A stretch of 64,000 nucleotides of DNA from a phage: the sequence record NC_129898.1; one strand, given 5' to 3'. The number at the start of each line of letters is the position of its first letter. The stretch's first letter is position 1. Under the pieces are notes generated by a model. That model ran no database searches. It worked only from the letters and a program-made list of their open reading frames with translations, and was not told the DNA's origin. The translations under genes and the position numbers were made by a program. Positions 1 through 64,000 of the stretch are shown piece after piece.

Positions 1-126
1 TTTAACGAAGACATCGAGGGTGCTGAACCTTACTATCAGACCCTTATCGTTGCGGAGTGTGTTGAGCTATCTGCAAACATGCACAGTTTGATTCTTTTTG
101 AGCTTGACTCTGAAGACCTTCAGTAG
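1..126 (+). CDS. 3' end of an upstream gene (partial, unknown product)
   Basis: Frame 1 is open from the window edge to TAG at 124-126; no start in window. Confidence 0.3.
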   Translation, partial: FNEDIEGAEPYYQTLIVAECVELSANMHSLILFELDSEDLQ

Positions 127-147
127 TTAGTAAGACGTGAGTATAAA

Positions 148-165
148 GGGGAGGAACTCCTCCCC
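148..165 (+). promoter_or_regulatory. 5'-leader stem-loop upstream of methyltransferase gene
   Basis: GGGGAGG-AACT-CCTCCCC inverted repeat followed by CA-rich leader and purine-rich RBS before ATG 191; same layout recurs before many genes. Confidence 0.4.
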
Positions 166-190
166 ACAAAACTGGGGAGAGCACCAAACG

Positions 191-1531
191 ATGAGCAAAA
201 CCAAATTAGAGCTTACCTGGACAGGCAAAAACGAGCGAAAAAAGTTAGATCCGTGCATTTTGTTAGAAGATACGAGCAAGTCTTATCACGCCAGTCAAAA
301 GGTTACCGAAAACGATATTTTTGATAATAAACTGATTTTTGGCGATAACTTACTGGCATTGAAGGCACTAGAGCAAGAGTATGCAGGCAAAGTGAAGTGT
401 GTTTACATAGACCCACCATTCAATACCGGAAGGGATTTTGAGCACTACGATGATAGCCTGGAGCACTCCATTTGGCTGGGCTTAATGCGGGACAGGTTAG
501 AAATAATTCGTAATCTGCTAAGCGATGATGGAGTAATATTCGTTCACCTAGATGACTGCGAAATGGCTTATTTAAAAGTTTTGATGGACGAGATTTTTGG
601 TCGTGCAAATCAGTTAAATACCATATCGATGACCACGAACTGTCCTTCGGGCTTTAAGGCAACAGGAACTACAGTTTTCTCCACAGCAAACTTTTTGCTT
701 GTATATGCAAAAGATCGTACCAAGAAGCCGCTTAACAAAATCTATATACCTAAAGGATATGATACGGGATATAACAAATATCTATTAAACCCGGATGACC
801 ATTATAAAAGTTGGACGTGGTGCGGTATTGCCGATGCGTTTGCAAAGGCCAATGGCTATAAAGATACAAAAGAGGCCAAGAAAAAACTGCCTGATACATT
901 TGATGATGAATTAGCACAATTTGCAATTGATAATGCAGAACGTGTATTTCAATCCGTTGCAATTGGCGGCGGTGCTAAGATAAAGAGAAAAGAAACTATC
1001 GAGAAGTCAAAGAAAGACAGGGATAAGGTTTATGTACATCCAAATGAGGATGTCGAAGGCTTTTATATCGTAAATGGTAGGCAAATGGTATTTTACTCTA
1101 ATAGGCTTTTGGAAATTGACGGTGAGATGCAGCCTGCTGAACTAATAACTGATGTTTGGACTGACATTAGTTGGAATGGAATAGCAAATGAAGGAGGCGT
1201 TAGTTTCAAAAATGGGAAAAAACCTGAAGCGCTTTTAAAGCGGATTTTCGAAATGTGTACGCGAGAAGGGGATTTAGTCTTGGATTCGTTCGGCGGTTCA
1301 GGAACTACTGCTGCTGTAGCTCACAAGATGAAAAGACGTTGGATCTCGGTCGAGCTAGGTGATCATTGTCATACCCATATCATCCCGCGCTTGCAAAAAG
1401 TGATCGATGGCGAAGATCAAAGTGGTATTTCTAAATCTGTAAACTGGCAAGGTGGCGGCGGCTTTCGCTATTACAAACTTACCCCGAACTTAGTTGTGAA
1501 AGATAGGTTTGACTCAGAAGAAGATTTATAG
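191..1531 (+). CDS. DNA methyltransferase, beta-class (Type III Mod-like N6-adenine/N4-cytosine family)
   Basis: LELTWTGK N-terminus; motif IV IDPPFNTG precedes motif I LDSFGGSGTT. Start moved from 137 to ATG 191 because 137 lies inside the leader hairpin. Confidence 0.85.
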   Translation: MSKTKLELTWTGKNERKKLDPCILLEDTSKSYHASQKVTENDIFDNKLIFGDNLLALKALEQEYAGKVKCVYIDPPFNTGRDFEHYDDSLEHSIWLGLMRDRLEIIRNLLSDDGVIFVHLDDCEMAYLKVLMDEIFGRANQLNTISMTTNCPSGFKATGTTVFSTANFLLVYAKDRTKKPLNKIYIPKGYDTGYNKYLLNPDDHYKSWTWCGIADAFAKANGYKDTKEAKKKLPDTFDDELAQFAIDNAERVFQSVAIGGGAKIKRKETIEKSKKDRDKVYVHPNEDVEGFYIVNGRQMVFYSNRLLEIDGEMQPAELITDVWTDISWNGIANEGGVSFKNGKKPEALLKRIFEMCTREGDLVLDSFGGSGTTAAVAHKMKRRWISVELGDHCHTHIIPRLQKVIDGEDQSGISKSVNWQGGGGFRYYKLTPNLVVKDRFDSEEDL

Positions 1532-1590
1532 TAATATTTAAAACATCGAAGGGGAGGTCTACTCTCAGCCCGAGATAAGGAGAACACCGA

Positions 1591-1896
1591 ATGATGAAGC
1601 GTTATAAACCCTACACTTTTGAAATCGATTTCGAACTTGACGATATGCTCACTGTAGAGGCTCAGGCAGTTGTCCAGCTGCCAGATCAGGAGTGCTGTGA
1701 TTCTGATGTTGATTATTATGGATTTAGACAAATTACTGATGTGCATGTTTACCACAACGGAGAAGAGGTGGATTTTCACCAGCTGCCAAACGATCTGCGC
1801 CACTCGATTTACAAACGTGCAGCACGTGAACTAGAGTCCTATTTGGATGCAGCAACAACAGCAGCAGCATTTGCTGAAGAAGTAGGAGGCTTCTAA
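1591..1896 (+). CDS. hypothetical protein (101 aa)
   Basis: ORF with AAGGAG RBS; stop overlaps next start; no recognisable motif. Confidence 0.5.
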   Translation: MMKRYKPYTFEIDFELDDMLTVEAQAVVQLPDQECCDSDVDYYGFRQITDVHVYHNGEEVDFHQLPNDLRHSIYKRAARELESYLDAATTAAAFAEEVGGF

Positions 1897-2294
1897 TGAT
1901 TACAGATGTGAAGATTATTCAATACCACTTAACCAAATTGGAAGATGCTGAAAAAGAGCTTGCAGAAGTTCTGAATAGTGGGTATACTTTACTTACATGC
2001 TCCTGTTCAGACACATACATTGTGTGGACACTTGCTAAGAAGGAAGAACCAGCAGGAATCTTGGTGCCAAACCCTAAGATTATTAGTGAGGTGGACGACT
2101 ACTCTCAGGATGGCCTGCCAGAAGGCTGGGAAGCATGGGAAGGTGGTGAAAACCCTGCACCAGGTAAGTGGGTAAAATACAAGCTGCGGAGTGGTACACA
2201 ACATGCTTACTACTCTGATGATCTGGACTGGGGTCACTCTTCACCAGATTCGTTTGAAAGTCAATATGATATCGTTGCTTATCAGGAAGAATAA
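1896..2294 (+). CDS. hypothetical protein (132 aa)
   Basis: ORF start overlaps upstream stop (TAATG); no recognisable motif. Confidence 0.5.
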   Translation: MITDVKIIQYHLTKLEDAEKELAEVLNSGYTLLTCSCSDTYIVWTLAKKEEPAGILVPNPKIISEVDDYSQDGLPEGWEAWEGGENPAPGKWVKYKLRSGTQHAYYSDDLDWGHSSPDSFESQYDIVAYQEE

Positions 2295-2306
2295 GGAGAT
2301 AGTGTT

Positions 2307-2789
2307 ATGTCAGATTTCATGTGGAAGGTAGGCTATGCTTCTCCTGAAATGTGCGAGGCCTGCTTTGTGAAAATAGGTCGAGAGGATATCGATAAAGTGA
2401 TCCTTAAGTTTCGTGATGTGGCTGTAATCGGCAACCGAGTGCTTAAGCACTTAAAGAATCTGAAGCTCACCAAAAAGAAGTTCTTTGGGCTTTTCGAAGA
2501 GAAAGTTGATGCTTGGACCCATTGCATTCAGGAAGCTAAATCTCACTACAGTGCTATCGTTACCCCAGAACGGGTAGCTAAGATGGAAGGATTCATCAAC
2601 AGCACAGAGTTTGAGTGCCTAAAGGCTGCCCTTGATAGCTATCCAAAGTGCCTCAAACACCTTGACAAGTATGTGGAAAAAGATGGGGAAATGTATCTCA
2701 CCCTGGATGCATACTATGAGATGCAAGAAATTTTAAATTTAGATTTGACATTGGTATCCACCGAGTATACAATAGGTATCCGGGTTTAA
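2307..2789 (+). CDS. hypothetical protein (160 aa)
   Basis: ORF with AAGGAGA RBS; no recognisable motif. Confidence 0.5.
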   Translation: MSDFMWKVGYASPEMCEACFVKIGREDIDKVILKFRDVAVIGNRVLKHLKNLKLTKKKFFGLFEEKVDAWTHCIQEAKSHYSAIVTPERVAKMEGFINSTEFECLKAALDSYPKCLKHLDKYVEKDGEMYLTLDAYYEMQEILNLDLTLVSTEYTIGIRV

Positions 2790-2795
2790 CACTAG

Positions 2796-2823
2796 GCCCT
2801 GCCCGAAAGGGTGGGGCTTTTTG
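2796..2823 (+). terminator. intrinsic terminator
   Basis: Hairpin CCCTGCCC-GAAA-GGGTGGGG followed by T-run; same element recurs at 13919-13948. Confidence 0.6.
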
Positions 2824-2840
2824 CATTAGGAGACAGCAAA

Positions 2841-3605
2841 TTGAAATTTATCTACAAAGAACACTACCACAAAGGTGTTGTGTGGAGTCTATTTGACGGG
2901 TCTGGTGGTGCAGTTATTGACTGGGCAAAAGCTGGATATCTGTGCCTGTGCTTTAACGCAGAAGGCGCTGACCATGGCAGTTATGCAGAGGTGATAACCG
3001 ATCATCCAAACATTCACTACGTGGATTATTGGATTGACCCGTGGTTTCCTCAAGAAACTTTTTGCATGTACCCAGCTCCAGACTTTATTCTTGCATTTCC
3101 TCCGTGCACGCATTTAGCAGTATCAGGTGCTGCACATTTTAAGAAAAAGCTGGCTAAGGATCCTCTGATTCAAATTAATGCTGTAAAAGATGCTCGGGTT
3201 GCAGAAGAGTTAGGAGAGATTTACGATTGCCCGTGGCATGTGGAGAATCCTGTGGGAGTTATGTCCACACTGTGGCGAAAACCTGATTACCGTTTTCATC
3301 CTTCAGATTATGGCGGGTATTTACCGGAGGATGATGTAAACCCGTGGTTTCCTGAATTTATAGCTCCACGTGATGCCTACCCAAAAATAACTTGCGGTTG
3401 GATAGGCAATGGATTTATAATCCCAGCCACAAAACCTGTTCCGCAAATAGTAGATGCGGTTAGTGGTTATTCTATGCAACACGCTAAGCTAGGTGGAAAG
3501 AGTGCAAGGACGAAGATGATTCGAAGCCTTACACCACGTGGCTGGGCTAAAGCTGTATTCTTAGCAAACGAGCCTGCAGTAAGGAGCAGAATTAATGGGC
3601 AGTAA
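2841..3605 (+). CDS. C5-cytosine methyltransferase-like protein (divergent, short)
   Basis: Motif I-like LFDGSGG, motif IV-like FPPCT (Cys kept, PCT not PCQ), motif VI-like HVENPV in canonical order. TTG start after AGGAGA chosen because ORF-track start 2811 lies in the terminator. Confidence 0.45.
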   Translation: MKFIYKEHYHKGVVWSLFDGSGGAVIDWAKAGYLCLCFNAEGADHGSYAEVITDHPNIHYVDYWIDPWFPQETFCMYPAPDFILAFPPCTHLAVSGAAHFKKKLAKDPLIQINAVKDARVAEELGEIYDCPWHVENPVGVMSTLWRKPDYRFHPSDYGGYLPEDDVNPWFPEFIAPRDAYPKITCGWIGNGFIIPATKPVPQIVDAVSGYSMQHAKLGGKSARTKMIRSLTPRGWAKAVFLANEPAVRSRINGQ

Positions 3606-5673
3606 ATTCATGGCATCTGCATACAACCGTTTCGGTGAGCCAAACCCGAAAGCAACCAAATATAAAAGTGGGGGGAGTGTGAAACGAGACTATCGTGATG
3701 AAAAAGAGGTCGAAACTGTAGAGACTGTTTTAGAAAATACTAAAATTGTCCCTGTCCCACAACAAAATATCGGACTAATGGCTGCACAATACTTTGGTGT
3801 GCGATCAGCATTGTCTCAAGAAGATGGGGTAACGGTCACTGCAACATATTTCCCATATTACGACCGCTACGGTAATCTATCTGGCTTTAAAAAGCGCGAC
3901 TGGACAATCCCTAAAGAGCAAAGAGGCCATTTCTCAGTTGTTGGCATAGTAAAGGCCAACTCTCAGATGTTTGGTCAAAAGCTGTGTGCATCCTCCAACA
4001 ACCGCAAGCAGATTAACGTTTGTGAGGGGGAAGGGGATGTTATTGCAGCATGGCAAGCTGCATATCAGATACAAGTGAAAGGTATTCTCACCAATGCTAA
4101 AGCCCCCGCGAAGGTGAAGCAGTGGGCTAAAGAAGTTCAGGATGGGATCGATGCAGTTATCAACGGCGGCGATCTGGCAGGAAAACCCTGCCTGCCTTTT
4201 GTTGGAATTAACTGCGGGTGTGCAAACGCCGTAGATACTTTTGCTAACAATGAGAAATTTATCCGTAGCTACGGAACAGTGGTCCTTGCAATGGACAACG
4301 ATGCAGCTAACGAGGTAGAGAAGCAAAAACACGTTATCAAAGGTGTTGAGGCCACACATAATATCGCAGCATTTTTGATGGCTGATAACGTTTACCACGT
4401 GGAATACCCAGGTGAGGTAAACGACCCTGATGGTGTAAAAGATATTCGTGACATGCTGAAGGCTAAAAAGCTGGAAGATATTGTCAACATGTTCCGTCAC
4501 CCAGTTAAATATGTGCCCGATGCTGTATCTGATTTAGAAGACTTCTCCATTGAGTCTCTTCGTAAGAAGACTTCCAATGGCGTGGATATCAGTGCGGAGT
4601 TCCCTAAATTGCAGAAGATGCTGAAAGGGCTCCACAAAGGCACCTTGATGATGCTGACAGGTCCATCTGGCGGTGGTAAAACAACTGTAGCCAAGAAGCT
4701 GGAACACTGCATCGCAAGATACTTGATGGATCCAACATGCCCTAAAGCTGATGATTATGAAGAGGATGATCGCCTGTGTCTGATTCACCTTGAAGAGGAT
4801 CCTGAGGAAGCAATCAACTCTCTGTACGCTAACCAGTTGGGGTTTGATGTTAAAGAGTTTGTTGAAGACCCTAGTCAGTTCCTGACCGACCAGGAGCACG
4901 CTGAGATTCATCAATCTTGGGCCAAGGCCGGAAAAATCAAAGTGTTCAAGCATTTCGGCTCCATCCCTGTGGATGAGCTGATCACTAAGCTTAAACAAAT
5001 GGTGTGCCTGTATCACTGCCGTTACATTGTGCTGGATCACTTGTCTATGGTGATTTCAGGGCTTAATGTTAAGGATGAGCGCAAAGAACTTGACATGGCT
5101 ATGACCCAACTAGCTGCGTTCTGTAAGCAGTTTAATGTGTTTATCCTGGTGATTGCTCACCTGAAACGTACAGAGATTGTACCTCCTAAGGATAAGGATG
5201 GGAATCCGTTGCCTTTCTGGTACCCTGTACGAAAAGAGAACCTTCGTGGTAGTGCCGGATTGGAGCAACTCAGCTGGGTAGTTGTTGGGGTAGAAGCAGA
5301 AGAGATGGTGGATCGTTCTCGTGGGCGTGTCCGTCTAGTAGGTCTTAAAAACCGTCCAGCAAAAACGTTAGGTATTGCGGACACTTTAGTTATGGATCCG
5401 CACACAGGCAAGTTCCACGATGCCAGCAATTGGTACTGGGATAAAGAAATGCAAATGTTTACAGACGGAGAAGGTGGGGAGGTTGTTTGGAGACCTCAGG
5501 CTATGTTTGAGGATCAGGATCATGCAGTTGTGGAAACACCTATGGGCAAGGTTGTGGCTGATAAGGTTGTAACTCCTACTGTTACCCCAGTTGACACACA
5601 GGAAGACCTTCAGTATGATGATCCGTCCTCTAACCACGTTCCTGGTTTTGAAGACGACGAAACACCTTTTTAA
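3595..5673 (+). CDS. DNA primase-helicase (TOPRIM plus T7 gp4-like helicase)
   Basis: TOPRIM-like CEGEGDV and MDNDAANE; Walker A LTGPSGGGKTT; IVLDHLSMV like T7 gp4 helicase motif. Confidence 0.85.
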   Translation: MGSKFMASAYNRFGEPNPKATKYKSGGSVKRDYRDEKEVETVETVLENTKIVPVPQQNIGLMAAQYFGVRSALSQEDGVTVTATYFPYYDRYGNLSGFKKRDWTIPKEQRGHFSVVGIVKANSQMFGQKLCASSNNRKQINVCEGEGDVIAAWQAAYQIQVKGILTNAKAPAKVKQWAKEVQDGIDAVINGGDLAGKPCLPFVGINCGCANAVDTFANNEKFIRSYGTVVLAMDNDAANEVEKQKHVIKGVEATHNIAAFLMADNVYHVEYPGEVNDPDGVKDIRDMLKAKKLEDIVNMFRHPVKYVPDAVSDLEDFSIESLRKKTSNGVDISAEFPKLQKMLKGLHKGTLMMLTGPSGGGKTTVAKKLEHCIARYLMDPTCPKADDYEEDDRLCLIHLEEDPEEAINSLYANQLGFDVKEFVEDPSQFLTDQEHAEIHQSWAKAGKIKVFKHFGSIPVDELITKLKQMVCLYHCRYIVLDHLSMVISGLNVKDERKELDMAMTQLAAFCKQFNVFILVIAHLKRTEIVPPKDKDGNPLPFWYPVRKENLRGSAGLEQLSWVVVGVEAEEMVDRSRGRVRLVGLKNRPAKTLGIADTLVMDPHTGKFHDASNWYWDKEMQMFTDGEGGEVVWRPQAMFEDQDHAVVETPMGKVVADKVVTPTVTPVDTQEDLQYDDPSSNHVPGFEDDETPF

Positions 5674-5731
5674 TGTTTAACCAAGAGTGGGAGGGGTAGT
5701 ACAACCGCCTCCCCTTTAAGGAGAACTGTAT

Positions 5732-8155
5732 ATGAGTATGTGGTCTTTCGATCTGGAGGCCTCTGGCTTGCTGGAAGATCCAGATCTTTATTATCACTGC
5801 GGTTTGTTTAAAGAGCTGAATAAGAACCGTTTTATGCTGTTCCTTCCTCTAAATGACCGCACACACTACTCGGAAGAGGATGTAGAGAAGGCTAAGAACT
5901 TTATTCTGGCAAAGAGAACTCTTTATAAAGATTTTGAGGTTCGCATAGCAGATTTTTCAGAGTTGGAAGGTTGGCTTACAGGCAACTCAGACTGGTCACC
6001 TACGGCTTTGAACTGTCATAACTGCTACAGCTATGACTTTATGCTGATGGAAAGATTATCCGGTGTTCATTTTGATATGTTCCGTGATCCTAAATGTATG
6101 GGGACTATTAACGACCACCAGGTTAATCTGTTTGATACGTTGGCGATGAGTCGAATCTTGTGGCCTGACCGCCCTTTGCCAAAAGGTTGTCCGGACGCAG
6201 TATTCAATCCAGTTACCAAGAAAATGCAGCCTGTTGGGCCTCATGGCCTTATGGCATGGGGCTATGCCCTTGGTAACCAGAAAGTTCAAATCGATGACTG
6301 GCGTGAGCTTCCGCTGTGGAAGTATGTGGATCGTGTGTTCGAGGACGTTATCATCCAGGAGTTGCTCTGGAAAGAGTTGGTAGCGGAATCAAAAGGTGTA
6401 TTCTACGGCAAATCTGACATGCAGAACTTTATGTATGACCCTGCCAAAGAGAAGCCTAAAGGATTCAAGAAGATTACCTGGAAGAATGCATTACGCCGAG
6501 GCATGCTGCAGCATTTCCTGATGGAGCTGCAGGCTCGACAGGGTGTGTATTTCGACATAGATGGGGCTATTGCTTTACGTGACCGCTGCGATGCGTGGAT
6601 GAAAGAGATCGCTGATCGTGTTGAACCACAACTTCCTTTAAAAGAGTTATCAATGTCTCAGCGGCCTAAGTTCCCTGAAAAGCCGTTTAACCAGGATGGG
6701 ACAATCTCCAATAATGGTTGGAAATGGTTAAAAGACAAGCTTGGCTATCCTGTGGATATGAGCGCTTTAGAGTTCAAAGCTCCTCCTAAGCGAGCATTTA
6801 CCTCCACAGGGGATGTCAGTAAAATGGGGATAAAATGGTGTGAAGAGATGGGCTGTAAAGACCCAGATAAGATGGCTGATTTCTTGAGAGGGTATATCAA
6901 AGGAACTTCTACACCACACCCTTTACCTAAAGAGCTAATGGATCAGGCAATAAGTGACCTACAGCAGAAGCGAATGCCTGACTGCAAGATACCTATGAAA
7001 ATCAGCAATCAGGACGACATCAAGCGATACCTGATCAGTGCTGGTTGGCTCCCAACAATGTGGAGAACTAAGGATGTAACTAAAGACAGCAAGAAGAAAG
7101 CTCTGCCTGATGCTGATGTTGATGCACGAGTATATGCATATATGGACGAGCTTTTAGAGTCAGAGTATTGTGACCTAATTATCAACTTCTGGAACAAAAC
7201 TGATGCTAAGTTTCAGACAACCGTGCACAAGTTCCGAAGCTTCCCTAACTCAGAAAGGATTAAAAAGGAAGTGTTTGGGAAGATACGTAGAAAAGCCAGA
7301 GCGCTTATTACTTCTCCGCAACTGAAAGATACGTTTGGACACCTATGTCCGAATCTTGAAAAGTTGAACGGAGAGATGGCTAAAGATATCGTCTTGTGGT
7401 TATCCTTGCGAAACCGTAGATCGGTCCTTGATCCAATCAAGGAGGATAAGGTTGATACTGGTCTTCTTAATCATCCACGTTTGAAGATTGACCATAAGCT
7501 TCCTGCTAAAAGTTCTGGATTAACAAACACTTCCAGACAGAAACACAGCATTTGTGCAAACATGCCTAAACCATCTCCTAAAGTGGTTATGGGTAAAGAG
7601 ATGCGTAGTCTGTGGGGTGTTCCTCCAGGATACTTTGAGATCGGTATTGACGGGTCCAACTTAGAGCAGCTTATCGGGGCTTGGGGTGCCTTTGAGTTCG
7701 ACAACGGCCTGTACTATGATGTTGTAAGTAACGGGGACGCGCACCAAAACAATGCTGAGGCATATACAAAGGTAGCAGGTAGGGAGGTGTCTCGTAACGA
7801 TGGTAAACCTATCACGTATGGGGTTATGTATGGGGCACAAAAAGATAAAGTTGCAGATATGCTGGATATCTCTCCAGAGCTGGGGCAGAGAGTAATCGAT
7901 GCTCTCTGGGATGCCAACCCAGGCCTTAAGGGGCGTAAAGAGGATCTGGAGAAATTCTGGGAAGCAACAGGTAAGAAATTTATCTACTCTTTTGACGGTC
8001 ATGCCATTTGGACCCGCTCTAAACACTCTTTGCTTAATGCATATCAGCAAAATGGCGGTGCATCGTTGTGCGACTTGGTCGGAATCCTCATGCACCACCA
8101 AATGGTGAAGCGTGGATGGTATGATGAGGGTGTTCGTCGTATTATTTATTACCAT
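5732..8155 (+). CDS. DNA polymerase, family A (T7-like), exon 1
   Basis: FDLEASGL exo motif; GIDGSNLEQL (motif A) and RNDGKPITYGVMYG (motif B) align to T7 gp5; frame stops just before expected motif C. Confidence 0.85.
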
Positions 8156-8483
8156 AAATAACATTGTGGCTTCGTGCAGTGATGCACGTCGAAAACCTCT
8201 TTAATTGACGGGAAGGCTAAGTTGACTTTTACACCTAAACATGGTAAAAGCTCAATATGCTAATCCGCAGCGAAGCATCCGAGAGGATGAACGTTCAGAG
8301 ACTATCGAAAGCATAGCTCCAACACAGTTTGGGGTGAAGAAGCGAGTAGAGTAGGCCAGCAAGTGCGGTCGAAATGAGAGGTGCCTTGGTAACAAGGCAG
8401 TGAGATAGTCCGATCCATACGGGAAACTGTATGGCTATGCACGTAATGGTGCGGGGTAGCTTAACGACCTACCTGAACTATTG
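8156..8483 (+). ncRNA. group I self-splicing intron (ORF-less) in DNA polymerase gene
   Basis: 328 nt break between YYH and DEYQ; exon ends in U, intron ends in G; UUGUGG guide can pair CCAU|AA; P7-like CAGAGACUA (8296-8304) and UAGUCC (8406-8411). Confidence 0.65.
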
Positions 8484-8837
8484 GATGAGTACCAACTTCA
8501 AGTCCCTGACACACCTAAGTATAAAACTGTATACACCTTCGACACAATTGAAGAGCTGGAAACATTTAAGTCCCAGCAGGAGGCTAAACTTCATGTGTTC
8601 GACGGTCATAAGTACAAAAAGGCACGCAAGGATGAAGAAGGAAACGAAGTAGTTGACAGTGATGGAAATACGGTATACGATCCTATCTTGAACGATGACG
8701 GAAAGCTTGAACTTATCTGGAGCCCTGTGGGCGAAATGGTGGTACATTGCTTCTGGCAAGCTTCTAAAATGATGGGCGTTCCGTTCCAGATCACAGGTGA
8801 ATACTTGTGTGGACGTAACTGGGGCGATTGTCACTAA
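8484..8837 (+). CDS. DNA polymerase, family A, exon 2
   Basis: Joining restores motif C as YYHDEYQLQV (T7 AWVHDEIQV); C-terminus NWGDCH resembles T7 PNWAICH. Confidence 0.7.
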   Translation, partial: DEYQLQVPDTPKYKTVYTFDTIEELETFKSQQEAKLHVFDGHKYKKARKDEEGNEVVDSDGNTVYDPILNDDGKLELIWSPVGEMVVHCFWQASKMMGVPFQITGEYLCGRNWGDCH

Positions 8838-8886
8838 TGTAAACTATCAACACACGGAAGTGTTGTTAGACAGAGAGGAGACTTTT

Positions 8887-9171
8887 ATGGTAGTAGAACC
8901 GACAAAAACATTCACCTCCATGACTATTCCTGTTATTATGCAGGTAGAGTGCGTTCAGGTGTCCCAAGTGTGGCCAGGTACTAAAATTCCAACAGGGCCT
9001 GATTTCTTCCAGGTTGGAAAGGTGTACAATGTATGGAAGGCACCGGATTGTTACCCTTTCATTAAAGATGACCGTGGAATGTTATGGTATCTAGGAAATG
9101 ATTTGACACTGCATCTTGGAAATGCTATTATTGCAGTGTTCCGGCTCAACAAGAAGGAGACAGATCAATGA
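8887..9171 (+). CDS. hypothetical small protein (KDDxG...W family)
   Basis: GAGGAG RBS before ATG 8887; motif IKDDRGMLWYL shared with neighbouring paralogues. Confidence 0.5.
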   Translation: MVVEPTKTFTSMTIPVIMQVECVQVSQVWPGTKIPTGPDFFQVGKVYNVWKAPDCYPFIKDDRGMLWYLGNDLTLHLGNAIIAVFRLNKKETDQ

Positions 9172-9395
9172 CAACTTTGGTTAAAGCTACGTTTGTAGAA
9201 GAAAAGATGACAGGCTTGTCATTCTTTAAAGAAGGAAAGACCTACAAGGTTTATTACGATAAGGATCGCGGAAACAATATGATCGAAGACGAGGAAGGTA
9301 TTTCCTGGTATATCTCTCACCTGGCAAATGGTGAGTATCATATCTATGGAACCACCCTACTTGCCAAGTTTGTAGCTGTTGAAGAGGATCTATGA
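9168..9395 (+). CDS. hypothetical small protein (KDDxG...W family)
   Basis: Start overlaps upstream stop; IEDEEGISWYI motif. Confidence 0.5.
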   Translation: MTTLVKATFVEEKMTGLSFFKEGKTYKVYYDKDRGNNMIEDEEGISWYISHLANGEYHIYGTTLLAKFVAVEEDL

Positions 9396-9586
9396 AAGTA
9401 AAGTATCTGGCTGAAGGTATGAGTAGGTATTTTACCCTTGGAGAAGAGTATTGGCCCTTTACGGAAAATGGAGATGTATACGTGAAGGATGACCAAGGTG
9501 TGCCGTGGTTTCTGCACCATAATGGGTTGGGGTATTCCATCTACTGCGGTGCAGTGAACAACACAACCCTTGCAGAGTTTGTCTAG
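9392..9586 (+). CDS. hypothetical small protein (KDDxG...W family)
   Basis: Start overlaps upstream stop; VKDDQGVPWFL motif; MKVK N-terminus. Confidence 0.5.
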   Translation: MKVKYLAEGMSRYFTLGEEYWPFTENGDVYVKDDQGVPWFLHHNGLGYSIYCGAVNNTTLAEFV

Positions 9587-9596
9587 AGGAGGCAGA

Positions 9597-9968
9597 ATGT
9601 TAGTAAAAGGTACCCACACAGTCAAGCAACGTATTGAAGTTGAGATCGATGATTGTGAGCTGAAGCATATTTTACGGTCATGCTCCAACGTTTTGCTCCT
9701 TAGTATTCTCCAGGAGCGAGCGGAGAGCGAGTTCCTAAATGCACTAGCAGGCCGTCCTGGGGACTTCTGTGTGCGTAAGCGTGAAGATCATAAGTCATGG
9801 TTGTGGGAAATCGATGCCGACTGGGATTACCACAAAAATGAGGGCATAGATGAGCCTATTCGTGAATTGACAGATAAAGAGATTCAGATGTACAATGAAG
9901 TTTGTCATTGGGCAAAACGCCAACAAATTTACCTCGACCCTGTGTGGATGATTGAAAATAGCCATTGA
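9597..9968 (+). CDS. hypothetical protein
   Basis: GAGGAGG RBS before ATG 9597; no recognisable motif. Confidence 0.5.
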   Translation: MLVKGTHTVKQRIEVEIDDCELKHILRSCSNVLLLSILQERAESEFLNALAGRPGDFCVRKREDHKSWLWEIDADWDYHKNEGIDEPIRELTDKEIQMYNEVCHWAKRQQIYLDPVWMIENSH

Positions 9969-10044
9969 CAAGAAGTAAGATTGGATATAAGATGCTTCAC
10001 ACAAACAGAGAGTTGATTTTTAAATAATTGAGGAGACTGCTAAG

Positions 10045-10299
10045 ATGCAAATCACTTTGAAGCCAGAATGCGTTGCAAATGACCGAGCTTTTAAAGATTG
10101 CACAATCGGTGCAATTTATGAAGCAGAGTTTTGTGAGAACCCTCTGGTAAAAGCTCTTCTGGAAGAAGGGACCTATTTATCACAAGAAGAACTTGATGAG
10201 TTGGAAAACTCAGCCCAGTGCCTTACCTTTAAAGATGATGAAGGAGATTCTGTCTGGTGCACCGTTAACGAAGTAGTTTTTGTAAAACCTGAGCATTAA
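10045..10299 (+). CDS. hypothetical small protein (KDDxG family)
   Basis: GAGGAG RBS; DRAFKDCT and FKDDEGDSVWCT shared with 10363-10635. Confidence 0.5.
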   Translation: MQITLKPECVANDRAFKDCTIGAIYEAEFCENPLVKALLEEGTYLSQEELDELENSAQCLTFKDDEGDSVWCTVNEVVFVKPEH

Positions 10300-10362
10300 T
10301 ACTTGACAACAGCGATAGGGCCTAATATAATGGTCCTATCAAAACGAAAGGAGACCACAACA

Positions 10363-10635
10363 ATGACCAAACAGTATCAACGAATTAAAGCCAAGGTTAA
10401 GCCAGACTACTTGGAGAAGGACTCTGCTTTTCGAGACTGCACCGCAGACAAAGTTTACACAGGTGCCGTTCTGTTAAACGACGAATTTGAAGTGGATGTG
10501 CTGGGTAAAGAGGCTACTATCAAGGACGACCAGGGAGATTATGTTTGTTGCACCACCAGAGAGCTGGAGGTATTAGAATACTTCGGTGAAATCTTCACCT
10601 CTCTTGATGATTACTTAGATGACGAGGAAGAGTGA
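10363..10635 (+). CDS. hypothetical small protein (KDDxG family)
   Basis: AAAGGAG RBS before ATG 10363; DSAFRDCT and IKDDQGDYVCCT; acidic tail. Confidence 0.5.
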   Translation: MTKQYQRIKAKVKPDYLEKDSAFRDCTADKVYTGAVLLNDEFEVDVLGKEATIKDDQGDYVCCTTRELEVLEYFGEIFTSLDDYLDDEEE

Positions 10636-11036
10636 TGAAAAACATTTGGGATATTAATATCTTTGAAGCCTCTGAGCTTGACGGTGCCGATGGTGTTATT
10701 ATAGTTTCTGATGGAAAGGTAACATTGACCTCTGGACTGACCTACTATGACACTACCTACGTATTGGGCGATCTTGCCTTGTTGAAATCAACAGGCGACT
10801 CTCTGGAAGAACGTCTGCAAGGATTTGCCTTTAAAGAAGGCACAAACACCACACTGATGTGCACTACACGCACTGTTCAGTTGGGCAACGGGGTATATAT
10901 GGTCATTGCAGTGTGCCCCAAATTCAGCAACATTAATAAAGATGATGCTGACGCTGTCAACGACGTGGTTGTCCTCTTCGTGGGTGACGCTATGGCAGAT
11001 CTGATGAATGCAGGAGAAGCAGCAAATGAAGACTGA
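10632..11036 (+). CDS. hypothetical protein (134 aa)
   Basis: Start overlaps upstream stop; no recognisable motif. Confidence 0.5.
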   Translation: MMKNIWDINIFEASELDGADGVIIVSDGKVTLTSGLTYYDTTYVLGDLALLKSTGDSLEERLQGFAFKEGTNTTLMCTTRTVQLGNGVYMVIAVCPKFSNINKDDADAVNDVVVLFVGDAMADLMNAGEAANED

Positions 11037-11328
11037 AAACATTACACCAGAAGGATTCCTGAAAGTATACCGTGAACTATTGTATACCACAGAGGATAGT
11101 GTTCTAGAGTACCCAGAATATCTTTTGCTGTATAAGTATCTGCAGGAAGCTGGTGAAAATCTTCCAATTAGCGCAGAAGGTGGTCCAAACTGGGTCTACA
11201 GTGCATGGAGAAAGGTTGACATTCTCCCAGATCCCGGTAAAGATATGGTAGTTTGGCAGCTTATCAACAACATCGGGATTCCAATCTTTGATGAAGCTGT
11301 TAAAATCTATTTTGAACTTGACGATTAA
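11026..11328 (+). CDS. hypothetical protein
   Basis: Overlapping ORF; start 11008 or 11026 uncertain. Confidence 0.45.
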   Translation: MKTENITPEGFLKVYRELLYTTEDSVLEYPEYLLLYKYLQEAGENLPISAEGGPNWVYSAWRKVDILPDPGKDMVVWQLINNIGIPIFDEAVKIYFELDD

Positions 11329-11344
11329 TATCAGGAGACTTAAG

Positions 11345-11590
11345 ATGGCTGAAGTAGTTGCTCGTGCAGGACAGAAAGTGCGTTGTGTTGAAGTGGGTTT
11401 TGGTGGCAAAGGGTGTCAAAACTTGACTCAAGGTAAGGAATACACTGTTATTTCTGGCGGTGGTGACGAAAGTATTGTGTTCGATGATCATATTCTGGAT
11501 GCTGAAAACTTTGAAATAATTGACGATGATGGTGATCCGATCACCTGCCTGCTGAACGGGAGTTGGGGAACTTTCGAAGTAATTGGCTAA
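11345..11590 (+). CDS. hypothetical small protein
   Basis: CAGGAGA RBS; IDDDGDPITCLLNGSWG motif related to KDDxG family. Confidence 0.5.
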   Translation: MAEVVARAGQKVRCVEVGFGGKGCQNLTQGKEYTVISGGGDESIVFDDHILDAENFEIIDDDGDPITCLLNGSWGTFEVIG

Positions 11591-11627
11591 CAAATACCTG
11601 TTGTAATTTACAGAAGGAGATGCTAAA

Positions 11628-12038
11628 ATGGTGTCTCCTTTATGTTGTTCAAATAAAATCGGAGATTCCACAATGGAACAAATGAACGATCAAGCGTCGG
11701 TTGCGATGAACGAGCAAGAACAACCTCAAGACTTTTTCTTAGGGTTAAGCAAAGATCAAGTGTCTCTTCTGTTGGTACTTTCTTCTTTCATGGGGAGACT
11801 TCAGGAGCTTACACAACAACCGGAGGCTGAACAGTTATTTCAGGCCCTGCGTGAAGAAGAAAAATATCGTCGTTTGGATTATGCCTTAGGTTGGGTAGCT
11901 CAACAACGAGATATGCTAATGGCCCTTTCTGGGACAACAAGTTTTGCAATGGGACTGTTGGCTCAAGTCCAGGACAAATTAATTCAGGCAGGGTTTGCAA
12001 ACACAGCGACCACTAACGAAGAACAAGGAGACAAATAA
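11628..12038 (+). CDS. hypothetical protein (136 aa)
   Basis: ORF ends TAATG overlapping next gene; no recognisable motif. Confidence 0.45.
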   Translation: MVSPLCCSNKIGDSTMEQMNDQASVAMNEQEQPQDFFLGLSKDQVSLLLVLSSFMGRLQELTQQPEAEQLFQALREEEKYRRLDYALGWVAQQRDMLMALSGTTSFAMGLLAQVQDKLIQAGFANTATTNEEQGDK

Positions 12039-13309
12039 TGAGCGTTATTCAACAATTCACCAACCCGATGAATCCGCGTGAAACTGTTTTACTGGCTCAC
12101 GGTATGATTAAACGTGTCAGCATCAAGCCTATCAAAGGTGCTGATCCTACAACAGGTATTAAAACCACTGTGTGGCAAGGTAAGAAAATCGAGTCCAGTC
12201 ACACCATCTCTTTACTGATTTCTGAACTGGATTCTTCTGATAACCTACTTCAAGGTGGTGAAGAAGTTTGGATCAGCATGGGTGATAAATTGCTCAAACC
12301 CGGTCATCAAGATTCCGTCTCTGTTAAAATTGATGACAAGTGGGAAACAGTAACGCCAGGATGGATCGTAAATATCCCTTTAAAGGCAAATGAGCATAAC
12401 GGTAAGACCTACTACAAAGGCTCATTGGCTAAAATGGTTAAGCTGGGGGCAGGAGATGCTCCAGCAGCCCCACAGCAACAAAAACAGCAACAAGGCACAC
12501 AATCACAAGGCCAGAAGCAGAAACCTCAGCAGAATGCCAATCAGGACGTTTTACGCATCTATGGTGATGTGACTCAGATTGTTGGTAACGTGGTTACTGT
12601 CAATGACCACAAGATTGGCGAAGGTGCTATGGTTGTCTCCGATGAGCAGCTTAAAGACCTGGTGGTTGGCGGTCGTGTTGCAGCTATTGTTGACAAAGAC
12701 ACCGGGAATATTATCAGCGGCTTCAAGGCCTACCCGCCTAAAGCAGAGAACGGTACACAAGGTTCTGGTGGTAAGCGTAAATCCTCTTACGACCCCATCG
12801 GTGTAGAGACAGGGCACAGTATCAATGCGTTGCAGATCATTCTGGATCGCGGGTTTAAGATTGACAGTCCTTTAGATGTGGCTAAAACACTGCACGTGGT
12901 CACCATCGAGCTTAAGAAAGAGTACGCTCAAGCCACCAACCGAACTGAAGATGAAGTAGGTGCCAGTGTTGGTAATGCGGTATTGAACGCTTGTCGCCGT
13001 ATTGACAAGAAGACGAAAGTTGATGATTTTGCAGTAGCAATTACTGCAGAGGCAAAAGATGTCTTGACTAATCTTGCTGAACCGTTGTATGATTGGATCA
13101 AGAACGGTGCTGGAGCCACTGACCATCAAGAGCCTCAAGCTGCCAAACAGGAAGCCTCCCCACAGCAAAACACTGTAGACGCCCCTCCTGTAGATGATGC
13201 GGAAGATGACCCAATGGATCAGAATCCAGCACAGTATGACTTCTGTGATGACATACCTTTCGCTCCGGTGGGTTTGCAATATGGCAAAAGTAGAATCCAC
13301 GCATTGTAA
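12038..13309 (+). CDS. putative single-stranded DNA-binding protein (SSB-like acidic DDIPF motif)
   Basis: Q-rich linker; acidic region ending DFCDDIPF (matches bacterial SSB tail DDDIPF) but frame continues 16 codons; position after polymerase as in T7-like modules. Confidence 0.4.
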
Positions 13310-13904
13310 GAGGTGCATCAAGTGCGGAGAGGTGAAAAACCTCTCCGAGTTCTACAAACACCCAAAGATGTCTGACGGTCATCTTAATAAGTGCAAAGAG
13401 TGTTGTAAGAAGGCCAGTAGGGAGGCTGACCAGTTTTCCCACGACTCTTCAGAAAAAGGTGTAATACGCGTGTTGTACAAGGCTCAAAAGTGCAACAGCA
13501 AGCAAAGAGGTCACCCTCCTCCGACTTACACCAAAAAAGAGTTTAAGGAGTGGCTATACCTGAACGGTTACAAAGAGTTGTATGACCAGTGGGTAGCCAG
13601 CGGATACGACAAAAGGAAAAAGCCCTCTTGTGACAGGATAGATGATTTCAAAGGGTACTCTTTTGATAATATCCGTTTAACGACCTGGGGAGAAAATAAA
13701 GACAAGCAGACGGAGGATATTCTGTTGCATAGAAGCACCAGCGGTAGACGGTGTAAAAATGTAAGGAGGTTGGACATGAATGGCAACGTTCTTAAAGAAT
13801 GGGTATCCCACAATTCTTGTAGAAGAGAAACCGGAATATGTGTTGATTACTACATTCATGAAAAAATTCCAGCTCCCGATGGATACCTCTATGAATACTT
13901 TTAG
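13281..13904 (+). CDS. HNH_3-like endonuclease-like protein with N-terminal zinc ribbon (possible free-standing homing endonuclease)
   Basis: [11 protein letters not shown]...KCKECC zinc ribbon; [23 protein letters not shown] resembles HNH_3 core with His positions replaced; start overlaps end of SSB-like gene. Confidence 0.45.
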
Positions 13905-13918
13905 CACCTAACTGACAT

Positions 13919-13948
13919 AGCCCTGCCCGAAAGGGTGGGGCATTTTTG
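13919..13948 (+). terminator. intrinsic terminator (repeat of 2796-2823)
   Basis: Same CCCTGCCC-GAAA-GGGTGGGG hairpin followed by T-run. Confidence 0.6.
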
Positions 13949-13966
13949 TATAAGGAGATCTGAAAA

Positions 13967-14383
13967 ATGACATTAGAAGATATCATTGTTAAACCTGAGA
14001 ACTATGACCAATACAATCTATCAACTCAATCTGTGGACCTTGGATGCGCTACGGTCAGTGCGTGGCTGGTTAACGGAAAAGAGCTGGATAAATGCTTAGA
14101 AGCTCACATGACTGTGAACAAGTTCCTTGATGAAAATACTCACTGGCTTGAGGGTGCAGGCGTATATGCTTCATGGTTGGAGAGTATGGGATTCGACTAC
14201 CAATCTGAAGAGGGGTGGTGGAGCTATTTAGCTATCTGTCCAGAGACGCTACAATGCTTCATGAAATATTCTGAAGATTTGGAGTACCGGGCGAGGGTTG
14301 ATAGTGCTATTGCCCGTTATAGCCGTAAACCTTTTTCCCACGACATTAAAACTGTGGAAGAATTTGTTGAAGTTTTCTGTTGA
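13967..14383 (+). CDS. hypothetical protein (138 aa)
   Basis: ORF after terminator; no recognisable motif. Confidence 0.5.
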   Translation: MTLEDIIVKPENYDQYNLSTQSVDLGCATVSAWLVNGKELDKCLEAHMTVNKFLDENTHWLEGAGVYASWLESMGFDYQSEEGWWSYLAICPETLQCFMKYSEDLEYRARVDSAIARYSRKPFSHDIKTVEEFVEVFC

Positions 14384-14479
14384 CACAGATTGAAAGGTGT
14401 GCAATTATAACTTCATAGAACGGGAGGACGTGATGAACGAAGAAAACTGGGATGTATAACTAACAGGAGGCCACTGCCC

Positions 14480-14677
14480 ATGATTTATCGAATCCGTGTA
14501 AGAGAAGATGCACCAGGCTGTTACTTTGACTGGCGTGGGTGGTGGTTTCTCCACCCGATGGATGGACTCACAGATAGAATGCTGGATGCTGCCCTTTATA
14601 CAGATACCGACATAGAATATAATCTCTATCTGAAGGACGGTATAGATAACGGTCTATTTGAAGCAATTCCTGTGTAA
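14480..14677 (+). CDS. hypothetical small protein
   Basis: AGGAGG RBS; no recognisable motif. Confidence 0.45.
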   Translation: MIYRIRVREDAPGCYFDWRGWWFLHPMDGLTDRMLDAALYTDTDIEYNLYLKDGIDNGLFEAIPV

Positions 14678-14745
14678 GAGGATGTGATAGCCATGTTTTA
14701 TGATCTTCCTATAGCGCCACCACCTGTTGAACACGGAGAACTAAG

Positions 14746-15171
14746 ATGACCTATGAAATGCCAAAACTGATTCGTGATGATGCCCAAAACGCTCACACCA
14801 TTATTATGGGCAAACGCATGGATATTATTTGTCATAAAGATTTCTGGGAAGGAAGTTACTTCACAGAGTATTTTGGTAAACTGGACAATGGTCTGCTGAT
14901 CCAGTTCTACACCGATGCGGAAAACAACATTCACTGGGAGTTCGAAACTGAAGATATCCATAAACTTTTCACCTTCCTCGGTATCAAGGTTGAGGCCAAG
15001 TTTGAAGAAGGTGAGTGCGACGATTGTGGATTCTACGAGGTAACAGATTTCTATCTTCCGAGTGGTGAGAACCTTTACTATGAAAGCCACTTCGGTAACT
15101 CTAATATGCCACAGAGCTGGACTGAGTTTTTTGAAATTGTGGAAGAGGAGCTGGCATATCGTGATTATTGA
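14746..15171 (+). CDS. hypothetical protein (141 aa)
   Basis: ORF; no recognisable motif. Confidence 0.5.
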   Translation: MTYEMPKLIRDDAQNAHTIIMGKRMDIICHKDFWEGSYFTEYFGKLDNGLLIQFYTDAENNIHWEFETEDIHKLFTFLGIKVEAKFEEGECDDCGFYEVTDFYLPSGENLYYESHFGNSNMPQSWTEFFEIVEEELAYRDY

Positions 15172-15619
15172 TACTGTAGAGGGAGATTTAATCTCCCTTT
15201 TTAAGAGCGGCACTGGTCACCTGATCCACGGTTGTAACTGCTTCCACACAATGGGTAAGGGTGTAGCAAAACAGATTGCCCGTGAGTTCCCTCAAGCATT
15301 GGAAGCTGATAAAACGACTACCTACGGTTGCCTAAGTAAGCTAGGTGCGTTCTCTCGGTGGGAGCACTTATCTCCGAAAGGTATTGTATACGGAATCAAT
15401 CTGTACACTCAGTTCTACCCAGGGCCTAATGCTGAATATTTCTCAATTCTGAAAGGCTTTGAGCGAGTCAATGAGATATTTAAGGGATCGACTTTACCAT
15501 TCTACATCCCTAAGATTGGGTGCGGCATAGGCGGCTTGAAGTGGGGACACGTGGAGGACGTTATTAACCTTGCCACTTTTGATATAGATATTATCGTGGT
15601 GGAGTACAAAGAGTGTTGA
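15159..15619 (+). CDS. macro-domain protein (ADP-ribose binding / possible ADP-ribosyl hydrolase)
   Basis: GDL...IHGCNCFHTMGKGVAKQI and IPKIGCGIGGL resemble macro-domain signatures; GTG start after GAGGAG inferred. Confidence 0.6.
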
Positions 15620-15870
15620 CAGCAGGATTTTGAGGTGGTATAGTCACCACAACGACTAAGACAGGGGAACACTATGGAGACTAAAATCTTAATTCTAGCT
15701 GTGATAGATACAACAGAAGGAGCCATGTTTGAATCTGCAGGAGGGTATTTCTACCTGCCCTCTGGAAAAAGAACTTCCGAGCCGAGTAAAGATTCAATCC
15801 TTAAAGTGTTCCCGTGTGCTTTCTGGCTGGAGATTCTGATAGAGGATTGCAGAGGATTGGGGAGATAATT

Positions 15871-16065
15871 ATGAGAAACAAGAAAGAGCTTTACTCTGGA
15901 GAGTGGATCAACGATCAACAGGTCGGAGAGGTAACCTGCTTCCGGTGCTTTACTCGGTACAATCTTAAAACTGCACCAAAAAGTGTTCCAAAGACTGATG
16001 GTTATTACATAAAAGAACCTCATTGCCCAAAATGCAAATGCCGATTATACTGGAGTAACCTGTAA
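15871..16065 (+). CDS. small zinc-ribbon protein
   Basis: CFRC...CPKCKC cysteine pairs; ATG 15871 after GGGGAG. Confidence 0.45.
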   Translation: MRNKKELYSGEWINDQQVGEVTCFRCFTRYNLKTAPKSVPKTDGYYIKEPHCPKCKCRLYWSNL

Positions 16066-16128
16066 AAGGTTGACATCTGAAAACTGCAGTATATAATACA
16101 AACATAGACTAGCAGAGAGGAACAAATT

Positions 16129-16320
16129 ATGGTAATTTTTAATCGAGACGGTATCATAGTTAGACAGCACCCATTCCTTGAATACTATCAAATTGAGCAA
16201 TGGTGTTACGGAGATTGCAGTCACTCCTATGGGCAAAGTTGGGGATATCGCACAGTTTTTGAATCAACAGATCTTGATAAAGTAAAACAGAAAGTTTTAG
16301 AACTTCTTAACAACAAGTGA
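16129..16320 (+). CDS. hypothetical small protein
   Basis: ORF after promoter-like TTGACA/TATAAT at 16070-16100. Confidence 0.45.
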   Translation: MVIFNRDGIIVRQHPFLEYYQIEQWCYGDCSHSYGQSWGYRTVFESTDLDKVKQKVLELLNNK

Positions 16321-16330
16321 GTATTATACT

Positions 16331-16663
16331 ATGGTAACATTAGAAAGACGTAAAGCTATCGCCGCCACACTGGCAGACATCTTTTGGGATTGTAATTTAA
16401 AAGATACCCGATATTGCGGCGCATCTATAGATGTATTATTCCCACGGCCCACCATTGTTGCAATGGGTAGCCTACTGGGCGTAGTTGCAGGTGCATGGGA
16501 TAAGGAAGGCGGTTTCTATATCTGGCAGCCTGACTACGGGACCTGGAAAGAAGTAAGAGGTGCTGAGGACTTTGGACCTGCAGCTGCTAAGATGGATGGC
16601 TGGGAAATTTATGTTGGAAACGACATGAAGCTGAAAGGCGAGATTGTTTACTGGTTACCTTAA
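16331..16663 (+). CDS. hypothetical protein (110 aa)
   Basis: ORF in compact array. Confidence 0.45.
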   Translation: MVTLERRKAIAATLADIFWDCNLKDTRYCGASIDVLFPRPTIVAMGSLLGVVAGAWDKEGGFYIWQPDYGTWKEVRGAEDFGPAAAKMDGWEIYVGNDMKLKGEIVYWLP

Positions 16664-16683
16664 GAAAGTGCAGGAGATAAAGT

Positions 16684-16929
16684 ATGAACAAAGGGTGGAC
16701 ATTCGTAGACGGCGTTGAAAACATGCCTCTTGGAAAGTATATCGTAGCCATGGCTGACGAGAATGGCAATGTAGATTTCGGAGCTTGCGAGGTTGTTCTT
16801 GCAGGATCTGGTGACTATGTGCACAAAACTGGGGTAATTAATGGTCAGTTCTACTTTGATCACAACCCTGTTGTAGCGTATACGGCTATGCCAGAGTTCA
16901 AGTTCCCAAAGGAGGGTGCCGATGTTTAA
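16684..16929 (+). CDS. hypothetical small protein
   Basis: AGGAGA RBS; DENGNVDFG motif. Confidence 0.45.
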   Translation: MNKGWTFVDGVENMPLGKYIVAMADENGNVDFGACEVVLAGSGDYVHKTGVINGQFYFDHNPVVAYTAMPEFKFPKEGADV

Positions 16930-17116
16930 GCTTAAATCTGCATGGAACATTGCTGTAGGTGATGAGATCCGCATTCCGGGTGGGAAGACCGTTATGAAGA
17001 TATCTCGTATTGAATACGAAGGTGACCGTGTATTCCACATTTTTGCAAAAGATGGTCGAGAAATTTATATACAGGCAGGCTCACACATCTATATTCGTAA
17101 AGGGGATGACAAATGA
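16916..17116 (+). CDS. hypothetical small protein
   Basis: Overlaps upstream stop; IFAKDGREIYI motif. Confidence 0.45.
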   Translation: MPMFKLKSAWNIAVGDEIRIPGGKTVMKISRIEYEGDRVFHIFAKDGREIYIQAGSHIYIRKGDDK

Positions 17117-17454
17117 CAGAGATCATCATTTCAACTGCAGGGTATGTATTCCTGACAATCATTGCGCTGATCATCTTGGTGGTGGTGTATGGATTTGTTA
17201 TCCTGCCTATTCTTGAGACATTTAGTTTGTGTCGGTGTTGGAGAAAGGCTTACGGACCACAGCCGTGGAAAGACTGGCCTCATCTGTTACGCATAGCGTT
17301 CTCCTATGCCTATGATCACTCCAGCAGTGCATGCATAACTGGGTACCACGCCCACAATTGGAACTGGGAAGGGTTGGGGAGATGGAATGTTACAAAGACT
17401 ATACCTCTACGCATGTACAAAGGAAAAGGTGGGATTGATGGGAATACCTGTTAA
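17113..17454 (+). CDS. hypothetical membrane protein
   Basis: Hydrophobic N-terminal segment (TM helix). Confidence 0.45.
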   Translation: MTEIIISTAGYVFLTIIALIILVVVYGFVILPILETFSLCRCWRKAYGPQPWKDWPHLLRIAFSYAYDHSSSACITGYHAHNWNWEGLGRWNVTKTIPLRMYKGKGGIDGNTC

Positions 17455-18082
17455 AGACAGAAAAGTATGTGGTCGTGGAGTAAACGATTTAAAAGACAAA
17501 GTCCCAATGTACCAATCTGTTAATGGTAAGAGAGTACCAGAACCCCACTATGCTACATGGAAAGCATTATTCCAGAGGTGCTACGGCGATAACTCAAAGT
17601 ACCATACAGGTTGTGAAGTTGTAGAAGATTGGTGGTTGTTCTCAGAATTCTGGAAATGGATGGATACACAAGAGTGGAAAAGAGACGCTAAGAAGTTCAC
17701 TCTTGACAAAGATCTGAAAATCCCTGGAAACAGAATATACTCCCCAGAAACATGCATGTTTGTTCCACCACAAATAAACACCCTATTTGGCATAAGACAG
17801 GCAGCACGAGGGGATTTACCTTTGGGTGTGACACTTAGAAAAGATGTAAACAAGTATCTCGTGCATTGTCATCGAGATGGAAAAATTGTTCATGGCGGTC
17901 ATTTCGATGATCCACAGACAGCACACAAGGTGTGGCAAGAAATGAAACTTGAGGAGATGAAACTTCAGGCTATTAAAAACAAAGATGAGATTTGGCTGTT
18001 CGCCATTAAACGTGCAATAACTATCCTTGAGAATGATTTGAAAAATAATAAGGAGACTATAACATTGGTGAAATTTATTTAA
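17438..18082 (+). CDS. hypothetical protein, possible homing-endonuclease-associated DNA-binding protein
   Basis: HYATWKALFQRCYG...GCEVVEDWWLFSEFWKWM pattern recalled from phage HNH/AP2-type proteins; no catalytic motif identified. Confidence 0.4.
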   Translation: MGIPVKDRKVCGRGVNDLKDKVPMYQSVNGKRVPEPHYATWKALFQRCYGDNSKYHTGCEVVEDWWLFSEFWKWMDTQEWKRDAKKFTLDKDLKIPGNRIYSPETCMFVPPQINTLFGIRQAARGDLPLGVTLRKDVNKYLVHCHRDGKIVHGGHFDDPQTAHKVWQEMKLEEMKLQAIKNKDEIWLFAIKRAITILENDLKNNKETITLVKFI

Positions 18083-18410
18083 GATATTTATGGTAGTATT
18101 TATTTTAAAATTATAAAAATTTTAGGCGATGAGGGAAAATATGTAATGGATTTTCCCTTATTTATCAGATATTTGCAGATATTTGGAAATCCTTAGAAAA
18201 TCAGAAAATGGATCGAAAACTAAAATGGATTTTTTCAAGACAGGCACGATAAGCTGCGCTGCTCATTCTATCGTTCGCACCGTACTTCAAATCACCATTC
18301 CAGATTTTCCGCACATACTCTCACCCCTCTGCCAGAACTTTCCCAACTTACCTTCAGCCTTTTATGACAATAAGTTAATTATTATCAGTAAGTTTTGATA
18401 CATCTCTCTC

Positions 18411-18590
18411 AGTACTCGATCTGTTTTTCATTTCAAAGATTGGATTTTCTGAAAATTTTTCTCGATAAATTTTTCGGTACTCGATCTGTTTTTCGTTTTC
18501 TGAATCGGATTTTCTTGAAATTGGTCCAGCACCAGATCTAAAATTTTTGGGAACGAAAGCGATTTTTCGTTTTCAGAAATGGATTTTTAA
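18411..18590 (+). repeat. tandem imperfect direct repeats (about 60-70 bp period, 3 copies)
   Basis: GTACTCGATCTGTTTTTC[A/G]TTTC...GGATTTTCT at 18411 and 18477, diverged copy at about 18559. Confidence 0.6.
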
Positions 18591-18733
18591 AATTTCTATA
18601 TGGGAATATTTTATGAGGTATTATTTTATATAGAATTGTCACGGTAGGTAATTAGCATGCTAACTAAATTTATGAAATGCGAAAAGTTCTCATTTAGAAT
18701 TTTGAATGATAATCATTCTCGTTTGCAGAATAA

Positions 18734-18758
18734 CGGGCACCCCCGGTGATTGTCTCCC
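18734..18758 (+). repeat. 25-bp element CGGGCACCCCCGGTGATTGTCTCCC
   Basis: Near-copy at 18875-18894; exact inverted copy at 27133-27158. Confidence 0.6.
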
Positions 18759-19064
18759 GGCCCCTACTGCCCCGGCTTGTTATTATAGTATCACACAGGA
18801 CAAAGAAAGCAAGAAGTTTTTGCATAAATTTTTAGACGATAATGATAATCGTTCTCATTTCATGCAGCGCCCATCCCCGGTGGTTGTCTCCCCCGTCACC
18901 GGTGCCTGCCGTCCTTTCGATATGTATATTGTGCCACCTGGCGGGGCCGCTGTCAACACTTTTCAAAAAAATTCTAACCTGATGCGCTAACCGTTGCAAC
19001 CTGGCGGGGCCAGCCTGGTGGGCCTATGCTATAGGATAGTAACAATTGAAGAGGAGGTACAAAA

Positions 19065-19181
19065 ATGGAAGGTAATATGATCCCCCTGGAAAATGTAGCT
19101 ATTAATGACGCTGAGGCTATCGCCCTGGTTGAAAAGGCTATGGCGGGAGCGTTGGAACATAAAGAAGAGTACGAAAAATGA
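19065..19181 (+). CDS. hypothetical small protein (38 aa)
   Basis: GAGGAGG RBS before ATG; below ORF-track length cutoff. Confidence 0.4.
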   Translation: MEGNMIPLENVAINDAEAIALVEKAMAGALEHKEEYEK

Positions 19182-19243
19182 CGGTTAACCTGGCAGGGGC
19201 GGCGGCTGGGGAATTTTGCCCAAAAAATAATTTTAACTAGTGG

Positions 19244-19272
19244 TTGACAGCTCGGACAGTTTTTGTTATTCT
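19244..19272 (+). promoter_or_regulatory. sigma70-like promoter
   Basis: TTGACA - 17 nt - TATTCT upstream of ORF 19326. Confidence 0.5.
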
Positions 19273-19325
19273 TATCCTCGCAAGGTGAACAACACCACAC
19301 TAATTAACAGAGAGGATAAAAAATC

Positions 19326-19523
19326 ATGAACGCCTACGGAATCAAAGTACGTCGCAGCACTCGCCAGGTGGTCACCGATCAAATGATTTGCCAGGTGGAT
19401 GTGACCATCAACAACGGGCAAGGCCTTTATAAATTCCGTCGCGGTCAGAGCTATACCCGGCAACAGCTTAATCGTTGCGCCCTGACAAAAGGCCAGATCA
19501 ACCACTGGTTTAATAAAAAATAA
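19326..19523 (+). CDS. hypothetical small protein
   Basis: Promoter and GAGAGGA RBS upstream. Confidence 0.5.
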   Translation: MNAYGIKVRRSTRQVVTDQMICQVDVTINNGQGLYKFRRGQSYTRQQLNRCALTKGQINHWFNKK

Positions 19524-19526
19524 GTA

Positions 19527-19555
19527 TTGACATATAGGCCGACACCAAATACACT
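19527..19555 (+). promoter_or_regulatory. sigma70-like promoter
   Basis: TTGACA - 17 nt - TACACT upstream of ORF 19588. Confidence 0.5.
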
Positions 19556-19587
19556 AAAAGCACAAAAGACACTGAGAGGATAAAATC

Positions 19588-19986
19588 ATGAAAACCACCA
19601 CCTTTAATTTTGATAATGCGGACTTTTCTTTTTCTGATGTCAAAAACTGCCGCCGTGATCGTGGATTTTACAAGGCCTATAATCTGGTGGGCCTGGACGA
19701 TGACAATAATTTGCACGAAGTAGCTGAGATCCGGTATTATGCCGCCGCCAGCGGGAACACTTACTACTGCGTTTTTTGGATACACGACAACAAGAACAAT
19801 AAGTACGGCTATACTGGCGGCAAGGCGAGCGGTCACGGTTACGATAAAGCTAACGCAGCACTTGAGAGCGCATTAAATGCTATGGGGATCACTGCCGACG
19901 GCTGGATCTACGAAGAAGAGTTTTTGTCGGCACTTGCTGCCCATCTAGGGTATAAAAAGCACATTGTGACATGTGCCCACGAATAA
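19588..19986 (+). CDS. hypothetical protein (132 aa)
   Basis: Promoter and GAGAGGA RBS upstream. Confidence 0.5.
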   Translation: MKTTTFNFDNADFSFSDVKNCRRDRGFYKAYNLVGLDDDNNLHEVAEIRYYAAASGNTYYCVFWIHDNKNNKYGYTGGKASGHGYDKANAALESALNAMGITADGWIYEEEFLSALAAHLGYKKHIVTCAHE

Positions 19987-20068
19987 AAATCATTGACACG
20001 CTGCAAAATTCAAGTAAACTAGACACAAAAGGCGGGAATGTTTCCCGCCAACACAAAGGAAAAAGATC

Positions 20069-20473
20069 ATGAATAAGAACGTACGCCGCATCATGAACGA
20101 GTTGGCAAACGATGAAAAAATTATTGACATGCATTTGATCAACATTTGCCGCCGTTGTGTAACATATAACAACCGCGCCGCAAAAGCGCGTGAGATGAAC
20201 GCAAAAGGCACCTTAAAGCCATTCCAGGTGGTGGTAAAGGCCATTAAAAATGTAACTAATACGGCAAACCAGGTACAGGGGAACACCAACGAGAGTACCA
20301 ATATTGATCCGGCTTACATCATGAAACGGATCCGGACCTATAAGAACAAAGAGCAAGTGTATAATGTTATAGACTGGTTGGATTCTATGGGCGACGTGGT
20401 GTACAATAGATTCTCGGCAGCTATTGAGATCCAGCTTGACAGGTTGGACGGTAAAGTACTGAAAACTTATTAA
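20069..20473 (+). CDS. hypothetical protein (134 aa)
   Basis: Promoter 19992-20019, hairpin GGCGGGAATGTTTCCCGCC, CA-rich leader, RBS. Confidence 0.5.
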   Translation: MNKNVRRIMNELANDEKIIDMHLINICRRCVTYNNRAAKAREMNAKGTLKPFQVVVKAIKNVTNTANQVQGNTNESTNIDPAYIMKRIRTYKNKEQVYNVIDWLDSMGDVVYNRFSAAIEIQLDRLDGKVLKTY

Positions 20474-20521
20474 GTTTATTTTTAGATGGCCTTGACTCTA
20501 GGGCCATCAATAAAGTAAACT
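20474..20521 (+). repeat. conserved intergenic hairpin/promoter-like module (copy 1 of 4)
   Basis: ATTTATTTTTAGATGGCCTTGACTCTAGGGCCATCAATAAAGTAAAC; stem GATGGCC/GGCCATC with TTGAC in loop. Confidence 0.55.
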
Positions 20522-20553
20522 AGTCTCAACTAAGCGAAAAAGGGGGCTTTAAG

Positions 20554-20673
20554 ATGAGCACTACACGCCAATACACAAAGGTAACTATTATCGTTTGCGT
20601 TGTCGGTTACATCCTGGCGCAAATGTTAATGAGTAGCGCCAACAGTTTTGCAAAATTTTTCTTAAATTTTTAA
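20554..20673 (+). CDS. hypothetical small membrane peptide (39 aa)
   Basis: AAAGGGGG RBS; hydrophobic core. Confidence 0.35.
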   Translation: MSTTRQYTKVTIIVCVVGYILAQMLMSSANSFAKFFLNF

Positions 20674-20701
20674 TTGACAAGTAAATCTCAATAAGTATAC
20701 T
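20674..20701 (+). promoter_or_regulatory. sigma70-like promoter
   Basis: TTGACA - 16 nt - TATACT; near-identical promoter at 22512-22539. Confidence 0.55.
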
Positions 20702-20752
20702 TAAACACGTAAACGGGAAAACTTCCCAGAACACACAAAAGGAGAAAACACC

Positions 20753-21094
20753 ATGACTACTATGACCGCCGCAGAAAAAGCTATGCAGATCGCCGCGCTG
20801 AAAAAACAGATCGCAGACCTTGAGAACAAGATCGATAACTTTGAAATCGACGAGGACAAGTACGACGAAAACTATAATGAATGGCTAGACGAGATCCACG
20901 GCGAAATTATGATCGGTAACATTTCTTTTCTTCCGTCGCGTATCCTCAAAGAGTTAGATCCTATTGCTTACCGCTGCGGATTTAGCGATTACATCGATAG
21001 CCTGGATATTGAGGACGATGAAGAGTACCAAGAATTGCAGATAGAGCTGGGAGAAGTGAAAGAGGAGCTTTCAAAGCTGGAAGAGAACGAGTAA
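20753..21094 (+). CDS. hypothetical acidic coiled-coil protein
   Basis: Promoter, hairpin, leader, AGGAGA RBS. Confidence 0.5.
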   Translation: MTTMTAAEKAMQIAALKKQIADLENKIDNFEIDEDKYDENYNEWLDEIHGEIMIGNISFLPSRILKELDPIAYRCGFSDYIDSLDIEDDEEYQELQIELGEVKEELSKLEENE

Positions 21095-21095
21095 A

Positions 21096-21143
21096 ATTTA
21101 TTTTTAGATGGCCTTGACTCCAGGGCCATCAATAAAGTAAACT
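21096..21143 (+). repeat. conserved intergenic hairpin/promoter-like module (copy 2)
   Basis: Near-identical to 20474-20521. Confidence 0.55.
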
Positions 21144-21181
21144 TTACACTGTTAACACTGAACTAATGAGGAGTTAAAACT

Positions 21182-21427
21182 ATGGCAGCACTAATCACCA
21201 AATATTATGCGCCTACCAACACAAAAAGCGCCCGTATCATGGTAAAAGGCTTCGGACGTAAAAAGGTTTACGCCTGGGACTATTCCCTAGATATGGAAGA
21301 CAATTATACCAACGTAATGACCGATTTTATTAATGATCTGAATAAACAGATCTTAACCGACTACAAAGTGACCGATATTGCTTACATAGGTGAAGGCGGG
21401 ATCTGTTTTGTAGGCATTGTGAAATAG
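21182..21427 (+). CDS. hypothetical small protein
   Basis: GAGGAG RBS. Confidence 0.5.
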   Translation: MAALITKYYAPTNTKSARIMVKGFGRKKVYAWDYSLDMEDNYTNVMTDFINDLNKQILTDYKVTDIAYIGEGGICFVGIVK

Positions 21428-21470
21428 TTATTTTTCGGTGGTCCTGGTTGCAGGGCCATCTATAAAGATA
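21427..21470 (+). repeat. conserved intergenic hairpin module (diverged copy 3)
   Basis: TTATTTTTCGGTGGTCCTGGTTGCAGGGCCATCTATAAAG. Confidence 0.4.
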
Positions 21471-21502
21471 ATTTATTAACACCATGAAAGGAGAAAGTAC
21501 AC

Positions 21503-21856
21503 ATGATCAGCGGGGCTAGTTTTATTATTGGCGCTATTGCTACGGCTTTAATTGTAAACAAGATCCAGGATAAAAAGGAAAGAGGAAGTACCGCCCTTGC
21601 AGAATATCCATTTTGGACATTTAACGATAACGAAGATTATATTATAAAGTATAAAAATAAAGAAGGCGACCAAGTAACACCGCGACCGATCCCGGCTTAC
21701 AAAATGCAGGAAACACTATACCGCTTGGAGGCGGGGGGCGCAAAAATTGTTGACTTTTGGGGATACGACCACACAGATCAGGAAGTTATAAAGCGCCGTA
21801 TCCGGGCTATTCAGGCCAATATTGAGGTTAACAAGGGGGGAATATATGAAAATTAA
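21503..21856 (+). CDS. hypothetical membrane-anchored protein
   Basis: N-terminal hydrophobic helix; AAGGAGA RBS. Confidence 0.5.
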   Translation: MISGASFIIGAIATALIVNKIQDKKERGSTALAEYPFWTFNDNEDYIIKYKNKEGDQVTPRPIPAYKMQETLYRLEAGGAKIVDFWGYDHTDQEVIKRRIRAIQANIEVNKGGIYEN

Positions 21857-22043
21857 TTTCGAGAAAATTGTAAAGCGCCCTCATGATTCCGAAGAGTTGC
21901 CAGAACGCCGACAGCGCAACAATAAACTGAATAAGCCAAAAAGGTTTGGGAAGATCTGGCGGAATCATTATGATCGTAAATTGCCCGGCCTACTTTTGGA
22001 ACGTGAACGACAGGCAGAACGATACCGCCATAAAGACAAATAA
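21846..22043 (+). CDS. hypothetical basic small protein
   Basis: ATG 21846 after AAGGGGGG; Arg/Lys-rich. Confidence 0.4.
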   Translation: MKINFEKIVKRPHDSEELPERRQRNNKLNKPKRFGKIWRNHYDRKLPGLLLERERQAERYRHKDK

Positions 22044-22051
22044 CAACCAAC

Positions 22052-22080
22052 GCCCCGCCATTGTGCGGGGCTTTTTATTT
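22052..22080 (+). terminator. intrinsic terminator
   Basis: CCCCGC-CATTGT-GCGGGG hairpin followed by CTTTTTATTT. Confidence 0.55.
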
Positions 22081-22261
22081 CTATCCTACGAATAGCGCCC
22101 CTGGTTGGCCCTGTAAGCGCCAAAAAGGCCCCCACCTATGCAATCGCCCCCTTTAACCTGAAAACATCGCTCAGGGCCGTTTTATAGCGTTAAAAATATC
22201 ATTGACATCGTCAACAGGTTAGCTATACTAACCACATCAAAGAGAGAAAGGAGTAAACGCC

Positions 22262-22522
22262 ATGCGTAAATTAAAAAATTTTGATAAAGTTGATGTTATC
22301 CTGAATAATTTTTACTACTGCAACAACAAGGCTATTTGGTGGCGGGATAGTTCCACCGATAAAGTCAAGGCGCGCTTTCTTCAGGGGCACTGGCAAGGCC
22401 GCCCAGTGATTAAAATCATGGGGCAATTGGTAGCGTTTAAAAATTGCCGCCGTGTTGATGACGTTGAGGAGATTTTAAACATTTTGCGCCACAATAATTT
22501 AAAAAATAGTGTTGACAAGTAA
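22262..22522 (+). CDS. hypothetical small protein
   Basis: Promoter-like TTGACA at 22203; GGAG RBS. Confidence 0.45.
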   Translation: MRKLKNFDKVDVILNNFYYCNNKAIWWRDSSTDKVKARFLQGHWQGRPVIKIMGQLVAFKNCRRVDDVEEILNILRHNNLKNSVDK

Positions 22523-22539
22523 ATCTCAATAAGTATAAT
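22512..22539 (+). promoter_or_regulatory. sigma70-like promoter (consensus -10)
   Basis: TTGACA - 16 nt - TATAAT; followed by hairpin GGCGGGAAAACTTCCCGCC. Confidence 0.6.
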
Positions 22540-22596
22540 TAAACACACAGGCGGGAAAACTTCCCGCCACTAACAAAGAAAACAGGAGAAAATATC

Positions 22597-23220
22597 ATGA
22601 CCACCGTTAACATTACCACAGGTTACAATTTATCTTTCGACGTGCTGACCGACGAACAAAAAGAAAAAGCCATTGAAATGGTCCGCGAAAGAGAAGAACG
22701 CAGCGGGGATGATTTTTTCGCAGAAAATGTAATTGATTACTACAAAGAATATATCTTTCCAGAGTACGGCCTTGAGGATACCGAAGTACATTGGTCCGGC
22801 TTTTGGTGTCAAGGCGATGGCGCATCGATTAGTGCTGAAAATGTAGACTTAGAAAAATTCTTGCGTAAAGTCAAGGCCCTGACCAAGTTCAGATCAATTC
22901 GTCACTTGTTCGGCACAATGCACGATGGCGAACTATCCGCCAGTGTTGAACGCGACAAGTACAGCCATTACAGCCATGAAAACACTGTAAGCGGGTACAT
23001 TGATACCACTTGGATAGATCTGACCGCCAAACAAGAAAACAAAGTGGAAGATCTGGAAGAATTGATCACCGAGACGGTACGGGAGCTATCCCGCAAGGTT
23101 TACGTAGACCTTGAGGAGGCCTATCTAGAACAGTTCACCGCAGAAAACCTGATCGGCCTTATTCAGGCCAATGATTGGCGGTTTGATGTCGATGAATATG
23201 GTGAGATGACTTTTTCATAA
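22597..23220 (+). CDS. hypothetical acidic protein (207 aa)
   Basis: Largest ORF of the small-gene block; promoter, hairpin, leader, AGGAGA RBS. Confidence 0.55.
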   Translation: MTTVNITTGYNLSFDVLTDEQKEKAIEMVREREERSGDDFFAENVIDYYKEYIFPEYGLEDTEVHWSGFWCQGDGASISAENVDLEKFLRKVKALTKFRSIRHLFGTMHDGELSASVERDKYSHYSHENTVSGYIDTTWIDLTAKQENKVEDLEELITETVRELSRKVYVDLEEAYLEQFTAENLIGLIQANDWRFDVDEYGEMTFS

Positions 23221-23313
23221 ATAAAGTGTTGCAATAACCTAAAAACCTGCTATATTAAAACTCAAGGCGGGCGAGACGTTTGCCCGCCAACACAAAACAA
23301 AGAGGATAACATC

Positions 23314-23694
23314 ATGAAAAATACTACCAAGGCTATTGACACCGTTATGTTTAACCTGGTTACATTCCGTGAAGATATGAAAGATCTTCCGCGTGAAACA
23401 GTGTGCGACCATATCGAAAACTATCGCAAACTAATCAAAGAGTTGCCTTTAAAACGTGATCAATATGCGGCTAACGCCATGCTTAATGCCATGATCAAAA
23501 AGATGATCCAGTGTGATTTAACCCTGGCCTATGATTATGCAGGCGGTCGTTTTGCAGTATACAATCAGCCCGTGCCCGGTATGAGTACCACCGAAGAATT
23601 GCACGCGCTCAATCTAAAACAGGACGTGTGGGATAGTATGCCTCGCGTGGTGGTATGGGTAGAAAGCGGAAAGATTTACGGCGATAATTTTTAA
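23314..23694 (+). CDS. hypothetical protein (126 aa)
   Basis: Promoter-like TTGCAA/TATATT, hairpin GGCGGGCGAGACGTTTGCCCGCC, RBS. Confidence 0.5.
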   Translation: MKNTTKAIDTVMFNLVTFREDMKDLPRETVCDHIENYRKLIKELPLKRDQYAANAMLNAMIKKMIQCDLTLAYDYAGGRFAVYNQPVPGMSTTEELHALNLKQDVWDSMPRVVVWVESGKIYGDNF

Positions 23695-23758
23695 TCAGGT
23701 AGCAGGCGGCATATTTGCCGCCTTATTGTTGATCAGAACTGCAAAAGAGGTACATAGA

Positions 23759-24130
23759 ATGGAATTTATTATTTTGGCTGTATTGGTTGCCTTATTTAAC
23801 GCCTGGATCGCTGGCAAGATGGGAAGATCCGCCTTTTTATGGTTTATTATATCTATTTTCCTGGGGGTGGTTGCAACTATTGTATTGGTTATCCTTGCAA
23901 TTGTTGACAAGGGGAATAATAGAAAGGGTAAAGTATTTTCAGACCTGTACGACGCTCAAACTTTTGTTAACGCCTATTATAGTGATCTCCCAGTCTCCCT
24001 ACGTTGCAGCCTTGCACAACAGGTTTTCGATGAAGCTAAAACCAGAGACCACGCCCATGAGATTTGTTTAACTGAGGCGGATCGCTTATTTGAGAGGAAT
24101 AGAAAATATGTGGGCCAGCCGTTTAAATAA
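23759..24130 (+). CDS. hypothetical membrane protein
   Basis: Two predicted TM helices; ATG 23759 after AAGAGG. Confidence 0.45.
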   Translation: MEFIILAVLVALFNAWIAGKMGRSAFLWFIISIFLGVVATIVLVILAIVDKGNNRKGKVFSDLYDAQTFVNAYYSDLPVSLRCSLAQQVFDEAKTRDHAHEICLTEADRLFERNRKYVGQPFK

Positions 24131-24349
24131 TACCACGTTAATTAATCCATTTAGTGAAGATTTGAGGCCAGCCGCCTGGCGGGATGGATTCAATAACGAA
24201 AAATTTACTTTTAGGCCTGATCTTGAGGAATTTTATAACAATGGATCGAACAACGACAGAGATAATTTTTCTTGCGGTGTGTGTCGTGATCGGACTACTG
24301 GGAGCCATTGCAAACCACGTAACCGCTAACAGAAGGAAAGGGGGAGACG

Positions 24350-24469
24350 ATGACACCCAAGGATAAGCCCCGCACCGATAAGGCGCGCCGTGTTATGGTA
24401 TGGCTGGAGATCATCGCCCTTGAAATATTGTTAGGCGTAGGGATGTATTTTATCGCCGTACGTACCTGA
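24350..24469 (+). CDS. hypothetical small membrane peptide (39 aa)
   Basis: AGGGGGAG RBS; hydrophobic C-terminus. Confidence 0.35.
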   Translation: MTPKDKPRTDKARRVMVWLEIIALEILLGVGMYFIAVRT

Positions 24470-24615
24470 TAACGGCCCCCGATCCCTGGGGGCCTGACTT
24501 TTTTCAAAAAAATTTTTCTTCCGGGGTGTTGCAATCCGGTCCGGGATATGGATAATAACAATCAACGGGGAGACACTCCCCACCACACAGACAAAGTTCC
24601 AAAAGGAGAAACAAA

Positions 24616-24816
24616 ATGAGCAACAATATCCGCGTTATTAATTTCAAAAAAGAAGAAAAAATCGCTGTGCTGGTTGATGGTCAAGAAATATTCAAGGGGT
24701 ATTATGAAGATCATCAGGCGGCGATCAGTATTACCCGCGTAATTGGTTACCATAATTTTTACCCTCAAGGCGCTGAGGCAGCAGTAAAACGAATTAAAGA
24801 GATCGTAGGCCTGTAA
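24616..24816 (+). CDS. hypothetical small protein
   Basis: Hairpin GGGGAGACACTCCCC, CA-rich leader, AAGGAGA RBS. Confidence 0.5.
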   Translation: MSNNIRVINFKKEEKIAVLVDGQEIFKGYYEDHQAAISITRVIGYHNFYPQGAEAAVKRIKEIVGL

Positions 24817-24817
24817 A

Positions 24818-24866
24818 ATTTATTTTTAGATGGCCTTGACCCCAGGGCCATCAAATAAAGTAAATT
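24818..24866 (+). repeat. conserved intergenic hairpin/promoter-like module (copy 4)
   Basis: Near-identical to 20474-20521. Confidence 0.55.
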
Positions 24867-24908
24867 TAAACCCTGCTAAAATAATCAGTGCAAAAAGGAG
24901 CAATGATC

Positions 24909-25208
24909 ATGTTTATACCCGCCAATAATCTTTATTTCTTTGATGGTCAGATCGTAGACGGCGTGGAAGTTGAGATCACTGGATGTCAAGGCGGCCAGGT
25001 AATGATCTTCCGCAATAGTGCCTTTAACGATCATTTTATTACAATGACTGTGGAAGTTAAAAAGCTGGATGATAAGAAAACACTCATTGACTATTCCGTG
25101 AAAGATCATCCAGACTACCACATGATCTATGGTGATTTGTGCATTGTTGACCGTGACAAGGTGGGCGGCATTGTGATCGCTATTGTGAACGATGTTTTCT
25201 CTGAATAA
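24909..25208 (+). CDS. hypothetical small protein
   Basis: AAGGAG RBS; start ATG 24903 or 24909. Confidence 0.45.
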   Translation: MFIPANNLYFFDGQIVDGVEVEITGCQGGQVMIFRNSAFNDHFITMTVEVKKLDDKKTLIDYSVKDHPDYHMIYGDLCIVDRDKVGGIVIAIVNDVFSE

Positions 25209-25430
25209 TTCCGGCAAATGATGCAAAATAAGGCCCATGGCAGGGCCTGCAGCGATATAATCACACAAAGGCTATGCGGTTGCATGGCCTTTTTTATTTT
25301 AGCGCTACAGCGGCCCCCAAGGCGTTTAAAAAATTTTTAAAAGTACTTGCATCAAGTCCGACAATATGGATAATAAGACTTATCAGGGGGCGGCCCCCAA
25401 TCATTAACCGGATAGATAGGAGTTAAAATC

Positions 25431-25715
25431 ATGGCTATTGTTACTGTTGGCGATGTAGTAGAAATGGAAGCAAAATACTTAAAAGCGGGTATGCATATCC
25501 TACGCAACGATCTTGAACTAGTCCTGACAATGGTCGACTATAATCCCGGTCAGGATTATCCAAGCATCGACTACTTTTTCCAGTATGTTGATGAAGAATT
25601 AAAAGAGGATGAGGCTTATCAGGGTGAATTTTGTAATTTCTTTTGCCCTGACGAGATTGTAAAAGTTATCTATCAACCTGGCGTACCTTTCCCGTTGCAC
25701 GCCATCAATAAATAA
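25431..25715 (+). CDS. hypothetical small protein
   Basis: Hairpin GGGGGCGGCCCCC, leader, AGGAG RBS. Confidence 0.5.
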   Translation: MAIVTVGDVVEMEAKYLKAGMHILRNDLELVLTMVDYNPGQDYPSIDYFFQYVDEELKEDEAYQGEFCNFFCPDEIVKVIYQPGVPFPLHAINK

Positions 25716-25778
25716 GCCTGGCGGGGCCGAAAAAGGCCCCTCCTGAAAATATGAAAAAATAAAGATAGGTGAATCATC

Positions 25779-26012
25779 ATGATGGAACAAATTAAACGCG
25801 CTGAGGCTATTAATGGTAATGTGATCTATTTTGTCAGCAAAAACGAAAAAGGCGTACCCTATGCGGCGGTAATAGTACAGCCTGACGGCGATTATTGGTG
25901 CACTGTGTACGGCGCTTATTCTTTTGGGCGTCCAGTGCATGATAAAATTTTGAAAGTAGCGAACCCTACCGGGAAAAATATCACAGCAGAAAAATTTTTT
26001 GAAAATAGTTGA
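25779..26012 (+). CDS. hypothetical small protein
   Basis: ORF after hairpin GGGGCC-GAAAAA-GGCCCC. Confidence 0.45.
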   Translation: MMEQIKRAEAINGNVIYFVSKNEKGVPYAAVIVQPDGDYWCTVYGAYSFGRPVHDKILKVANPTGKNITAEKFFENS

Positions 26013-26076
26013 CAACAAACAACAATCTAACAAAGCATAATACATAAGGCGGCAATGATGCCGCCAACATGACAGA

Positions 26077-26340
26077 ATGAGAAACATCATTTACAGACTG
26101 ACAAAACGCAACATTATGATCGCCACCGTGATCGCTTGCCTTTTCGCTTTCGTGAGTAACGCAACGTTTAACGCCGTGGGCGGGGCGATGTTTAATGCTG
26201 GCAGCGTTTCAACAGCTAACACAATGATCGATTGTTTGCAACTTTTCTTTTATGTTGCCTTTCGTTTAAAAATAGCTTGCAAGGTAGACCGTTTTGATTT
26301 ACCTTTCATTTGTGGCGGCGTGATCGCTATCGTATGTTAA
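26077..26340 (+). CDS. hypothetical membrane protein
   Basis: Hydrophobic segments; hairpin GGCGGCAATGATGCCGCC upstream. Confidence 0.45.
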   Translation: MRNIIYRLTKRNIMIATVIACLFAFVSNATFNAVGGAMFNAGSVSTANTMIDCLQLFFYVAFRLKIACKVDRFDLPFICGGVIAIVC

Positions 26341-26613
26341 GGATCAGAAGATGGGAAAACTCTCAATTCTGTTGTTTTATCAAAAACCTTGACAATATCA
26401 GAATGTACAGACGGTTAAAAATAATTGTTGACACCAGGCGCGGATCTGGTAAAGTGTACGACATAGGGCGGGGCAATAAGGCAACGCCCATTAATGATGG
26501 TGGAATCATGTTAGAAAAAATTTTCACGGTTGTAGTAGTTGGCATGGCATTATCGGTTGGAGTGGTTGCAACTATGGCTAACATGATCCTATCTTCCCAC
26601 GGTATCGGGTAAG

Positions 26614-26838
26614 GTGAAACAAATGATCACGAACAAAACAGGGAAAACGGAATTTTTACGCGGCTTGCAAATAGGCAAGCCTGAGATCTGGCATTGCACT
26701 AAAACACCACGTGACGAAATGAAAGACTTTACCGCCACGCTGAAGCGGGTAAAAATATCCATTACGCAGAAAAAAGCCTTGATAGTGGTGGAAGGTGAGA
26801 TCCCTCAAACCGTTGTTATTGTTGAGCGTACAGCATAG
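26614..26838 (+). CDS. hypothetical small protein
   Basis: ORF; start GTG 26614 or ATG 26623. Confidence 0.4.
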   Translation: MKQMITNKTGKTEFLRGLQIGKPEIWHCTKTPRDEMKDFTATLKRVKISITQKKALIVVEGEIPQTVVIVERTA

Positions 26839-26927
26839 TTTAATCTATACCGTACGCCCCATTGACTAACAAAGCATAAGCAGGCGGCGGTGACCGCCTT
26901 GAACGCAACAGAAAGAGAATAGAAAAC

Positions 26928-27062
26928 ATGAGAAAGATAATTATTACCATGGGGATCGTGGCGGCAATGTTGGCGATCTTTCCCTTTATGGTTAGGTATG
27001 TGCTGATCAGTGTTGTCCTGATAGGCAGTGATCTATTGGAAACGGTTGGCAACTGGTTTTAA
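26928..27062 (+). CDS. hypothetical small membrane peptide (44 aa)
   Basis: Hairpin GGCGGCGGTGACCGCC, leader, AGAGAA RBS; hydrophobic. Confidence 0.35.
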   Translation: MRKIIITMGIVAAMLAIFPFMVRYVLISVVLIGSDLLETVGNWF

Positions 27063-27132
27063 GATAATAAACAGGGCTTGAAATGGTCCTGTTTTTTGTT
27101 ATACTTATCTCACGGGTGGCACCTGGCGACGG

Positions 27133-27158
27133 GGGGAGACAATCACCGGGGGTGCCCG
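27133..27158 (-). repeat. inverted copy of the 25-bp element at 18734
   Basis: GGGGAGACAATCACCGGGGGTGCCCG is the reverse complement of the 18734-18758 element. Confidence 0.6.
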
Positions 27159-27265
27159 TTATATAAAAAACTATAAAAACAGTTGACATCTGCCAGGTGG
27201 TTAGGTAACATTTATCTTGAAGGGGCAAAAGTGCCCACACAACAACCGGAAGAGAGGAAAACATT

Positions 27266-27538
27266 ATGTCAAGCTGGATTAATCAAGAAATCGAATCACG
27301 TTTTAATGCTATTTGGGATCTCATCGAAAAAGAGGACGGAACATCAAGCCCTTATCTCAATAACCTGGAATTTCATTTTGTGGAAGCGATGAACGCAGAA
27401 CATGATCACGAAGGTGGCGCGGATGAGTTCGCTCAAGGGTATGGCTTCAACAATGCCAACGAAATGATTGAGGCGGTTGTACTTCAGGCTGAGGAAGATT
27501 ATCAATTAAAAACACTTGAATTTTGCCGCCGTAAGTAA
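27266..27538 (+). CDS. hypothetical acidic small protein
   Basis: Promoter TTGACA 27184, hairpin GGGGCAAAAGTGCCC, leader, AGAGAGGA RBS. Confidence 0.5.
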   Translation: MSSWINQEIESRFNAIWDLIEKEDGTSSPYLNNLEFHFVEAMNAEHDHEGGADEFAQGYGFNNANEMIEAVVLQAEEDYQLKTLEFCRRK

Positions 27539-27599
27539 TAAGATAATGACACTGGCCAAAAGGCCCACCAAACCAGAACCCCATAAAGAGGAAAACATC

Positions 27600-27863
27600 A
27601 TGAAACGCCTTGATCAGCTCAAACTAGTTCAGTACATGGCCTACAAAGTTATTGAAGTCCAAAAAGGTAGTAAAAAGGAGGTTTGCGAGAAAGCGTACAA
27701 GATCTTTACTCGTAAAAAAGATGATTGGATGTTGCGCCAGACCAAAAAGGCTGATATCCTGGGGTACCTGGAAGAAGAGATCCGGCTTGAAGAGCAAGAA
27801 GAGATCCGCCGAAGTGAGGCAGATTATCAGGCAGCTTGGGAAAGCTGGATGAGCAACAAATAG
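27600..27863 (+). CDS. hypothetical small protein
   Basis: AAAGAGGA RBS; last gene of + arm. Confidence 0.5.
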   Translation: MKRLDQLKLVQYMAYKVIEVQKGSKKEVCEKAYKIFTRKKDDWMLRQTKKADILGYLEEEIRLEEQEEIRRSEADYQAAWESWMSNK

Positions 27864-27877
27864 TACAACATTATCAA

Positions 27878-27906
27878 GGGGCCTTAAGGCCCCTTTCTTT
27901 TTTGTT
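27878..27906 (+). terminator. intrinsic terminator ending the + strand arm
   Basis: GGGGCC-TTAA-GGCCCC hairpin followed by TTTCTTTTTTGTTTT. Confidence 0.7.
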
Positions 27907-28511
27907 TTCTCTTTTCCTACCATAAACGGCCCCGCCTGGCAAGTGGAATAATTAACGAGCCATCAATCCCGCACACTGTACAAATATACATGTAAAATAG
28001 TTATTGCATAACCTTTCATTGTGTGGTAGCGGTGCTATTTTTACCTGTTTTCTCTCCCAAAATTGCACGTAATGCAGCTATTGCACAAAATTTAACCTGA
28101 TGCACATCTTCAGTATACTGTCAACAATTAAAAACCCTTATAAGTCATACACTTACACAAACCAAAAAGCGCGTCCTACGTGAAAAATCGGGTGTAACTA
28201 TAGCCGACAGATCTCAGAATCCACGTACGATCACCATTCTATAGCCTGCAAAGTATTTATTCCAACCACAGAATAACGGAATAGTCAATACCTGTACAAA
28301 ATAATTATTCGTACAAACTGCATAACATAAACCTGCCCAGGTGTCAACATTTTTCGTAAACAGTTAGAAATTGTCACGATAGGTTACTATAATCAGAGAA
28401 ATATTTAGTCGTCTAATGTTTACTGTACATAACTATACTGACTGGAATCATTAGATGACTAAGAGAAAGATAAGAAATAGTTAACAATGTAATTGTTTTA
28501 CCTGTAACAAT

Positions 28512-28688
28512 AAGGCAACTATGCAAACGAATGGCATGGCGCGACGGAGTCGCGACATAATATAAAAGCAGTAACAATCACCCCCGTGATAGTTTGTCTG
28601 CAATCTATTAATCAGATCATAGTTGCCTTGTATTTAGTTAATCATGACATAACAAGCAAGGCAACTATAGATCTTCTAATAGTTGCCC
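28512..28688. repeat. paired inverted repeats AAGGCAACTAT / ATAGTTGCC
   Basis: AAGGCAACTAT at 28512 and 28658; reverse complement at 28619 and 28679; palindrome GCGAC-GGA-GTCGC at 28541. Confidence 0.6.
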
Positions 28689-28761
28689 TGCTTTTATATT
28701 ATGTCATAGAAACGCCCGAAGGGGTGACCTAGTCACCTGGCATAGCCAGCGAAATATTATT

Positions 28762-28821
28762 AACTTGTTAATTGTCAGCTTGTTGGCTGTTAGCTTGTCA
28801 ATTGTTAACTTGCTAATTGTT
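28762..28821. repeat. tandem 15-bp repeats (4 units)
   Basis: CTTGTTAATTGTCAG / CTTGTTGGCTGTTAG / CTTGTCAATTGTTAA / CTTGCTAATTGTTAA, contiguous. Confidence 0.65.
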
Positions 28822-30459
28822 AAACTCGGGAGCATAGCCCTCGTCTCAAGGGTGTTATCATGCAAACGAATGTCATGGCTTATCATCTATGCGTAAACTG
28901 TCAGGGTGTAGACTATTCAGGCGTAAACAGTCTATGCGGGAACAATCTATACGTGAACAGTGAAATATGAAATAATAACAGTCGTTATTGTATCGAAAGT
29001 GTATAAGGTGTCAGATTATGGCATATTGTGTGACATTGTGTCAGACAAGTTTTTCTCCTCTTTGTCAAGTGCTGCATGGAAAATTTACAATCTGGTATGG
29101 TAGCATTTTTGCGGCCCTGTTTACATTCAGGAGTGTATGTATAACCCTTGTTGTGTGGGCGTTTAGACGTCTGGACGGTCAGAAGTCTGCAGGTTAATAT
29201 CTAATCTATTGGTCGCTAACTATATCCCCCACAAATAATAAGAAATGCAATTGTTATATGCGTAAACAGTAACTCATGTTATCAATCCCTGTATGTATCG
29301 CCAGTGGTGCGCATAATGGGTATTATGTTAAATTGCCCGTAATGATAACAGTTCTCACAATGATAGGTATTCTCATTCACCCCCACAAAATAGATTGCAA
29401 ATGTTGTGCCACTGTGTGAACGGCCTCGCCTATTAATTTGCCTCACTGCTCCGATATTTGAGAATTGTTATAAGAATGAGAAGTATTCCCATTTCGTCCG
29501 CCTGGCAGCGCTCCTGTAGGTCAGGTCAAAATCGTGGTAGAACTGGACCCCTTCAGATATTTCTAGCTGACTCTTCAGGCCTGTGTGGGAAAAGCCAACC
29601 TCTCCGGCGGGGCAGGGGGGTCAATTAAAAAATTTACGTAGGGTACGAAGCGCTCTTCAGGTAAGGCATGTATTAGAGGATGAAACCCTCTTCAGGTGAT
29701 GATATTTGTGGGTGTGATATTTGCTGGAAAGCCAGATATGACGGGACTACCGGCGGGGATGGGGTAGTATAGGCAGGGAAAATGTGGAGAATGTGGTTGG
29801 TAAATTTATCAGGCAGGTAGAGTATGGGATATGTTACAGGTATGTTAAATATGGAGGTAGGATATTTGTAAGATTTGTGTGTAAAATCAAAGACTTAAGT
29901 GGTGTTGTGGTATTTTCTATAAATAATTCAAGTTTAATAGGTAATATTTGTCTCTATCCACTTTGTGGGGTAAACAGATTCTAATTGAATTGGTTTACAA
30001 GTGTATATAAAGTATACAAATTAAAGATATAAGAAACCCCCCTCCCCCTTCGGCTACCATTCACCTTTTCCTCTGACTGGTACTTAAACACTTATTCAGA
30101 CTCTTCAGGTTATCACCCATATACTATATGGCAGTGACTGGTGTCCTCTGGCCCCTCTTTCGTCACCCGTCCGCTTCGCCATGCTAATGCCATAGCTAAA
30201 GGTTCGGTTGTTCACCCTGTTCACTCAGGTGTATCTCCATACCCCTTCAAACCGAAGAGAACAGAAAACCCGAATTACTCGGTAAAAGAAAAGAGAAGAA
30301 CTTAATTTTATCAGGATAGGCAAGAATGTCAAGGCATGACTGCTCACTAAACAAGCAAACAGTCATGTGTGGGAGGTAAGTGATTGTGGTGGTAGGAAAT
30401 TTAGTTGAAAGATGTGTTATAGGTGCTTCCAGCACTTTAGCCGGGCAGCTAATTGTGTG

Positions 30460-30675
30460 TCAGTCCAGCGGTTCATCCTCTACTTCACTGAAATCGATGT
30501 TCAGGGTCTCTTCCCAACCATCGATCTCAGCACAAGAGTGGAGTTCTTTAGGGTTTACTCCCAAAGCCTCAGCAACAGCGTCTATATTTAACACCTCTGG
30601 CAGGTATGATTCATCAAATTCAAGGTAAATCAGGCCACGAGTGTTGTCAGCTCCACCAAATATTTCTATCTTCAT
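30460..30675 (-). CDS. hypothetical small protein (MKIEI family)
   Basis: Starts MKIEIFGG; last gene of - arm. Confidence 0.45.
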   Translation of the reverse strand: MKIEIFGGADNTRGLIYLEFDESYLPEVLNIDAVAEALGVNPKELHSCAEIDGWEETLNIDFSEVEDEPLD

Positions 30676-30795
30676 AAAATCTCCTCTGGAAATGAGAGTG
30701 TGAACAGGGTTATACGTTCCAATGCGCAGGAATTTATATACGTTTGCCTCTTCAGGCCATGCTTTAGCATGATAAACTTATGTGGGCTCGGTGCT

Positions 30796-31185
30796 TCATA
30801 GTCTGCCACCTCTGAACTCTTCGTGCTCAGGCAGGATAGATAACCAGATGTCTAAGATGTCTTCCCACGTCAGGTCATCAGCCTCAGGATCCACCTGAGA
30901 CGGAGATAAAGAATCCTCAGAATTGAAGTTTTCCTCTGTAGTCACTTCTTCAGATGACTCTTTAGGTGCATGTGTGTTGGTCATGTTCCACCCGTTAGTA
31001 TTCCGGCAACAGCTGCTATGGACGTAATGATCATCAGGATCACCACCAAAACCTCGGACAATGTTTTCATTGCGTATTCCATATTCTCCAAACGATGTGT
31101 GGATACTATCACAGGAGCTGTAATGTGTCAACAGAAACACCGCGAGGGTTTGGTTAAAATCCGAGCGTATGGTGATTTGGGTCAA
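30796..31185 (-). CDS. hypothetical protein (acidic)
   Basis: ORF; start uncertain. Confidence 0.3.
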   Translation of the reverse strand: MTQITIRSDFNQTLAVFLLTHYSSCDSIHTSFGEYGIRNENIVRGFGGDPDDHYVHSSCCRNTNGWNMTNTHAPKESSEEVTTEENFNSEDSLSPSQVDPEADDLTWEDILDIWLSILPEHEEFRGGRL

Positions 31186-31344
31186 AACGGACGTGCGTTC
31201 TCGCCACGCTCGAAATAGAGAGTTGTTTGCAGACCGCTCTTAAACGCTCTGTAGCGAGATTATTCATCTAAGGTATGCAATCGTGCACCAGATAAAGAAA
31301 AGGACGCCACAGAGCGTCCTAGGTGTCTTAAATTTGATATTTTG

Positions 31345-31644
31345 CTATACCCATGAGGGCTTATCAAGGTTGGAGTAGCTAAAAGGTGTCAAAAGGTGAC
31401 TGTCAAAATCTTTCAAACTATCCAAATCTTTTTCCTCGTCCTGACACCATCTGTGCCTACATTTATTGTTGTAGTGCATGGAATGCATAGCGTTCTGCAA
31501 TTTAACAGGCACAAGTGATTCAGGAGTAGATAGTATTGTAGGGTATGCCAGAACCACCTCAAACAGTGGAAACACATCGAAACTAAAGTCTACCTCTGCA
31601 GAGGTTGATGGCATATAGGAGTATTTAGCCGCCTTTGTAGACAT
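31345..31644 (-). CDS. hypothetical small protein
   Basis: GAGGTGG RBS before ATG 31644. Confidence 0.45.
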   Translation of the reverse strand: MSTKAAKYSYMPSTSAEVDFSFDVFPLFEVVLAYPTILSTPESLVPVKLQNAMHSMHYNNKCRHRWCQDEEKDLDSLKDFDSHLLTPFSYSNLDKPSWV

Positions 31645-31652
31645 AATCCACC

Positions 31653-31979
31653 TCACACAGGTTTGATAATACCTTTACCGAATAACTCTTCGTATCTAAT
31701 CTTATCCGGATCCCACTCCTGGATAATTTCGAAGACAATATCTAACCCAGGGATAATCACTTCTCCAGTGTCAAGTTTGGCAAGAACAAAACCAGAAGGC
31801 TGAATGGTTTCCCAGTTGCGACGATTGGAATAGAAGACCTCAAAAATATCACCGACCTCGATCTGTTGATCAAGATGTTCAAGATTCTCTTTCATACGGA
31901 CGCAGCGGATTTTTCGTGCAGGCCATAGACCACCTGCATCACGTTCATTCAACTCTTTTACAGTGATCGGTATACCCAT
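31653..31979 (-). CDS. hypothetical small protein
   Basis: ORF in compact array. Confidence 0.45.
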   Translation of the reverse strand: MGIPITVKELNERDAGGLWPARKIRCVRMKENLEHLDQQIEVGDIFEVFYSNRRNWETIQPSGFVLAKLDTGEVIIPGLDIVFEIIQEWDPDKIRYEELFGKGIIKPV

Positions 31980-32034
31980 CTCAAATCTCCTTCATAGATA
32001 GTAAAAAGAGGGGCCCAAGCCCCTCTCTTTGTCA

Positions 32035-32340
32035 TTATTCTACAGAGCGTTTGAACAGAATGTCTGCCTCGGACATGTGTTCAACCTCTTCTTCGATTTT
32101 AGCTCGACGTTTTTCAGCCTCATAGCGAATATCGAACTCGGTAGCCACTAGAGATTTGATGAATTTAGGAGAATACAGATGATCCTGCTTCTCAACAAGA
32201 ATGATATCCTTGATGGCATCTTTCAGATCTTTAATCTGAAGCTGGAGTTCCACCAGTTCTTCGATTGTTTTGCGAAGGCGATCACGTTCTGCAGTGTCAG
32301 AAGGAAGAGAGGTGAACAGTTCAACTTTAGATTTAGCCAT
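32035..32340 (-). CDS. hypothetical coiled-coil protein
   Basis: Charged heptad-like sequence. Confidence 0.45.
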   Translation of the reverse strand: MAKSKVELFTSLPSDTAERDRLRKTIEELVELQLQIKDLKDAIKDIILVEKQDHLYSPKFIKSLVATEFDIRYEAEKRRAKIEEEVEHMSEADILFKRSVE

Positions 32341-32368
32341 AGTAAGAGTCTCCTTATGTTGTTTTAAA

Positions 32369-32686
32369 TTAACGTTCTACAAAAATACCGTTCAGTTCAA
32401 TAACCAGGAATTTCTGGTCTTCACTATCGTCACGAGCCAGCACCTCGCAGACGTAGCGGTCATCTCCGTCATCATCACAGTCAAATACAAGGCTGAGGAC
32501 TTTATCATGATAAATCTTCGACACTACTGCCTCGTAAGTATTGCCGATTGTGAATCCAAGATAATCCCCGATGCATTTGACAACAACATGGTCGCCAGCA
32601 TTTAAGTCAATCTTCGTCATTACTGTGCTCCTTGGGTGATAATATGGTATGTAAAACTTTAACCAGAGATGTGAATAACGCCCCAA
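32369..32686 (-). CDS. hypothetical small protein
   Basis: ORF; start uncertain. Confidence 0.4.
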   Translation of the reverse strand: MGRYSHLWLKFYIPYYHPRSTVMTKIDLNAGDHVVVKCIGDYLGFTIGNTYEAVVSKIYHDKVLSLVFDCDDDGDDRYVCEVLARDDSEDQKFLVIELNGIFVER

Positions 32687-32775
32687 AACACACAGATAGC
32701 GCTAAAACGGATAAGGCCATCATTAAAGCTTCAGTAAAATCAGTCCTTCCTCACCTCTTGTTAGTAACTATACTA

Positions 32776-33039
32776 TCATTTATCTTCGCCGTCAAGAACT
32801 TTTTTAAATCTCTCAGGAATATCTCCTGTTCTTAGATAGCTCATGACCTCCCAAGGTTTCCACTTGAACTTCTTGCACAGTAAGGCAGCCGAGATCGTCT
32901 CGTTGCGAAAAGAAAGGATATTAATATCCCACTCTGAGAACCCCAATTTCCGAAGAGTGGCTATAGAAATCCTCACAGCAACCCAACAAGAGAGGCACGC
33001 AACAAACGCCACTGCCACAACCCACATCAGGATGTTCAT
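32776..33039 (-). CDS. hypothetical membrane protein
   Basis: N-terminal TM helix MNILMWVVAVAFVACLSCWVAV. Confidence 0.45.
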   Translation of the reverse strand: MNILMWVVAVAFVACLSCWVAVRISIATLRKLGFSEWDINILSFRNETISAALLCKKFKWKPWEVMSYLRTGDIPERFKKVLDGEDK

Positions 33040-33128
33040 ACAGCCCCCTTAATGAAATACAAGGCATAGTGTTAAGGTTGCTACCCAGCAAATAATTAAC
33101 AGTGCCGTTGCAACCTTGGCAAGATTTA

Positions 33129-33416
33129 TCATAGTGTCTCTAAAATTTCATACCCTTCGGGTCGGAAAACAAGCCACTCAGGTGCTCCATTTGGTCGATA
33201 CGCTTTATACAGAACAACCTGATCTCGGCACATGCACATGGCTACATAGTTTTCATCAACACCTGCCTCCTGCATTGCATCTTCTTCTCCGGCAACAGCC
33301 TTGCTTACAACTTCCTTGGTAGGCAGGTGGGCGATCAGCTCGTCACCATCGTTAATTCCAAAATGACTGAGTTCTCCATTGGTATCTTTAATCTTGATCT
33401 TAACCAAATCTTTCAT
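33129..33416 (-). CDS. hypothetical small protein (MK-I/V family)
   Basis: C-terminal EGYEILETL resembles family tail. Confidence 0.45.
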   Translation of the reverse strand: MKDLVKIKIKDTNGELSHFGINDGDELIAHLPTKEVVSKAVAGEEDAMQEAGVDENYVAMCMCRDQVVLYKAYRPNGAPEWLVFRPEGYEILETL

Positions 33417-33745
33417 TAGTCTTCCTCCAGGTTCAAAGGTCCTAAGATTTCATATGCTAGATTAGAAGTTACCAGAGGGTCTTCTGCATCTTTAGTATTA
33501 TACCATCCGTGAATAACCAGAGTCCCACTTTGCTTCATGTCTAACTGGAACTGTTCTGCCGTTTCCTCATCCATCTCCAAGATCTCCATGAGGTATTTGA
33601 TGTTAGGAAGGTATGCAGCTGTTACAGTCCCCTCTACCAGGCCTTCAGGCCAACCTACATCCGGATGACAAGTAGGGACCAGAGAGGTCAGCTTGATAGT
33701 GTATGCTTTTTCTGCACGAGCCTTCAGTAACGGATCAATTTTCAT
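33416..33745 (-). CDS. hypothetical small protein (MK-I/V family)
   Basis: MKIDPLL start; overlapping start/stop with neighbours. Confidence 0.45.
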   Translation of the reverse strand: MKIDPLLKARAEKAYTIKLTSLVPTCHPDVGWPEGLVEGTVTAAYLPNIKYLMEILEMDEETAEQFQLDMKQSGTLVIHGWYNTKDAEDPLVTSNLAYEILGPLNLEED

Positions 33746-34095
33746 TATTCTTCCTCCTCTTCGGTGCCTGCTTCCAGTAGTAAGTTAAGAACATCTTCAG
33801 CAGAAGGTTCGTAGAACTCTTGGCCTTCGTTGTCGATGATGCGATAGTCATCACCCCGAATAATCAGAGGATCGTCATCAAAACCTTCAAGACCTTTAAC
33901 AACGACAACACGGTCGATTGCCATCATTGTAAGAACTTTATCGACATCTTCCTCTGCTACACCATACTGCAGCAGAATGTCTTTGGTAGGAGGGACAGCA
34001 TCCACCACAACACCGTTACCAAAACCTTCCGGAAGTTTAGCTAAAATATCTTCCGGAACCACATTCATATCAAAACCTGTGATCTCTACTTTCAT
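33745..34095 (-). CDS. hypothetical small protein (MK-I/V family)
   Basis: MKVEITGFD start; acidic tail. Confidence 0.45.
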   Translation of the reverse strand: MKVEITGFDMNVVPEDILAKLPEGFGNGVVVDAVPPTKDILLQYGVAEEDVDKVLTMMAIDRVVVVKGLEGFDDDPLIIRGDDYRIIDNEGQEFYEPSAEDVLNLLLEAGTEEEEE

Positions 34096-34356
34096 TTACA
34101 GAACCTCTTCGTCAACTACTTCATAAAAATGGCTTGGGATTGCAATGGCGTTCTCGCCTTCACCTAAGAACACTGTCCCACTAACGATTAACATTAGAAG
34201 AACGTCTGCGATACCTTCCTCGGGGACGTTGCCAAAACCTTTAATCAGCTCGTAGGTTGGAAGATTTACCTCTAAGATGTCACCATCTTTGGAGCGGAAA
34301 TCAACACCATCCTGAATCTCTGCCGTTTCAAGGTTTTTCAATTTAATCTTCATCAA
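34096..34356 (-). CDS. hypothetical small protein (MK-I/V family)
   Basis: MMKIKLKNL start; YEVVDEEVL tail. Confidence 0.45.
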   Translation of the reverse strand: MMKIKLKNLETAEIQDGVDFRSKDGDILEVNLPTYELIKGFGNVPEEGIADVLLMLIVSGTVFLGEGENAIAIPSHFYEVVDEEVL

Positions 34357-34432
34357 TCAGTCTCCTGTCTTGTTAAGATGAAGGTATTATTGCACACAGG
34401 GTTGGTGTTGTCAACACCTGTGTGGAATAAAA

Positions 34433-34828
34433 TTACTGAAACAGTGCAGATAAATTACCTTCTGGTGGGAACTTATCTGCCAAGAACGGAGTCAGAACAG
34501 TGGCCTTCTGAAGATCTGGAGTCCACTCGTTGTTCAGAACATCCCAGTAGTACGCAATGTTGCTGTGTGGGTGCCGCATTACGAACTTTTTCCCTTCGTA
34601 GTCAGTTGAAACCTCTACAGAAGAAATAACAACAGAATCTTCAAGAGTTTCTTCATAGAAAGATCCACCCTCGAATTTCCAACGAGATGCAAGAGCTCCT
34701 GCCTTAAACGCTGCAGATAACGGACTGTCGGCAAGAACATACATTTCTTGCACTCTGTCGCTACGATCTTTGCTTCTTACGTTGTATACAGTATCTGAGC
34801 TATACTCAACACGGTATAGACTTACCAT
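34433..34828 (-). CDS. hypothetical protein (paralogue of 36644-37042)
   Basis: AGALASRWKFEG and KFVMRHPHSNIAYYWDVLNNEWTP match paralogue. Confidence 0.5.
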   Translation of the reverse strand: MVSLYRVEYSSDTVYNVRSKDRSDRVQEMYVLADSPLSAAFKAGALASRWKFEGGSFYEETLEDSVVISSVEVSTDYEGKKFVMRHPHSNIAYYWDVLNNEWTPDLQKATVLTPFLADKFPPEGNLSALFQ

Positions 34829-35160
34829 TACCGCACCTCCTCAATAACTTCCACATCTGAACCTACCACAAATGCAAAAGGGCAGGTTTCATGAAAGACA
34901 TCCGGATCGCCGCCAAGCTTGCTAACTATTTCTCCACCACTAATAAACACAAGCTCACCGATATTCATCAGATTGCTGAAATAGTATCCATAATGATTAA
35001 AGAATGCAGCAGGGTCAGGCAGACTGGTAGCCTCAAGCTCTACATCGGTTGAGATTACTTTCTTATCATACCCTCTGGCCTTTTGAGATGCAAGATCTGC
35101 AGAATCCTCAGGCGACCGGAGATGCACAGGAATTGTTTCACCAATAAAGCGTACTTTCAT
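34828..35160 (-). CDS. hypothetical small protein (MKV family)
   Basis: MKVRFIGE start preferred; DVEVIEEVR tail. Confidence 0.45.
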   Translation of the reverse strand: MKVRFIGETIPVHLRSPEDSADLASQKARGYDKKVISTDVELEATSLPDPAAFFNHYGYYFSNLMNIGELVFISGGEIVSKLGGDPDVFHETCPFAFVVGSDVEVIEEVR

Positions 35161-35164
35161 ATTC

Positions 35165-35428
35165 TCACCCAACAACCATAGCTTCAAAAGGGGTCATAAA
35201 CGAATAAACAGCATTATCATCTGCTTCAGGAAATGCCCCCAAAGACTTCATGTCTGAGCCCTTGACAAATACAAGGTTCTGATCAAAAGCTTCTTGTGGA
35301 TCAATCCGATACATATTTCGTAGGGTATCACTTACCTCCTCATCAAGAGGTGAGTATGCTGTGCACGTTTTTCCGATCAAGCTTTGAGAATCAGGATATC
35401 CACCTGAAGTTTTAAAATAAACAATCAT
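35165..35428 (-). CDS. hypothetical small protein (MKV family)
   Basis: VKGSDMKSLGA motif shared with family. Confidence 0.45.
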   Translation of the reverse strand: MIVYFKTSGGYPDSQSLIGKTCTAYSPLDEEVSDTLRNMYRIDPQEAFDQNLVFVKGSDMKSLGAFPEADDNAVYSFMTPFEAMVVG

Positions 35429-35523
35429 ATAGTATCACCTCTAGTAAGAGATTGGGATTCCTTTCCCACAAATAATTACAAACTTTTCTTTTTATTGAGA
35501 GAAGTATGCTAATCCAAGCAGGA

Positions 35524-35793
35524 TTACTCTTCTACAATCTCATACACATCAGGAGTTACAATCAACTCTTCTCCGTTACCCGGTGCAACAAACACCACCA
35601 AGCCTTCAGGTGTGTGCTTTTTAGCCATCTCGATAACATCTTCTCGCAGAGCTGGCTCCATCAGATCAAAGCCTTCACCCAAGGCATCACGAACTACCTT
35701 CATGTAGTCCACTGGTTGTGCTTCAACGATCATGCCTTCAACCAGTCCGCAGTTTTTGTCTTCCAGCTCAGTTTTGAATAATTTAATTTTCAT
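35524..35793 (-). CDS. hypothetical small protein (MK-I/V family)
   Basis: MKIKLFK start; DVYEIVEE tail. Confidence 0.45.
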   Translation of the reverse strand: MKIKLFKTELEDKNCGLVEGMIVEAQPVDYMKVVRDALGEGFDLMEPALREDVIEMAKKHTPEGLVVFVAPGNGEELIVTPDVYEIVEE

Positions 35794-35930
35794 TTAGAGG
35801 TCTCCTCAATTATTTGATATTAATAGCCGTAACCTAACACATTAACTACAACTGCGATTGCAAACATAATTTCAAAGCATGCAATCTCTACATTTGGGAC
35901 TAATTTCTTAATCACGCCCATTGTAGCACC

Positions 35931-36248
35931 TCATTCTCCAAAGTAAATCTTTACTTTGCCTTTCCCTTTACCTTTCTTTCCACCGCATTTAGCCAACTGA
36001 CGTGCTGCAACATCTACCATACGGTCAGTTGCCTCGTAAGCGTCACTGCCTTTAGCTTTGGCAATAACTTCTTTTCCGGAAGTGTCAAAAATGAACGCCA
36101 TGACTTCCTGGTGATCATTTTCAACTTTTACACTCACACGTGCATAGTTGGCAGAGGGGTGCAAACGCTCCAGCTTAGACATTTTGTGGGAAATGAAAGA
36201 CACCATACCTTCAGTGATTTCTACGTTGCCAGTGATTTCAATTTGCAT
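35931..36248 (-). CDS. hpf: ribosome hibernation promoting factor homologue (HPF/YfiA family)
   Basis: MQIEITGNVEITEGM...KLE...VKVE...AKAKGSDAYEATDRMVDVAARQLAK aligns along its length with E. coli Hpf as recalled; Lys/Gly-rich tail. Confidence 0.75.
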   Translation of the reverse strand: MQIEITGNVEITEGMVSFISHKMSKLERLHPSANYARVSVKVENDHQEVMAFIFDTSGKEVIAKAKGSDAYEATDRMVDVAARQLAKCGGKKGKGKGKVKIYFGE

Positions 36249-36335
36249 AACGTGCTCCTTTTAAGGAAGAGAGAATAACAACCATCTCTCTTTGAAAACA
36301 ATAATACTATAGCTGAAGCGTTGTGTCAACAGTTT

Positions 36336-36626
36336 TTACAACTTATTATCGATAGTATCTAAAATATCTACAGCAAGATCTGCCATTTTTCGAACATACT
36401 CTGCAAACTCAACAGGATCCTTGATCAAAGAATTCACAGGGTCGTACCCTAGAGCGTTCAAAATGGCTGCAGCATCTACAACCTTCTCATCATTTGCGAA
36501 GATCTCTCCGTCAAACTTGTGGGTCCATTTTGAGTCAATCTTGGCAGAGCATGGTTGGTCAATGCTTGTTACACCATCGTCTTTAAACTCTCCTGCGTTA
36601 TCAATATTCAGAACTAAATCCATCAT
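36336..36626 (-). CDS. hypothetical small acidic protein
   Basis: ORF in array. Confidence 0.45.
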   Translation of the reverse strand: MMDLVLNIDNAGEFKDDGVTSIDQPCSAKIDSKWTHKFDGEIFANDEKVVDAAAILNALGYDPVNSLIKDPVEFAEYVRKMADLAVDILDTIDNKL

Positions 36627-36643
36627 AGTGGCACCTCACTGTT

Positions 36644-37042
36644 TCAGTCTAGCTTTTCTTCAACAACCCCGTAGCTCGGGGCAGAGTCAAGAGCTTTTTG
36701 GTTTAAAAGTGGTGTAGCAGAATCTGCAAACGGTGTCCAAGTTTTTGTTCTGGCATTCCAGTAATGCTTCACTCTGGAATCTGGATGCACTATAACAAAA
36801 ACTTTTTCACTTGTCAACACATTAATTTCTTCTACACCCTTGCTGATAATTTCTCCGTCATAGCCCCCAGTCTGGTATCCTTCGTACCAGGTTCTTGCAT
36901 AGGCATAGCCAGCCTGCCAGCATGCAGCCTCCTCCGAGGTGGAGACTACGTAGAAGTCTTTCTCAAATTCTGGGATACGTCCTTGCTTTACGCTCCAAGC
37001 TCCGCGAATTTTCATTGTTACTTTGAAAAGCTTGTTCTTCAT
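36644..37042 (-). CDS. hypothetical protein (paralogue of 34433-34828)
   Basis: AGYAYARTWYEG and VFVIVHPDSRVKHYWNARTKTWTP. Confidence 0.5.
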   Translation of the reverse strand: MKNKLFKVTMKIRGAWSVKQGRIPEFEKDFYVVSTSEEAACWQAGYAYARTWYEGYQTGGYDGEIISKGVEEINVLTSEKVFVIVHPDSRVKHYWNARTKTWTPFADSATPLLNQKALDSAPSYGVVEEKLD

Positions 37043-37043
37043 A

Positions 37044-37298
37044 CTACCGCTCTACAATCTCTACGTCTGTTCCTACACCGAAGGCATAGTAATGTTCTTC
37101 CCCAAAGTAATACTTGGGGACACCAGCTTTGATCAGGTCTAACCCGCGAATAAATACCACACCGTGTGATACAGTGGAATGCTTCTGACGCACAGGATCG
37201 TTGTCAGGCAACCATTCAAAGTACACCGCAGGTACAACCTTCCCTTTAAGAAAGGATTGCCCCAAGTAGACGTTAGAATCAAGAATTTTGACCTTCAT
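37044..37298 (-). CDS. hypothetical small protein (MKVK family)
   Basis: MKVKILDSNVYLGQ...IRGLDLIKAG...DVEIVER. Confidence 0.5.
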   Translation of the reverse strand: MKVKILDSNVYLGQSFLKGKVVPAVYFEWLPDNDPVRQKHSTVSHGVVFIRGLDLIKAGVPKYYFGEEHYYAFGVGTDVEIVER

Positions 37299-37512
37299 GA
37301 TCGTCCTCCACTATCTCCACATCCTCCCCTAGGGCAAAGTTGTAGGTCCACTGACTGTCAAAGCAGTCCTGAGATGCTCCAGCGGCAATAAGATCTGCAC
37401 CCTTTATTTTTAAAAGGTCAGGATAATCTTCGTTAGGGACAGCGGTAAACACTTTACCCACTAAAGGCTCCTGACCAATATAGAAGTTTGAATCTAAAAC
37501 TTTAACTTTCAT
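37279..37512 (-). CDS. hypothetical small protein (MKVK family)
   Basis: MKVKVLDSNFYIGQ...IKGADLIAAG...DVEIVED. Confidence 0.5.
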   Translation of the reverse strand: MKVKVLDSNFYIGQEPLVGKVFTAVPNEDYPDLLKIKGADLIAAGASQDCFDSQWTYNFALGEDVEIVEDDHEGQNS

Positions 37513-37796
37513 CAGCGGTCTCCATCGGGCGGTTGTGGAACGTAAACACTGTTACGAATCTCGTCAGCAGTGTAGTAACAAGTTTTCCCCTCTCTGTCCC
37601 TGGCAGCAATGTATTCAGCTATACCAATAAGTGCCATAGCCTTGGTGGCGTATCTCTTAAGCTCGTTAGCTCCCCAGCAAAATCTCTGCCAAAACGGTAT
37701 GAAACCGAATAGGTACACCTTCTGTTTCACTATCCAATAAGTTCCTTTACAGATCACTTTAAACTCTGCAGCACTGTTACTGACACCATTGCTCAT
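37512..37796 (-). CDS. hypothetical small protein
   Basis: Overlapping start/stop with neighbours. Confidence 0.45.
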   Translation of the reverse strand: MSNGVSNSAAEFKVICKGTYWIVKQKVYLFGFIPFWQRFCWGANELKRYATKAMALIGIAEYIAARDREGKTCYYTADEIRNSVYVPQPPDGDR

Positions 37797-37808
37797 TATC
37801 TTCTCCTT

Positions 37809-38093
37809 TTATTTTTCTGGGTTTGGCAGATATTGCACATTGGCAGGAGGAACACCGGATAGCTCCCAAACAACCATAGTGCTGTACCCTGGCACACTTC
37901 TAACATTTAAAAGAGTAGGAGCACCAACACATTTAAACTTCCTTTTCCCAAATCCGTTCTCCATCATAACCCAGTATCCTGTATCCTGATCACCTGGAAT
38001 TTGTGTTCCATCATCGTCCACCCAGCGGACGGTCCATTTCGATACAGCAACGGCTCGGTATTTAAACTTTTTAAACCACTCAAACAGTTTCAT
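37809..38093 (-). CDS. hypothetical small protein
   Basis: ORF in array. Confidence 0.45.
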   Translation of the reverse strand: MKLFEWFKKFKYRAVAVSKWTVRWVDDDGTQIPGDQDTGYWVMMENGFGKRKFKCVGAPTLLNVRSVPGYSTMVVWELSGVPPANVQYLPNPEK

Positions 38094-38188
38094 AATTCAG
38101 CCTCGCATAGCCATAATAACTATAAACAGACAAATAATGAATCCGAATGCCACGCCACCCATAAACGTTAATATTGATGCGACCATAA

Positions 38189-38374
38189 TCAATCATCCTC
38201 GTTTGGCAGCTCTTCCATTTTGACATACCGGAAAGTGTTGCCGTAATAGTTGATCCATGACATCAGCTCGCTTTCTTGCTCTTCCTCTGGGATTGACTCT
38301 CGTATGCTGACAAGTTTTAAGAAAATCCAATCACAATCTGCACCCATCCTACCAGACAGGCAATAGTGCTTCAT
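38189..38374 (-). CDS. hypothetical small protein
   Basis: ORF in array. Confidence 0.4.
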   Translation of the reverse strand: MKHYCLSGRMGADCDWIFLKLVSIRESIPEEEQESELMSWINYYGNTFRYVKMEELPNEDD

Positions 38375-38392
38375 AGAACCCTCCCGACCGGT

Positions 38393-38587
38393 TTAGAATA
38401 TTGCTTCTTCCATTGCACCTGAGAGCAATAAAGAGGTAATATGGCTAACATTCATCTCAGACTCTACTTCCTCCCCTTTGAAAGGTTCGCGGCAGAATAG
38501 GACTGTTTCAGGACTTTTACTTCGAACAATATAATACAAATCATTCAAAGTGTTGTAGTAATAAGTGTTAAAACGTAAGTTTTTCAT
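38393..38587 (-). CDS. hypothetical small protein
   Basis: ORF in array. Confidence 0.4.
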   Translation of the reverse strand: MKNLRFNTYYYNTLNDLYYIVRSKSPETVLFCREPFKGEEVESEMNVSHITSLLLSGAMEEAIF

Positions 38588-38871
38588 TTTCTAGTCCCCT
38601 TCTTAGATTTTTGTGAAGAAACGCTTTCTGCAATACGAGACAGGCGTTCTTCTGAAGCTTTACCTACCCCAGGTTTCTTGAGCGGGTTATCTTTATGACC
38701 GCAATCCAATTGGATGCTAGATACCTCCCCAACCTTGTAAGTCAATTCTAGCAAAAGGTTGTCGTCCTTGTCAAATGTTTTTACGATAAATTTTTTATCG
38801 TTCTCCTGAACTTCATATCTGGTACCTGCAGTATACAGCATGGTGCCATCAGCATAGGATATCCAGATCAT
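38584..38871 (-). CDS. hypothetical small protein
   Basis: Overlapping start/stop. Confidence 0.45.
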   Translation of the reverse strand: MIWISYADGTMLYTAGTRYEVQENDKKFIVKTFDKDDNLLLELTYKVGEVSSIQLDCGHKDNPLKKPGVGKASEERLSRIAESVSSQKSKKGTRK

Positions 38872-39215
38872 TGAGCCTCCTTCTGCTGCAACAGCATTAA
38901 CTCTTTGTTGGAAATCTTTACTGCTGTCTTTATTGTTCCATCTTCACGGAACCACGACCAGAATTCTACAGTGTCACCACTATCAAGCAAGGCATGACCA
39001 TGGTAAAAATCCTTGTCCTTAGACAGTTTCTCATCTATATCTGCATCGACACATTCGTGATCCATAGCATTTTGCCTGAATGCATCGGTTATGCCAATGC
39101 ATGCCTTGCTCTCAAGACTGGCATATCCGATATCTTTTAATTCAGTTTCCCAAACCCAGAACCCTATAAAAGCCACAACAGCTACCCACATTAATATCGA
39201 TTTAATCTTTGACAT
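38868..39215 (-). CDS. hypothetical protein with N-terminal TM/signal segment
   Basis: ILMWVAVVAFIGFWVW hydrophobic N-terminus. Confidence 0.45.
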   Translation of the reverse strand: MSKIKSILMWVAVVAFIGFWVWETELKDIGYASLESKACIGITDAFRQNAMDHECVDADIDEKLSKDKDFYHGHALLDSGDTVEFWSWFREDGTIKTAVKISNKELMLLQQKEAQ

Positions 39216-39275
39216 TCTCTCTACCTCTTTCTTAATTTGTTTAATTATGGCACATCCTTTGTGCCTTGTTGCACA

Positions 39276-39746
39276 CTACTTAGACAACAGTTCAAAATAG
39301 TGCAAAATTAACAGAAGTTGAATTACGCCTAGCACAACGGCAAGTATGTTAATCTTAGAATCAAAAAACTTCTTAACTTTTACTCTAAAAGGTTCCTTAA
39401 TGTCCTTTACGATCCTATCTATAGATGACCTCATATCTCTGATTACCATCCTGAACATTAAAGACGGATGCTCCCCCATCTCTGTAACGGAATCGAAAAC
39501 ATACTCTCTTCGGTCATAAGGGCCGCCAGCTCTGCGTATTAACCTCTCCACAGAGACCTCGAACGTCACACCTGTAACGTAATCATCTATAACAAGTCGT
39601 GACGGGTCTTTACCTTTACTATCAAGAGGTATCAAAGTTATCTTTCCAGATTTTGTTAAAATTTCTCCTTTTTCAAGCAAGGTGTACCAATGCTCTCTAC
39701 CAAGATTGTTGAGGCACGTTTTTACATATTTAACAAACATCGTCAC
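39276..39746 (-). CDS. hypothetical protein with C-terminal TM anchor
   Basis: C-terminal ILAVVLGVIQLLLILHYF. Confidence 0.45.
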   Translation of the reverse strand: MTMFVKYVKTCLNNLGREHWYTLLEKGEILTKSGKITLIPLDSKGKDPSRLVIDDYVTGVTFEVSVERLIRRAGGPYDRREYVFDSVTEMGEHPSLMFRMVIRDMRSSIDRIVKDIKEPFRVKVKKFFDSKINILAVVLGVIQLLLILHYFELLSK

Positions 39747-39946
39747 CCCTTATCGCACGTCTGATATAACCATTCTATGAAATCTTGATACCACTCTCCC
39801 TCTGAGCGCTCCGTAGGCCAATAATCTTCCCCCTCTCTTGCATTAAAATCTGAGTATTCGACTTTCCACTCCTTTACCAGCTCGTGGAGAAGGTTTTCAG
39901 CCTGTTCTAAGGATTTATTTTTTGTCATTACTGTCCCCTTTTTCAA
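39743..39946 (-). CDS. hypothetical small protein
   Basis: Overlapping start/stop. Confidence 0.45.
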   Translation of the reverse strand: MKKGTVMTKNKSLEQAENLLHELVKEWKVEYSDFNAREGEDYWPTERSEGEWYQDFIEWLYQTCDKG

Positions 39947-40148
39947 GATAATTATACATCAGTGCCGCGCCACCCAAAATGGCTACTAGCAGTAATACTC
40001 CAGAGAGCATTTCAATAAACATGGCTTGAAACATTAGAAGGCCCCCTCTAATTTCACGCACCATTTTAAATACATACTCTTTTCCCATGAAGATGCTAAA
40101 CTAAGGTCTGTATAGAATGCAATCTCCCTAAGAACAGCATAAACAGTT

Positions 40149-40385
40149 TCAGGCACTGTTACCATTCTTATCTGCCTCCTTCATTTTCCTGACGGTTTTA
40201 CAGTGATCTACCAAGCACATAACCACAATGAAGAGAACAACAGGCCAAAAAGGTGCGGCAGTGATTATAGTTATAAAGTCGTCAAACTTAATTTTTCTAC
40301 AAGATATGATGCAAAGAGTTGCTAAAACAACCATTGTCAGAAAGGTCAATGCGCAATACCAAACCAGCACAGTGTCTATAGTCAT
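40149..40385 (-). CDS. hypothetical membrane protein
   Basis: Two hydrophobic helices. Confidence 0.45.
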   Translation of the reverse strand: MTIDTVLVWYCALTFLTMVVLATLCIISCRKIKFDDFITIITAAPFWPVVLFIVVMCLVDHCKTVRKMKEADKNGNSA

Positions 40386-40386
40386 A

Positions 40387-40914
40387 CTATATCTCCTGGT
40401 TCAAACTGTTAAGAAAGGATACCCTGTCTTCGCTATTTTTCTCTGTGATGTACCCTCCAAACATGGAAAGAATCACATGCTTCAAGTAATCTTTTTCTGG
40501 GTCGCTTAGATGATTGCGTGGCTTTATTTCCACATCATGGTAGTCATACAATCCACAATCATGATACCCCCAGTATCGACACACCTCAATACTGATCGGG
40601 AGTTTTTTGTCACACGAAACTTTCCAACGGGTTACGTTGTTACCAGGAGATAAATCCTCTCCCACCTTCACGAATGACAAATCATAATTCATAAACTTTT
40701 CGTACAGTTTAAGTACAAAACCTTCTACCTGTGGAGAAACACCAGCCACTAGCTGGGCGTATCTATATTTACTTTCAATAATTTTTCGGCGCTTTGCTGT
40801 AAGGTTTATTGCAGCAATTTGACTCTCCGAGTATCTCCAAGGCTTATATATAAATGCTTTCGGGTCTTTATCGCCATAAAAATCTTTCCAATCAACTAGC
40901 AGCATACCTGTCAC
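40387..40914 (-). CDS. hypothetical protein (175 aa)
   Basis: ORF in array. Confidence 0.5.
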   Translation of the reverse strand: MTGMLLVDWKDFYGDKDPKAFIYKPWRYSESQIAAINLTAKRRKIIESKYRYAQLVAGVSPQVEGFVLKLYEKFMNYDLSFVKVGEDLSPGNNVTRWKVSCDKKLPISIEVCRYWGYHDCGLYDYHDVEIKPRNHLSDPEKDYLKHVILSMFGGYITEKNSEDRVSFLNSLNQEI

Positions 40915-41144
40915 TCCTCCACAACTTCAAGGCCTTTGCCGCCTCGTTCTGGTAGATTACTTAAAGACAGGTAATACGTATAGTCAGGAGAGATCCTACC
41001 AGACTCTGCACCTGCAGATAGTAAATCTTTTCCCTTAACCATGACAACATTATCGTTTGCAGATAGTCGTTTTGCTTCCACAATTTTACCAACGCAGTCA
41101 ACCAAGGAAGGGTACCCTAAATCTGTAAGAAATTTAACTTTCAT
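40911..41144 (-). CDS. hypothetical small protein (MKVK family)
   Basis: MKVKFLTDLGYPSL...VKGKDLLSAG...LEVVEE. Confidence 0.5.
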   Translation of the reverse strand: MKVKFLTDLGYPSLVDCVGKIVEAKRLSANDNVVMVKGKDLLSAGAESGRISPDYTYYLSLSNLPERGGKGLEVVEE

Positions 41145-41183
41145 GCTACCTCCTACTTCTACCGTCCCTAGTAAGATAAATTA

Positions 41184-41582
41184 TTACTGAACAAAGCGCG
41201 GAGCTGGGAAGGATAACTCTTCTAAAGAGAAGATTTCATTCCCCACAATCCATGTTGCAGGATCATCCGGGTTGACTGGATAGATGATCATCACCTCGTC
41301 AGTGTTACATACCCGCTTTTTACCTGTGGAGTCATCAGCAACCAGCATGCGCGGTTCTTCAGAAATGCACAGGTAGCCTCCTCGGCCCACTGTTCCTTCC
41401 ACAGGGTCTTGTCCTTTGATCACGATGATTATCTTCTCTCCTGAGGCGATATTACCTTGCACACTCACCGTTTGACCAACCTTGGATGTGCCAATCTTAG
41501 TGACTTCGAACATTACATCCCGAATTACCGTTGCATAATCGCCAGACACTTTCTTACCTTCTTTAGTGATCTCAATCTTCAT
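41184..41582 (-). CDS. hypothetical protein (MKIEI family)
   Basis: MKIEITKEG start. Confidence 0.45.
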   Translation of the reverse strand: MKIEITKEGKKVSGDYATVIRDVMFEVTKIGTSKVGQTVSVQGNIASGEKIIIVIKGQDPVEGTVGRGGYLCISEEPRMLVADDSTGKKRVCNTDEVMIIYPVNPDDPATWIVGNEIFSLEELSFPAPRFVQ

Positions 41583-41818
41583 ACACTGGGCTCCTTAAAT
41601 GAATCTATGTAATCAATTAAATCCCAAGCATCCCTATGACCTGTCAGAGGGTATACTTCTTCAAGAGGGATCATAGCAGTAAGTCTATCAAAAACCCAAT
41701 CCGGACGCAACATCTTATGGTGATATTCCCACTCACCTTCTACAGACTTTTTCTGAGTGATCAGAATCTCTGTGTAGTGTTTTGCCTGTCTTGAGTAAAT
41801 TGAAAATGACTTATACAT
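41579..41818 (-). CDS. hypothetical small protein
   Basis: Overlapping start/stop. Confidence 0.45.
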   Translation of the reverse strand: MYKSFSIYSRQAKHYTEILITQKKSVEGEWEYHHKMLRPDWVFDRLTAMIPLEEVYPLTGHRDAWDLIDYIDSFKEPSV

Positions 41819-41855
41819 AGATGACCCTCCCTCTTGTTGAAAACAAAATACACTA

Positions 41856-42134
41856 CTACCAAGTCACTGTCAAGTAGGCAACCGTGTTATTTTTCTCCGG
41901 AGAGATGCCAACAACATCCACCTGCAGACCTCCTGCCCTCAAATCTCCAACGATGTGTGGAAAGTAGTCTGAGAGGTGTGATGGGAGATTTATCGAAAAT
42001 CCACATCCCAGAAAGCCTGCTAACGCTTTATTTTGTATATCCCCTACAATCGCATCATAAATAGAGTTAAGCTCGTCAGGAAGCGTTACAGGACGTTTTA
42101 GAGCTAACTGGTGCAACTTGTCCTTAGCACTCAT
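41856..42134 (-). CDS. hypothetical protein
   Basis: Start trimmed to ATG 42134 to avoid overlap with upstream methyltransferase. Confidence 0.4.
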   Translation of the reverse strand: MSAKDKLHQLALKRPVTLPDELNSIYDAIVGDIQNKALAGFLGCGFSINLPSHLSDYFPHIVGDLRAGGLQVDVVGISPEKNNTVAYLTVTW

Positions 42135-42136
42135 TT

Positions 42137-42670
42137 TCATTTCAAGTCTGCCTCTGGTGGTGCCAACCACATAAATGGCGGCAAGTCTAGACGGTTTTTC
42201 TTGTCCCATACAAAATATGCATATGCCTGCCCATCCGTTCTACCATTGGATTGGAATGACGGACGCTTAGATATTGTGATCACAGTGGTAGGTGCATTAT
42301 CAAGCCACCATTCAAATCTGGCCTTGCTTTCCAGAAAATTAAGACGCAAAAGCATAATAACTACATCGGCATCTTTCAACGCCTTGTCTACAAACTCACG
42401 AGCCAAGCTGTACGGTGGGTTGGTGATAATACAGTCAACATGGTTGTATTCTGTATTCAGATAGTCAACACCTTCTTGGATTTCTCCCCATGCAGATCCT
42501 AACGGCATACGGGAGTAGAACACACCTGAGGCACTATTCCTGCAAGGCTCTAAGTAAGTCCAGTCTTCTGGGAACGGAATAAGGTCATACAGCCCTTCTG
42601 CACACCACTCCGGTGTCACATACTCATCGTAAGCGTTACGTTGTTCATCAGGTTTTCTAGCACAAGTCAT
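42137..42670 (-). CDS. DNA N6-adenine methyltransferase (phage Dam-like, small)
   Basis: YVTPEW N-terminal motif and DCIITNPPY catalytic motif. Confidence 0.8.
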   Translation of the reverse strand: MTCARKPDEQRNAYDEYVTPEWCAEGLYDLIPFPEDWTYLEPCRNSASGVFYSRMPLGSAWGEIQEGVDYLNTEYNHVDCIITNPPYSLAREFVDKALKDADVVIMLLRLNFLESKARFEWWLDNAPTTVITISKRPSFQSNGRTDGQAYAYFVWDKKNRLDLPPFMWLAPPEADLK

Positions 42671-42721
42671 GCAAATCTCCAGATCATAAAAGCCCTCCGA
42701 AGAGGGCTTTAGGATTAATGT

Positions 42722-43771
42722 TTAAGCTTCTTCGACAATTCCTGCGCCCAGGATTTTTTCATTGAGCTCTTTTGCTGTTTTAATAATATTGTCCACCAGA
42801 CGCTTACGAGTCTTATCTTTCACCTGAACTTCTTCTCCGCCGTTCAGGGTGGTTTTCAATTGGGACAAAATGTCCTGAAGCTCTACCACAGAGAATCGCT
42901 GCAGATCTTCCGAGGTAATCTCACCCAGTGCAATCTTAACGGTCTCACCACTCTCCATCTGCAGATTCAGGAACACAGTGTGAACATCACCTTTCATACC
43001 ATTTTCTTTTGCAGACTCAACAGCATGAACCAGCTCGTCCAAAGATGTGCATTGGTGAATCTCTGGCAGGCCTGCTTCGCCTAGCACACCTTCTTCATCA
43101 CTTTTTGCCAAAAGCTTTTTCGGTTTCTGTCCATTCTGAATGCGCTGAATGTTTTCATCGTCCAGAATAATAGCACCAGTTCGAGATGCCAGCTCTTCTC
43201 CATCTAACCACACTTCGCCGCCAGCTGTGATGGATGCGATCTCATCTTCTGTTAGCACTCCACCGTAGTATTTTTCGATCAGGCGTTCAAAACGTTTCTT
43301 CCAGTAGTTGACCTGGGTATTCATGTTCACACCGTTACCATAGGTGCCACCTTGATAATAGTGGAACATAAATTCTGTGTCCGGAGCCACAGTTCGTTCT
43401 TTGCAACCCATCCATAAGATTGTTCCTGCTGAACAGCACATCCCTTCAGCGTGTACAACAACGCTTGCCTGAGACTCGCGGAATGCCTGCAAATACGCCA
43501 TAGCAATGTGAACGCAACCACCAGGGCTGTTAATGATTACACGGATACTTTCTTCTGGCTGAGCCATACGAATCGTCTGTAGACGAGACATATGATCTTG
43601 CAGGTCGTCCAAATCGTCAATATAAAGAACGTGGTCAACAACAGGTGTTGGGTAGCTGTATGTTTCCATAATACCACCCGGCATACCAAACATTTTGTTA
43701 CTCATAGGTTCGAAACCGTTCTGTTTTTCTTTCATGCCGTGTACCATGGTGCTGCGAGGTGTTAAATTCAT
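42722..43771 (-). CDS. ClpP/S14-family serine peptidase-like protein with C-terminal extension
   Basis: INSPGGCV and EGMCCSAGTILW resemble ClpP-fold motifs around the catalytic Ser. Confidence 0.55.
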   Translation of the reverse strand: MNLTPRSTMVHGMKEKQNGFEPMSNKMFGMPGGIMETYSYPTPVVDHVLYIDDLDDLQDHMSRLQTIRMAQPEESIRVIINSPGGCVHIAMAYLQAFRESQASVVVHAEGMCCSAGTILWMGCKERTVAPDTEFMFHYYQGGTYGNGVNMNTQVNYWKKRFERLIEKYYGGVLTEDEIASITAGGEVWLDGEELASRTGAIILDDENIQRIQNGQKPKKLLAKSDEEGVLGEAGLPEIHQCTSLDELVHAVESAKENGMKGDVHTVFLNLQMESGETVKIALGEITSEDLQRFSVVELQDILSQLKTTLNGGEEVQVKDKTRKRLVDNIIKTAKELNEKILGAGIVEEA

Positions 43772-43831
43772 GAGAAATCCTTAATATTGGAAGTTGAAAG
43801 CTATTTATTTAAACCTGATTCACATTTACCT

Positions 43832-44191
43832 TTATTTAGCAATCACTATAGAATACTTACGATTGTCAGAAGCATCACAGCTCAATGATTGCCAGTCTAC
43901 CACATACCACGTATCATTGTCAACAATTACTTTATCGCCTGTTCTGTAGCAGGTGCTGCTTTCAATAATCCTAGACTCGATAAAGAATCTGTGTCGGCGC
44001 TCACGTAGCAACGCTAAGTTGATTATATTACCACCACTGTCCTTGGTCCACACATTCTTGGATCCTTTATTTGCCAAAATTGTCTCGCCGTTATATACAA
44101 ACAGGCAGTATATTTTATTCAGTCTCTCTTGTATTGTAGCCATACTGTGTCCTTCTCCTTGTTTTGTCCAGTAATAATATCTAAAGCTCAC
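43832..44191 (-). CDS. hypothetical protein
   Basis: ORF; start possibly internal (MATIQERL). Confidence 0.45.
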   Translation of the reverse strand: MSFRYYYWTKQGEGHSMATIQERLNKIYCLFVYNGETILANKGSKNVWTKDSGGNIINLALLRERRHRFFIESRIIESSTCYRTGDKVIVDNDTWYVVDWQSLSCDASDNRKYSIVIAK

Positions 44192-44246
44192 CTGTTTGTC
44201 AACAACTGTTTTAGATATTTAAGGGTGGAATAACCACCCTTCTGTA

Positions 44247-45035
44247 TTACTCGGAAACAGGAGTCCAAATATGATTTGCACGATCCTCAATAAGATTGAG
44301 TGCAATCTGACGGCCTAACCCGGAACGAACGACATCGTCTGGACTATCAAAGCTAATCATTCCAACCTCAGGATCTGGATGACGCGTAAAGAAATCTGTC
44401 ACCCATGCAAGGCCAGATTTACCAGGGATGTCACGTTGGCTGTTATCGCCCATAATTACAAGGGTGGCCTGATCAGAGATCCTTGTGATAATTGACAACA
44501 TTTCTTCAGGATTGGTTTGCTGTGCTTCATCAATAAGGACAAAGCATCGTTCATCAAAACTACGACCACGAATGCTTTCAACCTCACAAATCTCGATACG
44601 GCTGTTCTGACCGTCTCCAAGCATTGCTGCAAAAGCACCTTTGCCAACACGACGACAAATCGTGTCCATCATGCTTCTAAGATAGGGCCACAGTTTCTGC
44701 ATTGCATTTCCAGGTTTAAATCCTGAAGTCTTTCCTGTCTGAACGTAAGGGCGTGCAACAATGATCTTATCAATCTCGTTCTTGCGCAGAAGATCCCCTG
44801 CATATGCAGATGCCATGAATGTCTTACCGGATCCAAACACACCGTTTACAATGATAATCTTACGCGACCCTAGATAATCAAGATACTTTTGCTGCTTTTT
44901 ATTCATTGGTCGGAGAGCTGGAGCGGTGTGCTCTCGTTCGTCAGCAAATTTTTCAGCAGCCTTACGCAGGCGATCAGATTTGCGAGCCTCTCTAGCTTCA
45001 TCACGCATGCGTTTTGTTTCTTTAGCTCGACCCAT
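44247..45035 (-). CDS. phoH: PhoH-like ATPase
   Basis: Walker A GVFGSGKTF, Walker B LIDEAQ, PhoH-like layout. Confidence 0.8.
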   Translation of the reverse strand: MGRAKETKRMRDEAREARKSDRLRKAAEKFADEREHTAPALRPMNKKQQKYLDYLGSRKIIIVNGVFGSGKTFMASAYAGDLLRKNEIDKIIVARPYVQTGKTSGFKPGNAMQKLWPYLRSMMDTICRRVGKGAFAAMLGDGQNSRIEICEVESIRGRSFDERCFVLIDEAQQTNPEEMLSIITRISDQATLVIMGDNSQRDIPGKSGLAWVTDFFTRHPDPEVGMISFDSPDDVVRSGLGRQIALNLIEDRANHIWTPVSE

Positions 45036-45073
45036 GTTGGGACTCCTTTCAGATTGAGATGTGCCAAGTACTT

Positions 45074-45424
45074 TTACTGCAATAGTTTTTCAATAGCCGC
45101 TTCCATGCTGCTTGCAACAGCCTGAACTCGGATATTCATCTCTTCTTGGTGGATCAGCTCCTTAAGCTCTTTAATGGTAAATTCTTTAGAGAAACCTTCT
45201 ACCATAATCTTGTGTAAGGCTTCTTGCGTGTCTACCTGCAAGAACTTTTCCAGTTTGTTGGCAGAGGCTTCTAAATCAGCCCGAATACGAGGGTCATCTG
45301 TGCGATTCAGCATCAGGCGTAAGCCATCAAGATTAGTAGAAATAGCGTCTGCATGTTGAGTAACTAATCGTGGCAAAATGAGATCTACAAACTTATTAGC
45401 CAAATCGATACGTTCTTGTGTCAC
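45074..45424 (-). CDS. hypothetical protein (116 aa)
   Basis: GTG start overlapping upstream stop (GTGA). Confidence 0.45.
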   Translation of the reverse strand: MTQERIDLANKFVDLILPRLVTQHADAISTNLDGLRLMLNRTDDPRIRADLEASANKLEKFLQVDTQEALHKIMVEGFSKEFTIKELKELIHQEEMNIRVQAVASSMEAAIEKLLQ

Positions 45425-45534
45425 TGTTGCACCCCCTCTTCATCCTCATGATGTTTCTTTTCACGCTTGTGTTTTTTCTTAAGCTCAAGCGCAATCTCTT
45501 TTTTGTACGCCTTCTTCAAGGCCTTTTTAGCCAT
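45421..45534 (-). CDS. hypothetical small basic protein (37 aa)
   Basis: GAGGAGG RBS before ATG 45534; Lys-rich; below ORF-track cutoff. Confidence 0.35.
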   Translation of the reverse strand: MAKKALKKAYKKEIALELKKKHKREKKHHEDEEGVQQ

Positions 45535-45596
45535 TTGGCACCTCCTCTGCTTTCATTACGCTAATTATAACCAACTTAACAAGACTTTGTCAACAA

Positions 45597-46070
45597 TTAG
45601 TCAACCTGAACCCAACCGCCTGCTACCTTTTTAAACATTCTTTGGTTATCACTGCCTCGGAATGGTTTCTTGGTTGGTAAATCTTTTACATACTTTCCAT
45701 CAATGACGATATCAGCCAGTTTAAGAACATCACTAGAGATATGCTCAAATGTGAACCCAGTATACACAAGAATAGTTTTCTTGTCACCAAACTTTTCCTT
45801 AATTCTCCTCATAAGGTTGATAATATCTGGCTCATTATAAGTAGCCAAAGGCTCTCCACCAAGTAAAGAAATACCGCATACAGATTCATTGTCTAAATCC
45901 AACAAAATTTTCTGCAAATCTTCTTCGGTGAACTCTCTTCCTTTATCTTTTGACCAAAATGCTTGATTAAAGCAACTGGGACAAGCGTGTGGGCACCCAG
46001 ATACCCACAAAGCTGTCCTAATACCTGGCCCCTCGGTGTAAGATATCTCTGTATACCCGACAATATTCAT
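45597..46070 (-). CDS. nrdG: anaerobic ribonucleotide reductase activating protein (radical SAM)
   Basis: GCPHACPSC cysteine cluster near N-terminus; next to nrdD; start set to ATG 46070. Confidence 0.75.
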   Translation of the reverse strand: MNIVGYTEISYTEGPGIRTALWVSGCPHACPSCFNQAFWSKDKGREFTEEDLQKILLDLDNESVCGISLLGGEPLATYNEPDIINLMRRIKEKFGDKKTILVYTGFTFEHISSDVLKLADIVIDGKYVKDLPTKKPFRGSDNQRMFKKVAGGWVQVD

Positions 46071-46183
46071 ACATACTCCGCATCGCATTTAGGACAATGC
46101 CAAATAAAATCGTCCAGTGCCTTACACCAACGAAGATTGCAATGACAACCACACTTGCAAATTTTATAAATACCTGTAGACAT
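46067..46183 (-). CDS. hypothetical small Cys-rich protein (38 aa)
   Basis: AGGAGG RBS; four Cys pairs; stop overlaps nrdG start (ATGA). Confidence 0.4.
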   Translation of the reverse strand: MSTGIYKICKCGCHCNLRWCKALDDFIWHCPKCDAEYV

Positions 46184-46246
46184 GCTGCACCTCCTAGTTT
46201 ACTGTGTGACAACAATATGCAACATCCTTGTGACTTTTGTCAAGTA

Positions 46247-47209
46247 TCAGCAACCACAACTTCCGTAGTGCTTAACCCGTTCTATAACCTCCGCTTGCTT
46301 ACCTTTATTGTAAGGACGGGAGTTTGGACTGGACAGATACCCGGATACACGTCTAATCACACTGATCGTTCCCTCTTCATGGTTTCCACACTCTGGGCAT
46401 ACAAAGCCTTTAGCTGTTGCACTGAACTCACCAGAGAATCCACACTTAAGACATTTATCCACAGGCTGGTTAATACCAAAATACATAATGTGTTTATATC
46501 CGAAATCAACAAGAGCTTCCAAAGCATCTAAGTTGTTTTTCAGATTTGGTGTCTCTATGTACCCAATGTTGCCACCAGAGGAGATCATAGCAAAACCTTC
46601 CTCATACTTCCACTTATCAAAAGGCGAGCTATTGATCCATACTGGCTGATGGAAACTGTTGGTGAGGTATTCATGCTCGTGCTTCAACACTTCTGGGTAT
46701 TCACGATCCAGACAGGTTGCAGCTTTATAGCATAAACTCTCAGAAGGTGTGCCGTACAAGCTAAATGCTAGTCCACTTTCCTTCTTGTATCGCTCACAAG
46801 CATCTTTCATGTGCTGAAGGATTCCAAGAGCTAAAGCCTTGTCACCCTCTCTGCCCAAAATCTGACAGGTTTCATACACACCAATATACCCAATACTGAT
46901 GGAAGCGTACCCGTCATAGAAGAGTTTATCGATACTCTCTTCAGGATCCAGGCTAGCAAGAGCTCCTTCACACCACATGATAGGGTTATGCCCTGCCTTT
47001 GTTCCTTTTAGACGGTTAACTCTTACAAGGTGAGCCTCATATGCCAAATCCAAATATTCGTCAAGAACTGCAAAGAAATCAACACCTTCCGTTTTAGCTT
47101 TTGCCGCAATCATTGGTAGGTTAAGGCTAACAACACCCAAGTTGAATCTGCCAAGGTATTTCTCCTCGCCTGTTACAGGGTCGCTATATTTCGATAAGAA
47201 ACTTCTACA
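46247..47209 (-). CDS. nrdD: anaerobic ribonucleoside-triphosphate reductase, exon 2
   Basis: Glycyl-radical motif RRVSGYL; zinc ribbon CLKCG...CPECG; begins CRSFL. Confidence 0.8.
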   Translation of the reverse strand, partial: CRSFLSKYSDPVTGEEKYLGRFNLGVVSLNLPMIAAKAKTEGVDFFAVLDEYLDLAYEAHLVRVNRLKGTKAGHNPIMWCEGALASLDPEESIDKLFYDGYASISIGYIGVYETCQILGREGDKALALGILQHMKDACERYKKESGLAFSLYGTPSESLCYKAATCLDREYPEVLKHEHEYLTNSFHQPVWINSSPFDKWKYEEGFAMISSGGNIGYIETPNLKNNLDALEALVDFGYKHIMYFGINQPVDKCLKCGFSGEFSATAKGFVCPECGNHEEGTISVIRRVSGYLSSPNSRPYNKGKQAEVIERVKHYGSCGC

Positions 47210-47971
47210 CATTATGTTCAAGGTGGTTCGCAAGGCCACCCCCGCACCATTACGTGCTGCTGCATGTCCCCATGCAGATCAGACTATATCTTCACACTTA
47301 GTGTGTCTACCATTTCGAGTGTCATCAGCTTACACCCTACACCGCTACATTCATCACGGTTAGTCGTTAGGCATTTCGTAACAGAACTCGTAATCATAGT
47401 TATTAGGTGCACCACGTTTCAGGATAGCAGATATTCTTTTTCTATCTATTCCTAAAACATCAGCACAACATCTCAGACTCTTAAAGTGAATAACCACACC
47501 AGTTAATTTGTGGGTGGCTTTCACCCCGTGACATCTTGTGTAAAAAGCATAACAGTTGTTGTCGTATCCTTCTTGAGTATTGTCTGGGCAAGCTCCCCAC
47601 TCAAGGTTGTATACGCTGTTATCTTTCCTGTTGTCACCTTTGTGCTTAACATATGGTAAATTGTCTGGATTTGGTAAAAACGCTTCAGCAACAAGTCTGT
47701 GAACCCTTAGGCAAACAGTCTTTTTGTTCTTGCGTATCCTGACAAGACGGTAACCTGTGTTTATCTCTTCCCACGAATGAATAATTCTTTCATTTTCGTA
47801 TCGGGTGCAATAAACATTGCCCATCTCGTCAATTTCATAACCTTCAAAATCACGAATTTGTTTTCTCATTTCAGGACTCCTCTTAGTCAGGAGTTCTGTT
47901 ACGTTTAGCACGGGATTGTCCGTTCTGGAGTTTCCCCGTTTAGATAGATTTTACATGAGCAGTTATAGTTT
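47210..47971 (-). mobile_element. group I intron in nrdD carrying an HNH homing endonuclease gene
   Basis: 762 nt break between ...TSMG and CRSFL...; exon ends in U, intron ends in G; HNH ORF in a different frame; P7-like GACUAA and UAGUCUGA downstream of the ORF. Confidence 0.65.
47360..47911 (-). CDS. intron-encoded HNH homing endonuclease
   Basis: HRLVAEAF...VKHKGDNRKDN...NLEW HNH core; C-terminal helix-turn-helix-like IDRKRISAILKRG; AAGAGGAG RBS. Confidence 0.8.
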   Translation of the reverse strand: MLNVTELLTKRSPEMRKQIRDFEGYEIDEMGNVYCTRYENERIIHSWEEINTGYRLVRIRKNKKTVCLRVHRLVAEAFLPNPDNLPYVKHKGDNRKDNSVYNLEWGACPDNTQEGYDNNCYAFYTRCHGVKATHKLTGVVIHFKSLRCCADVLGIDRKRISAILKRGAPNNYDYEFCYEMPND

Positions 47972-49132
47972 ACCCATGCTTGTTACTTTGCCGTCTGTTG
48001 AACCTGTCACTTTACGATTTAGTGGAACAGAAACAAAGTCAGGATAAATCCGCTCTGCAGAGCATTCTAGAGCCAATCGTTTCAAATCGTAGTTAGGATC
48101 CCCAGGGTTCATGTTGACACCCTCCTCTAAGAAGAACAGCACTTTAGGAAACACAGGGGTGATCCGTTCTTCACCAAGACCCATTTTGTGGACTTTCAAG
48201 TAGTTTTTGGTAATCATTCTACCAAAGACCGAGGTATCCAGTCCTAAACTTAATGTGATGAATGGAGTTTGCCCGTTGACAGAAGTTAACGTATTGATTT
48301 GGTAGAGCAAAGTTTGCATACTATCAAACACGTCTTTATCTGTCATTTGCATTGCAACAGTCTCAGCATCTGGCAACCAATGCTCCTGACAAAATTTAAG
48401 GTTCTTCTCATAGGTTGCTTCAGCATACTGTGCCAGATAATGATCAATATGGCTCATGGTTTGACCACCATATTGAGCACTAGCTACTGCACTAGAGATT
48501 TGGCTAAGGATTGTTGTTGCAACCCCTATTGACTTCGGCTTACTGACATGGGCGTTGCCAATGTTGAATCCGTTTTCCAGCATATCCGGATAATTTACCA
48601 AACAACAGTTTGTTAACGGACTGATCAGGTAGTCAAGATCATGCACATGGATGAAGCCTTTGTTGTGCTCTTCGGAGACACGGTCTGGCAGGATCTGTGT
48701 TGATGCAAGATGTTTGCTAAGGATGCCTGCAAGCAGGTCACGATGAGTGTGTACATGATTAGTAGGCTTATTTGCGTTTTCTTTTGTAAATTCATCACAA
48801 GTACGATCCAAGAAGCCACTAATATCTGCAAGCAGTTTTCCACCTGCCTCTCTGTTATTATCTCTTGTCTGTCTATACTGGATGTATTCTCTGGCTGCAC
48901 ATTTTAAACCCATATCCATAAGAGCATCTTCAACAAGGATATGGATATTTTTTACAGAGATCGTGCACTGGTCGGTTGGCAGATTGTTGGCAACAACTTC
49001 ATTAACCGCACAGGCAATCCGGTAAGCTTCTTCTTCAGTATGTCCAGACTCAAGTAAGGCGGACTCTGCCGCCTTGATCACCTTAATTCCGTTATAAAAC
49101 TCTTCTCTACCGTCCCGTTTTACAACTTTCAC
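47972..49132 (-). CDS. nrdD: anaerobic ribonucleoside-triphosphate reductase, exon 1
   Basis: ATP-cone-like N-terminus MKVVKRDGREEF; frame stops 3 codons after inferred splice point. Confidence 0.8.
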
Positions 49133-49407
49133 TTTTTCTCTCCAAAACCATTCTTAACAAAAGAGATGAAATCGTCAGCACCACCTATGTGGATACTGTC
49201 AAGGTTGCTTTCCAAGAAGATCTGAGGCAACGTTCTGGGAACAAATGGGCTACACTTCTCGATAAGCTCTTCTTTTGTGTATCCCTCACCTAGCGTCTTG
49301 TATACGAAAGGTATGCCTTTGCTGACTGCAAATTCTTTTGCTCTTACACAATGTGGGCAGTTATCCTTGCCGTAAATGATGATGAAAAAAGATTTTTCGC
49401 AGCTCAT
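49129..49407 (-). CDS. glutaredoxin-like protein
   Basis: Active site YGKDNCPHC; between nrdB and nrdD. Confidence 0.75.
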   Translation of the reverse strand: MSCEKSFFIIIYGKDNCPHCVRAKEFAVSKGIPFVYKTLGEGYTKEELIEKCSPFVPRTLPQIFLESNLDSIHIGGADDFISFVKNGFGEKK

Positions 49408-49410
49408 ATA

Positions 49411-50499
49411 TTAAAACTCCCAAATTTCTTCTTCAGCGTCGTTAACGGTTGTGTTGACGCGGTAGTCGGTGTTAGACATTTCCTGGTTAGCCGTCTGTTG
49501 CAGTGAAGGTTTCATCCACACCTGCATAAACGGTAGCGGGTCCTTTGTTGGCGGCACAAAGTCTTTGTCGATGTCGTAATAATCATAAATCGGTGAGCAG
49601 TTATAGTCAACCCATTCTTTAAGCAACGGGGAATTAAGACCTATAATCGCTCTTCCTTCGCTGAAAATATAGTCACTCCAACCGTACTCCTTGGTCCGCA
49701 CTTCGTCAAGAATTTCTTTTAACTCACCCTTAATCTCAAGAAAGCTTTGCTCCCATGCAGGATCATCAAGCAGGATATCGATGATAGCAAAATCACCTTT
49801 CGAATGCAGCATTTCATCAAGCATAATTTTTTGAACAAGTTGTGCCACTTGAACAAAAATACCTTGCTCAGCTACTGCGAACGTACATGCAAAACTTGCA
49901 ATAAACTCAATACTTTCTAGAGCTAAAAGTGCAAAAAGTGCTCTAAGGATACATTTCCGTACAACATCTTCTTCAACACTGGAAGGATCCAGTCGGTATT
50001 TTGCACCAATAACCTCAAGCTCTTGCATATATTTGACAATAACTCCAGATCTGCTCAGCACGTTCTGGTTTTCCTGAATCTCTTCTATAATCTCGCGAGC
50101 ATTAGGAAGGCATTGTCTAACAATCTCTGAGTAAGTTAGTGCATGAAGAACCTCAATCTCAGACTGCTTCATCAACAAGGTGAAAAGCTCACTGTTGGTG
50201 ATAAATGGTGAAAACAGACAAATGATAGATCTTGCTGCAACACTGTCTGCCTCCCATTGCCACATCAGTGTCTGCACCATCACATCGTAAGTTGACTTTG
50301 AGCATGTTACGAAATCAGAAATAGACTGTGACAAATCTACTTCGTCCTCTGCCCAATCTTGTTCTTTTTGTTTTTTGTATAGTTCAAACAGCTGTGGATA
50401 CTTTTTGTTAATAGAGTCGTACATCCCCATCTGCTGTCCTAGAAACAGCGGATAATCACCAGTTTTATGAGCAGTGTTCTCAGTATTAAATACGGACAT
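49411..50499 (-). CDS. nrdB: ribonucleotide reductase small subunit (class Ia)
   Basis: Ferritin-like helices; directly downstream of nrdA. Confidence 0.8.
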   Translation of the reverse strand: MSVFNTENTAHKTGDYPLFLGQQMGMYDSINKKYPQLFELYKKQKEQDWAEDEVDLSQSISDFVTCSKSTYDVMVQTLMWQWEADSVAARSIICLFSPFITNSELFTLLMKQSEIEVLHALTYSEIVRQCLPNAREIIEEIQENQNVLSRSGVIVKYMQELEVIGAKYRLDPSSVEEDVVRKCILRALFALLALESIEFIASFACTFAVAEQGIFVQVAQLVQKIMLDEMLHSKGDFAIIDILLDDPAWEQSFLEIKGELKEILDEVRTKEYGWSDYIFSEGRAIIGLNSPLLKEWVDYNCSPIYDYYDIDKDFVPPTKDPLPFMQVWMKPSLQQTANQEMSNTDYRVNTTVNDAEEEIWEF

Positions 50500-50537
50500 T
50501 ATTCTACCTCTAAAATGGGGCCGAAGCCCCTTTTAAA

Positions 50538-52853
50538 TTACAGTGCACAACTTTCGCAATACGGATCTTCAACTGAACTATCTGCAATCAAAGGATAGTT
50601 CTTTCTGGTTTCATCTTCAGCCTGTTTCTTCGCGTGAAGCTCCTCTGTCAAAGAGTCACCAGCACCAACCCGAGAGTTTAAGTAATACCATGTCTTCATC
50701 CCGAATTTAGTAGCACGGATAAGATACCCAAGCTGCTCCTTCATTGAAATTTTACCATCTTTCAACTTGGTGTAATCAATATATAGGTCAGCACTGATTG
50801 CCTGTCCTGTGAATTTTTGAATCACAGCATACATATCAATCATGTCGTTAGTATCAACGTCCCAAGCCGAGGTATAATACTCTTTCAGTTCATCATATTC
50901 AGGAACGATAAACAGCACCTGCCCTTGTGGTGACTTTTTAAAGATAATGTGTTCACGGACAGGATAAACCCCGTTAGTGGTGTTTGTTGCCAACGAAGAG
51001 CTTTCATTAGGCATGTATGCTTCAAGAACGCTATTACGTAGTCCACCGTTTTCAATAATTTCTTTACGTAACCCTTCCCAATCCTGCTTAAGAGAAGGAT
51101 CTTTCACCACACTATCGACCTCTTTGTTATAAGTGTCGATTGGTAACCAACCATCTGGGTATTTTGTTTTATGCATCCACTCGCAGACACCACGCTCTTT
51201 TGCCAATCGTAAACTTGCCTTATGCAAGCTGTAGCTGTGGAGCTCTGCAAGATCGTGAACAAGCTGTTTACTTTCAGGAGATCCGTAAGCAACCTTGTGG
51301 CTGGCAATAAAATGTGCAACATTGGTAAGGCCAACCCCGATGGATCTGCGTTTTTTAACAGTGCTCTCCATATTTTCATACGGATATGTCATGATTTCCA
51401 TAACATTGTCAATCATAAGCACAGTGTAGTATGCAACATCCTCATACTCCTCTGGGGTAACCCTTCCCGCTACAAGAGATGACAGGAAGCACAATGCAAC
51501 TTCGCCATCATCAACATCGTACTTGAAGATATTACGCATATCTGAATAGCCTTTTGTCGGGAGGGCTATTTCTGCACACAGGTTACTTGAATAGATTACA
51601 TCTTTAAAAGGTGTATGTCTATTCATCTCATCTGTCCAGTACACATACAATCTGCCAACCTCGGTACGCTGAGTGATCAGTTCAACAGCAAGGTCTCTAG
51701 CACGGATCCATGTTTTAGGAATGCTGTCATCTTTAGCAATACGATCAACCTCTGCATCAAACTCCTCCATAGACATGGTGAAGATACCCTCGTGCAGTTG
51801 AGGCGCGTGCTTATAGGAAACAAGCATCCAATCTAAATTCTTAGCCACACGGTTGATAAATGACCTATTAATACCTATAGAGTAGTCCATGGTGTTGATT
51901 CTTTTTGAAGCAACAGTCATAGGGTTTCTCAAACGGATTAGCTCATCAATCTGTGGGTCTAGCGCAAGAAATGATACCGTTGCCGAACCTCCGCGTGATT
52001 GTTGTCTATTCTCCTTAACCCCAGCATCAATACCTCGATAATATGGAAGCTTACCCATATGTTTAATAGTGTTACCACGAACACCATCACCTGCAGATCT
52101 TGATGATAAATAGTAGCCAATACCTGCTTGGTTAACCGTCATTGTGTACGCAACTTCACGTGCCACACCAATAGATTTTGCTGTATCGTCAGCTTTTATT
52201 ACACAACAAGATGCATACCCTGTCTTACCTGTGCGTAGACCGTTTAAGTACGGTGTCGGGGCATTGATCTTTAAGTCTGACAGATAAGTGTATAATTTTA
52301 CAACATCGTCAATACGGCGTTCTTTCGGCATATTTTTCATGACAGCCATCGCTATCCCCATGAACATCATCTGTGGGGATTCGAACAGGGTGTCTTTAAG
52401 AGTATCCTTGATCCCGTATTTGTCTCGAAACTGTTTAAGGACTGCATAGCCATAACCAAGGTCTTTACTGTGATCAATAACAGTGTCTAAAGTGTTTAAC
52501 TCGGTAAAGCTATAACCCATATCCTCCCAATACCCTTTATCAACCATGGTGTTGTAAAATGATGGTAAGGAAGGGATCTTTGTAAATCCTCCAAAAGCCT
52601 CTTTATAAATCTGACCGATAAGAACACGACCAGCCATACGAGAATGTGCTTCGTCCTTACGGCTAACACAGGAGTCTATAATAGCTTGGTTAACTTCTTT
52701 GGTTGTGCATCCATCATACAGCCGTTTGTATGCATCAAGTGCAATATGTGACCAATTGCCGTTACCGTCGTCACCGAAAATAGCTGCCTTATTTAAACGT
52801 TCCGGATCGAATGCCACTTCACATCCGTTGCTTTTAATTACCTTGGTGATCAA
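50538..52853 (-). CDS. nrdA: ribonucleotide reductase large subunit (class Ia)
   Basis: SSNLCAEIALPT active-site region; C-terminal CESCAL tail; aligns to E. coli NrdA. Confidence 0.9.
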   Translation of the reverse strand: MITKVIKSNGCEVAFDPERLNKAAIFGDDGNGNWSHIALDAYKRLYDGCTTKEVNQAIIDSCVSRKDEAHSRMAGRVLIGQIYKEAFGGFTKIPSLPSFYNTMVDKGYWEDMGYSFTELNTLDTVIDHSKDLGYGYAVLKQFRDKYGIKDTLKDTLFESPQMMFMGIAMAVMKNMPKERRIDDVVKLYTYLSDLKINAPTPYLNGLRTGKTGYASCCVIKADDTAKSIGVAREVAYTMTVNQAGIGYYLSSRSAGDGVRGNTIKHMGKLPYYRGIDAGVKENRQQSRGGSATVSFLALDPQIDELIRLRNPMTVASKRINTMDYSIGINRSFINRVAKNLDWMLVSYKHAPQLHEGIFTMSMEEFDAEVDRIAKDDSIPKTWIRARDLAVELITQRTEVGRLYVYWTDEMNRHTPFKDVIYSSNLCAEIALPTKGYSDMRNIFKYDVDDGEVALCFLSSLVAGRVTPEEYEDVAYYTVLMIDNVMEIMTYPYENMESTVKKRRSIGVGLTNVAHFIASHKVAYGSPESKQLVHDLAELHSYSLHKASLRLAKERGVCEWMHKTKYPDGWLPIDTYNKEVDSVVKDPSLKQDWEGLRKEIIENGGLRNSVLEAYMPNESSSLATNTTNGVYPVREHIIFKKSPQGQVLFIVPEYDELKEYYTSAWDVDTNDMIDMYAVIQKFTGQAISADLYIDYTKLKDGKISMKEQLGYLIRATKFGMKTWYYLNSRVGAGDSLTEELHAKKQAEDETRKNYPLIADSSVEDPYCESCAL

Positions 52854-53158
52854 TTTGCTTCCTCCACTTCATCAACGTATTTATCAAGGCAGGTATCAGT
52901 ATCTTGTTGGATAAAGGTATCCTCTTCTACGGAGATATTTATAATTTTACCTGTATACTCGTCATAATAAACATCATCATACATTTTAATATCATTTGTC
53001 AGGCCGTTGAACCAAAGCCAACCAACATACTCTGACCGACTTGCAAAACCAAGATCCTTCCACTTGGAGTTATGACTCATCTTCACCACCTTAGCTTTCA
53101 ATACCGAATAATTTTTCCAGGCGATGCAGATCTTCAAAATTGAAAGGTTCATCAACAA
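52850..53158 (-). CDS. hypothetical protein
   Basis: ORF overlapping nrdA start. Confidence 0.4.
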   Translation of the reverse strand: MLMNLSILKICIAWKNYSVLKAKVVKMSHNSKWKDLGFASRSEYVGWLWFNGLTNDIKMYDDVYYDEYTGKIINISVEEDTFIQQDTDTCLDKYVDEVEEAN

Positions 53159-53591
53159 TATGAATATCTTCAGCCTTTTCAGATTGTTTTGTATACTTTC
53201 TTACATTAACACGATCTTCTACAGGGATATCATACGGAAGATCTTGAACAAGCATTGCCTCACCGGGTGCTTTATCTACATCTAAAATATCTACACCGTT
53301 ATACATTTGCGGGTATCTAAAGTCTGCACGCATGACACCAGCAAATACATCTGCCTTTCGATAATGGGTTGGCTTATTTTTGCATCGAACGTTTTTTCCA
53401 CGAAGAACATCAATATTTTTTAAATCAAACCCTACAGCAAAGAGTGCAGCTCGGAGACCGTTTCGTGTGCGAACGTTAAATCCGGGAACAGTAGATAGGA
53501 AATCTAAAGTAACTGAAATAAATGTCTTTTTAGGAATCATAACATTACTCATATCTGTCTCCATTTCTGGCTCACCAACAAAGTGAGCCAT
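53091..53591 (-). CDS. hypothetical protein (166 aa)
   Basis: ORF between thyX and nrdA; no recognisable motif. Confidence 0.45.
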   Translation of the reverse strand: MAHFVGEPEMETDMSNVMIPKKTFISVTLDFLSTVPGFNVRTRNGLRAALFAVGFDLKNIDVLRGKNVRCKNKPTHYRKADVFAGVMRADFRYPQMYNGVDILDVDKAPGEAMLVQDLPYDIPVEDRVNVRKYTKQSEKAEDIHIVDEPFNFEDLHRLEKLFGIES

Positions 53592-53650
53592 TATTATAGA
53601 TTATCTGATGCTATTAGTCAACACAAAAGTTACCTATCGCTGTGATAGGA

Positions 53651-54634
53651 TTAACCTTTCATGAAGTGGTTATTAAGCAGCTGTCTGTGCTGAACCCACC
53701 CACAAAAGTTGGCAGACCAGAATTTACCATCACGGTCTTGATGGGTTACACCTTCCTGCCAAACACAGCTGTCCTGTGTGATTTCACATGAAGACAGGTA
53801 GTAGTTTAAACGTTCCATTGCGTTATCGTGATCCATAGGTGTTGCCTGGTGCTCGTAGGGGCTTGCATGAATACGATCCCCACCAATCAATTTTTTAGCC
53901 ACACTGTCTGCCTTTTCAAACGTGCTGTCAATATTTCGATAAGATACTTGTGCACAGCAACTAGCACTAATAGACAGAGCTTCTTTAGTATCGAGAATGC
54001 AGAGCTTTCCTTCTGTGTCACGTACAGCGTAGTTAAACTCTCCGTCCAAATAAACATGCTCTACATATGGGGTGTGCCATTGACCCGGTTTAAGGATTTC
54101 AGGAGTGCTATTCATAATAGCATCCTGCATGCAATTAGCCAACATCTGAATCGTAGGATCCGCATCGTGCCAGCAACGTAGGTGGAAAAAATTATTCCAC
54201 TCGGTGCTTGTTACAACTGTTTTCATGCGCTGAAACGGCTCTACTAAGCGGTTACATACTTGCTTATGGTAACCAGCAAGGGCGAACTTCTCTGCATGCC
54301 AAGCGGCGTTTTTTGCAGCTTCTTTCCAAAACTCTTCAGGGGTCATCTCCATGTCAGTGTATTCTACACGGATCTTTTGATCGTGTTCCCCTCCATCTTC
54401 CATTCCTCGCTTATTTACACCGAAGCGAACTGGCATTGCCGGATTCTCAACAATCTGCTGCAGCATCTTGCTGACAGGCACTGCACGAGAAGACATGGCG
54501 TTTCGGCTGAACATTCGATGTGTCATAAGCTCTGAGTGAATAATTCGAGGATATTCTAGCTCAAAAGTAGTGATACGCTTACCTTTCTCGGAAATGCTGT
54601 CGGCAATAATCTTTGCAGTGCACAGTTTTAGCAT
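53651..54634 (-). CDS. thyX: flavin-dependent thymidylate synthase
   Basis: ThyX signature region ELMTHRMFSRNAMSSR (variant of RHRx7S). Confidence 0.7.
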   Translation of the reverse strand: MLKLCTAKIIADSISEKGKRITTFELEYPRIIHSELMTHRMFSRNAMSSRAVPVSKMLQQIVENPAMPVRFGVNKRGMEDGGEHDQKIRVEYTDMEMTPEEFWKEAAKNAAWHAEKFALAGYHKQVCNRLVEPFQRMKTVVTSTEWNNFFHLRCWHDADPTIQMLANCMQDAIMNSTPEILKPGQWHTPYVEHVYLDGEFNYAVRDTEGKLCILDTKEALSISASCCAQVSYRNIDSTFEKADSVAKKLIGGDRIHASPYEHQATPMDHDNAMERLNYYLSSCEITQDSCVWQEGVTHQDRDGKFWSANFCGWVQHRQLLNNHFMKG

Positions 54635-54834
54635 TATTTAGCTCTCCTTGTTTTAATTTTGGAAATTTCGTCTGGGTTTATGTTGGCCTTAAATGCAAGG
54701 TATCTGTTAAACATATCGGAGCACATATCTTGGGTGATCCTAGAGGCATACACCAGCTTACCGCCCAGATCATACACCTCTATCCAGTCACCGTATCTGA
54801 CTACAGGATCGCCACCTTTAGAACATCTGCCCAT
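54634..54834 (-). CDS. hypothetical small protein
   Basis: Overlapping start/stop. Confidence 0.4.
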   Translation of the reverse strand: MGRCSKGGDPVVRYGDWIEVYDLGGKLVYASRITQDMCSDMFNRYLAFKANINPDEISKIKTRRAK

Positions 54835-54835
54835 T

Positions 54836-55429
54836 TCAAATACCTTCTAAAAACTTCCCTATTTTATACCAGCTGTTAGCGGTATAGTCAACACTAACCT
54901 TCAACTCCTCGAATTGCTCGTAAGGAGTGTCTTTTAAGATTTTAATAACTTCAGGACGTGAAGCGAATTGATTCAGGTATTCATGCCTGTCGTCAATTAT
55001 AACATCTACAGCCACATTACCTTTGAAATGTGTGGCGTAGAAGCCGTGACCCTGGGTGTGATCGTCCAGATCCATAAAATCGCTGGTCCAACGCTTTAAG
55101 AACCTTGATTTAGATGCAAGGTGACCTTTCTTACATACAGAGATAAATGCAAGCTTGTGACCACGAGCCACCAAATCTTTCATAACCTCAATAGCCCCCT
55201 CTTCAGGCTTAAGAAAGTCGTAGAGGAACGGGTCACTCCAGAAATCAAAAGGCCCTATGATGTTTTCTTTGGGGCGATCAGGCCAATACTTTGACAGATC
55301 GTAATACATCAGTCCGTTAGAAGGTTTAGCGACTGTCTTGCTGGCTGGGCCATACAAACGCTCTAGCCATTCCCACCATGCTGTTCCTGAGTCTACCAGT
55401 GTTAAATCTACATCAATTCCGATCAGCAT
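54836..55429 (-). CDS. HAD-superfamily phosphatase (probable 5'-nucleotidase)
   Basis: HAD motif I IGIDVDLTLVD and motif IV-like VIIDDR. Confidence 0.6.
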   Translation of the reverse strand: MLIGIDVDLTLVDSGTAWWEWLERLYGPASKTVAKPSNGLMYYDLSKYWPDRPKENIIGPFDFWSDPFLYDFLKPEEGAIEVMKDLVARGHKLAFISVCKKGHLASKSRFLKRWTSDFMDLDDHTQGHGFYATHFKGNVAVDVIIDDRHEYLNQFASRPEVIKILKDTPYEQFEELKVSVDYTANSWYKIGKFLEGI

Positions 55430-55434
55430 TGTTC

Positions 55435-56037
55435 TCAGACCTCTTTAGCATCAATATACTTGCACACAATCTCAGATGCGCACTCCCAAGGAGCTCCCTC
55501 AGGGTTAACAACATCAAACTCGATACCTTTTATCCCGTTCTTCTCTAGGCTAAGGTAAGTTCTGGAATCATTTCCCCAATCATATCCTGCACGGTGGATA
55601 CGGAACAGTAGAAGATCGCCACCTGTGCTGTATGCGTACTCGCCAAGGCATGCCAGCTCCTCTTTGAAGCCACCATCGGAGTAAACAACAACCCCTTTAC
55701 CTTCAGGGAAATCTTTCTTCAAGGATGCGACTGCGGCCTTACCGAAAGCATCTTCACCAAAGATAGGTTTAATCAGATTTTCACTACAATGGATCATCCA
55801 TTCTCGCGGAGAAACATGCTTGCCGTCTATCATTAAGAACGGGCACGGTTCTTCTTTGTAGCGGCGATCATAAAGTGCATTCCACAACTGTGGTGAAATA
55901 CCAGCTGCCTTAATTGCCACACTGAATAGCATTTCCTTTACCTCGCGGTGATGCGAGTTTGGAATGGCTTCCAACAAAAGATCTGCGATATGGTCTTTTC
56001 CAGAACTTGGTGGAGCATTAAGAACAATAATATCCAT
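55435..56037 (-). CDS. nucleotide kinase (dNMP kinase-like P-loop protein)
   Basis: N-terminal IIVLNAPPSSGKDHIADL resembles T4 gp1 dNMP kinase P-loop. Confidence 0.5.
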   Translation of the reverse strand: MDIIVLNAPPSSGKDHIADLLLEAIPNSHHREVKEMLFSVAIKAAGISPQLWNALYDRRYKEEPCPFLMIDGKHVSPREWMIHCSENLIKPIFGEDAFGKAAVASLKKDFPEGKGVVVYSDGGFKEELACLGEYAYSTGGDLLLFRIHRAGYDWGNDSRTYLSLEKNGIKGIEFDVVNPEGAPWECASEIVCKYIDAKEV

Positions 56038-56240
56038 TAAAAACCTCCGTGGTATTCTTCAACTGCATCAATAATACTTTTACACTTATCTACCAGTTCG
56101 TTAGCTACTACGGCATCGTCTTCCCAAACAGCCTCCTCAATCTGATCAAGCAGTGATCGCATCTTATTCATCATTTCTGGAACAAAGCTTTCTGAAAAGC
56201 TGTCTGGGATTGTTAACTCTGGTGTCATTGCGGTCTCCAA
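56037..56240 (-). CDS. hypothetical small acidic protein
   Basis: Overlapping start/stop. Confidence 0.4.
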   Translation of the reverse strand: METAMTPELTIPDSFSESFVPEMMNKMRSLLDQIEEAVWEDDAVVANELVDKCKSIIDAVEEYHGGF

Positions 56241-56255
56241 TCATACTGTGCGTTA

Positions 56256-56714
56256 TTAGAAGTTTGTTTTTACACGTCCCTTTTCATCTACTTCGTTGTT
56301 AGCTAAAAGCGTTACAAAGTCTGTAAAACGAACATGAAGAACTCTTTTCTTATCCAGGTATCCTAAAGCCACACCTGAGAAATTTACCATCAAAGGTGCT
56401 AAAGAAGCTCTAGCACTGAAATGCTGCTGTTCCACTCTTCCAACACCCTTAGTATAAGAAGGGTTGAGATTGTAAGTTCTGAATCCAAGTTTTGTTGGAG
56501 CTTTAGAATTAAAAACAACTTTATAACGTTTCTTACTCAGCTTATGTTCCAGAATAAGCATGCCCTTTTCGCCACGGATAAGCTGAAAATCTGTAAAATG
56601 CTCTTTTAAGACAAAAGGTAGTGCCAGCCCCATAGCCTGCCCCCTTTGCACGGCTGTCTCACCAAAAGCTTTTGCATCAGTAAGCTCTTTAGTCAAGTCT
56701 ATACTTTTGATCAT
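56256..56714 (-). CDS. hypothetical protein next to methyltransferase
   Basis: Overlaps 3' end of the methyltransferase gene by 26 nt; weak D-x15-E-H-K pattern. Confidence 0.45.
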   Translation of the reverse strand: MIKSIDLTKELTDAKAFGETAVQRGQAMGLALPFVLKEHFTDFQLIRGEKGMLILEHKLSKKRYKVVFNSKAPTKLGFRTYNLNPSYTKGVGRVEQQHFSARASLAPLMVNFSGVALGYLDKKRVLHVRFTDFVTLLANNEVDEKGRVKTNF

Positions 56715-57525
56715 ACCTGGTCTCCAAAATGTATTGTAGTTCTTTCTTGCCTATACTCTTCATTCCAGCAGTCTTACCTGCTTCTTCTTGAAAAGAAGAA
56801 TAGCATTCAGCAAACACTCTGTCAACACCATCAACTAAAGATTTTATGAAATATGTTGATTCTTCAGATTTTGGGTCATCCTTCCCCAATACTTTTCCAG
56901 CATTATACCCAACACGCCTTATGCAGAAGTCGTAGTCATCTGGTGTACTAAAAGAAAATAGCTTATTCTCCCCAATCTCTACAGGATCCCTATTGCACAC
57001 CTTTTTCTCCCAAATTTGGAAAACACATGGCACGTCATAAGGTTTGCCGTTGAGTAAAAACGAGTTCTTGGGGCACCTTTCGCTGTAAATAAGGTGCATC
57101 GACATGTCCAGTTTGTTTGCAAAAAATATTTTTTCAAATGTCCGTGGCAAGATGAAGGCTATAGCCCCACCAGGCTCTAGCAATGATGCACAGTGGTTAA
57201 AAAACTTGCAAGCTAAAGACGAATTTTTGCCGAATGGAGGATTACCTATGAAGACATCAGCTTTAGGGTACACCTCTAAGAAGTTTGCCTTAATACACGG
57301 TGTTGGGCCTTCAAATTCAGGATCTGGTACCAAATCGTACGACAGTATCTCTGAAAATAGTTTTGAAAAAGAACCCTTTCCAGCAGAAGGCTCAACGTAT
57401 GCACAACTCCCATACTTACCTTTTACTTTACCAACAAGATATTCTGCATACTCAGGGTCTGTGTAATATTTGTCGTTGGACTCTTTCTTGCTCAAGGTGC
57501 CTCCAAAATGAAAAGGGAGGCGCAA
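56689..57525 (-). CDS. DNA N6-adenine methyltransferase (gamma-class)
   Basis: Motif I EPSAGKGSF precedes motif IV GNPPFG. Confidence 0.75.
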   Translation of the reverse strand: MRLPFHFGGTLSKKESNDKYYTDPEYAEYLVGKVKGKYGSCAYVEPSAGKGSFSKLFSEILSYDLVPDPEFEGPTPCIKANFLEVYPKADVFIGNPPFGKNSSLACKFFNHCASLLEPGGAIAFILPRTFEKIFFANKLDMSMHLIYSERCPKNSFLLNGKPYDVPCVFQIWEKKVCNRDPVEIGENKLFSFSTPDDYDFCIRRVGYNAGKVLGKDDPKSEESTYFIKSLVDGVDRVFAECYSSFQEEAGKTAGMKSIGKKELQYILETRYDQKYRLD

Positions 57526-57540
57526 GCCTCCCTCTACTTG

Positions 57541-58524
57541 TCAGATTATCTGAATCAGGGTGTTTTTCATCTCTTCTCGGGTACGGATGTTGTTACGATC
57601 ACGAACAACAGACCCACAACCTTCGCAGCGGTAGGTTTTAAATGCACTCAGTTGAGTATACGCCAAAGCCTCTTCCTCGTGAAGGTGTTCTCCACCACAA
57701 CGTGGGCAACGAACTTTTGACTCCTCATCTTGGTAGTACAACGACATGTTGGGGTGCTGCTTAGCAAACGGACGCGCCAGCAAATACAGTCCTTCCAGAG
57801 ACAAGATGTCCCCAACATTATACTCCCGCATCTGTTTAAACGCCTCAAGATCACCATGAACACACTTGATCCACATTTCAAATGTGTGGTCAATTAGTTT
57901 CTGTCTGGCCAGTTGGAAGTATTTACATGCATACTCTAACGTGTTTGCATTCAAACGGAATGCCTTTTTAATCATCTTGAGGGTGTCAACCTCTTTGTAT
58001 GGGCTTGTTGGCGGCAAACCGTGAAATGCAAATCGTTGGTTAGCCCACCCACAGTCAAAACCAGAGTTGTGTGCTACTGCGACATCACATTTATCCAAAT
58101 AATACCACAAATCTTGAATCAGCTCAAGATCGTTGTGGATATCCTCGCCCCACATTTTGTAATCAGGAAGAGCACAGTCAACCACGCTAGGGCTGTCTAA
58201 CCATTTACCTGCGAAAGTTAGCATATAGGGCATAATTTCAATACCGCAGGTTTGAATGTTGGTCTTATAATGCCCAAAGAACCAGCCGTTTGTTGGGGAT
58301 GTCTCTGTATCATACACCCAAACTTTAGCACCTTTGTGTTCTTCAAGGAAGCGCTCCGTTGCCTCTCCTACAATCTCTGACATATTCTCTTGTGCACGTT
58401 TAAGCTGTAGCCGGATCCAGCTCTCACGTGACTCACTACCTAAAAATTCACGAGCAATTTGTCTATTAGTGTATCCCTGTTGCTTCAGTGTTAAAATTTG
58501 CTCAAGAGTTAACTTTGTCATCAT
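57541..58524 (-). CDS. DnaQ-like 3'-5' exonuclease with N-terminal HTH and C-terminal zinc ribbon
   Basis: Exo I VWVYDTETS, Exo II HNSGFDCGW, Exo III YNVGD; CPRCGG...CEGCG. Confidence 0.6.
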   Translation of the reverse strand: MMTKLTLEQILTLKQQGYTNRQIAREFLGSESRESWIRLQLKRAQENMSEIVGEATERFLEEHKGAKVWVYDTETSPTNGWFFGHYKTNIQTCGIEIMPYMLTFAGKWLDSPSVVDCALPDYKMWGEDIHNDLELIQDLWYYLDKCDVAVAHNSGFDCGWANQRFAFHGLPPTSPYKEVDTLKMIKKAFRLNANTLEYACKYFQLARQKLIDHTFEMWIKCVHGDLEAFKQMREYNVGDILSLEGLYLLARPFAKQHPNMSLYYQDEESKVRCPRCGGEHLHEEEALAYTQLSAFKTYRCEGCGSVVRDRNNIRTREEMKNTLIQII

Positions 58525-58536
58525 CGTTAAGATTCC

Positions 58537-58752
58537 TTAGTAAAACTGAAGAATGTCTTTTAAAGCGAAGTCACGATATTCGCCCTTGTCTACATCAAAT
58601 GCATGCATCAACCACTGCTCTTCTTTATGATACTCTGTAGATCCAAACCATAAACTAGGCTCAGTAACGCAGCGATCTGCAACAACACCTTTCCAGTTAC
58701 GGTATTTCATTCTGATCAGAACTGAATCGCAAGGATTGAATACCTTTTTCAT
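58537..58752 (-). CDS. hypothetical small protein
   Basis: ORF; start uncertain. Confidence 0.35.
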   Translation of the reverse strand: MKKVFNPCDSVLIRMKYRNWKGVVADRCVTEPSLWFGSTEYHKEEQWLMHAFDVDKGEYRDFALKDILQFY

Positions 58753-59302
58753 CCCCATAGAAATCTCTCTCCTCAGTTTTCTTTATAAACTCCTGCATGT
58801 ATGCCTCAATAGCCTCATGCTTGGTGTACTCTGAATTAATGACAAGATCGAGATCCGATTCTGCCCGTGCAATAATCGTAGCCTTAGAGCATCTCCTCAA
58901 GAACTTTGTCATATCATCTCTGTAGTTTTTGTGGAGCGGGAAGTCGCTGTAGTCTTTCTCCAGATAGTCAGCCATCCGGCGCAACGCCTCTGATAAACTG
59001 CAATCTGTGTACTCGTTACAGTATTTCATCCAGTATTTAAGCACATACCCCTCGAAGGTATTAGTGCATTGGGACAAAACACCCCTGCAACGACCAGTCA
59101 GATGATCATGATCTAAACAAGGCTTACGAAGTGGTTCACACAAGATCGGATCAAGACCATCCTGCTCTTCTGACAATTCTTTTCGAAAGTTGGCTATGTC
59201 CTTAGAATCTTTTAGCCACCCGCTATGAACGGGGGCTTTGACAGCTTTCTTTCTTATTTTACGCTTTGCGATAATCCCTCCAGATGCGCCCTGCCTATCC
59301 AA
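58697..59302 (-). CDS. endonuclease VII-family protein
   Basis: CLDHDHLTGRCRGVLSQCTN matches Endonuclease_7 hallmark. Confidence 0.7.
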   Translation of the reverse strand: MDRQGASGGIIAKRKIRKKAVKAPVHSGWLKDSKDIANFRKELSEEQDGLDPILCEPLRKPCLDHDHLTGRCRGVLSQCTNTFEGYVLKYWMKYCNEYTDCSLSEALRRMADYLEKDYSDFPLHKNYRDDMTKFLRRCSKATIIARAESDLDLVINSEYTKHEAIEAYMQEFIKKTEERDFYGDEKGIQSLRFSSDQNEIP

Positions 59303-59883
59303 TAAGCATCTGCAAGATCGGCCTTACCTTGTACCAAATTGATCCCATCCAGGAACCCCGGTTCAGATACTTCGCAGGCCTTAACCATCAACTTTTTATC
59401 CATCGTAACAGGTTTCTTCACAGTATGCTCTTTACCTGTCCTTTTGTCAAGCTTTTTCTTCTCCTCAAAAGCAAGTTCTTCAGGAAGATGACTACGAGCA
59501 AACTTTTTGGCAGTTGTTGGTGTCACTGTGTGGACCTTAAACAGGCCGTCATTTTCACAATCTGCTAAAGCATCCCAAAGCATAACTTCAAGACCATAAA
59601 ACAACCCAGCCAGTTCACGTGTGGCATCTCCTCGCGATCCGAAGGAGAGCCCTTCCATAACCACGGTGTCAACGCCGTGCGTGTGGATATAATATCTAAC
59701 CTGTTTGCAGATCCAGTCAATACGCTCAGCAGCTGTTGCAAAAGAAACCGTCCCTGGTTTCTTTTCTTTTGCAGACGAGCTTTGGGTTCGTAACACAACC
59801 TTATGAACAGGCCTACCATCGTCCCATACAACGCAGGCCGTGTGGGTAAGAGACTGGTCTATAGACAGCAGTCTTTCTCTCAT
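59254..59883 (-). CDS. RuvC-like Holliday junction resolvase
   Basis: LLSIDQSLTHTACVVWD N-terminus, MEGLSFGSRG and DAYWIGRAHL. Confidence 0.6.
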   Translation of the reverse strand: MRERLLSIDQSLTHTACVVWDDGRPVHKVVLRTQSSSAKEKKPGTVSFATAAERIDWICKQVRYYIHTHGVDTVVMEGLSFGSRGDATRELAGLFYGLEVMLWDALADCENDGLFKVHTVTPTTAKKFARSHLPEELAFEEKKKLDKRTGKEHTVKKPVTMDKKLMVKACEVSEPGFLDGINLVQGKADLADAYWIGRAHLEGLSQSVK

Positions 59884-60206
59884 GCTGTCTCCTCTTCATC
59901 TGGGGCATAAGCTTTGTCTTTGAACAACACAAGGGAGCAAAGCTTAACATCTGTTTCCACACTGGTAAACATGCATAACCGCTCGCCCTCGATCAGCTCA
60001 CAGTCCTCTTTTAAAACAGCAGACCATACACGATCATCTGCGTAATCATCAGTATACAAGATGTATGCAATAGTGTCATCTTCATACAACCGCCACATAC
60101 CTGTGGCAACAATAAATGTATTTTTTGTTTTAATGGTGCCTGTTGTATGGTCATCCTCAAAAACAGCTTCCATAATTGCATTATCTACAGAGTTTTTAGT
60201 CATCAA
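59880..60206 (-). CDS. hypothetical protein
   Basis: Overlapping start/stop. Confidence 0.45.
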   Translation of the reverse strand: MMTKNSVDNAIMEAVFEDDHTTGTIKTKNTFIVATGMWRLYEDDTIAYILYTDDYADDRVWSAVLKEDCELIEGERLCMFTSVETDVKLCSLVLFKDKAYAPDEEETA

Positions 60207-61342
60207 ATTGCTCCAACATTTCTAAGAACATTAACAAGTTTTGTTTGGTCATTGAATGATCGCTTCATATACAAACAGTCGAAAATTATACTCATCCACT
60301 GACCTACGGAAATCCTACGGTCGATACCATTGAAATCAGTATACTTAACGGCACCTTTCGGAAACCATTTTTTATACTGATCAATGATTGCTAACCACAT
60401 CTCCTTCGGTGTGCTGCACTGAGACAGCAAGGAGAATGCAGATGCATCTCCAAACTTTCCTTTACCAATAAGCCCTTGGTAAGGCTTAATATTGTCAGCT
60501 GAGTCACCACATAGCATTTGATAACCGAAGAACAACATTCCATACCCACCAACATCTCCGTTTGGTTTCATGAATATGTTACCCATACCGTTATCAATAA
60601 GCATAGGAGTTTCTCTTACAAAATCACCTTTATCGTTCCTCATCGGATCGAATACAAGCCCAGGAAGTGTTCGCTGGTCCTTATCTATAGAGATAATAAA
60701 CTTGTTGAACTTACCTGTTTTCTGGTAGTGGTTCCAACCTTCAAATTGCTGGATAGCTAACCAGTCGTCAGCTTCAATACCGTTGATCACCTGAGCGTTA
60801 TACTGCTTTTGGAGATACTGTCTTGCATCTTCAAGCAACAGTGGTCGAAGAGTATTGTTACGGTTGGCTTTATATCGTTCCGGCATGGGAAGATCTAGTC
60901 TGAAATTACCTGTGCCTCCAAGCACTCCTACGCACCGATCTTCAGGAATACCAAGATAGTTAAGGACTGCGTTAGCTTTACACTTAATTGTGTGCAAGCA
61001 GTTCTCTACAGGATCAGGGGTTTGGATATCCAAGACATCGAAATCTTCACGTGTCCACGGAATAAACTCCTTGCCAGCTTTTTTACATGCAGCTTCACGG
61101 TTGGTGTTCTCAGCCTTTAACCAACCGCCAACTGCGTTCTTCTGCCTCCCCCAAAACTCTGTTCGTGTTTTGAACACCTTCTTACGTCCGGAGGCTTTAT
61201 GTGTTACCTCAATTGTCCTTTTTTCACAACTTGCTGCAGCTTGATATGCAACCTGATCGAAGTCATAATAAACTATAGCGTCAGGTTCAAGAAGATCAGC
61301 TAGACAATCTATGGACTCAATAAGTGGATATTCTCTACTCAA
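60203..61342 (-). CDS. 5'-3' exonuclease / flap endonuclease
   Basis: GIEADDW and GDSADNI motifs typical of phage FEN/5'-3' exonucleases. Confidence 0.75.
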   Translation of the reverse strand: MSREYPLIESIDCLADLLEPDAIVYYDFDQVAYQAAASCEKRTIEVTHKASGRKKVFKTRTEFWGRQKNAVGGWLKAENTNREAACKKAGKEFIPWTREDFDVLDIQTPDPVENCLHTIKCKANAVLNYLGIPEDRCVGVLGGTGNFRLDLPMPERYKANRNNTLRPLLLEDARQYLQKQYNAQVINGIEADDWLAIQQFEGWNHYQKTGKFNKFIISIDKDQRTLPGLVFDPMRNDKGDFVRETPMLIDNGMGNIFMKPNGDVGGYGMLFFGYQMLCGDSADNIKPYQGLIGKGKFGDASAFSLLSQCSTPKEMWLAIIDQYKKWFPKGAVKYTDFNGIDRRISVGQWMSIIFDCLYMKRSFNDQTKLVNVLRNVGAI

Positions 61343-61643
61343 AGACCCTCCTGTTAGTTACTCTGCAAGATGGTTGGATGCTGTAATGGAATGCATCATC
61401 ACTCTCTGCAATAAGCGACTCAACATCCCAATATTTTTCAAAAAGGAACGGATTAGACCCCCAGTGGTGGGTTATTTTCATCAAGGAGTCTGGTATCAGA
61501 TAACCAGAGATCTTAACTACATCACCAGGTTGAATTGTGTTTTCATGAAGGTTGCTTGCCTTCTTCAGGATCATACCTTTATGATTCTCGTTTGCATACA
61601 ACTGGACAATATCTTTATCTTCAACAATAAAAATTTTAAGCAT
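61335..61643 (-). CDS. hypothetical protein
   Basis: ORF in array. Confidence 0.4.
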   Translation of the reverse strand: MLKIFIVEDKDIVQLYANENHKGMILKKASNLHENTIQPGDVVKISGYLIPDSLMKITHHWGSNPFLFEKYWDVESLIAESDDAFHYSIQPSCRVTNRRVFE

Positions 61644-61702
61644 ACCTAGTTCTCCTAGTTTATAAATATCTGACTGATACTATCAGATTAATGACACTTT
61701 TG

Positions 61703-61996
61703 TCAAGACTTTTTAGTCTTCCTTGGAGAGCTTTTTGTTGATCTTTTCCGTTTGTGGTAGATTCCAAGTGCAGCGTTTTCTTGTGCGCACGTTTTAACAG
61801 TTCTCAGACAAGAACTTTCAGCTTTAGGCAGGTTTAACTCCCACCAACCAAGCCAGTAAAGTTCTGATTCAGACAACTGCTCAGATTCAGCCTTCCGATA
61901 CAATGATTGCATACCTCTAATAATGTCGTCCAGAGGCGTATCGAATACAAAAGCTGTCTTATCAAATTTCTCTTTTACAGGTTTCTTAGCCATCAA
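61703..61996 (-). CDS. hypothetical protein (basic C-terminus)
   Basis: ORF in array. Confidence 0.4.
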   Translation of the reverse strand: MMAKKPVKEKFDKTAFVFDTPLDDIIRGMQSLYRKAESEQLSESELYWLGWWELNLPKAESSCLRTVKTCAQENAALGIYHKRKRSTKSSPRKTKKS

Positions 61997-62450
61997 GGTA
62001 ACCCTCTATCCACGAAAAGTCAGTCTTCCATTCCGGAACTTTACTAAGCTCACGCCACTCTGCAAAGCAGTCTCGGTAATAGGCCTCTGCCATACCTTTA
62101 GTGATCTTATTCACCTTAGCCAACTGATTAACTGCCTGAGCATACTTCCCACGGATATTTGCTAACCCAGGGTGCACCGATGTGTGACAATCCGGGCACA
62201 GAGCTATCAGTCCGACAAGCCGGATCACCCCCTCTTCGAAGGTGTAAAGTTCATGACACTCCACAGGGTGTTTGCTACCTTTGCCGCCACACACCTCGCA
62301 AGTGTAGTTGGCCTCTCTGTAGCACTTCTTACGGATCTTATCCCACTCACTCTTCTTCACAGCGTTTCGGAGGTTATTATACCAAGCTGTTTCTGGGATC
62401 AGTTGTACAATAAGCCTGCGTTCAGACTTCATTAAACGTCCGTCTTCCAC
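61986..62450 (-). CDS. HNH-type nuclease
   Basis: CEVCGG...HPVECHE...LCPDCHTSVH HNH-like Cys/His spacing. Confidence 0.5.
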   Translation of the reverse strand: MEDGRLMKSERRLIVQLIPETAWYNNLRNAVKKSEWDKIRKKCYREANYTCEVCGGKGSKHPVECHELYTFEEGVIRLVGLIALCPDCHTSVHPGLANIRGKYAQAVNQLAKVNKITKGMAEAYYRDCFAEWRELSKVPEWKTDFSWIEGYLDG

Positions 62451-62459
62451 GTATCCTCC

Positions 62460-62666
62460 TCATTCAAAGAAATGGGTGCGAGGGCAGGAACCTGCCTCAC
62501 CTTGCTTCACAAGCTCATATAGCTCACCTTGGCTTGTCTCATAAAGGCAAATACGTTTACCATTGTCCCGATATACATCTACAAGGTACGCTGTCTCACC
62601 TGCAAACACGACACCACAGGCAAGGCATGCAGCCATGAACAAAATTGCCAACAGAAAATCTTTCAT
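62460..62666 (-). CDS. putative lipoprotein
   Basis: Signal peptide with lipobox-like LAC(G); directly after lysozyme gene. Confidence 0.45.
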   Translation of the reverse strand: MKDFLLAILFMAACLACGVVFAGETAYLVDVYRDNGKRICLYETSQGELYELVKQGEAGSCPRTHFFE

Positions 62667-62729
62667 AGTTAAATCCTCCTTAACATTCTATGAGGTAACA
62701 ATACCACGTCCGTGTGGTCATGTCAATGA

Positions 62730-63200
62730 TTAATCTAGGACAACACCGCCTGACTTTTTAAACACCTCGATCAACTTTTCGATCTTCTGTTCGTGCTGAC
62801 CGTACCCTGCACCTGGAAGGCTTGCCCATCGAGATCTGCAAAGATGGATGGCCTGGTGAATACGACCTTCATCAATATCATCGAGCGCCTTACACTCACG
62901 GATCAGTTGCAACGCAATCTTGTCCTGACTGGCAGGGCCAAAATCTGGTAATCCTAACTGTTTCATATAGTGTTTAGCAAACTTCTCCAGAATCTGGTAA
63001 CGCCCAGCAGCAGAGGAGGTAAGTTTAGCATTTAGCTTAACGTAAACACCTGGATGCTTACTGTAATCGCTAAACAGCTTGCCCCCGACTATGACATCGT
63101 AGCCCCGATCCTTGGTAGGTTGTCTACCATTATCTGTACCTTCTGAATATGCGATCATATCCAAGAAAGCTTTTCGTTGAACATTTTTATCAAGTTTCAT
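62730..63200 (-). CDS. endolysin, lambda R-type lytic transglycosylase
   Basis: QRKAFLDMIAYSEGTDNGRQ...GYDVIVGG...AGRYQIL...WASLPGAGYGQ closely matches lambda R. Confidence 0.9.
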   Translation of the reverse strand: MKLDKNVQRKAFLDMIAYSEGTDNGRQPTKDRGYDVIVGGKLFSDYSKHPGVYVKLNAKLTSSAAGRYQILEKFAKHYMKQLGLPDFGPASQDKIALQLIRECKALDDIDEGRIHQAIHLCRSRWASLPGAGYGQHEQKIEKLIEVFKKSGGVVLD

Positions 63201-63341
63201 TTTTCATACTCTCCAGTTCACTCATAACGAGCCCTGATCAGCACGTGGCTAGGTTGCACAGTGCATACATCAGGGCATATGTAGGTGCCAATTGAAAACA
63301 CTCATTCAATTGGCTACCGTTATCTACTAAACATACCTACA

Positions 63342-64000
63342 CTATTCCAGAACATCCCAAGTGTCTGGATTAACATTTCGGACGCAGATACCGACAGGGA
63401 ATTGGTAGTTGTTGTCTTCTGTCCTTGCTTGATATTTAAAGGTGACAAACTTGCCGATCATTTCCTGCATCCTGCTATAGCTACGCTCCTCGTGCGTGCC
63501 TTTCATCTTCATTTTAACAACGATGCCTTCCTTGTCAACGCAGATAAGAACACCCTCATCATTCTTATCTTTCTCAACGTCAATAACTTTCACCTCTGCG
63601 TCGTTGAACTTTTTCCATTTCAATGCTTCAGATGTTCGCTGACCGTATTCGTATTTACCACAGAAGTTACGCATGATAGTACCTTCATACCCTTCGGACA
63701 TGAATACACCAACAGATTCTTCGCAATGATCAACTGTGTACGCAATCTCTGCGTCAACAACCTTGATATGGTCAAGCATCAGAGTGGTAATGGTATCTTC
63801 TGCATCCATAAGATCCTTGCAGCGTCCAGACTCTGTTTCTGGATCCCACCACACCTTGTCACTAGGGATATCAAAAATGTGATACTCTAAGTCATAGCTA
63901 CAGTACCCTCCGTAACGCAAATCATCACGAACAGGCTCAACATCAACAGGAATATCTACCTTATTGAAGTTTTTGTATGTTGATAAGCCTGCCTTAATTG
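63342..64000 (-). CDS. ATP-dependent DNA ligase (3' portion; gene continues past window end)
   Basis: Motif IV-like EGYEGTIMR and motif V-like LKWKKF; frame stays open upstream of 63920 to the window edge. Confidence 0.6.
   Translation of the reverse strand, partial: IKAGLSTYKNFNKVDIPVDVEPVRDDLRYGGYCSYDLEYHIFDIPSDKVWWDPETESGRCKDLMDAEDTITTLMLDHIKVVDAEIAYTVDHCEESVGVFMSEGYEGTIMRNFCGKYEYGQRTSEALKWKKFNDAEVKVIDVEKDKNDEGVLICVDKEGIVVKMKMKGTHEERSYSRMQEMIGKFVTFKYQARTEDNNYQFPVGICVRNVNPDTWDVLE

What the first reader, a model, noticed from the sequence alone, without database searches (positions are those of the whole stretch)
19065..27906. Block of about 25 tiny genes each with its own promoter, 5' hairpin and CA-rich leader
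From 19 to 27.9 kb nearly every ORF (34-207 aa) is preceded by a sigma70-like TTGACA/TATAAT-type promoter, then a GC-rich stem-loop without a U-tract (for example GGCGGGAAAACTTCCCGCC at 20030, 22550), then an AACACAAA-like leader and RBS. The rest of the window lacks obvious promoters. This looks like a host-RNA-polymerase-read early or accessory region; none of the products is recognisable. A weaker hairpin-leader layout also precedes the methyltransferase (148-165) and polymerase (about 5690) genes.
Basis: seen in the sequence. Interest (0 to 1): 0.65.

Follow-up and report, generated by a model that had tools for sequence, protein, structure and literature searches.

The report
Promoter–hairpin gene cassettes in rV5-like phage
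This stretch of an rV5-like E. coli phage is a swap-prone block of small unknown genes, many with their own host-type promoter plus a conserved stem-loop; this layout is already known from T4-like phages, so it is a real but fairly ordinary feature.

Summary
The window is a Vequintavirus (rV5/FV3-like myovirus, 96% identical to FV3). The block at 19–27.9 kb holds 25 small plus-strand ORFs. All 20 tested fall in PHROG families of unknown function.

- About 14–15 of the 25 genes have their own near-consensus sigma70 promoter.
- Ten promoters or gene starts are followed by a G-first GC-rich hairpin about 10–11 nt after the -10, with no T-tract and an A/C-rich leader.
- Four other promoters have the hairpin wrapped around the -35.
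- Five or six ordinary T-tract terminators also lie in the block.
- The claim that the rest of the window lacks promoters is wrong.

The promoter-then-hairpin pairing is far above chance (6 strict cases against 0.04 expected) and recurs, more regularly, in phi92-like phages. Promoter hexamers and stems are as conserved as codon positions 1–2, while spacers and loops drift.

Homology breakpoints with relatives fall inside the cassettes. This matches the PeSL promoter-early stem-loop cassettes of T4-like phages, here in other phage lineages and with the stem-loop placed in the transcribed leader.

The hairpin's molecular role is inferred, not shown; I favour mRNA-end protection or insulation. 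Interest is modest.

The parts
19065..27895 (+). Hyperplastic block of 25 small ORFs. Coordinates: 19065-19181, 19326-19523, 19588-19986, 20069-20473, 20554-20673, 20753-21094, 21182-21427, 21503-21856, 21846-22043, 22262-22522, 22597-23220, 23314-23694, 23759-24130, 24108-24329, 24350-24469, 24616-24816, 24909-25208, 25431-25715, 25779-26012, 26077-26340, 26508-26612, 26623-26838, 26928-27062, 27266-27538, 27600-27863.
   Evidence: ORF lists and start contexts. 20 of 20 tested match PHROG families of unknown function and none passes Pfam. The block is orthologous to rV5 ORF197-165 and FV3 ORF181-155.
19993..20049 (+). Class A cassette: TTGACA-16-TAAACT (19993-20020), then hairpin GGCGGGAA-TGT-TTCCCGCC (20031-20049), then AACACAAAGG leader; serves gene 20069.
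20674..20727 (+). Class A cassette: TTGACA-16-TATACT (20674-20701; the upstream stop codon abuts the -35), then a weak 5-bp hairpin GGGAA-AAC-TTCCC (20715-20727); serves gene 20753. From the -10 onward it is shared at 94% with the Justusliebigvirus KKE7M.
22512..22568 (+). Class A cassette: TTGACA-16-TATAAT (12/12; it lies inside the 3' end of the upstream ORF), then hairpin GGCGGGAA-AAC-TTCCCGCC (22550-22568); serves gene 22597.
   Evidence: The cassette is 92-100% identical in most of 113 Vequintavirus records.
23229..23288 (+). Class A cassette: TTGCAA-16-TATATT with TGn, then hairpin GGCGGGCGAG-ACG-TTTGCCCGCC (23266-23288); serves gene 23314.
   Evidence: Orthologous hairpins differ by loss of a whole C-G pair and by G.T to A-T.
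24529..24581 (+). Class A cassette: TTGCAA-16-GATAAT, then hairpin GGGGAG-ACA-CTCCCC (24567-24581), then ACCACACAGACAAAG leader; serves gene 24616. It directly follows the terminator at 24474.
25347..25398 (+). Class A cassette: TTGCAT-16-GATAAT (weak -35), then hairpin GGGGG-CGG-CCCCC (25386-25398); serves gene 25431. It follows the terminator at 25267.
   Evidence: (repeat family D8)
26009..26065 (+). Hybrid cassette: TTGACA (26009-26014; the upstream stop codon TGA lies inside it), CATAAT at a 21-nt spacer (promoter doubtful), then hairpin GGCGGCA-ATGA-TGCCGCC (26048-26065); serves gene 26077. The 5' half is rV5-type and the 3' half is FV3-type.
26428..26489 (+). Class A cassette: TTGACA-16-TAAAGT with TGn, then hairpin GGGCG...CGCCC (26466-26489); serves the 34-aa ORF 26508-26612 and gene 26623. 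The module 26446-26836 is 91% identical in KKE7M.
26882..26899 (+). G-first hairpin AGGCGG-CGGTGA-CCGCCT before gene 26928; no properly spaced sigma70 promoter found upstream.
27183..27236 (+). Class A cassette: TTGACA-17-TAACAT, then hairpin GGGCA-AAAG-TGCCC (27223-27236), then ACACAACAACC leader; serves gene 27266. It follows the terminator at 27069.
20474..20521 (+). Class B cassette B1: hairpin GATGGCC..GGCCATC (20485-20508) with the -35 TTGACT in its loop, and -10 TAAACT (20516-20521); serves gene 20554.
   Evidence: (repeat family D1)
21096..21143 (+). Class B cassette B2: hairpin 21107-21130, -35 at 21114, -10 at 21138-21143; serves gene 21182. It is a direct repeat of B1, 622 bp away.
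21428..21472 (+). Class B cassette B3 (degenerate -35): hairpin 21437-21460, -10 GATAAT 21467-21472; serves gene 21503.
24818..24866 (+). Class B cassette B4: hairpin 24829-24852, -35 TTGACC, 19-nt spacer, -10 TAAATT; serves gene 24909.
19244..19272 (+). Promoter TTGACA-17-TATTCT (TGn); no strong hairpin; serves gene 19326.
19527..19555 (+). Promoter TTGACA-17-TACACT with a short hairpin-free leader; serves gene 19588.
22202..22229 (+). Promoter TTGACA-16-TATACT with a short hairpin-free leader; serves gene 22262.
22052..22079 (+). Canonical intrinsic terminator: C-first stem GCCCCGC/GCGGGGC followed by TTTTTATTT.
23704..23731 (+). Weak terminator-like hairpin AGGCGGCA-TATT-TGCCGCCT followed by TATTGTT.
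24474..24504 (+). Canonical terminator GGCCCCC..GGGGGCC followed by TGACTTTTTT.
25267..25300 (+). Canonical terminator (11-bp stem followed by TTTTATTTT).
27069..27102 (.). Terminator hairpin followed by TTTTGTTAT; possibly bidirectional. Its loop carries a TTGAAA -35-like hexamer.
27876..27905 (+). Terminator AAGGGGCC..GGCCCCTT followed by TCTTTTTTGT, which closes the block.

Best explanation
The block is the hyperplastic accessory region of an rV5-like phage, probably expressed early. It is built from compact gene modules of 64-93 nt of control sequence plus one to three small ORFs. Each control cassette has, in order: the upstream stop codon, an A/T-rich stretch, a near-consensus sigma70 promoter for the unmodified host RNA polymerase, a G-first GC-rich stem-loop, an A/C-rich G-poor leader, a Shine-Dalgarno sequence and ATG.

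In the commonest form the stem-loop starts 10-11 nt after the -10. It would therefore be transcribed as the first structure of that gene's mRNA, about +3 to +6 from the start. It would also lie inside, or at the 3' end of, any transcript reading through from upstream.

My best reading has three parts:
(a) The stem-loop acts in RNA as an end-protecting or insulating hairpin. It shields the 5' end of its own mRNA and blocks 3' exonucleases on upstream read-through RNA. It is not an intrinsic terminator.
(b) The unstructured leader keeps the ribosome-binding site open.
(c) The repeated cassettes serve as homologous crossover points through which gene modules are lost, gained and exchanged, even between phage subfamilies.

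This is the behaviour described for PeSL (promoter-early stem-loop) cassettes of T4-like phages.

Shown here: the anatomy, its excess over chance, purifying selection on hexamers and stems, and crossovers inside cassettes. Inferred: transcription start sites, early timing, and the stabilising role of the hairpin.
For: Identity and context
- The window is 96% identical to phage FV3. The block is orthologous to rV5 ORF165-197.
- The rV5 record annotates sigma70 promoters here, and the literature describes sigma70 promoters in Vequintavirinae, in CB7 concentrated in the small-ORF region.

Excess over chance
- 6 strict promoter-then-hairpin cases against 0.04 expected in the block, and 10 against 0.06 in the equivalent phi92 block. 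There are 0 and 1 in the other 53 kb of the window.

Fixed geometry
- 48 distinct cassettes were collected from 8 loci. The distance from the -10 to the stem has a mode of 10-11 nt, and loops are 3-5 nt.
- The 5' arm has G:C = 194:46. The tail after the hairpin is 55% A and 12% T.
- There are 23 different stem sequences with G-C, C-G and A-T alternatives at the same stem positions.

Selection across 7 Vequintavirus genomes
- Invariant fraction: -35 0.95, -10 0.94, spacer 0.66.
- Class A stems 0.96, class B stems 1.00, loops 0.41.
- Codon positions 1, 2, 3: 0.92, 0.94, 0.73.
- Fisher tests: stem against loop p = 1e-6; hexamers against spacer p = 5e-10.

Orthologous hairpins keep pairing
- They differ by co-deletion of a C and its partner G, and by G.T to A-T.

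Not merely a stop for upstream transcription
- 3 of the 4 promoters that directly follow a canonical T-tract terminator still carry the hairpin (24529, 25347, 27183).
- True terminators in this phage are built differently, with C-first stems plus a T-run.

RNA folding
- In folds of the predicted 5' UTRs the hairpin is a self-contained module.
- The -15 to +3 region is mostly unpaired, with mean unpaired probability 0.4-0.8, similar to that of the hairpin-free leaders (0.4-0.9).

Recombination at cassettes
- Phage 'ime' has one hybrid class B cassette where the window has B1, a 622-bp two-gene module, and B2.
- After gene 25779-26012, FV3, rV5/EdH4/Mangalyan and the window carry three different gene contents. 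The junctions lie at the TTGACA and in the hairpin's 5' arm.
- KKE7M, from another subfamily, shares 20673-21141 at 94% identity. Its junctions lie between -35 and -10 on the left and just after the -10 of the next cassette on the right. It also shares 26446-26836 at 91%.

Resemblance to PeSL
- RB49 intergenic regions read directly show the same build: A/T-rich stretch, TTGACA, G-first hairpin, TATAAT, CA-rich leader, GGAG, ATG, in 57-87 nt.
- The PeSL papers describe subclasses with the stem-loop overlapping the -35 or lying downstream of the -10.
Against: - No transcript 5' or 3' ends or timing data exist for this phage group in the library searched. Start sites, and therefore the claim that the hairpin is transcribed in its own mRNA, are predictions.
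- With a start 7 nt after the -10, 3-5 nt would remain unpaired at the 5' end. That may still allow RppH or RNase E access.
- RNase E is reported to bypass simple orthogonal stem-loops readily when scanning (PMC9943677). A strong stabilising effect is therefore not assured.
- My test for G.U against A.C pairs at stem edges did not favour an RNA-level structure (4 against 10). G-first polarity is the same on both strands, so RNA-level against DNA-level action is unresolved.
- The PeSL authors found that one such stem-loop reduced downstream lacZ expression about as much as rrnB T1. The EdH4 record annotates these hairpins as terminators.
- Three promoters lack hairpins, and two or three hairpins lack a convincing promoter.
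- Breakpoints at gene boundaries are partly expected anyway, because crossovers inside genes are selected against.
Confidence: 0.6

Rival explanations
1. The hairpins are transcription terminators or attenuators. They would stop or damp read-through from the upstream gene and throttle the very strong promoters, as the PeSL authors proposed for T4-like phages.
For: - The EdH4 GenBank record annotates the same hairpins as putative terminators.
- A PeSL stem-loop lowered lacZ expression about as much as rrnB T1 (PMC2839356).
- Class B hairpins lie upstream of their own start site, so they would be seen only by read-through RNA.
- There is no separate terminator between most genes, whose intergenic regions are 64-93 nt.
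Against: - There is no U-tract: the 14 nt after the stem are 55% A and 12% T.
- Canonical terminators in the same block have a different build, with C-first stems plus T-runs.
- Class A hairpins lie downstream of the -10, so they would also stop their own gene's transcript.
- 3 of 4 promoters placed right after a real terminator still carry the hairpin.
- The spacing to the -10 is fixed at 10-11 nt. A stop signal for upstream RNA would not need that.
Confidence: 0.2
2. The hairpin is an RNA operator for a phage or host protein, or a DNA site for one. Candidates are a nut/boxB-like antitermination site, or a translational or stability regulator that switches the whole set of early mRNAs off or on together.
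For: - The same stem, GGCGGGAA(A)...TTTCCCGCC, recurs many times at a fixed place after the promoter in two phage subfamilies. In phi92-like phages the loop is also nearly constant (TGG or ATGG).
- Stems are as conserved as codon positions 1-2.
- The block contains several real terminators that an antiterminator could override.
Against: - Across cassettes there are 23 different stems and many different loops.
- Loops are the least conserved class among Vequintavirus orthologues, 0.41 invariant. This argues against sequence-specific loop recognition.
- No boxA-like companion motif was seen.
- No candidate binding protein was identified: all products are of unknown function.
- A site before nearly every gene is unlike nut sites, which occur once per operon (established knowledge of lambda N/nut).
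Confidence: 0.1
3. The hairpins have no function in expression. They would persist only because they provide homology or secondary structure for recombination, or because whole cassettes were copied together.
For: - Cassette families are repeated within the block (D1, D3, D4, D8).
- Crossovers map inside cassettes.
- Fixed spacing could be inherited by copying.
Against: - The initially transcribed sequences between the -10 and the stem differ widely while the spacing is kept.
- Stems are invariant while loops and spacers drift.
- Orthologous changes preserve pairing.
- Together these point to selection on the structure itself, not just on shared sequence.
Confidence: 0.07
4. The hairpins are promoters for a phage-encoded RNA polymerase of the N4 virion type, which recognises small DNA hairpins with a 5-7 bp stem and 3-nt loop.
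For: The stem and loop sizes (5-10 bp, 3-5 nt) resemble N4 early promoter hairpins. This is a resemblance recalled from memory, not a test.
Against: - Each hairpin sits just downstream of a conserved sigma70 promoter whose hexamers are under selection.
- The largest ORFs in the window are 809, 771 and 692 aa.
- The CB7 paper reports no RNA polymerase gene in that phage, and the rV5 paper attributes all 33 predicted promoters to the host sigma70 type.
Confidence: 0.01

Closest known systems
PeSL (promoter-early stem-loop) cassettes of T4-like phages RB49/phi1, PST/T4 and nt-1/KVP40 (Arbiol et al. 2010, PMC2839356; Comeau et al. 2014, PMC4122927)
   Same: - Compact intergenic cassettes (57-93 nt) with the order: stop codon, A/T-rich stretch, near-consensus sigma70 promoter, G-then-C stem-loop, CA-rich leader, SD, ATG.
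- They are clustered in a variable region of small ORFans.
- Several positional subclasses exist, including a stem-loop overlapping the -35 and a stem-loop downstream of the -10.
- Indels and replacements between relatives have their junctions inside cassettes.
   Different: - The host lineages are Vequintavirinae and Stephanstirmvirinae, not T4-like phages. No paper in the searched library links PeSL to them.
- The dominant form here puts the stem 10-11 nt after the -10, so it is predicted to be transcribed as a 5' leader hairpin. In RB49 it is mostly between -35 and -10 or over the -10. In PST and nt-1 it is upstream of the promoter.
- Promoter, terminator and mini-circle activities were measured for PeSLs and not here.
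5'-terminal stem-loops that stabilise E. coli mRNAs (ompA, papA; Emory, Bouvet and Belasco 1992, as listed in the reference list of PMC3997798)
   Same: A stable hairpin lies within a few nucleotides of the predicted 5' end, followed by an unstructured leader and the ribosome-binding site.
   Different: - The function is untested here.
- The predicted 5' single-stranded tail (about 2-5 nt) is at the limit of what I recall as protective.
- RNase E can bypass simple stem-loops while scanning.
Terminal host-takeover or early regions of large lytic phages (the SPO1 host-takeover module, T5 pre-early region, T4 early ORFan clusters); from my own knowledge of these systems
   Same: - Many small genes of unknown function sit behind strong host-type promoters.
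- In phi92 the equivalent block lies about 1.1 kb from the annotated right terminal repeat.
   Different: Timing and host-takeover function are not shown for this block. No product has a recognisable function.
Lambda nut/boxB antitermination hairpins
   Same: A small RNA hairpin lies shortly downstream of early promoters.
   Different: Here there is one per gene rather than one per operon, no boxA-like partner, variable stems and loops, and no N-like protein identified.

Membership tests
PeSL cassettes (T4-like phages) | Strong sigma70-like early promoter with near-consensus -35 and -10 | tested here: met
   Promoters score 9-12 of 12 in front of about 14-15 genes. There is an excess over shuffles. 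The hexamers are 94-95% invariant against 66% for spacers.
PeSL cassettes (T4-like phages) | A/T-rich stretch upstream of the -35, often containing the upstream stop codon | tested here: met
   The 15 nt upstream of the -35 average 76% A+T, against 57% for the window. Stop codons abut or lie inside the -35 at 20671 and 26006.
PeSL cassettes (T4-like phages) | Stable stem-loop with a G-run followed by a C-run, placed in or next to the promoter | tested here: met
   The 5' arm has G:C = 194:46 over 48 cassettes. Positions found: after the -10 (10 cases), around the -35 (4 cases), and one -10-in-loop case at 10303-10340. Both main positions are among the five published subclasses.
PeSL cassettes (T4-like phages) | Clustered in hyperplastic regions and flanking ORFans | tested here: met
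   Strict cases number 6 in the 8.9-kb block against 1 in the other 53 kb. All products are of unknown function. Gene content differs between close relatives.
PeSL cassettes (T4-like phages) | Insertions, deletions and replacements between related genomes have junctions inside cassettes | tested here: met
   The 'ime' deletion lies between B1 and B2. There is a three-way replacement at 26009-26048. The KKE7M module junctions lie within promoters. Only a handful of genomes were examined.
PeSL cassettes (T4-like phages) | Measured promoter activity, terminator or attenuator activity of the stem-loop, and mini-circle formation | not testable with these tools
   Needs reporter fusions and inverse PCR on infected cells or virions.
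PeSL cassettes (T4-like phages) | Sequence homology to the RB49/phi1 cassettes (common descent rather than analogy) | tested here: not met
   A BLAST search with the cassette finds only Vequintavirus orthologues. RB49 cassettes read directly share the layout but not the sequence. I file this as the same kind of element, not as a homologue.
Intrinsic (Rho-independent) terminator | GC-rich hairpin immediately followed by a U-rich tract | tested here: not met
   Class A and B hairpins are followed by A-rich sequence with 12% T. Six other hairpins in the block do meet this feature and are listed separately as terminators.
5'-terminal mRNA-stabilising stem-loop | Hairpin within a very few unpaired nucleotides of the transcript's 5' end | tested here: inconclusive
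   The stem begins 9-12 nt after the -10 in most cassettes. That gives about 2-5 unpaired nt for a start 6-9 nt after the -10. The true start sites are unknown.
5'-terminal mRNA-stabilising stem-loop | Hairpin lengthens mRNA half-life in an RNase E/RppH-dependent way | not testable with these tools
   Needs a rifampicin chase with stem mutants.
Phage N4-type hairpin promoters | Phage-encoded or virion RNA polymerase, with hairpins upstream of start sites and no sigma70 promoter | tested here: not met
   The hairpins follow conserved sigma70 promoters. No giant ORF is present in the window. The CB7 paper reports no RNA polymerase gene in that relative.

The most novel reading that the evidence does not exclude
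The conserved hairpin at about +4 may be a shared RNA operator. A phage- or host-encoded factor would recognise it on every early mRNA of rV5-like and phi92-like phages. Through it the factor would switch the whole accessory gene set on or off together, by timed decay, translational shut-off or antitermination. The same cassettes would double as a common recombination currency that lets unrelated large coliphages trade early genes.
Probability: 0.1. Interest if true: 0.6.

Novelty: new member of a known kind. Interest (0 to 1): 0.33.

Why it matters
If confirmed, PeSL-type promoter/stem-loop cassettes are not a peculiarity of T4-like phages. They would be a general way in which large lytic coliphages package, express and exchange small accessory genes.

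- The 91-94% identical modules shared between a Vequintavirus and a Justusliebigvirus, with junctions inside promoters, point to cassette-guided gene traffic between subfamilies.
- This gene class is where anti-defence and host-takeover functions are usually sought.
- Practically, the cassettes give ready-made, compact and apparently strong expression units, and predictable deletion or insertion points for engineering rV5-like therapeutic phages.
- They also warn annotators not to label these T-less hairpins as terminators without evidence.

It does not open a new mechanism.

Tried and rejected
- **G.U against A.C pairs at stem edges**, to decide between RNA-level and DNA-level structure. The result was 4 against 10, confounded by the A-rich and C-rich flanks, so it is not informative. 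I also realised that G-first polarity is unchanged by reverse complementing, so it says nothing about strand.
- **Rfam.** There is no family hit in the block or its flanks.
- **Orthologous upstream regions from IMG/VR.** Only 5 loci were found. They were useful qualitatively but too few for statistics.
- **BLAST with an 88-nt cassette**, to map its spread. It finds only Vequintavirus orthologues.
- **tBLASTn of gene 27266**, to link the block to RB49. RB49 was not among the 40 of 147 records listed, whose distant members are T1-like and other phages. I read the RB49 variable region directly instead.
- **Literature.** I searched for transcript maps of Vequintavirus or phi92, and for any mention of PeSL with these phages. 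I found none.
- **RNase III sites.** Rejected because the stems, 5-10 bp, are too short by established knowledge of RNase III substrates.
- **Minus-strand terminators.** The scan flags five of the hairpins as terminator-like on the minus strand because the complement of the CA-rich leader is T/G-rich. However, there is no >=10/12 minus-strand promoter inside 19-28 kb (the nearest is at 18956), and phi92 cassettes lack T-rich complements.
- **Cruciform formation.** Considered unlikely for such short arms; this is inference.
- **RNAalifold on the repeated GC-rich element at 27134.** It gave no double-sided covariation.

Full report
**What the window is.** Megablast of 19000-28000 finds 245 phage records. 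The best is Escherichia phage FV3 (99% coverage, 96.2% identity), followed by many rV5-like phages of the genus Vequintavirus. The block corresponds to rV5 ORF197-165 and FV3 ORF181-155, all annotated 'hypothetical protein'. GC skew and ORF orientation show plus-strand genes up to about 28 kb and minus-strand genes from about 30 kb. The rV5 GenBank record already annotates several 'Sigma70-type promoters' in this block. The EdH4 record annotates several of the hairpins as 'putative transcriptional terminators'.

**Checking the genes and promoters.** I defined 25 plus-strand ORFs of 33-207 aa with Shine-Dalgarno sequences between 19065 and 27863.
- Fourteen to fifteen have their own promoter scoring at least 9 of 12. 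These include 12/12 at 22512 and 11/12 at 20674 and 22202.
- Eight are overlapping or operonic, or have no credible promoter.
- Promoter-like sites on the plus strand number 28, against 10.3 +/- 3.1 in dinucleotide shuffles.

**Checking the rest of the window.** The claim that it lacks promoters is wrong. Matches of at least 10 of 12, co-oriented with the genes, occur all along both arms. They include perfect matches at 10303, 16070 and 45593, and those regions also exceed their shuffles. This agrees with the rV5 paper, which reports 33 sigma70-type promoters spread over the genome.

**What is special about the block: the hairpins.** GC-rich hairpins are about twice as dense in 20-28 kb as elsewhere, and they are intergenic. 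They fall into three classes.
- **Class A, ten cases.** The stem starts 9-12 nt after the -10. Its 5' arm is G-rich, no T-tract follows, and an A/C-rich leader comes next. The hairpins are at 20031, 20715 (weak), 22550, 23266, 24567, 25386, 26466 and 27223, plus 26048 and 26882, whose promoters are doubtful.
- **Class B, four cases.** These are 61-nt repeats in which GATGGCC...GGCCATC encloses the -35 TTGACT (family D1).
- **Class C, five or six cases.** These are ordinary terminators with C-first stems and T-runs (22052, 24474, 25267, 27069, 27876, weakly 23704).

**Contrast with promoters elsewhere.** Promoters outside the block, and three inside it, have short hairpin-free leaders of 26-36 nt from the -10 to ATG. 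Class A leaders are 48-59 nt.

**Is the pairing more than chance?** With a strict rule, promoter-then-hairpin occurs 6 times in the block against 0.04 expected (maximum 1 in 200 shuffles). It occurs 0 times in window 1-19 kb and once in the 34.5-kb minus-strand region.

**The same anatomy in another subfamily.** The equivalent small-gene block of phi92 (Stephanstirmvirinae) lies about 1.1 kb from its annotated right terminal repeat. There, about fourteen intergenic spacers of roughly 80-92 nt read: TTGACA, N16-17, TAnnnT, about 11 nt (typically ATCACATAG), GGCGGGAAA-TGG-TTTCCCGCC or GGGCGGCA-ATAG-TGCCGCTC, then leader, SD and ATG. That is 10 strict cases against 0.06 expected.

**Geometry over many cassettes.** Over the window and seven related loci I collected 48 distinct class A cassettes.
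- The distance from the -10 to the stem has a mode of 10-11 nt.
- Loops are 3-5 nt.
- The 5' arm has G:C = 194:46.
- The next 14 nt are 55% A, 17% C, 16% G and 12% T.

There are 23 different stems, with G-C, C-G and A-T alternatives at the same positions.

**Evidence of selection.** I aligned the collinear 6.2 kb of seven Vequintavirus genomes and scored the fraction of invariant columns.

| Class of position | Invariant fraction |
|---|---|
| -35 hexamer | 0.95 |
| -10 hexamer | 0.94 |
| Promoter spacer | 0.66 |
| Class A stems | 0.96 |
| Class B stems | 1.00 |
| Class A loops | 0.41 |
| Codon position 1 | 0.92 |
| Codon position 2 | 0.94 |
| Codon position 3 | 0.73 |

Fisher tests give p = 1e-6 for stem against loop and p = 5e-10 for hexamers against spacer. 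Orthologues of the 23266 hairpin differ by loss of a C together with its pairing G, and by G.T to A-T. So the hexamers and the pairing are maintained by selection, while sequence between them drifts.

**What the hairpin probably does.** If transcription starts 6-9 nt after the -10, the class A stem begins at about +3 to +6. Each promoter's own mRNA would then start with this hairpin.
- Folding the predicted 5' UTRs shows a self-contained hairpin and a largely unpaired ribosome-binding region.
- Three of the four promoters that sit immediately after a canonical terminator still carry the hairpin (24529, 25347, 27183). It is therefore not simply a stop for upstream read-through.
- It lacks a U-tract and is built the opposite way round from the phage's real terminators.

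I therefore favour an RNA-level role. The hairpin would be a 5'-end-proximal protective or insulating stem-loop for its own mRNA. It would be a 3' exonuclease block for upstream read-through RNA. The G-poor leader would keep the SD accessible.

**Caveats on that reading.** This is inference, and there are several reasons for caution.
- RNase E is reported to step past simple stem-loops when scanning (PMC9943677).
- A 2-5 nt 5' tail may still admit RppH.
- My G.U against A.C test was uninformative.
- The PeSL authors measured a strong drop in downstream lacZ for one such stem-loop.

**Cassettes as crossover points.**
- *Deletion in phage 'ime'.* It lacks the 622-bp module (genes 20554-20673 and 20753-21094) that lies between class B cassettes B1 and B2. 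It has a single hybrid cassette, with the left flank matching B1's and the right flank matching B2's.
- *Three-way replacement.* Downstream of gene 25779-26012, whose stop codon lies inside the TTGACA, FV3 has an extra gene and two cassettes. rV5, EdH4 and Mangalyan have a different gene and other cassettes. The window has neither gene, only a hybrid cassette with an rV5-type 5' half and an FV3-type hairpin 3' half.
- *Exchange between subfamilies.* The Justusliebigvirus KKE7M shares window 20673-21141 at 94% identity although the flanks are unrelated. The left junction lies between -35 and -10. The right junction lies just after the -10 of the next class B cassette. It also shares 26446-26836 at 91%.
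- Other breakpoints among Vequintaviruses fall at 25222, 26014, 26941, 27069, 27594 and 27870, all intergenic or at cassettes.
- Some clustering at gene boundaries is expected in any case. Even so, junctions inside promoters and stems are what cassette-mediated homologous exchange predicts.

**Comparison with what is known.** The closest described system is the PeSL (promoter-early stem-loop) of T4-like phages. These are strong sigma70 promoters with G-then-C stem-loops in hyperplastic ORFan regions. They show promoter and attenuator activity and mediate modular shuffling and mini-circles. Five positional subclasses are described, including a stem-loop overlapping the -35 and one downstream of the -10.
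- I read the RB49 variable region directly. Its 57-87 nt spacers have the same order of parts and even a CA-rich leader (ACACACATACCGAAACGAA). The hairpin there lies between -35 and -10 or over the -10.
- There is no sequence homology to the cassettes here.
- No paper in the searched library connects PeSL with rV5-like or phi92-like phages.
- The sigma70 promoters of this region are already published.

**Verdict.** The feature is real and non-random. It is best filed as a new instance, in other phage lineages, of a known kind of regulatory and recombination cassette. Its distinguishing point is that the stem-loop sits in the transcribed leader at a fixed distance from the -10. The hairpin's function and the early timing remain to be shown experimentally.

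Noticed in passing
window 18838-18856 and 18701-18719; L003 (phi92) 1165-1236, 11616-11634, 12497-12515; L004 1699, 13129, 14011: Fur-box-like sequences occur in the non-coding DNA just upstream of the block. GATAATGATAATCGTTCTC matches 17 of 19 positions of the E. coli Fur consensus, with 0.07 such matches expected by chance. They are conserved at the orthologous place in six Vequintavirus loci. Several copies flank the small-gene block of phi92-like phages, one of them inside the phi92 terminal repeat. This hints at iron/Fur-responsive transcription in a lytic phage. No paper was found.
   Followed up: partly
window 18730-18758 (+), 18858-18894 (+), 27134-27162 (-): A GC-rich element of about 30-37 nt (AATAACGGGCACCCCCGGTGATTGTCTCCC) is present three times, including a perfect 29-nt inverted pair 8.4 kb apart that brackets most of the block. 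The minus-strand copy, together with the hairpin at 27069-27094, could be a small RNA of about 95 nt with a C/U-rich loop (fold z-score -3.0). It has no Rfam match, and RNAalifold found no double-sided covariation in 8 loci.
   Followed up: partly
window 18083-19064, especially 18402-18587: About 1 kb of non-coding DNA carries three 47-nt iteron-like direct repeats spaced 65-74 nt apart. phi92 has comparable repeats in its own non-coding stretch. This may be an origin or another cis-acting site.
   Followed up: no
window 8146-8433: Rfam group I intron hit (RF00028, 75.6 bits, E = 2e-17). It begins at the very end of the 809-aa polymerase-like ORF 5732-8161, so the polymerase gene may be interrupted.
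   Followed up: no
window 10303-10340: Outside the block, a 12/12 promoter has its -10 TATAAT in the loop of a 9-bp hairpin (GATAGGGCC...GGTCCTATC). This is the arrangement most common in RB49 PeSLs.
   Followed up: partly
window 26508-26612; L003 9316-9439: A 34-aa hydrophobic ORF (MLEKIFTVVVVGMALSVGVVATMANMILSSHGIG) is conserved at 90% nucleotide identity in phi92, where that stretch is annotated as intergenic. It is probably an unannotated small membrane peptide.
   Followed up: partly
window 25256-25300: A TATAAT hexamer is followed by CACACAAAGG and then a hairpin that does carry a T-run. It is either a relic cassette fused to a terminator or a very short transcript. EdH4 and slur16 have an extra gene inserted next to it, at 25222.
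   Followed up: no
window 20671-20679 and 26006-26014: Stop codons of upstream genes abut or lie inside the next gene's -35 hexamer (TAATTGACA; AGTTGACA). At 22512 the whole promoter lies within the 3' end of the upstream ORF. This is extreme packing of coding and control sequence.
   Followed up: yes
window 27896-29500: An AT-rich (39% GC) non-coding stretch lies between the two convergent gene arms and has promoter-like sites on both strands. Several GenBank records of relatives (EdH4, HdK5, bov10K2, YN3) start within 1-2 kb of the block's end, so a genome terminus may lie here.
   Followed up: no

What the first reader, a model, noticed from the sequence alone, without database searches (positions are those of the whole stretch)
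20474..24866. Conserved 45-48 bp intergenic module present four times
ATTTATTTTTAGATGGCCTTGAC(T/C)C(T/C)AGGGCCATCAATAAAGTAAAC follows the stop codons of ORFs ending at 20473, 21094 and 24816, with a diverged copy at 21427. It forms a 7-bp stem with TTGAC in the loop; the T-run precedes rather than follows the stem, so it is not a standard terminator. It could be a promoter regulated by structure, an RNA processing site or a protein binding site. Promoters at 20674 and 22512 are also near-identical, so whole expression cassettes seem to have been duplicated.
Basis: seen in the sequence. Interest (0 to 1): 0.5.

Follow-up and report, generated by a model that had tools for sequence, protein, structure and literature searches.

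The report
Repeated intergenic RNA hairpin in rV5-like phage
Four copies of a ~48-nt element between small early genes of an rV5/FV3-like E. coli phage fold on the mRNA strand into a conserved two-tier hairpin built like phage T7's RNase III processing sites; it sits in promoter-derived sequence and is also a joint where gene cassettes are lost or exchanged.

Summary
There are four same-strand copies (20473-20521, 21095-21143, 21426-21473, 24816-24867), each starting at a stop codon, with none expected by chance. A covariance model finds no others in the window or in the rest of the closest relative's genome. The window is a Vequintavirus (rV5/FV3-like) early region of unknown-function genes.

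The stem is not 7 bp. The sense-strand RNA forms a 10-bp upper stem with G·U pairs and a tetraloop, a 2x3 internal loop, and a 10-bp A/U lower stem. Across 31-37 distinct instances 98.5-98.8% of pairs hold. Four lower-stem pairs change on both sides. Upper-stem changes occur only through G·U. The opposite strand pairs worse.

The architecture and the UA/UG "distal box" position match T7 early RNase III sites. There is no U-tail, so it is not a terminator.

The 3' flank is homologous to the spacer and -10 of the phage's own sigma-70 promoters (TTGACY-N18/19-TAAAYT). The element therefore resembles the promoter/stem-loop cassettes (PeSLs) of T4-like phages. Like them it marks recombination joints: a c1-c2 deletion in phage ime, and a cassette transferred into a Justusliebigvirus.

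Best reading: an intercistronic mRNA processing/stability hairpin, probably cut by RNase III, possibly with weak promoter activity. Function is untested.

The parts
20473..20521 (+). Copy c1, whole two-tier hairpin. Lower stem 20473-20482 pairs with 20512-20521. Internal loop is 20483-20484 opposite 20509-20511. It begins on the last base of stop codon TAA 20471-20473. The next start codon is at 20554.
   Evidence: 78.5 bits on +, 35.2 on -
20485..20508 (+). c1 upper stem-loop: GAUGGCCUUG-ACUC-UAGGGCCAUC. It has 10 bp including U.G and a G.U closing pair. The UA/UG pairs next to the closing pair match the RNase III distal box.
   Evidence: mapping to T7 R1.1 and PMC1540722
21095..21143 (+). 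Copy c2, whole two-tier hairpin. Upper stem-loop is 21107-21130. Internal loop is 21105-21106 opposite 21131-21133. Lower stem is 21095-21104 with 21134-21143. By analogy with T7, the predicted 3'-side cut is 21133|21134. The next start codon is at 21182.
   Evidence: 80.5 bits
21426..21473 (+). Copy c3 (diverged). Upper stem-loop is 21437-21460: GGUGGUCCUG-GUUG-CAGGGCCAUC, 10 bp with two G.U pairs. Lower stem is 21426-21435 with 21464-21473. The TTGAC motif is lost but the structure is kept. The next start codon is at 21503.
   Evidence: 61.8 bits
24816..24867 (+). Copy c4. Upper stem-loop is 24829-24852 with loop ACCC. The 3' internal loop is 4 nt (24853-24856) because of one extra A. The lower stem has 11 bp. 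The next start codon is at 24909.
   Evidence: 72.7 bits
20492..20521 (+). Promoter-like reading of c1: TTGACT-N18-TAAACT. The same layout is at 21114-21143 (c2). In c4 it is TTGACC-N19-TAAATT at 24836-24866. The AATAAAG-TAAACT part is homologous to the spacer end plus -10 of true early promoters.
   Evidence: 9/12 matches; this match class is found only modestly more often than in shuffles, 54 vs 32.9; P20674, P22512, P19993; Justusliebigvirus promoters; PhagePromoter annotation in Gotham
19993..20049 (+). Context: promoter TTGACA-N16-TAAACT plus a 5'-UTR hairpin (20031-20049). This drives the unit that contains c1. Equivalent units start at 20674-20701 (containing c2 and c3) and 24529-24556 (containing c4).
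22052..22071 (+). Context: U-tailed intrinsic terminator that ends the c2/c3 unit. The terminator at 25267-25292 ends the c4 unit. These show what real terminators look like in this phage.

Best explanation
The element works mainly as RNA.

Setting (inferred from promoter and terminator positions). Host RNA polymerase starts at the strong early promoters and reads through the element, because no terminator lies in between.

Structure (shown by folding and covariation). On that sense-strand transcript the element forms a ~22-bp interrupted hairpin. It has a 10-bp G/C-rich upper stem with a tetraloop, a small asymmetric internal loop, and a 10-bp A/U lower stem that starts at the stop codon of the upstream gene.

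Function (inferred). I propose it is an intercistronic processing and stability signal of the T7 early RNase III site type. Host RNase III would cut in the 3' side of the internal loop, about 13 nt after the tetraloop (...CAUCAAU|AAAG...). That would leave the upstream cistron with a protective 3' hairpin and separate it from the downstream cistron.

Origin (shown by homology). The sequence derives from, or has recombined with, the phage's sigma-70 early promoters. It keeps a TTGACY-N18/19-TAAAYT skeleton, so weak internal promoter activity is possible.

Recombination (shown by comparative genomics). Because the copies are nearly identical, they also act as portable homology where unknown-function gene cassettes are deleted or exchanged, as T4 PeSLs do.
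For: Structure:
- All four copies fold into the same two-tier hairpin, at -21 to -23 kcal/mol with z about -6.5. The opposite strand gives -8 to -17.
- All 37 distinct instances from the window, 14 relatives' loci and 6 new metagenome variants fold the same way.
- On 31 distinct sequences 98.5% of cells pair, against 35-56% when partners are slid. Four of the 10 lower-stem pairs show changes on both sides (GC/AU, UA/CG, UA/AU, AU/UA). The upper stem is 100% paired, and its 4 variable pairs change only through G.U. The covariance-model alignment gives the same result.
- Strand asymmetry: 98.5% paired on + against 87.1% on -. Mean folding energy is -24.1 against -15.0 kcal/mol. Model scores are 62-85 bits on + against 30-44 on -.

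Structure kept where promoter geometry is not:
- c3 lacks TTGAC.
- The -35 to -10 spacer is 18, 19 or 20 nt in different copies.

Distinct class:
- These are the only intergenic + strand hairpins in 12-30 kb that are neither U-tailed terminators nor post-promoter 5' hairpins.
- They sit between cistrons of promoter-to-terminator units.

Match to T7:
- The T7 early RNase III sites R0.3, R0.5, R1, R1.1 and R1.3 fold to the same layout: a 9-10(-13) bp upper stem with G.U pairs and a 3-5-nt loop, with an internal loop and A/U lower stem resolved for R0.3, R0.5 and R1. They are themselves a repeated intergenic module.
- Read from the loop, T7 R1.1 is CG, UA, UG, AU, CG, UG, GC, GC, AU, AU. The module is GC, UA, UG, CG, CG, GC, GC, UA, AU, GC.
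- So the distal box UA/UG is at the same position and on the same strands. Proximal-box position 2 is A-U, which is not an inhibitory pair. The internal loop falls where the scissile position lies (with PMC1540722).
- c3 has UA/CG at the distal box, as T7 R0.5 does.
Against: - No transcript-end data exist. I found no Vequintavirus transcriptome.
- There are only four copies, all within 4.4 kb. That looks more like local duplication than a genome-wide processing code.
- Proximal-box positions 1 and 3 are U-A and G-C, not the preferred G-C and A-U (PMC1540722). In c3, position 2 is G.U.
- TTGAC is invariant in all c1, c2 and c4 orthologues, including two loop bases, while the next base takes all four values. 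That is what a -35 hexamer would show.
- One c2 lineage always carries a mismatch in the outer lower stem. One c3 variant is an uncompensated C x A.
- The sequences are closely related, so the compensatory changes are few independent events.
- The c1 copy of phage Gotham lost its 3' arm, so at least that copy is dispensable.
Confidence: 0.45

Rival explanations
1. It is chiefly an internal sigma-70 promoter of the PeSL type. A T-rich UP-like tract, a TTGACY -35, an 18-bp spacer and a TAAAYT -10 give the downstream gene its own transcript. The stem-loop is an attenuator for upstream transcription, or a by-product.
For: - The 3' flank AATAAAG-TAAACT equals the spacer end plus -10 of true promoters: P20674 and P22512 (CTCAATAAG-TATACT / TATAAT), P19993 (CAAG-TAAACT-AG), UAB_1 (AAAATAAAG-TAAACT) and muut.
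- In KKE7M the module replaced the -35 and spacer of a native promoter. It now sits 11 nt upstream of that gene's 5' hairpin, the same distance as after real promoters.
- TTGAC is invariant while the sixth -35 position is free.
- PhagePromoter called the c2 and c4 orthologues promoters.
- PeSLs have the same parts and were shown to work as promoters and attenuators (PMC2839356).
Against: - The match is only 9/12, with a spacer of 18, 19 or 20. The phage's real promoters use 16-17.
- The scan finds 54 such matches against 33 expected by chance.
- c3 has no -35 yet keeps the stem through G.U and compensatory changes, including one inside its would-be -10.
- Promoter function does not explain covariation between bases about 45 nt apart.
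- There is no U-tract for attenuation.
Confidence: 0.25
2. It is a passive RNA hairpin with no endonuclease cut. It could be a barrier to 3' exonucleases that stabilises the upstream cistron after decay starts downstream, as REP or intercistronic stabilisers do. Or it could be a binding site for an RNA-binding protein.
For: - The structure is conserved and sense-strand specific, and it lies directly after stop codons.
- The phage also caps its transcripts with 5' hairpins, which suggests selection on mRNA stability.
Against: - A barrier needs only the G/C stem.
- The conserved, covarying A/U lower stem, the fixed internal loop and the distal-box match are unexplained.
Confidence: 0.15
3. It acts as DNA. 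It could be a palindromic operator (GATGGCC-N10-GGCCATC) for a phage regulator that overlaps a weak promoter. Or it could be a single-strand DNA hairpin used in replication or recombination.
For: - The inverted repeat brackets the -35-like hexamer.
- Copies coincide with recombination joints.
Against: - The right half-site is invariant, while the left varies by A>G and C>T only. That keeps RNA pairing but breaks the DNA palindrome (2 of 7 positions in c3).
- The U.G pairs are invariant.
- The minus strand pairs at 87% against 98.5% for the plus strand.
- Joints are expected between any near-identical repeats.
Confidence: 0.05
4. It is a functionless remnant: duplicated scraps of promoter and hairpin sequence spread by recombination in a plastic region.
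For: - There are only four copies, all local.
- Copies are lost in some phages: the ime deletion and the Gotham c1 5-nt deletion.
Against: - The structure is kept in every one of about 120 genomes' worth of sampled variants, apart from that one deletion.
- Compensatory and G.U-only changes occur between c3 and the other copies, and within c3.
Confidence: 0.07

Closest known systems
Phage T7 early RNase III processing sites (R0.3, R0.5, R1, R1.1, R1.3)
   Same: - A repeated, conserved ~45-60-nt module between early cistrons transcribed by host RNA polymerase.
- A 9-10-bp upper stem with G.U pairs and a 4-5-nt loop, an internal loop, and an A/U lower stem.
- UA/UG distal-box pairs in the same place as in R1.1. 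c3 has UA/CG, as R0.5 does.
- T7 sites also sit next to minor host promoters B and C and next to T7 promoters.
   Different: - No sequence homology.
- The internal loop is smaller: 2x3 against about 4x5.
- Proximal-box positions 1 and 3 are non-canonical.
- The lower stem includes the stop codon.
- Cleavage is untested.
PeSLs (promoter-early stem-loops) of T4-like phages RB49/phi1, T4/PST, KVP40/nt-1 (Arbiol 2010 PMC2839356; Comeau 2014 PMC4122927)
   Same: - An intergenic cassette in a region of unknown-function genes.
- An A/T-rich tract, a sigma-70-like -35 and -10, and a stem-loop overlapping the promoter, followed by a Shine-Dalgarno sequence and a start codon.
- Near-identical copies a few hundred bp to a few kb apart.
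- Recombination between copies deletes or moves gene cassettes.
   Different: - A different phage subfamily.
- The promoter match is weak and its spacer is too long.
- The stem-loop encloses the -35 and extends into a second stem.
- PeSL stem-loops are described as G-tract/C-tract terminators or attenuators. This one has no U-tail, and selection is visibly on the RNA fold.
Rho-independent terminators
   Same: A G/C-rich hairpin right after a stop codon, flanked by A/T tracts.
   Different: The T-tract is upstream and the A-tract downstream on both strands. Genuine terminators in the same region have U-tails.
Bacillus phage SP82 early-mRNA RNase III sites (from my own knowledge, not checked here)
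   Same: Several highly similar stem-loop processing sites spaced along early polycistronic mRNA.
   Different: A different host and enzyme. This is recalled from memory only.

Membership tests
E. coli RNase III substrate of the T7 R-site type | [quoted passage not shown] | tested here: met
   A 10-bp upper stem plus one non-canonical position, and a 10-bp lower stem. The 11-bp rule comes from PMC1540722.
E. coli RNase III substrate of the T7 R-site type | An internal loop at the scissile position, which gives a single 3'-side cut | tested here: met
   A 2x3 loop (2x4 in c4, 1x3 in c3) lies directly below the 10-bp stem. The T7 sites fold the same way.
E. coli RNase III substrate of the T7 R-site type | Distal box UA/UG | tested here: met
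   c1, c2 and c4 have U-A then U.G next to the closing pair, on the same strands as T7 R1.1. c3 has UA/CG, like T7 R0.5 (PMC1540722).
E. coli RNase III substrate of the T7 R-site type | Proximal box: position 1 G-C, position 2 A-U or U-A (G-C inhibitory), position 3 A-U | tested here: inconclusive
   Position 2 is A-U, which is acceptable. Position 1 is U-A and position 3 is G-C, both non-preferred. In c3, position 2 is G.U (against PMC1540722).
E. coli RNase III substrate of the T7 R-site type | Actually cleaved by RNase III | not testable with these tools
   I found no transcript-end data for Vequintavirus.
PeSL (promoter-early stem-loop) | An intergenic repeated motif in a plastic region of small unknown-function genes, ending at the next gene's Shine-Dalgarno sequence and ATG | tested here: met
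PeSL (promoter-early stem-loop) | A strong sigma-70 consensus promoter with an A/T-rich upstream tract | tested here: inconclusive
   The match is 9/12 with an 18-20-bp spacer, and c3 has lost the -35. There is homology to real promoters' spacer and -10.
PeSL (promoter-early stem-loop) | A stem-loop overlapping the promoter | tested here: met
   The hairpin encloses the -35 and the spacer.
PeSL (promoter-early stem-loop) | Recombination between copies creates indels or cassette exchange | tested here: met
   - Phage ime and contig L004 carry one hybrid c1/c2 copy and lack the interval between.
- KKE7M gained a cassette whose 3' joint is the module.
PeSL (promoter-early stem-loop) | The stem-loop terminates or attenuates transcription, and the promoter is active in vivo | not testable with these tools
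   This needs reporter assays. There is no U-tail.
Rho-independent terminator | A hairpin followed by a U-tract | tested here: not met
   The sequence after the stem is AAUAAAGUAAAC on + and UAAAAAUAAA on -. The scan does not list the modules as terminators.
Any Rfam family | A covariance-model match | tested here: not met
   No hit on the modules at E<=1 in 18-28 kb.

The most novel reading that the evidence does not exclude
One 48-nt sequence would do three jobs.

- On DNA it is a weak sigma-70 promoter.
- On read-through RNA it is an RNase III-type processing hairpin. Its lower stem contains the upstream stop codon, so a terminating ribosome would gate folding and cleavage.
- At the population level it is the portable joint that moves unknown-function gene cassettes, even between phage subfamilies (Vequintavirinae to Stephanstirmvirinae, as in KKE7M).

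That would make it a regulatory unit that couples translation, mRNA processing and gene mobility.
Probability: 0.15. Interest if true: 0.6.

Novelty: new member of a known kind. Interest (0 to 1): 0.4.

Why it matters
rV5/FV3-like phages are common E. coli O157 and therapy-candidate phages, and their gene regulation is almost unstudied. The original genome paper lists promoters and terminators but not this element.

A conserved RNA structure with a specific predicted cleavage position gives a direct experimental handle on how early polycistronic mRNAs are partitioned in these phages.

The element also shows that promoter/stem-loop cassettes which shuffle unknown-function genes are not confined to T4-like phages. 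Such a cassette crossed between two myovirus subfamilies.

Practically, several public records label these hairpins or their neighbours as promoters or terminators. That annotation needs revisiting.

Tried and rejected
- Rfam scan of 18-28 kb: nothing on the modules.
- Intrinsic terminator: rejected, because there is no U-tail on either strand and real terminators nearby have one.
- Double-stranded DNA palindrome or operator: disfavoured by one-strand-only G.U variation.
- More copies: the covariance model with filters off found only the four in the window (next best 14 bits) and none in the remaining 87 kb of the HMD-6 genome.
- More distant relatives:
  - A 61-nt BLAST finds only about 120 Vequintavirus records plus KKE7M.
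  - tblastn with the gene between c2 and c3 finds homologues outside the genus only in unrelated phages.
  - IMG/VR and metagenome pattern scans returned only rV5-like contigs (mostly from ~137-kb assemblies) with no new structural classes.
- Literature: there is no Vequintavirus transcriptome, and no mention of the motif in the rV5 paper or its promoter/terminator table.
- Flanking proteins: no Pfam hit reaching the curated cut-off, and all in PHROGs of unknown function.
- Sequence homology to T7 R-sites: none beyond a shared GGCC core, so I treat it as coincidence.

Full report
**What the window is.** A 5-kb query around the finding matches 122 phage records. Nearly all are Vequintavirus (rV5/FV3-like E. 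coli myoviruses of about 137 kb), and the best is HMD-6 at 97.6% identity. Annotation of HMD-6 and other relatives shows the finding lies in a long + strand block of small hypothetical genes, downstream of the replication genes. All eight flanking proteins I tested fall in PHROGs of unknown function, and none has a Pfam match reaching the curated cut-off.

**Checking the observation.**
- The 24-nt core occurs three times exactly, with 0 expected by chance. The repeat finder adds the diverged fourth copy.
- All four copies are on the + strand and begin at or within 3 nt of a stop codon. The next start codon lies 30-45 nt downstream.
- A covariance model built from 31 distinct instances finds only these four in the window with filters off (62-80 bits; the next best hit is 14 bits). 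It finds none in the other 87 kb of the HMD-6 genome.
- BLAST shows about three detectable copies per genome in about 120 genomes.

**Anatomy.**
- As sense-strand RNA each copy forms a 10-bp upper stem. In c1, c2 and c4 it is GAUGGCCUUG / YAGGGCCAUC. It includes a U.G pair, and in c1 a G.U closing pair, and it carries a tetraloop.
- Below it lies a small asymmetric internal loop: UA opposite AAU.
- Below that is a 10-11-bp A/U lower stem, made from the upstream T-run and the downstream AAAGUAAAY.
- Folding energy is -21 to -23 kcal/mol, with z about -6.5. The opposite strand reaches only -8 to -17.
- The diverged copy c3 has a different 5' arm (GGUGGUCCUG) and loop but the same 10-bp stem, achieved with two G.U pairs. 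Its lower stem is also re-paired.

**Is the fold under selection?** I collected every instance from the window, 14 relatives' loci and two viral-metagenome contigs. This gave 50 instances, of which 37 were distinct, and all fold identically.
- On a gapless 59-column alignment of 31 distinct sequences, 98.5% of cells form standard pairs. With slid partners the figure is 35-56%.
- Four of the ten lower-stem pairs change on both sides: G-C/A-U, U-A/C-G, U-A/A-U and A-U/U-A.
- The upper stem is 100% paired, and its four variable pairs vary only through G.U.
- The model-derived alignment of 37 distinct rows gives the same picture.
- On the opposite strand only 87.1% of cells pair. Mean folding energy is -15.0 kcal/mol against -24.1.
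- Caveats:
  - The sequences are close relatives, so these are few independent events.
  - One c2 lineage always has one outer mismatch.
  - One metagenomic c3 is an uncompensated C x A.
  - Phage Gotham's c1 lost its 3' arm through a 5-nt deletion.
- Overall, a sense-strand RNA structure is well supported. A double-stranded palindrome is not.

**Transcriptional context.**
- The region consists of units with this order: strong sigma-70 promoter (spacer 16-17), a G/C hairpin about 10-12 nt after the -10, one or more genes, and a U-tailed terminator.
- The four modules lie inside such units, between cistrons. c1 follows the first gene of the 19993 unit. c2 and c3 follow the first and second genes of the 20674 unit. 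c4 follows the first gene of the 24529 unit.
- They are the only intergenic + strand hairpins in 12-30 kb that are neither terminators nor post-promoter hairpins.
- The tail after the stem is AAUAAAGUAAAC, so they are not intrinsic terminators.

**The promoter connection.**
- The module's 3' flank (TCAATAAAG-TAAACT) is homologous to the spacer end plus -10 of the phage's own promoters. These are CTCAATAAG-TATACT / TATAAT at 20674 and 22512, and CAAG-TAAACT-AG at 19993.
- It is also homologous to promoters of phi92-like phages: muut has TTGACA-N16-TAAACT and UAB_1 has ...AAAATAAAG-TAAACT.
- Together with the TTGAC in the stem and loop, this gives TTGACY-N18/19-TAAAYT, which the scan scores at 9/12. 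PhagePromoter annotated the c2 and c4 orthologues in phage Gotham as promoters.
- For promoter function: TTGAC is invariant in c1, c2 and c4 orthologues, while the sixth position takes all four bases.
- Against promoter function:
  - The spacer is 18, 19 or 20 in different copies, whereas real promoters here use 16-17.
  - c3 has lost the -35 but not the stem.
  - One compensatory change lies inside c3's would-be -10.
  - Matches of this quality are found only modestly more often than in shuffled sequence: 54 found against 33 expected.

**Recombination joints.**
- Phage ime and contig L004 have a single hybrid copy, with the c1 5' flank and the c2 3' flank. They lack the 39-aa gene, the promoter and the 113-aa gene that lie between c1 and c2.
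- Justusliebigvirus KKE7M belongs to a different subfamily. It carries the rV5-type 113-aa gene (93% amino-acid identity) together with an identical module.
- Compared with the empty site in muut, the 5' joint in KKE7M lies in a promoter's -10 region. The 3' joint lies in the module's GTAAAT | TATATTCATT.
- This is the behaviour described for the promoter/stem-loop cassettes (PeSLs) of T4-like phages. [quoted passage not shown]

**Comparison with T7 RNase III sites.** I folded the five T7 early intergenic regions that carry R0.3, R0.5, R1, R1.1 and R1.3. The site positions are from my own knowledge, because the record does not annotate them.
- Each gives a 9-10(-13) bp upper stem with G.U pairs and a 3-5-nt loop; an internal loop and A/U lower stem are resolved for R0.3, R0.5 and R1.
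- The sites share sequence with one another, so they too are a repeated intergenic module in host-transcribed early mRNA.
- I used the numbering in Pertzev & Nicholson 2006 (PMC1540722). In it an 11-bp helix separates the cut from the tetraloop, the distal box is UA/UG, the middle box is U12:G27 / C13:G26, and proximal-box position 2 is 9:30.
- Read from the loop, R1.1 is CG, UA, UG, AU, CG, UG, GC, GC, AU, AU, then the loop. The module reads GC, UA, UG, CG, CG, GC, GC, UA, AU, GC, then the loop.
- The distal box is therefore identical in sequence, position and strand. Proximal-box position 2 is A-U, so the strong G-C antideterminant is absent. The internal loop sits where the scissile position is.
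- Proximal-box positions 1 and 3 are not the preferred pairs.
- c3 has UA/CG at the distal box, as T7 R0.5 does.
- By analogy the 3'-side cut would fall 13 nt after the tetraloop: CAGGGCCAUCAAU|AAAG.

**Most likely mechanism.**
- Shown: a conserved, strand-specific two-tier RNA hairpin lies between cistrons. It has homology to promoter sequence, and it plays a role as a recombination joint.
- Inferred:
  - Read-through early transcripts fold the hairpin.
  - Host RNase III cuts at the internal loop.
  - The upstream cistron keeps a protective 3' hairpin, and the downstream cistron is uncoupled from it.
  - Because the lower stem begins on the stop codon, a terminating ribosome would transiently melt it. 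This last point is speculation.
- Weak internal promoter activity is compatible with this reading. It has precedent in T7, where the minor host promoters B and C lie beside R0.5 and R1.
- I put about 0.45 on the RNA processing/stability reading with RNase III as the enzyme. I put about 0.25 on promoter or attenuator function being the main role. The remainder goes to a passive barrier or protein site, a DNA-level role, or no function.

**Novelty.** Neither the rV5 genome paper nor its promoter/terminator table lists the element. I found no Vequintavirus transcriptome and no other description of the motif. Rfam has nothing. The kind of element is known from T7-type processing hairpins and PeSL-type cassettes. 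This is therefore a new member in a new phage group, with a well-supported structure and an untested function.

Noticed in passing
window 20031-20049, 22550-22568, 23266-23288, 24563-24585, 26048-26065: Each strong early promoter is followed about 10-12 nt after its -10 by a G/C hairpin of the GGCGGGAAnnTTCCCGCC type. These are probably 5'-end mRNA stabilisers. The EdH4 and Alma records annotate several of them as terminators, although they have no U-tail on the coding strand. The same hairpin type follows promoters in Justusliebigvirus (L006 about 11303-11323, L016 about 924-945).
   Followed up: partly
window 18838-18856 and about 18706-18724: A Fur-box-like sequence, GATAATGATAATCGTTCTC, has 2 mismatches to the 19-bp consensus (0.07 matches expected by chance). 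There is a weaker second copy. Each is followed by CCCCGGTGRTTGTCTCCC, in a poorly coding stretch upstream of the early genes. Iron-responsive control or Fur titration by a phage would be unusual.
   Followed up: partly
window 18402-18587: Three tandem copies of about 65 bp (GTACTCGATCTGTTTTTCRTTT...GGATTTT) lie in a non-coding stretch. They could be iterons or an origin-like array. The rV5 paper marks a 'non-coding' box in its map.
   Followed up: no
L006 (KKE7M, PQ356295) 11590-12048, compared with L016 (muut) 884-930 and L015 (UAB_1) 884-1215: An rV5-type cassette (-10, 5' hairpin, 113-aa gene, module) is inserted into a promoter of a phi92-like phage from another subfamily. At the same site UAB_1 carries a different small gene. 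This is a clean example of cassette exchange at promoter sequences.
   Followed up: yes
L008 (Gotham, MT682716) 4469-4522: The c1 orthologue has a 5-nt deletion (GGGCC) that removes the 3' arm of the upper stem. This is a natural knock-out of one copy.
   Followed up: partly
window 24888-25208, compared with HMD-6 12194-12517 and rV5 gp173/gp172: The gene downstream of c4 is intact in the window and in EdH4 (99 aa). In rV5 it is split or called differently, and HMD-6 annotates an opposite-strand ORF there. This is either an annotation inconsistency or a frameshift.
   Followed up: no

What the first reader, a model, noticed from the sequence alone, without database searches (positions are those of the whole stretch)
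27907..30459. 2.5 kb repeat-dense non-coding zone where the two arms converge
No credible gene. It holds paired inverted repeats AAGGCAACTAT/ATAGTTGCC (28512-28688), palindromes GCGAC-GGA-GTCGC and GGTGAC-CTA-GTCACC, four contiguous 15-bp units (28762-28821), GCGTAAAC(A/T)GTC repeats (28890-28960, 29261), CTCTTCAGG four times (29571, 29653, 29688, 30101), and G-rich CCGGCGGGG twice. Iteron-like repeats in AT-rich DNA suggest a replication origin; alternatively this is the packaging region or the genome end in a circularised assembly.
Basis: seen in the sequence. Interest (0 to 1): 0.7.

Follow-up and report, generated by a model that had tools for sequence, protein, structure and literature searches.

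The report
Phage genome ends and terminal repeat
This gene-free, repeat-rich stretch is where the linear chromosome of an rV5-like E. coli phage begins and ends, and its central 459 bases are the short repeat found at both ends of the packaged DNA; this is already published for the genus, so the finding is real but largely ordinary.

Summary
Every listed repeat is present and locally enriched, and no ORF in 27907-30459 behaves like a gene across 17 relatives.

The window is a Vequintavirus (rV5/FV3-like). Window 29044-29502 is the 459-bp direct terminal repeat (DTR) of the virion DNA:
- It maps exactly onto the repeat_region annotated at both ends of phage Gotham.
- Eight records start or end exactly on this block, and two more start at 29502.
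- Published 2x coverage supports it for Gotham, and 458-bp terminal redundancies are reported for EdH4 and HdK5.
- A Mydovirus (KPP-1) has a 514-bp DTR in the same kind of ORF-poor convergent zone, with a similar right-boundary motif.

The origin reading is untested, and the anatomy argues against it.

Anatomy:
- a copy-number-variable repeat array ends exactly at the left boundary;
- the DTR length is fixed (457-460 bp);
- an indel hotspot lies just past the right boundary;
- CTCTTCAGG/G-run modules follow, then the most G-skewed tract of the window;
- a 270-nt non-coding block stays 97-99% identical behind an invariant sigma70 promoter. This block is the one unexplained element.

Novelty: already known. 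Interest is low to moderate.

The parts
27876..27895 (+). Intrinsic terminator closing the left (+ strand) gene arm: AAGGGGCC-TTAA-GGCCCCTT followed by a T-run
   Evidence: Terminator scan finds 8 pairs with 6 GC. The hairpin is kept with a variable loop in relatives. Murica annotates a terminator at the same place.
27907..28494 (.). Proximal left non-coding stretch. It is AT-rich (GC 0.30-0.39) with C>G on the + strand and has no assigned element.
   Evidence: Composition. It is 86-95% conserved. ORFs are not conserved as coding. In 11 of 18 genomes a 139-aa gene is inserted just upstream, after 27870.
28495..28715 (.). Composite palindrome: four ATAGTTGCC arms, perfect 18-nt outer arms at 28554-28571 / 28688-28705, and a GCGCGAC-GGA-GTCGCGC hairpin. 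The inner hairpin 28654-28693 plus a T-rich tail looks like a second-line terminator.
   Evidence: Inverted repeats I1, I4, I10 and I18. As ssDNA it folds at -46.5 kcal/mol with z = -9.1. Stems are invariant in 15 of 16 genomes, with substitutions and a 33-nt insertion confined to loops. Murica annotates 28656-28691 as a terminator. The element is absent from FV3, so it is dispensable.
28756..28823 (+). 15-bp tandem array (ATTGTTAACTTGTTA, 4.5 copies) that varies in copy number
   Evidence: TRF. Relatives carry between none and about 5 units.
28886..29043 (+). Hypervariable terminal array. Degenerate units with a roughly 15-nt period and a GTRAACWGT core (1-5 exact-core copies per genome, plus degenerate ones) are followed by RTGTCA units at roughly 11-nt spacing. 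The last unit ends exactly at the DTR boundary. This is a candidate terminase recognition array.
   Evidence: Over 28700-29036, mean pairwise identity is 0.475, against 0.945 for the DTR.
29037..29049 (+). Left terminus motif TRTGTCA|GACAAG. The genome's left end starts at 29044.
   Evidence: GTCA|GACAAG is invariant in 18 of 18 genomes, and sequence identity switches from variable to invariant here. Records begin or end exactly here.
29044..29502 (.). The 459-bp direct terminal repeat (DTR). It is present once in this collapsed assembly and at both ends of virion DNA.
   Evidence: Gotham's repeat_region 1-459 is identical to its 136567-137025 and maps to window 29502..29044. Eight records start or end exactly on this block, and two more start at 29502. 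Literature. Length is 457-460 bp in 18 genomes.
29062..29091 (+). Conserved element about 20 bp inside the left end: TTGTCAAG, 17 nt, AATTTACAA (a sigma70-like TTGTCA-18-TACAAT in this window)
   Evidence: Promoter scan scores 10 of 12. The same element sits at the same offset in the Mydovirus KPP-1 DTR. However, the last base of the -10 is T in only 7 of 18 genomes, so it may be a protein-binding site rather than a promoter.
29496..29511 (+). Right terminus motif GTCCGCC|TGGCAGCGC. The genome's right end stops at 29502.
   Evidence: Near-invariant in 18 genomes. KPP-1 has GTCCGTC|TAGCACCGC at its published boundary, 13 of 16 identical. Records bov10K2 and bov22_2 start here.
29512..29560 (.). 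Indel hotspot just outside the right boundary. Insertions of up to about 70 nt are flanked by CTCCTGTAGGT repeats.
29569..29765 (+). Same-strand motif modules: CTCTTCAGG at 29571, 29653 and 29688, with CCGGCGGGG-N2-GGGG at 29604 and 29750. Further CTCTTCAGG copies lie at 30101 and 30748.
   Evidence: Copies are conserved in relatives, 3-4 per genome. KPP-1 has CTTCAG motifs and G-runs right of its DTR.
29600..30000 (+). The most G-skewed tract of the whole window (77 G against 16 C in 29700-29950). On the - strand the RNA would be C-rich and G-poor, which is rut-like.
30030..30298 (-). Ultra-conserved non-coding block, a candidate transcript of about 270 nt from the promoter below
   Evidence: Over the wider stretch 30030-30459, mean pairwise identity is 0.984, against 0.94-0.96 for the neighbouring genes. 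For 30030-30298 itself, identity is 0.974 in the divergent IMG/VR genome whose right arm is 0.83-0.85. ORFs in it evolve non-synonymously. There is no Rfam hit and the fold z-score is -1.27.
30305..30332 (-). Sigma70 promoter TTGACA-16-(TG)TAAAAT pointing toward the DTR
   Evidence: 11 of 12 match with an extended -10. Both hexamers are invariant in 18 of 18 genomes, while the spacer carries 4 different changes including a 2-nt insertion.

Best explanation
The zone is the terminal region of a linear phage chromosome, displayed as one continuous stretch because the assembly collapsed the two ends.

**Layout.** Virion DNA begins at window 29044 and, after running round the whole genome, ends at 29502. 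The 459 bp between these points are therefore carried at both ends as a short direct terminal repeat. The 1.18 kb on the left (27864-29043) is the untranslated tail in front of the right-hand repeat copy. The 0.96 kb on the right (29503-30459) is the untranslated head behind the left-hand copy. Both gene arms are transcribed outward toward the ends.

**Transcription stops (partly inferred).** The left arm stops at an intrinsic terminator (27876-27895), with the hairpin cluster at 28495-28715 behind it. The right arm has no good hairpin terminator. It runs instead into RNA that would be C-rich and G-poor (29600-30000), which I infer is a Rho-dependent stop.

**Packaging (inferred by analogy).** In replicating concatemers this zone is the junction. 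By analogy with T7-type packaging, terminase recognises sites here and cuts at two fixed positions 459 bp apart, TRTGTCA|GACAAG and GTCCGCC|TGGCAGC. The repeat is duplicated by DNA synthesis so that each packaged genome gets a copy at both ends. The phased repeat arrays that abut the boundaries are the likeliest protein landing pads. These are RTGTCA and GTRAACWGT on the left, and CTCTTCAGG with G-runs on the right.

**Shown:** the position and length of the repeat, the sharp conservation boundaries, the absence of genes, and the cross-genus boundary motif.

**Inferred:** which repeats bind terminase, the cutting and duplication chemistry, and Rho termination.
For: - Identity: 122 phage records match at 90-96%, almost all Vequintavirus.
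- Gotham annotates identical 459-bp repeat_regions at both record ends, and they map to window 29502..29044. [quoted passage not shown]
- Korf et al. report 458-bp terminal redundancies for EdH4 and HdK5.
- Eight records from different laboratories (Pr121LW, EdH4, HdK5, EcoIv14a_Aya, ECP2303, ECP2309, YN3, Gotham) start or end exactly on window 29044-29502. bov10K2 and bov22_2 start at 29502.
- The boundaries coincide with abrupt changes in conservation. A hypervariable array runs up to 29036, the DTR is 0.945 identical with a length fixed at 457-460 bp, and an indel hotspot begins about 20 nt (29521) after 29502.
- KPP-1 (a different genus) has a published 514-bp DTR with T7-type PhageTerm classification. 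It lies in a 1.8-kb ORF-poor zone between convergent arms. Its right boundary motif matches 13 of 16, and a left-end element sits at the same offset.
- No gene lies in the zone.
- In ICP1, a phage cited in the rV5 paper among the homologs of the rV5 DNA polymerase, termini lie in a 1.3-kb ORF-less space with PhageTerm peaks 460 bp apart.
Against: - No reads exist for this window, so the termini are placed by homology, not measured.
- The rV5 paper calls the genome circularly permuted. PhageTerm runs on other vequintaviruses reported 'circular permutated' (Nextera libraries) or headful packaging with partial permutation.
- The role of each repeat family is unproven. FV3 lacks the palindrome and the 15-bp array yet is a viable phage.
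- The DTR-internal promoter-like element lacks the critical -10 T in 11 of 18 genomes.
Confidence: 0.85

Rival explanations
1. The zone is, or also contains, a replication origin. Either phage or host initiators bind the direct repeats next to AT-rich DNA, or a transcript crossing the extreme G-skew tract forms an R-loop that primes DNA synthesis. This could be the start of late rolling-circle replication that feeds packaging.
For: - Several direct-repeat families lie in DNA of 30-39% GC.
- The 29600-30000 tract is the most G-skewed in the window and is followed by 30-33% GC DNA.
- In ICP1 the late rolling-circle coverage peak coincides with the termini in its ORF-less region.
- From my own knowledge, the T7 phage promoters phiOL and phiOR near the genome ends act as secondary origins. 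phiOL just inside the terminal repeat is mentioned.
Against: - The candidate iterons vary from 1 to 5 exact-core copies, and the 15-bp array and palindrome are deleted in FV3.
- No Rep-like gene is evident next to the zone (not searched exhaustively). The two flanking small proteins tested have no Pfam domain.
- The cumulative GC skew peaks here rather than bottoming out, and it tracks transcription direction.
- ICP1's early theta origin lies far from its termini.
- There are no replication data for this genus.
Confidence: 0.2
2. Part of the zone is a non-coding RNA gene. The invariant sigma70 promoter at 30332-30305 drives an RNA of about 270 nt (30298 to about 30030, - strand) whose sequence is under very strong constraint. 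The RNA would act in regulation, packaging or anti-defence. This does not exclude the terminal-region explanation.
For: - Promoter hexamers are invariant in 18 of 18 genomes while the spacer varies.
- Conservation rises to 97-99% exactly downstream of the promoter, even in a genome whose flanking genes are 83-85% identical.
- The few changes are not coding-like.
Against: - There is no Rfam match at E<=1.
- Predicted folding is not better than shuffles, z = -1.27.
- No clear terminator marks the 3' end.
- There is too little variation to test covariation.
- The block is absent from the Mydovirus KPP-1 zone.
- The constraint could be on DNA, for example a terminase-binding site.
Confidence: 0.3
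3. The phage packages by the headful mechanism from a pac site in this zone. Genomes would be circularly permuted, and the '459-bp repeat' would be a coverage or assembly artefact.
For: The rV5 paper states the genome is circularly permuted. PhageTerm called bov phages 'circular permutated' and BpE1AUH headful.
Against: - Identical boundaries appear in 10 records from several laboratories.
- 2x coverage and a fixed start sequence are reported for Gotham.
- The repeat length is constant at 457-460 bp across 18 genomes, and conservation breaks fall at both boundaries.
- A cognate boundary motif is present in another genus with a T7-type call.
- The bov libraries were Nextera. From my own knowledge, transposase libraries blur termini.
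Confidence: 0.07
4. The zone is mostly non-functional spacer: decayed genes plus accumulated small mobile hairpin cassettes, tolerated because no transcription unit crosses it.
For: - Indels are frequent.
- A 139-aa gene is present or absent at the left edge.
- Small hairpin cassettes occur at different sites in different genomes.
- FV3 carries a 350-bp deletion.
Against: Outside the hotspots the zone is as conserved as, or more conserved than, the flanking genes. Against the divergent genome the figures are NC-left 0.91, NC-right 0.92 and the block 0.97, compared with 0.83-0.88 for genes. Palindrome stems are invariant with changes only in loops.
Confidence: 0.1

Closest known systems
Short direct terminal repeats of other Vequintavirus and Vequintavirinae phages: Gotham 459 bp, EdH4 and HdK5 458 bp, Mydovirus KPP-1 514 bp
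   Same: The sequence is the same block at 93-97% identity for the Vequintavirus records, with the same boundaries. For KPP-1 the architecture is shared (convergent arms, an ORF-poor zone, a DTR of about 0.5 kb), along with a similar right-boundary motif and left-end element.
   Different: For the genus there is no essential difference: this is the same feature in another isolate. In KPP-1 the flanks are not alignable, the right flank is only about 330 bp, and the ultra-conserved 270-nt block is missing.
T7/T3 concatemer junction (T7-type DTR packaging)
   Same: Both have a short exact terminal repeat present once per junction in concatemers, fixed ends, and promoters close to the repeat. From my own knowledge (Dunn & Studier 1983), short repeat arrays (SRL/SRR) flank the T7 repeat. 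In T7, transcription toward the junction is coupled to maturation. KPP-1 was classed as T7-type by PhageTerm.
   Different: This is a 137-kb myovirus with host-type promoters and no phage RNA polymerase signal. Its repeat is 459 bp against 160-230 bp. Both ends are gene-free for about 1 kb, and genes point outward at both ends. There is no sequence similarity. Terminase type was not examined because the gene lies outside the window.
ICP1 (Vibrio phage) ORF-less packaging region
   Same: ICP1 is cited in the rV5 paper among the homologs of the rV5 DNA polymerase. Its termini sit in a 1.3-kb ORF-less space, with two cut positions 460 bp apart in one analysis and 577 bp in another.
   Different: ICP1 was interpreted as headful pac packaging, and its late rolling-circle start maps there. 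No sequence comparison was made here.
Iteron-type replication origins (plasmids; the PLE non-coding region)
   Same: Both are long non-coding regions with several direct-repeat families in lower-GC DNA.
   Different: There is no evident initiator gene. The repeats vary in number or are dispensable. The repeats abut mapped genome termini. There are no replication data.
phi29 pRNA gene (own knowledge)
   Same: Both involve a small non-coding transcript made from a host-type promoter near a genome end and reading toward that end.
   Different: There is no sequence or Rfam similarity. The block lies 0.5-0.8 kb from the repeat. The packaging chemistry differs (DTR against protein-primed ends). Transcription has not been shown.

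Membership tests
Short direct terminal repeat (fixed-end, T7-type) genome termini | The same sequence is present at both ends of virion DNA | tested here: met
   Met by homology only. The window block 29044-29502 equals the identical 459-bp repeat_regions at both ends of Gotham, and it occurs at two places (both ends) in EdH4, HdK5, ECP2309 and YN3.
Short direct terminal repeat (fixed-end, T7-type) genome termini | Fixed, sequence-specific termini (read-start pile-ups, 2x coverage over the repeat) | not testable with these tools
   No reads are available for this window. Published for relatives: 2x coverage and a fixed start for Gotham, 2x coverage plus PhageTerm for KPP-1. Conflicting 'permuted' calls appear.
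Short direct terminal repeat (fixed-end, T7-type) genome termini | Conserved boundary sequences and constant repeat length among relatives | tested here: met
   GTCA|GACAAG is invariant in 18 of 18 genomes, and GTCCGCC|TGGCAGC is invariant in 17 of 18 (one genome has A for the first T after the cut). Length is 457-460 bp. KPP-1's right boundary matches 13 of 16.
Iteron-type replication origin | Three or more regularly spaced direct repeats conserved in number and phase | tested here: not met
   Repeats exist, but copy number ranges from 1 to 5 exact-core copies, and the 15-bp array is absent in some genomes, including FV3.
Iteron-type replication origin | A cognate initiator gene adjacent, or a known initiator binding motif | tested here: inconclusive
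   The flanking small proteins tested have no Pfam domain. No systematic search for initiator motifs was done.
Iteron-type replication origin | Demonstrated initiation (marker frequency, autonomous or infection-dependent replication) | not testable with these tools
   No data were found for the genus in the literature searches.
Headful pac site with circular permutation | Imprecise, distributed ends and terminal redundancy of several percent | tested here: not met
   Ten records share base-exact boundaries 459 bp apart, 0.3% of the genome. The literature is split.
Known RNA families (Rfam 15) | A covariance-model match at or near the gathering score | tested here: not met
   The only hit in 27800-30700 at E<=1 is a sub-threshold match (20.6 against 39 bits) on the terminator hairpin 27854-27902. 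There are no tRNA or tmRNA genes.

The most novel reading that the evidence does not exclude
The 270-nt block at 30030-30298, invariant across the genus and driven by its own invariant sigma70 promoter that points at the terminal repeat, encodes a previously undescribed phage non-coding RNA that acts at the genome end (in packaging, end protection or replication priming). Together with the neighbouring extreme G-skew tract, it would mark a transcription-dependent origin or maturation site in a large myovirus.
Probability: 0.2. Interest if true: 0.6.

Novelty: already known. Interest (0 to 1): 0.3.

Why it matters
Practically, the result says where the real ends of rV5-like genomes lie. Most of the roughly 120 deposited records, and the type-phage paper, treat the genome as circularly permuted and open it arbitrarily. 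They leave a 2.5-kb 'non-coding' box unexplained.

Placing the 459-bp terminal repeat in that box has three uses:
- it fixes a natural coordinate origin for the genus;
- it explains why no genes lie there and why both arms end there;
- it points to specific short motifs as candidates for terminase recognition and cutting.

This is useful for engineering these broad-host-range therapeutic phages, for example when deciding where cargo can be inserted and what must be kept. The ultra-conserved promoter-plus-270-nt block is a concrete, cheap target for RNA-seq or deletion experiments. None of this is a conceptual surprise.

Tried and rejected
- **Rfam:** the gathering-threshold scan of the whole window and the E<=1 scan of the zone found only a group I intron elsewhere and a sub-threshold hit on the terminator hairpin.
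- **tRNA/tmRNA scan:** nothing found.
- **Coding tests:** all ORFs of 27 aa or more in the zone fail them. The micro-ORFs beginning ATGCAAACGAATG at 28521 and 28860 are not conserved. The second is intact in 4 of 15 genomes. The shared 20-mer is instead the pair of direct repeats that bounds the FV3 deletion.
- **RNA folding of the conserved block:** not significant on either strand, z = -1.27 and -0.15.
- **Covariation:** not testable because the stems do not vary.
- **Host homology of 29503-30459:** no match in 5,426 E. coli genomes.
- **More divergent relatives:** the IMG/VR scan with the flanking 71-aa protein gave only 3 loci, one usefully divergent. blastn in distant mode found nothing outside the genus.
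- **nhmmer against KPP-1:** profiles of the flanks found nothing. Only the DTR profile gave weak hits.
- **Synteny idea dropped:** I first thought the 87-aa genes flanking the zone in this window and in KPP-1 were homologous because they have equal length. BLASTP shows no similarity, so no synteny claim is made.
- **Left-end promoter downgraded:** I first read the DTR-internal TTGTCA-18-TACAAT as a conserved early promoter. The essential last T of the -10 is present in only 7 of 18 genomes, so it is now described as a 'conserved element, possibly a binding site'.
- **Literature:** searches for rV5-group transcriptomes or origin mapping found nothing.
Full report
**What the window is.** The 3.5 kb around the finding matches 122 phage records at 90-96% identity. 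Almost all are Vequintavirus, the rV5/FV3-like E. coli myoviruses of about 137 kb. Genes on the left of the window are on the + strand and genes on the right are on the - strand, so the two arms converge. The last + strand gene stops at 27863 and the first - strand gene stops at 30460. The rV5 genome paper already drew a grey 'non-coding' box with no ORFs at this spot, between genes 163 and 164. It noted that the expected bidirectional terminators were not found there. It attributed the skew change to transcription orientation and called the genome circularly permuted.

**Checking the observation.**
- CTCTTCAGG occurs 8 times in the window against 0.39 expected, all on the + strand. Five copies lie within 29571-30756.
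- GCGTAAACWGT occurs 6 times against 1.4 expected.
- CCGGCGGGG occurs twice against 0.05 expected.
- The four AAGGCAACTAT arms are present.
- The 15-bp tandem has 4.5 copies.
- Further direct and inverted repeats were found.

I aligned the zone from 16, and later 18, genomes. No ORF inside it shows the third-codon-position bias seen in the control gene 30460-30675, which gives 5/3/22 variable columns by codon position. Most ORFs are interrupted in relatives. ORFs in the best-conserved part change mostly non-synonymously. 'No credible gene' is therefore confirmed. 'AT-rich' applies only to the left half.

**What it is.** A blastn search showed that several records begin or end inside the zone at the same base. 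Phage Gotham annotates a repeat_region at 1-459 and again at 136567-137025. The two copies are identical and map to window 29502..29044. Searching with window 29044-29502 showed that this block sits at position 1-459, or at the last 459 bases, of Pr121LW, EdH4, HdK5, EcoIv14a_Aya, ECP2303, ECP2309, YN3 and Gotham. Four of these, besides Gotham, carry it at two places. bov10K2 and bov22_2 start at the other boundary, 29502.

The literature agrees. [quoted passage not shown] So window 29044-29502 is the direct terminal repeat (DTR) of the virion chromosome. The window comes from an assembly in which the two copies were collapsed.

**Internal evidence for the boundaries.** The alignment shows sharp transitions exactly at the two ends of the block.
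- Left of 29037, the sequence is a hypervariable array. Mean pairwise identity is 0.475 over 28700-29036.
- From TRTGTCA|GACAAG onward, the sequence is near-invariant. The DTR is 0.945 identical and its length is 457-460 bp in all 18 genomes.
- About 20 nt (29521) past GTCCGCC|TGGCAGC, an indel hotspot begins.

**A second genus.** Klebsiella phage KPP-1 (Mydovirus, same subfamily) has a published 514-bp DTR with 2x coverage and a T7-type PhageTerm call. In its record the DTR lies in a 1.8-kb ORF-poor zone between convergent arms. Read in the matching orientation:
- its right boundary is GTCCGTC|TAGCACCGC, against GTCCGCC|TGGCAGCGC here (13 of 16 identical);
- its left end carries TTGTCAAG, 17 nt, AATTTACAA at the same offset as in this window;
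- a 37-nt island in the middle of the DTR is 81% identical.

The flanks do not align. The architecture, and probably the cutting signals, are therefore subfamily-wide.

**Anatomy of the flanks, left side.**
- An intrinsic terminator at 27876-27895 closes the left arm.
- An AT-rich stretch follows.
- A composite palindrome at 28495-28715 folds far better than shuffles (z = -9.1). Its stems never vary, and substitutions and a 33-nt insertion fall in loops.
- A 15-bp tandem follows, and then the terminal array. The array consists of degenerate units with a roughly 15-nt period and a GTRAACWGT core, followed by RTGTCA units about 11 nt apart. The last unit ends at the terminus.

FV3 lacks 28521-28870, a deletion between two 20-nt direct repeats. 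The palindrome and the 15-bp tandem are therefore dispensable.

**Anatomy of the flanks, right side.**
- The indel hotspot comes first.
- Two modules of CTCTTCAGG ... CCGGCGGGG-N2-GGGG follow.
- Next is the most G-skewed tract of the entire window, with 77 G against 16 C in 29700-29950.
- A block at 30030-30298 is 97-99% identical in every genome. That includes an IMG/VR contig whose neighbouring genes are only 83-85% identical.
- Directly upstream of that block, on the - strand, lies an 11/12 sigma70 promoter. Its hexamers are invariant in 18 of 18 genomes while its spacer varies, including a 2-nt insertion.

**How it most likely works.** The following are shown: the DTR position, its constancy, the gene-free state, and the conserved boundary motifs. 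The following are inferred.
- As in T7-type phages, concatemers carry one repeat copy per junction. Terminase recognises sites in the flanks and cuts at the two boundaries, and the repeat is duplicated by synthesis.
- The phased arrays touching the boundaries are the best candidates for terminase binding. Their variable copy number is typical of arrays where number is not critical.
- In T7, promoters sit next to the repeat and polymerase pausing at the junction is coupled to maturation. The invariant promoter aimed at the DTR may play a comparable part, or it may simply make a small RNA.
- The right arm lacks a hairpin terminator. The C-rich, G-poor RNA that the - strand would produce over 29600-30000 is what a Rho loading site looks like. 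This would explain the 'missing terminator' noted for rV5 (inference only).

**The origin hypothesis.** Nothing tested here supports it directly.
- The repeats are unstable or dispensable.
- No initiator gene is evident next to the zone (not searched exhaustively).
- The skew maximum reflects transcription direction.

It is not excluded. ICP1, which the rV5 paper lists among the homologs of the rV5 DNA polymerase, also has its termini in a 1.3-kb ORF-less region, with PhageTerm peaks 460 bp apart. There its late rolling-circle replication appears to start, while its early theta origin is elsewhere. A G-rich transcript over the skewed tract could also form an R-loop. I give an added origin function about 0.2.

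**Conflicting evidence.** The rV5 paper and two PhageTerm-based reports describe circular permutation or headful packaging. At least one of these used Nextera transposase libraries, and from my own knowledge these blur termini. The base-exact agreement of ten records, the constant repeat length and the cross-genus motif outweigh these reports. Reads for this particular phage were not available, however.

**Verdict.** The feature is already known for the genus, both as a non-coding box (2013) and as 458/459-bp terminal repeats (2019, 2020). I found no paper in these searches that joins the two facts or describes the flank anatomy. The only element that remains truly unexplained is the promoter plus ultra-conserved 270-nt block, together with the adjacent G-skew tract. 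It has no Rfam match, no significant fold, no host homolog and no counterpart in KPP-1.

Noticed in passing
window 8146-8433 (+), with ORF 5732-8161: A group I intron (RF00028, 75.6 bits) lies at the 3' end of an 809-aa ORF whose product matches family-A DNA polymerase only over profile positions 137-261 of 381. The polymerase gene therefore appears to be split by the intron. The rV5 paper reported introns in the terminase gene, not the polymerase.
   Followed up: partly
window 27870/27871; relatives such as L013 228-647 (rV5 ORF 164): Eleven of 18 relatives carry an extra 139-aa gene (about 570 bp) between the last left-arm gene and the non-coding zone. Murica annotates it as 'contains Rel homology domain'. 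This window, FV3, PMBT16, A142, APCEc02, Gotham and one IMG/VR contig lack it.
   Followed up: partly
window 28521-28540 and 28860-28879: Two 20-nt direct repeats (ATGCAAACGAATGGCATGGC, 95% identical) bound a 340-bp segment that is cleanly deleted in phage FV3. The deletion removes the large palindrome and the 15-bp tandem array.
   Followed up: yes
window 28708-28757 and 28821-28855; L018 (IMG/VR) near the counterpart of window 30700: Small hairpin-containing cassettes of 33-50 nt occupy different sites in different genomes. The 28713-28754 element occurs 100% identical but inverted in the right arm of an IMG/VR genome. A relative of the 28821-28855 element sits in the apical loop of the palindrome in rV5 and phita32. 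They look like miniature mobile elements.
   Followed up: partly
search hits MG0656xx (e.g. L012, 'Campylobacter phage A142'): Nineteen GenBank records labelled 'Campylobacter phage' (UNVERIFIED, host C. jejuni) are 90-93% identical to this E. coli Vequintavirus over the zone. The host labels are probably wrong, or the preparations were contaminated.
   Followed up: no
window 30748-30756, 46937, 54332, 55199: All eight CTCTTCAGG copies in the 64-kb window are on the + strand. One lies in the intergenic gap upstream of the first right-arm gene, and three lie inside right-arm genes, where the - strand reads CCT GAA GAG. The strict strand polarity was not explained.
   Followed up: no
window 29604-29621 and 30036-30053: An 18-nt G-rich and C-rich pair (CCGGCGGGGCAGGGGGGT / ACCCCCCTCCCCCTTCGG, 83% complementary) lies 414 nt apart and brackets the G-skew tract. 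It could close a long-range stem in a transcript of either strand.
   Followed up: no
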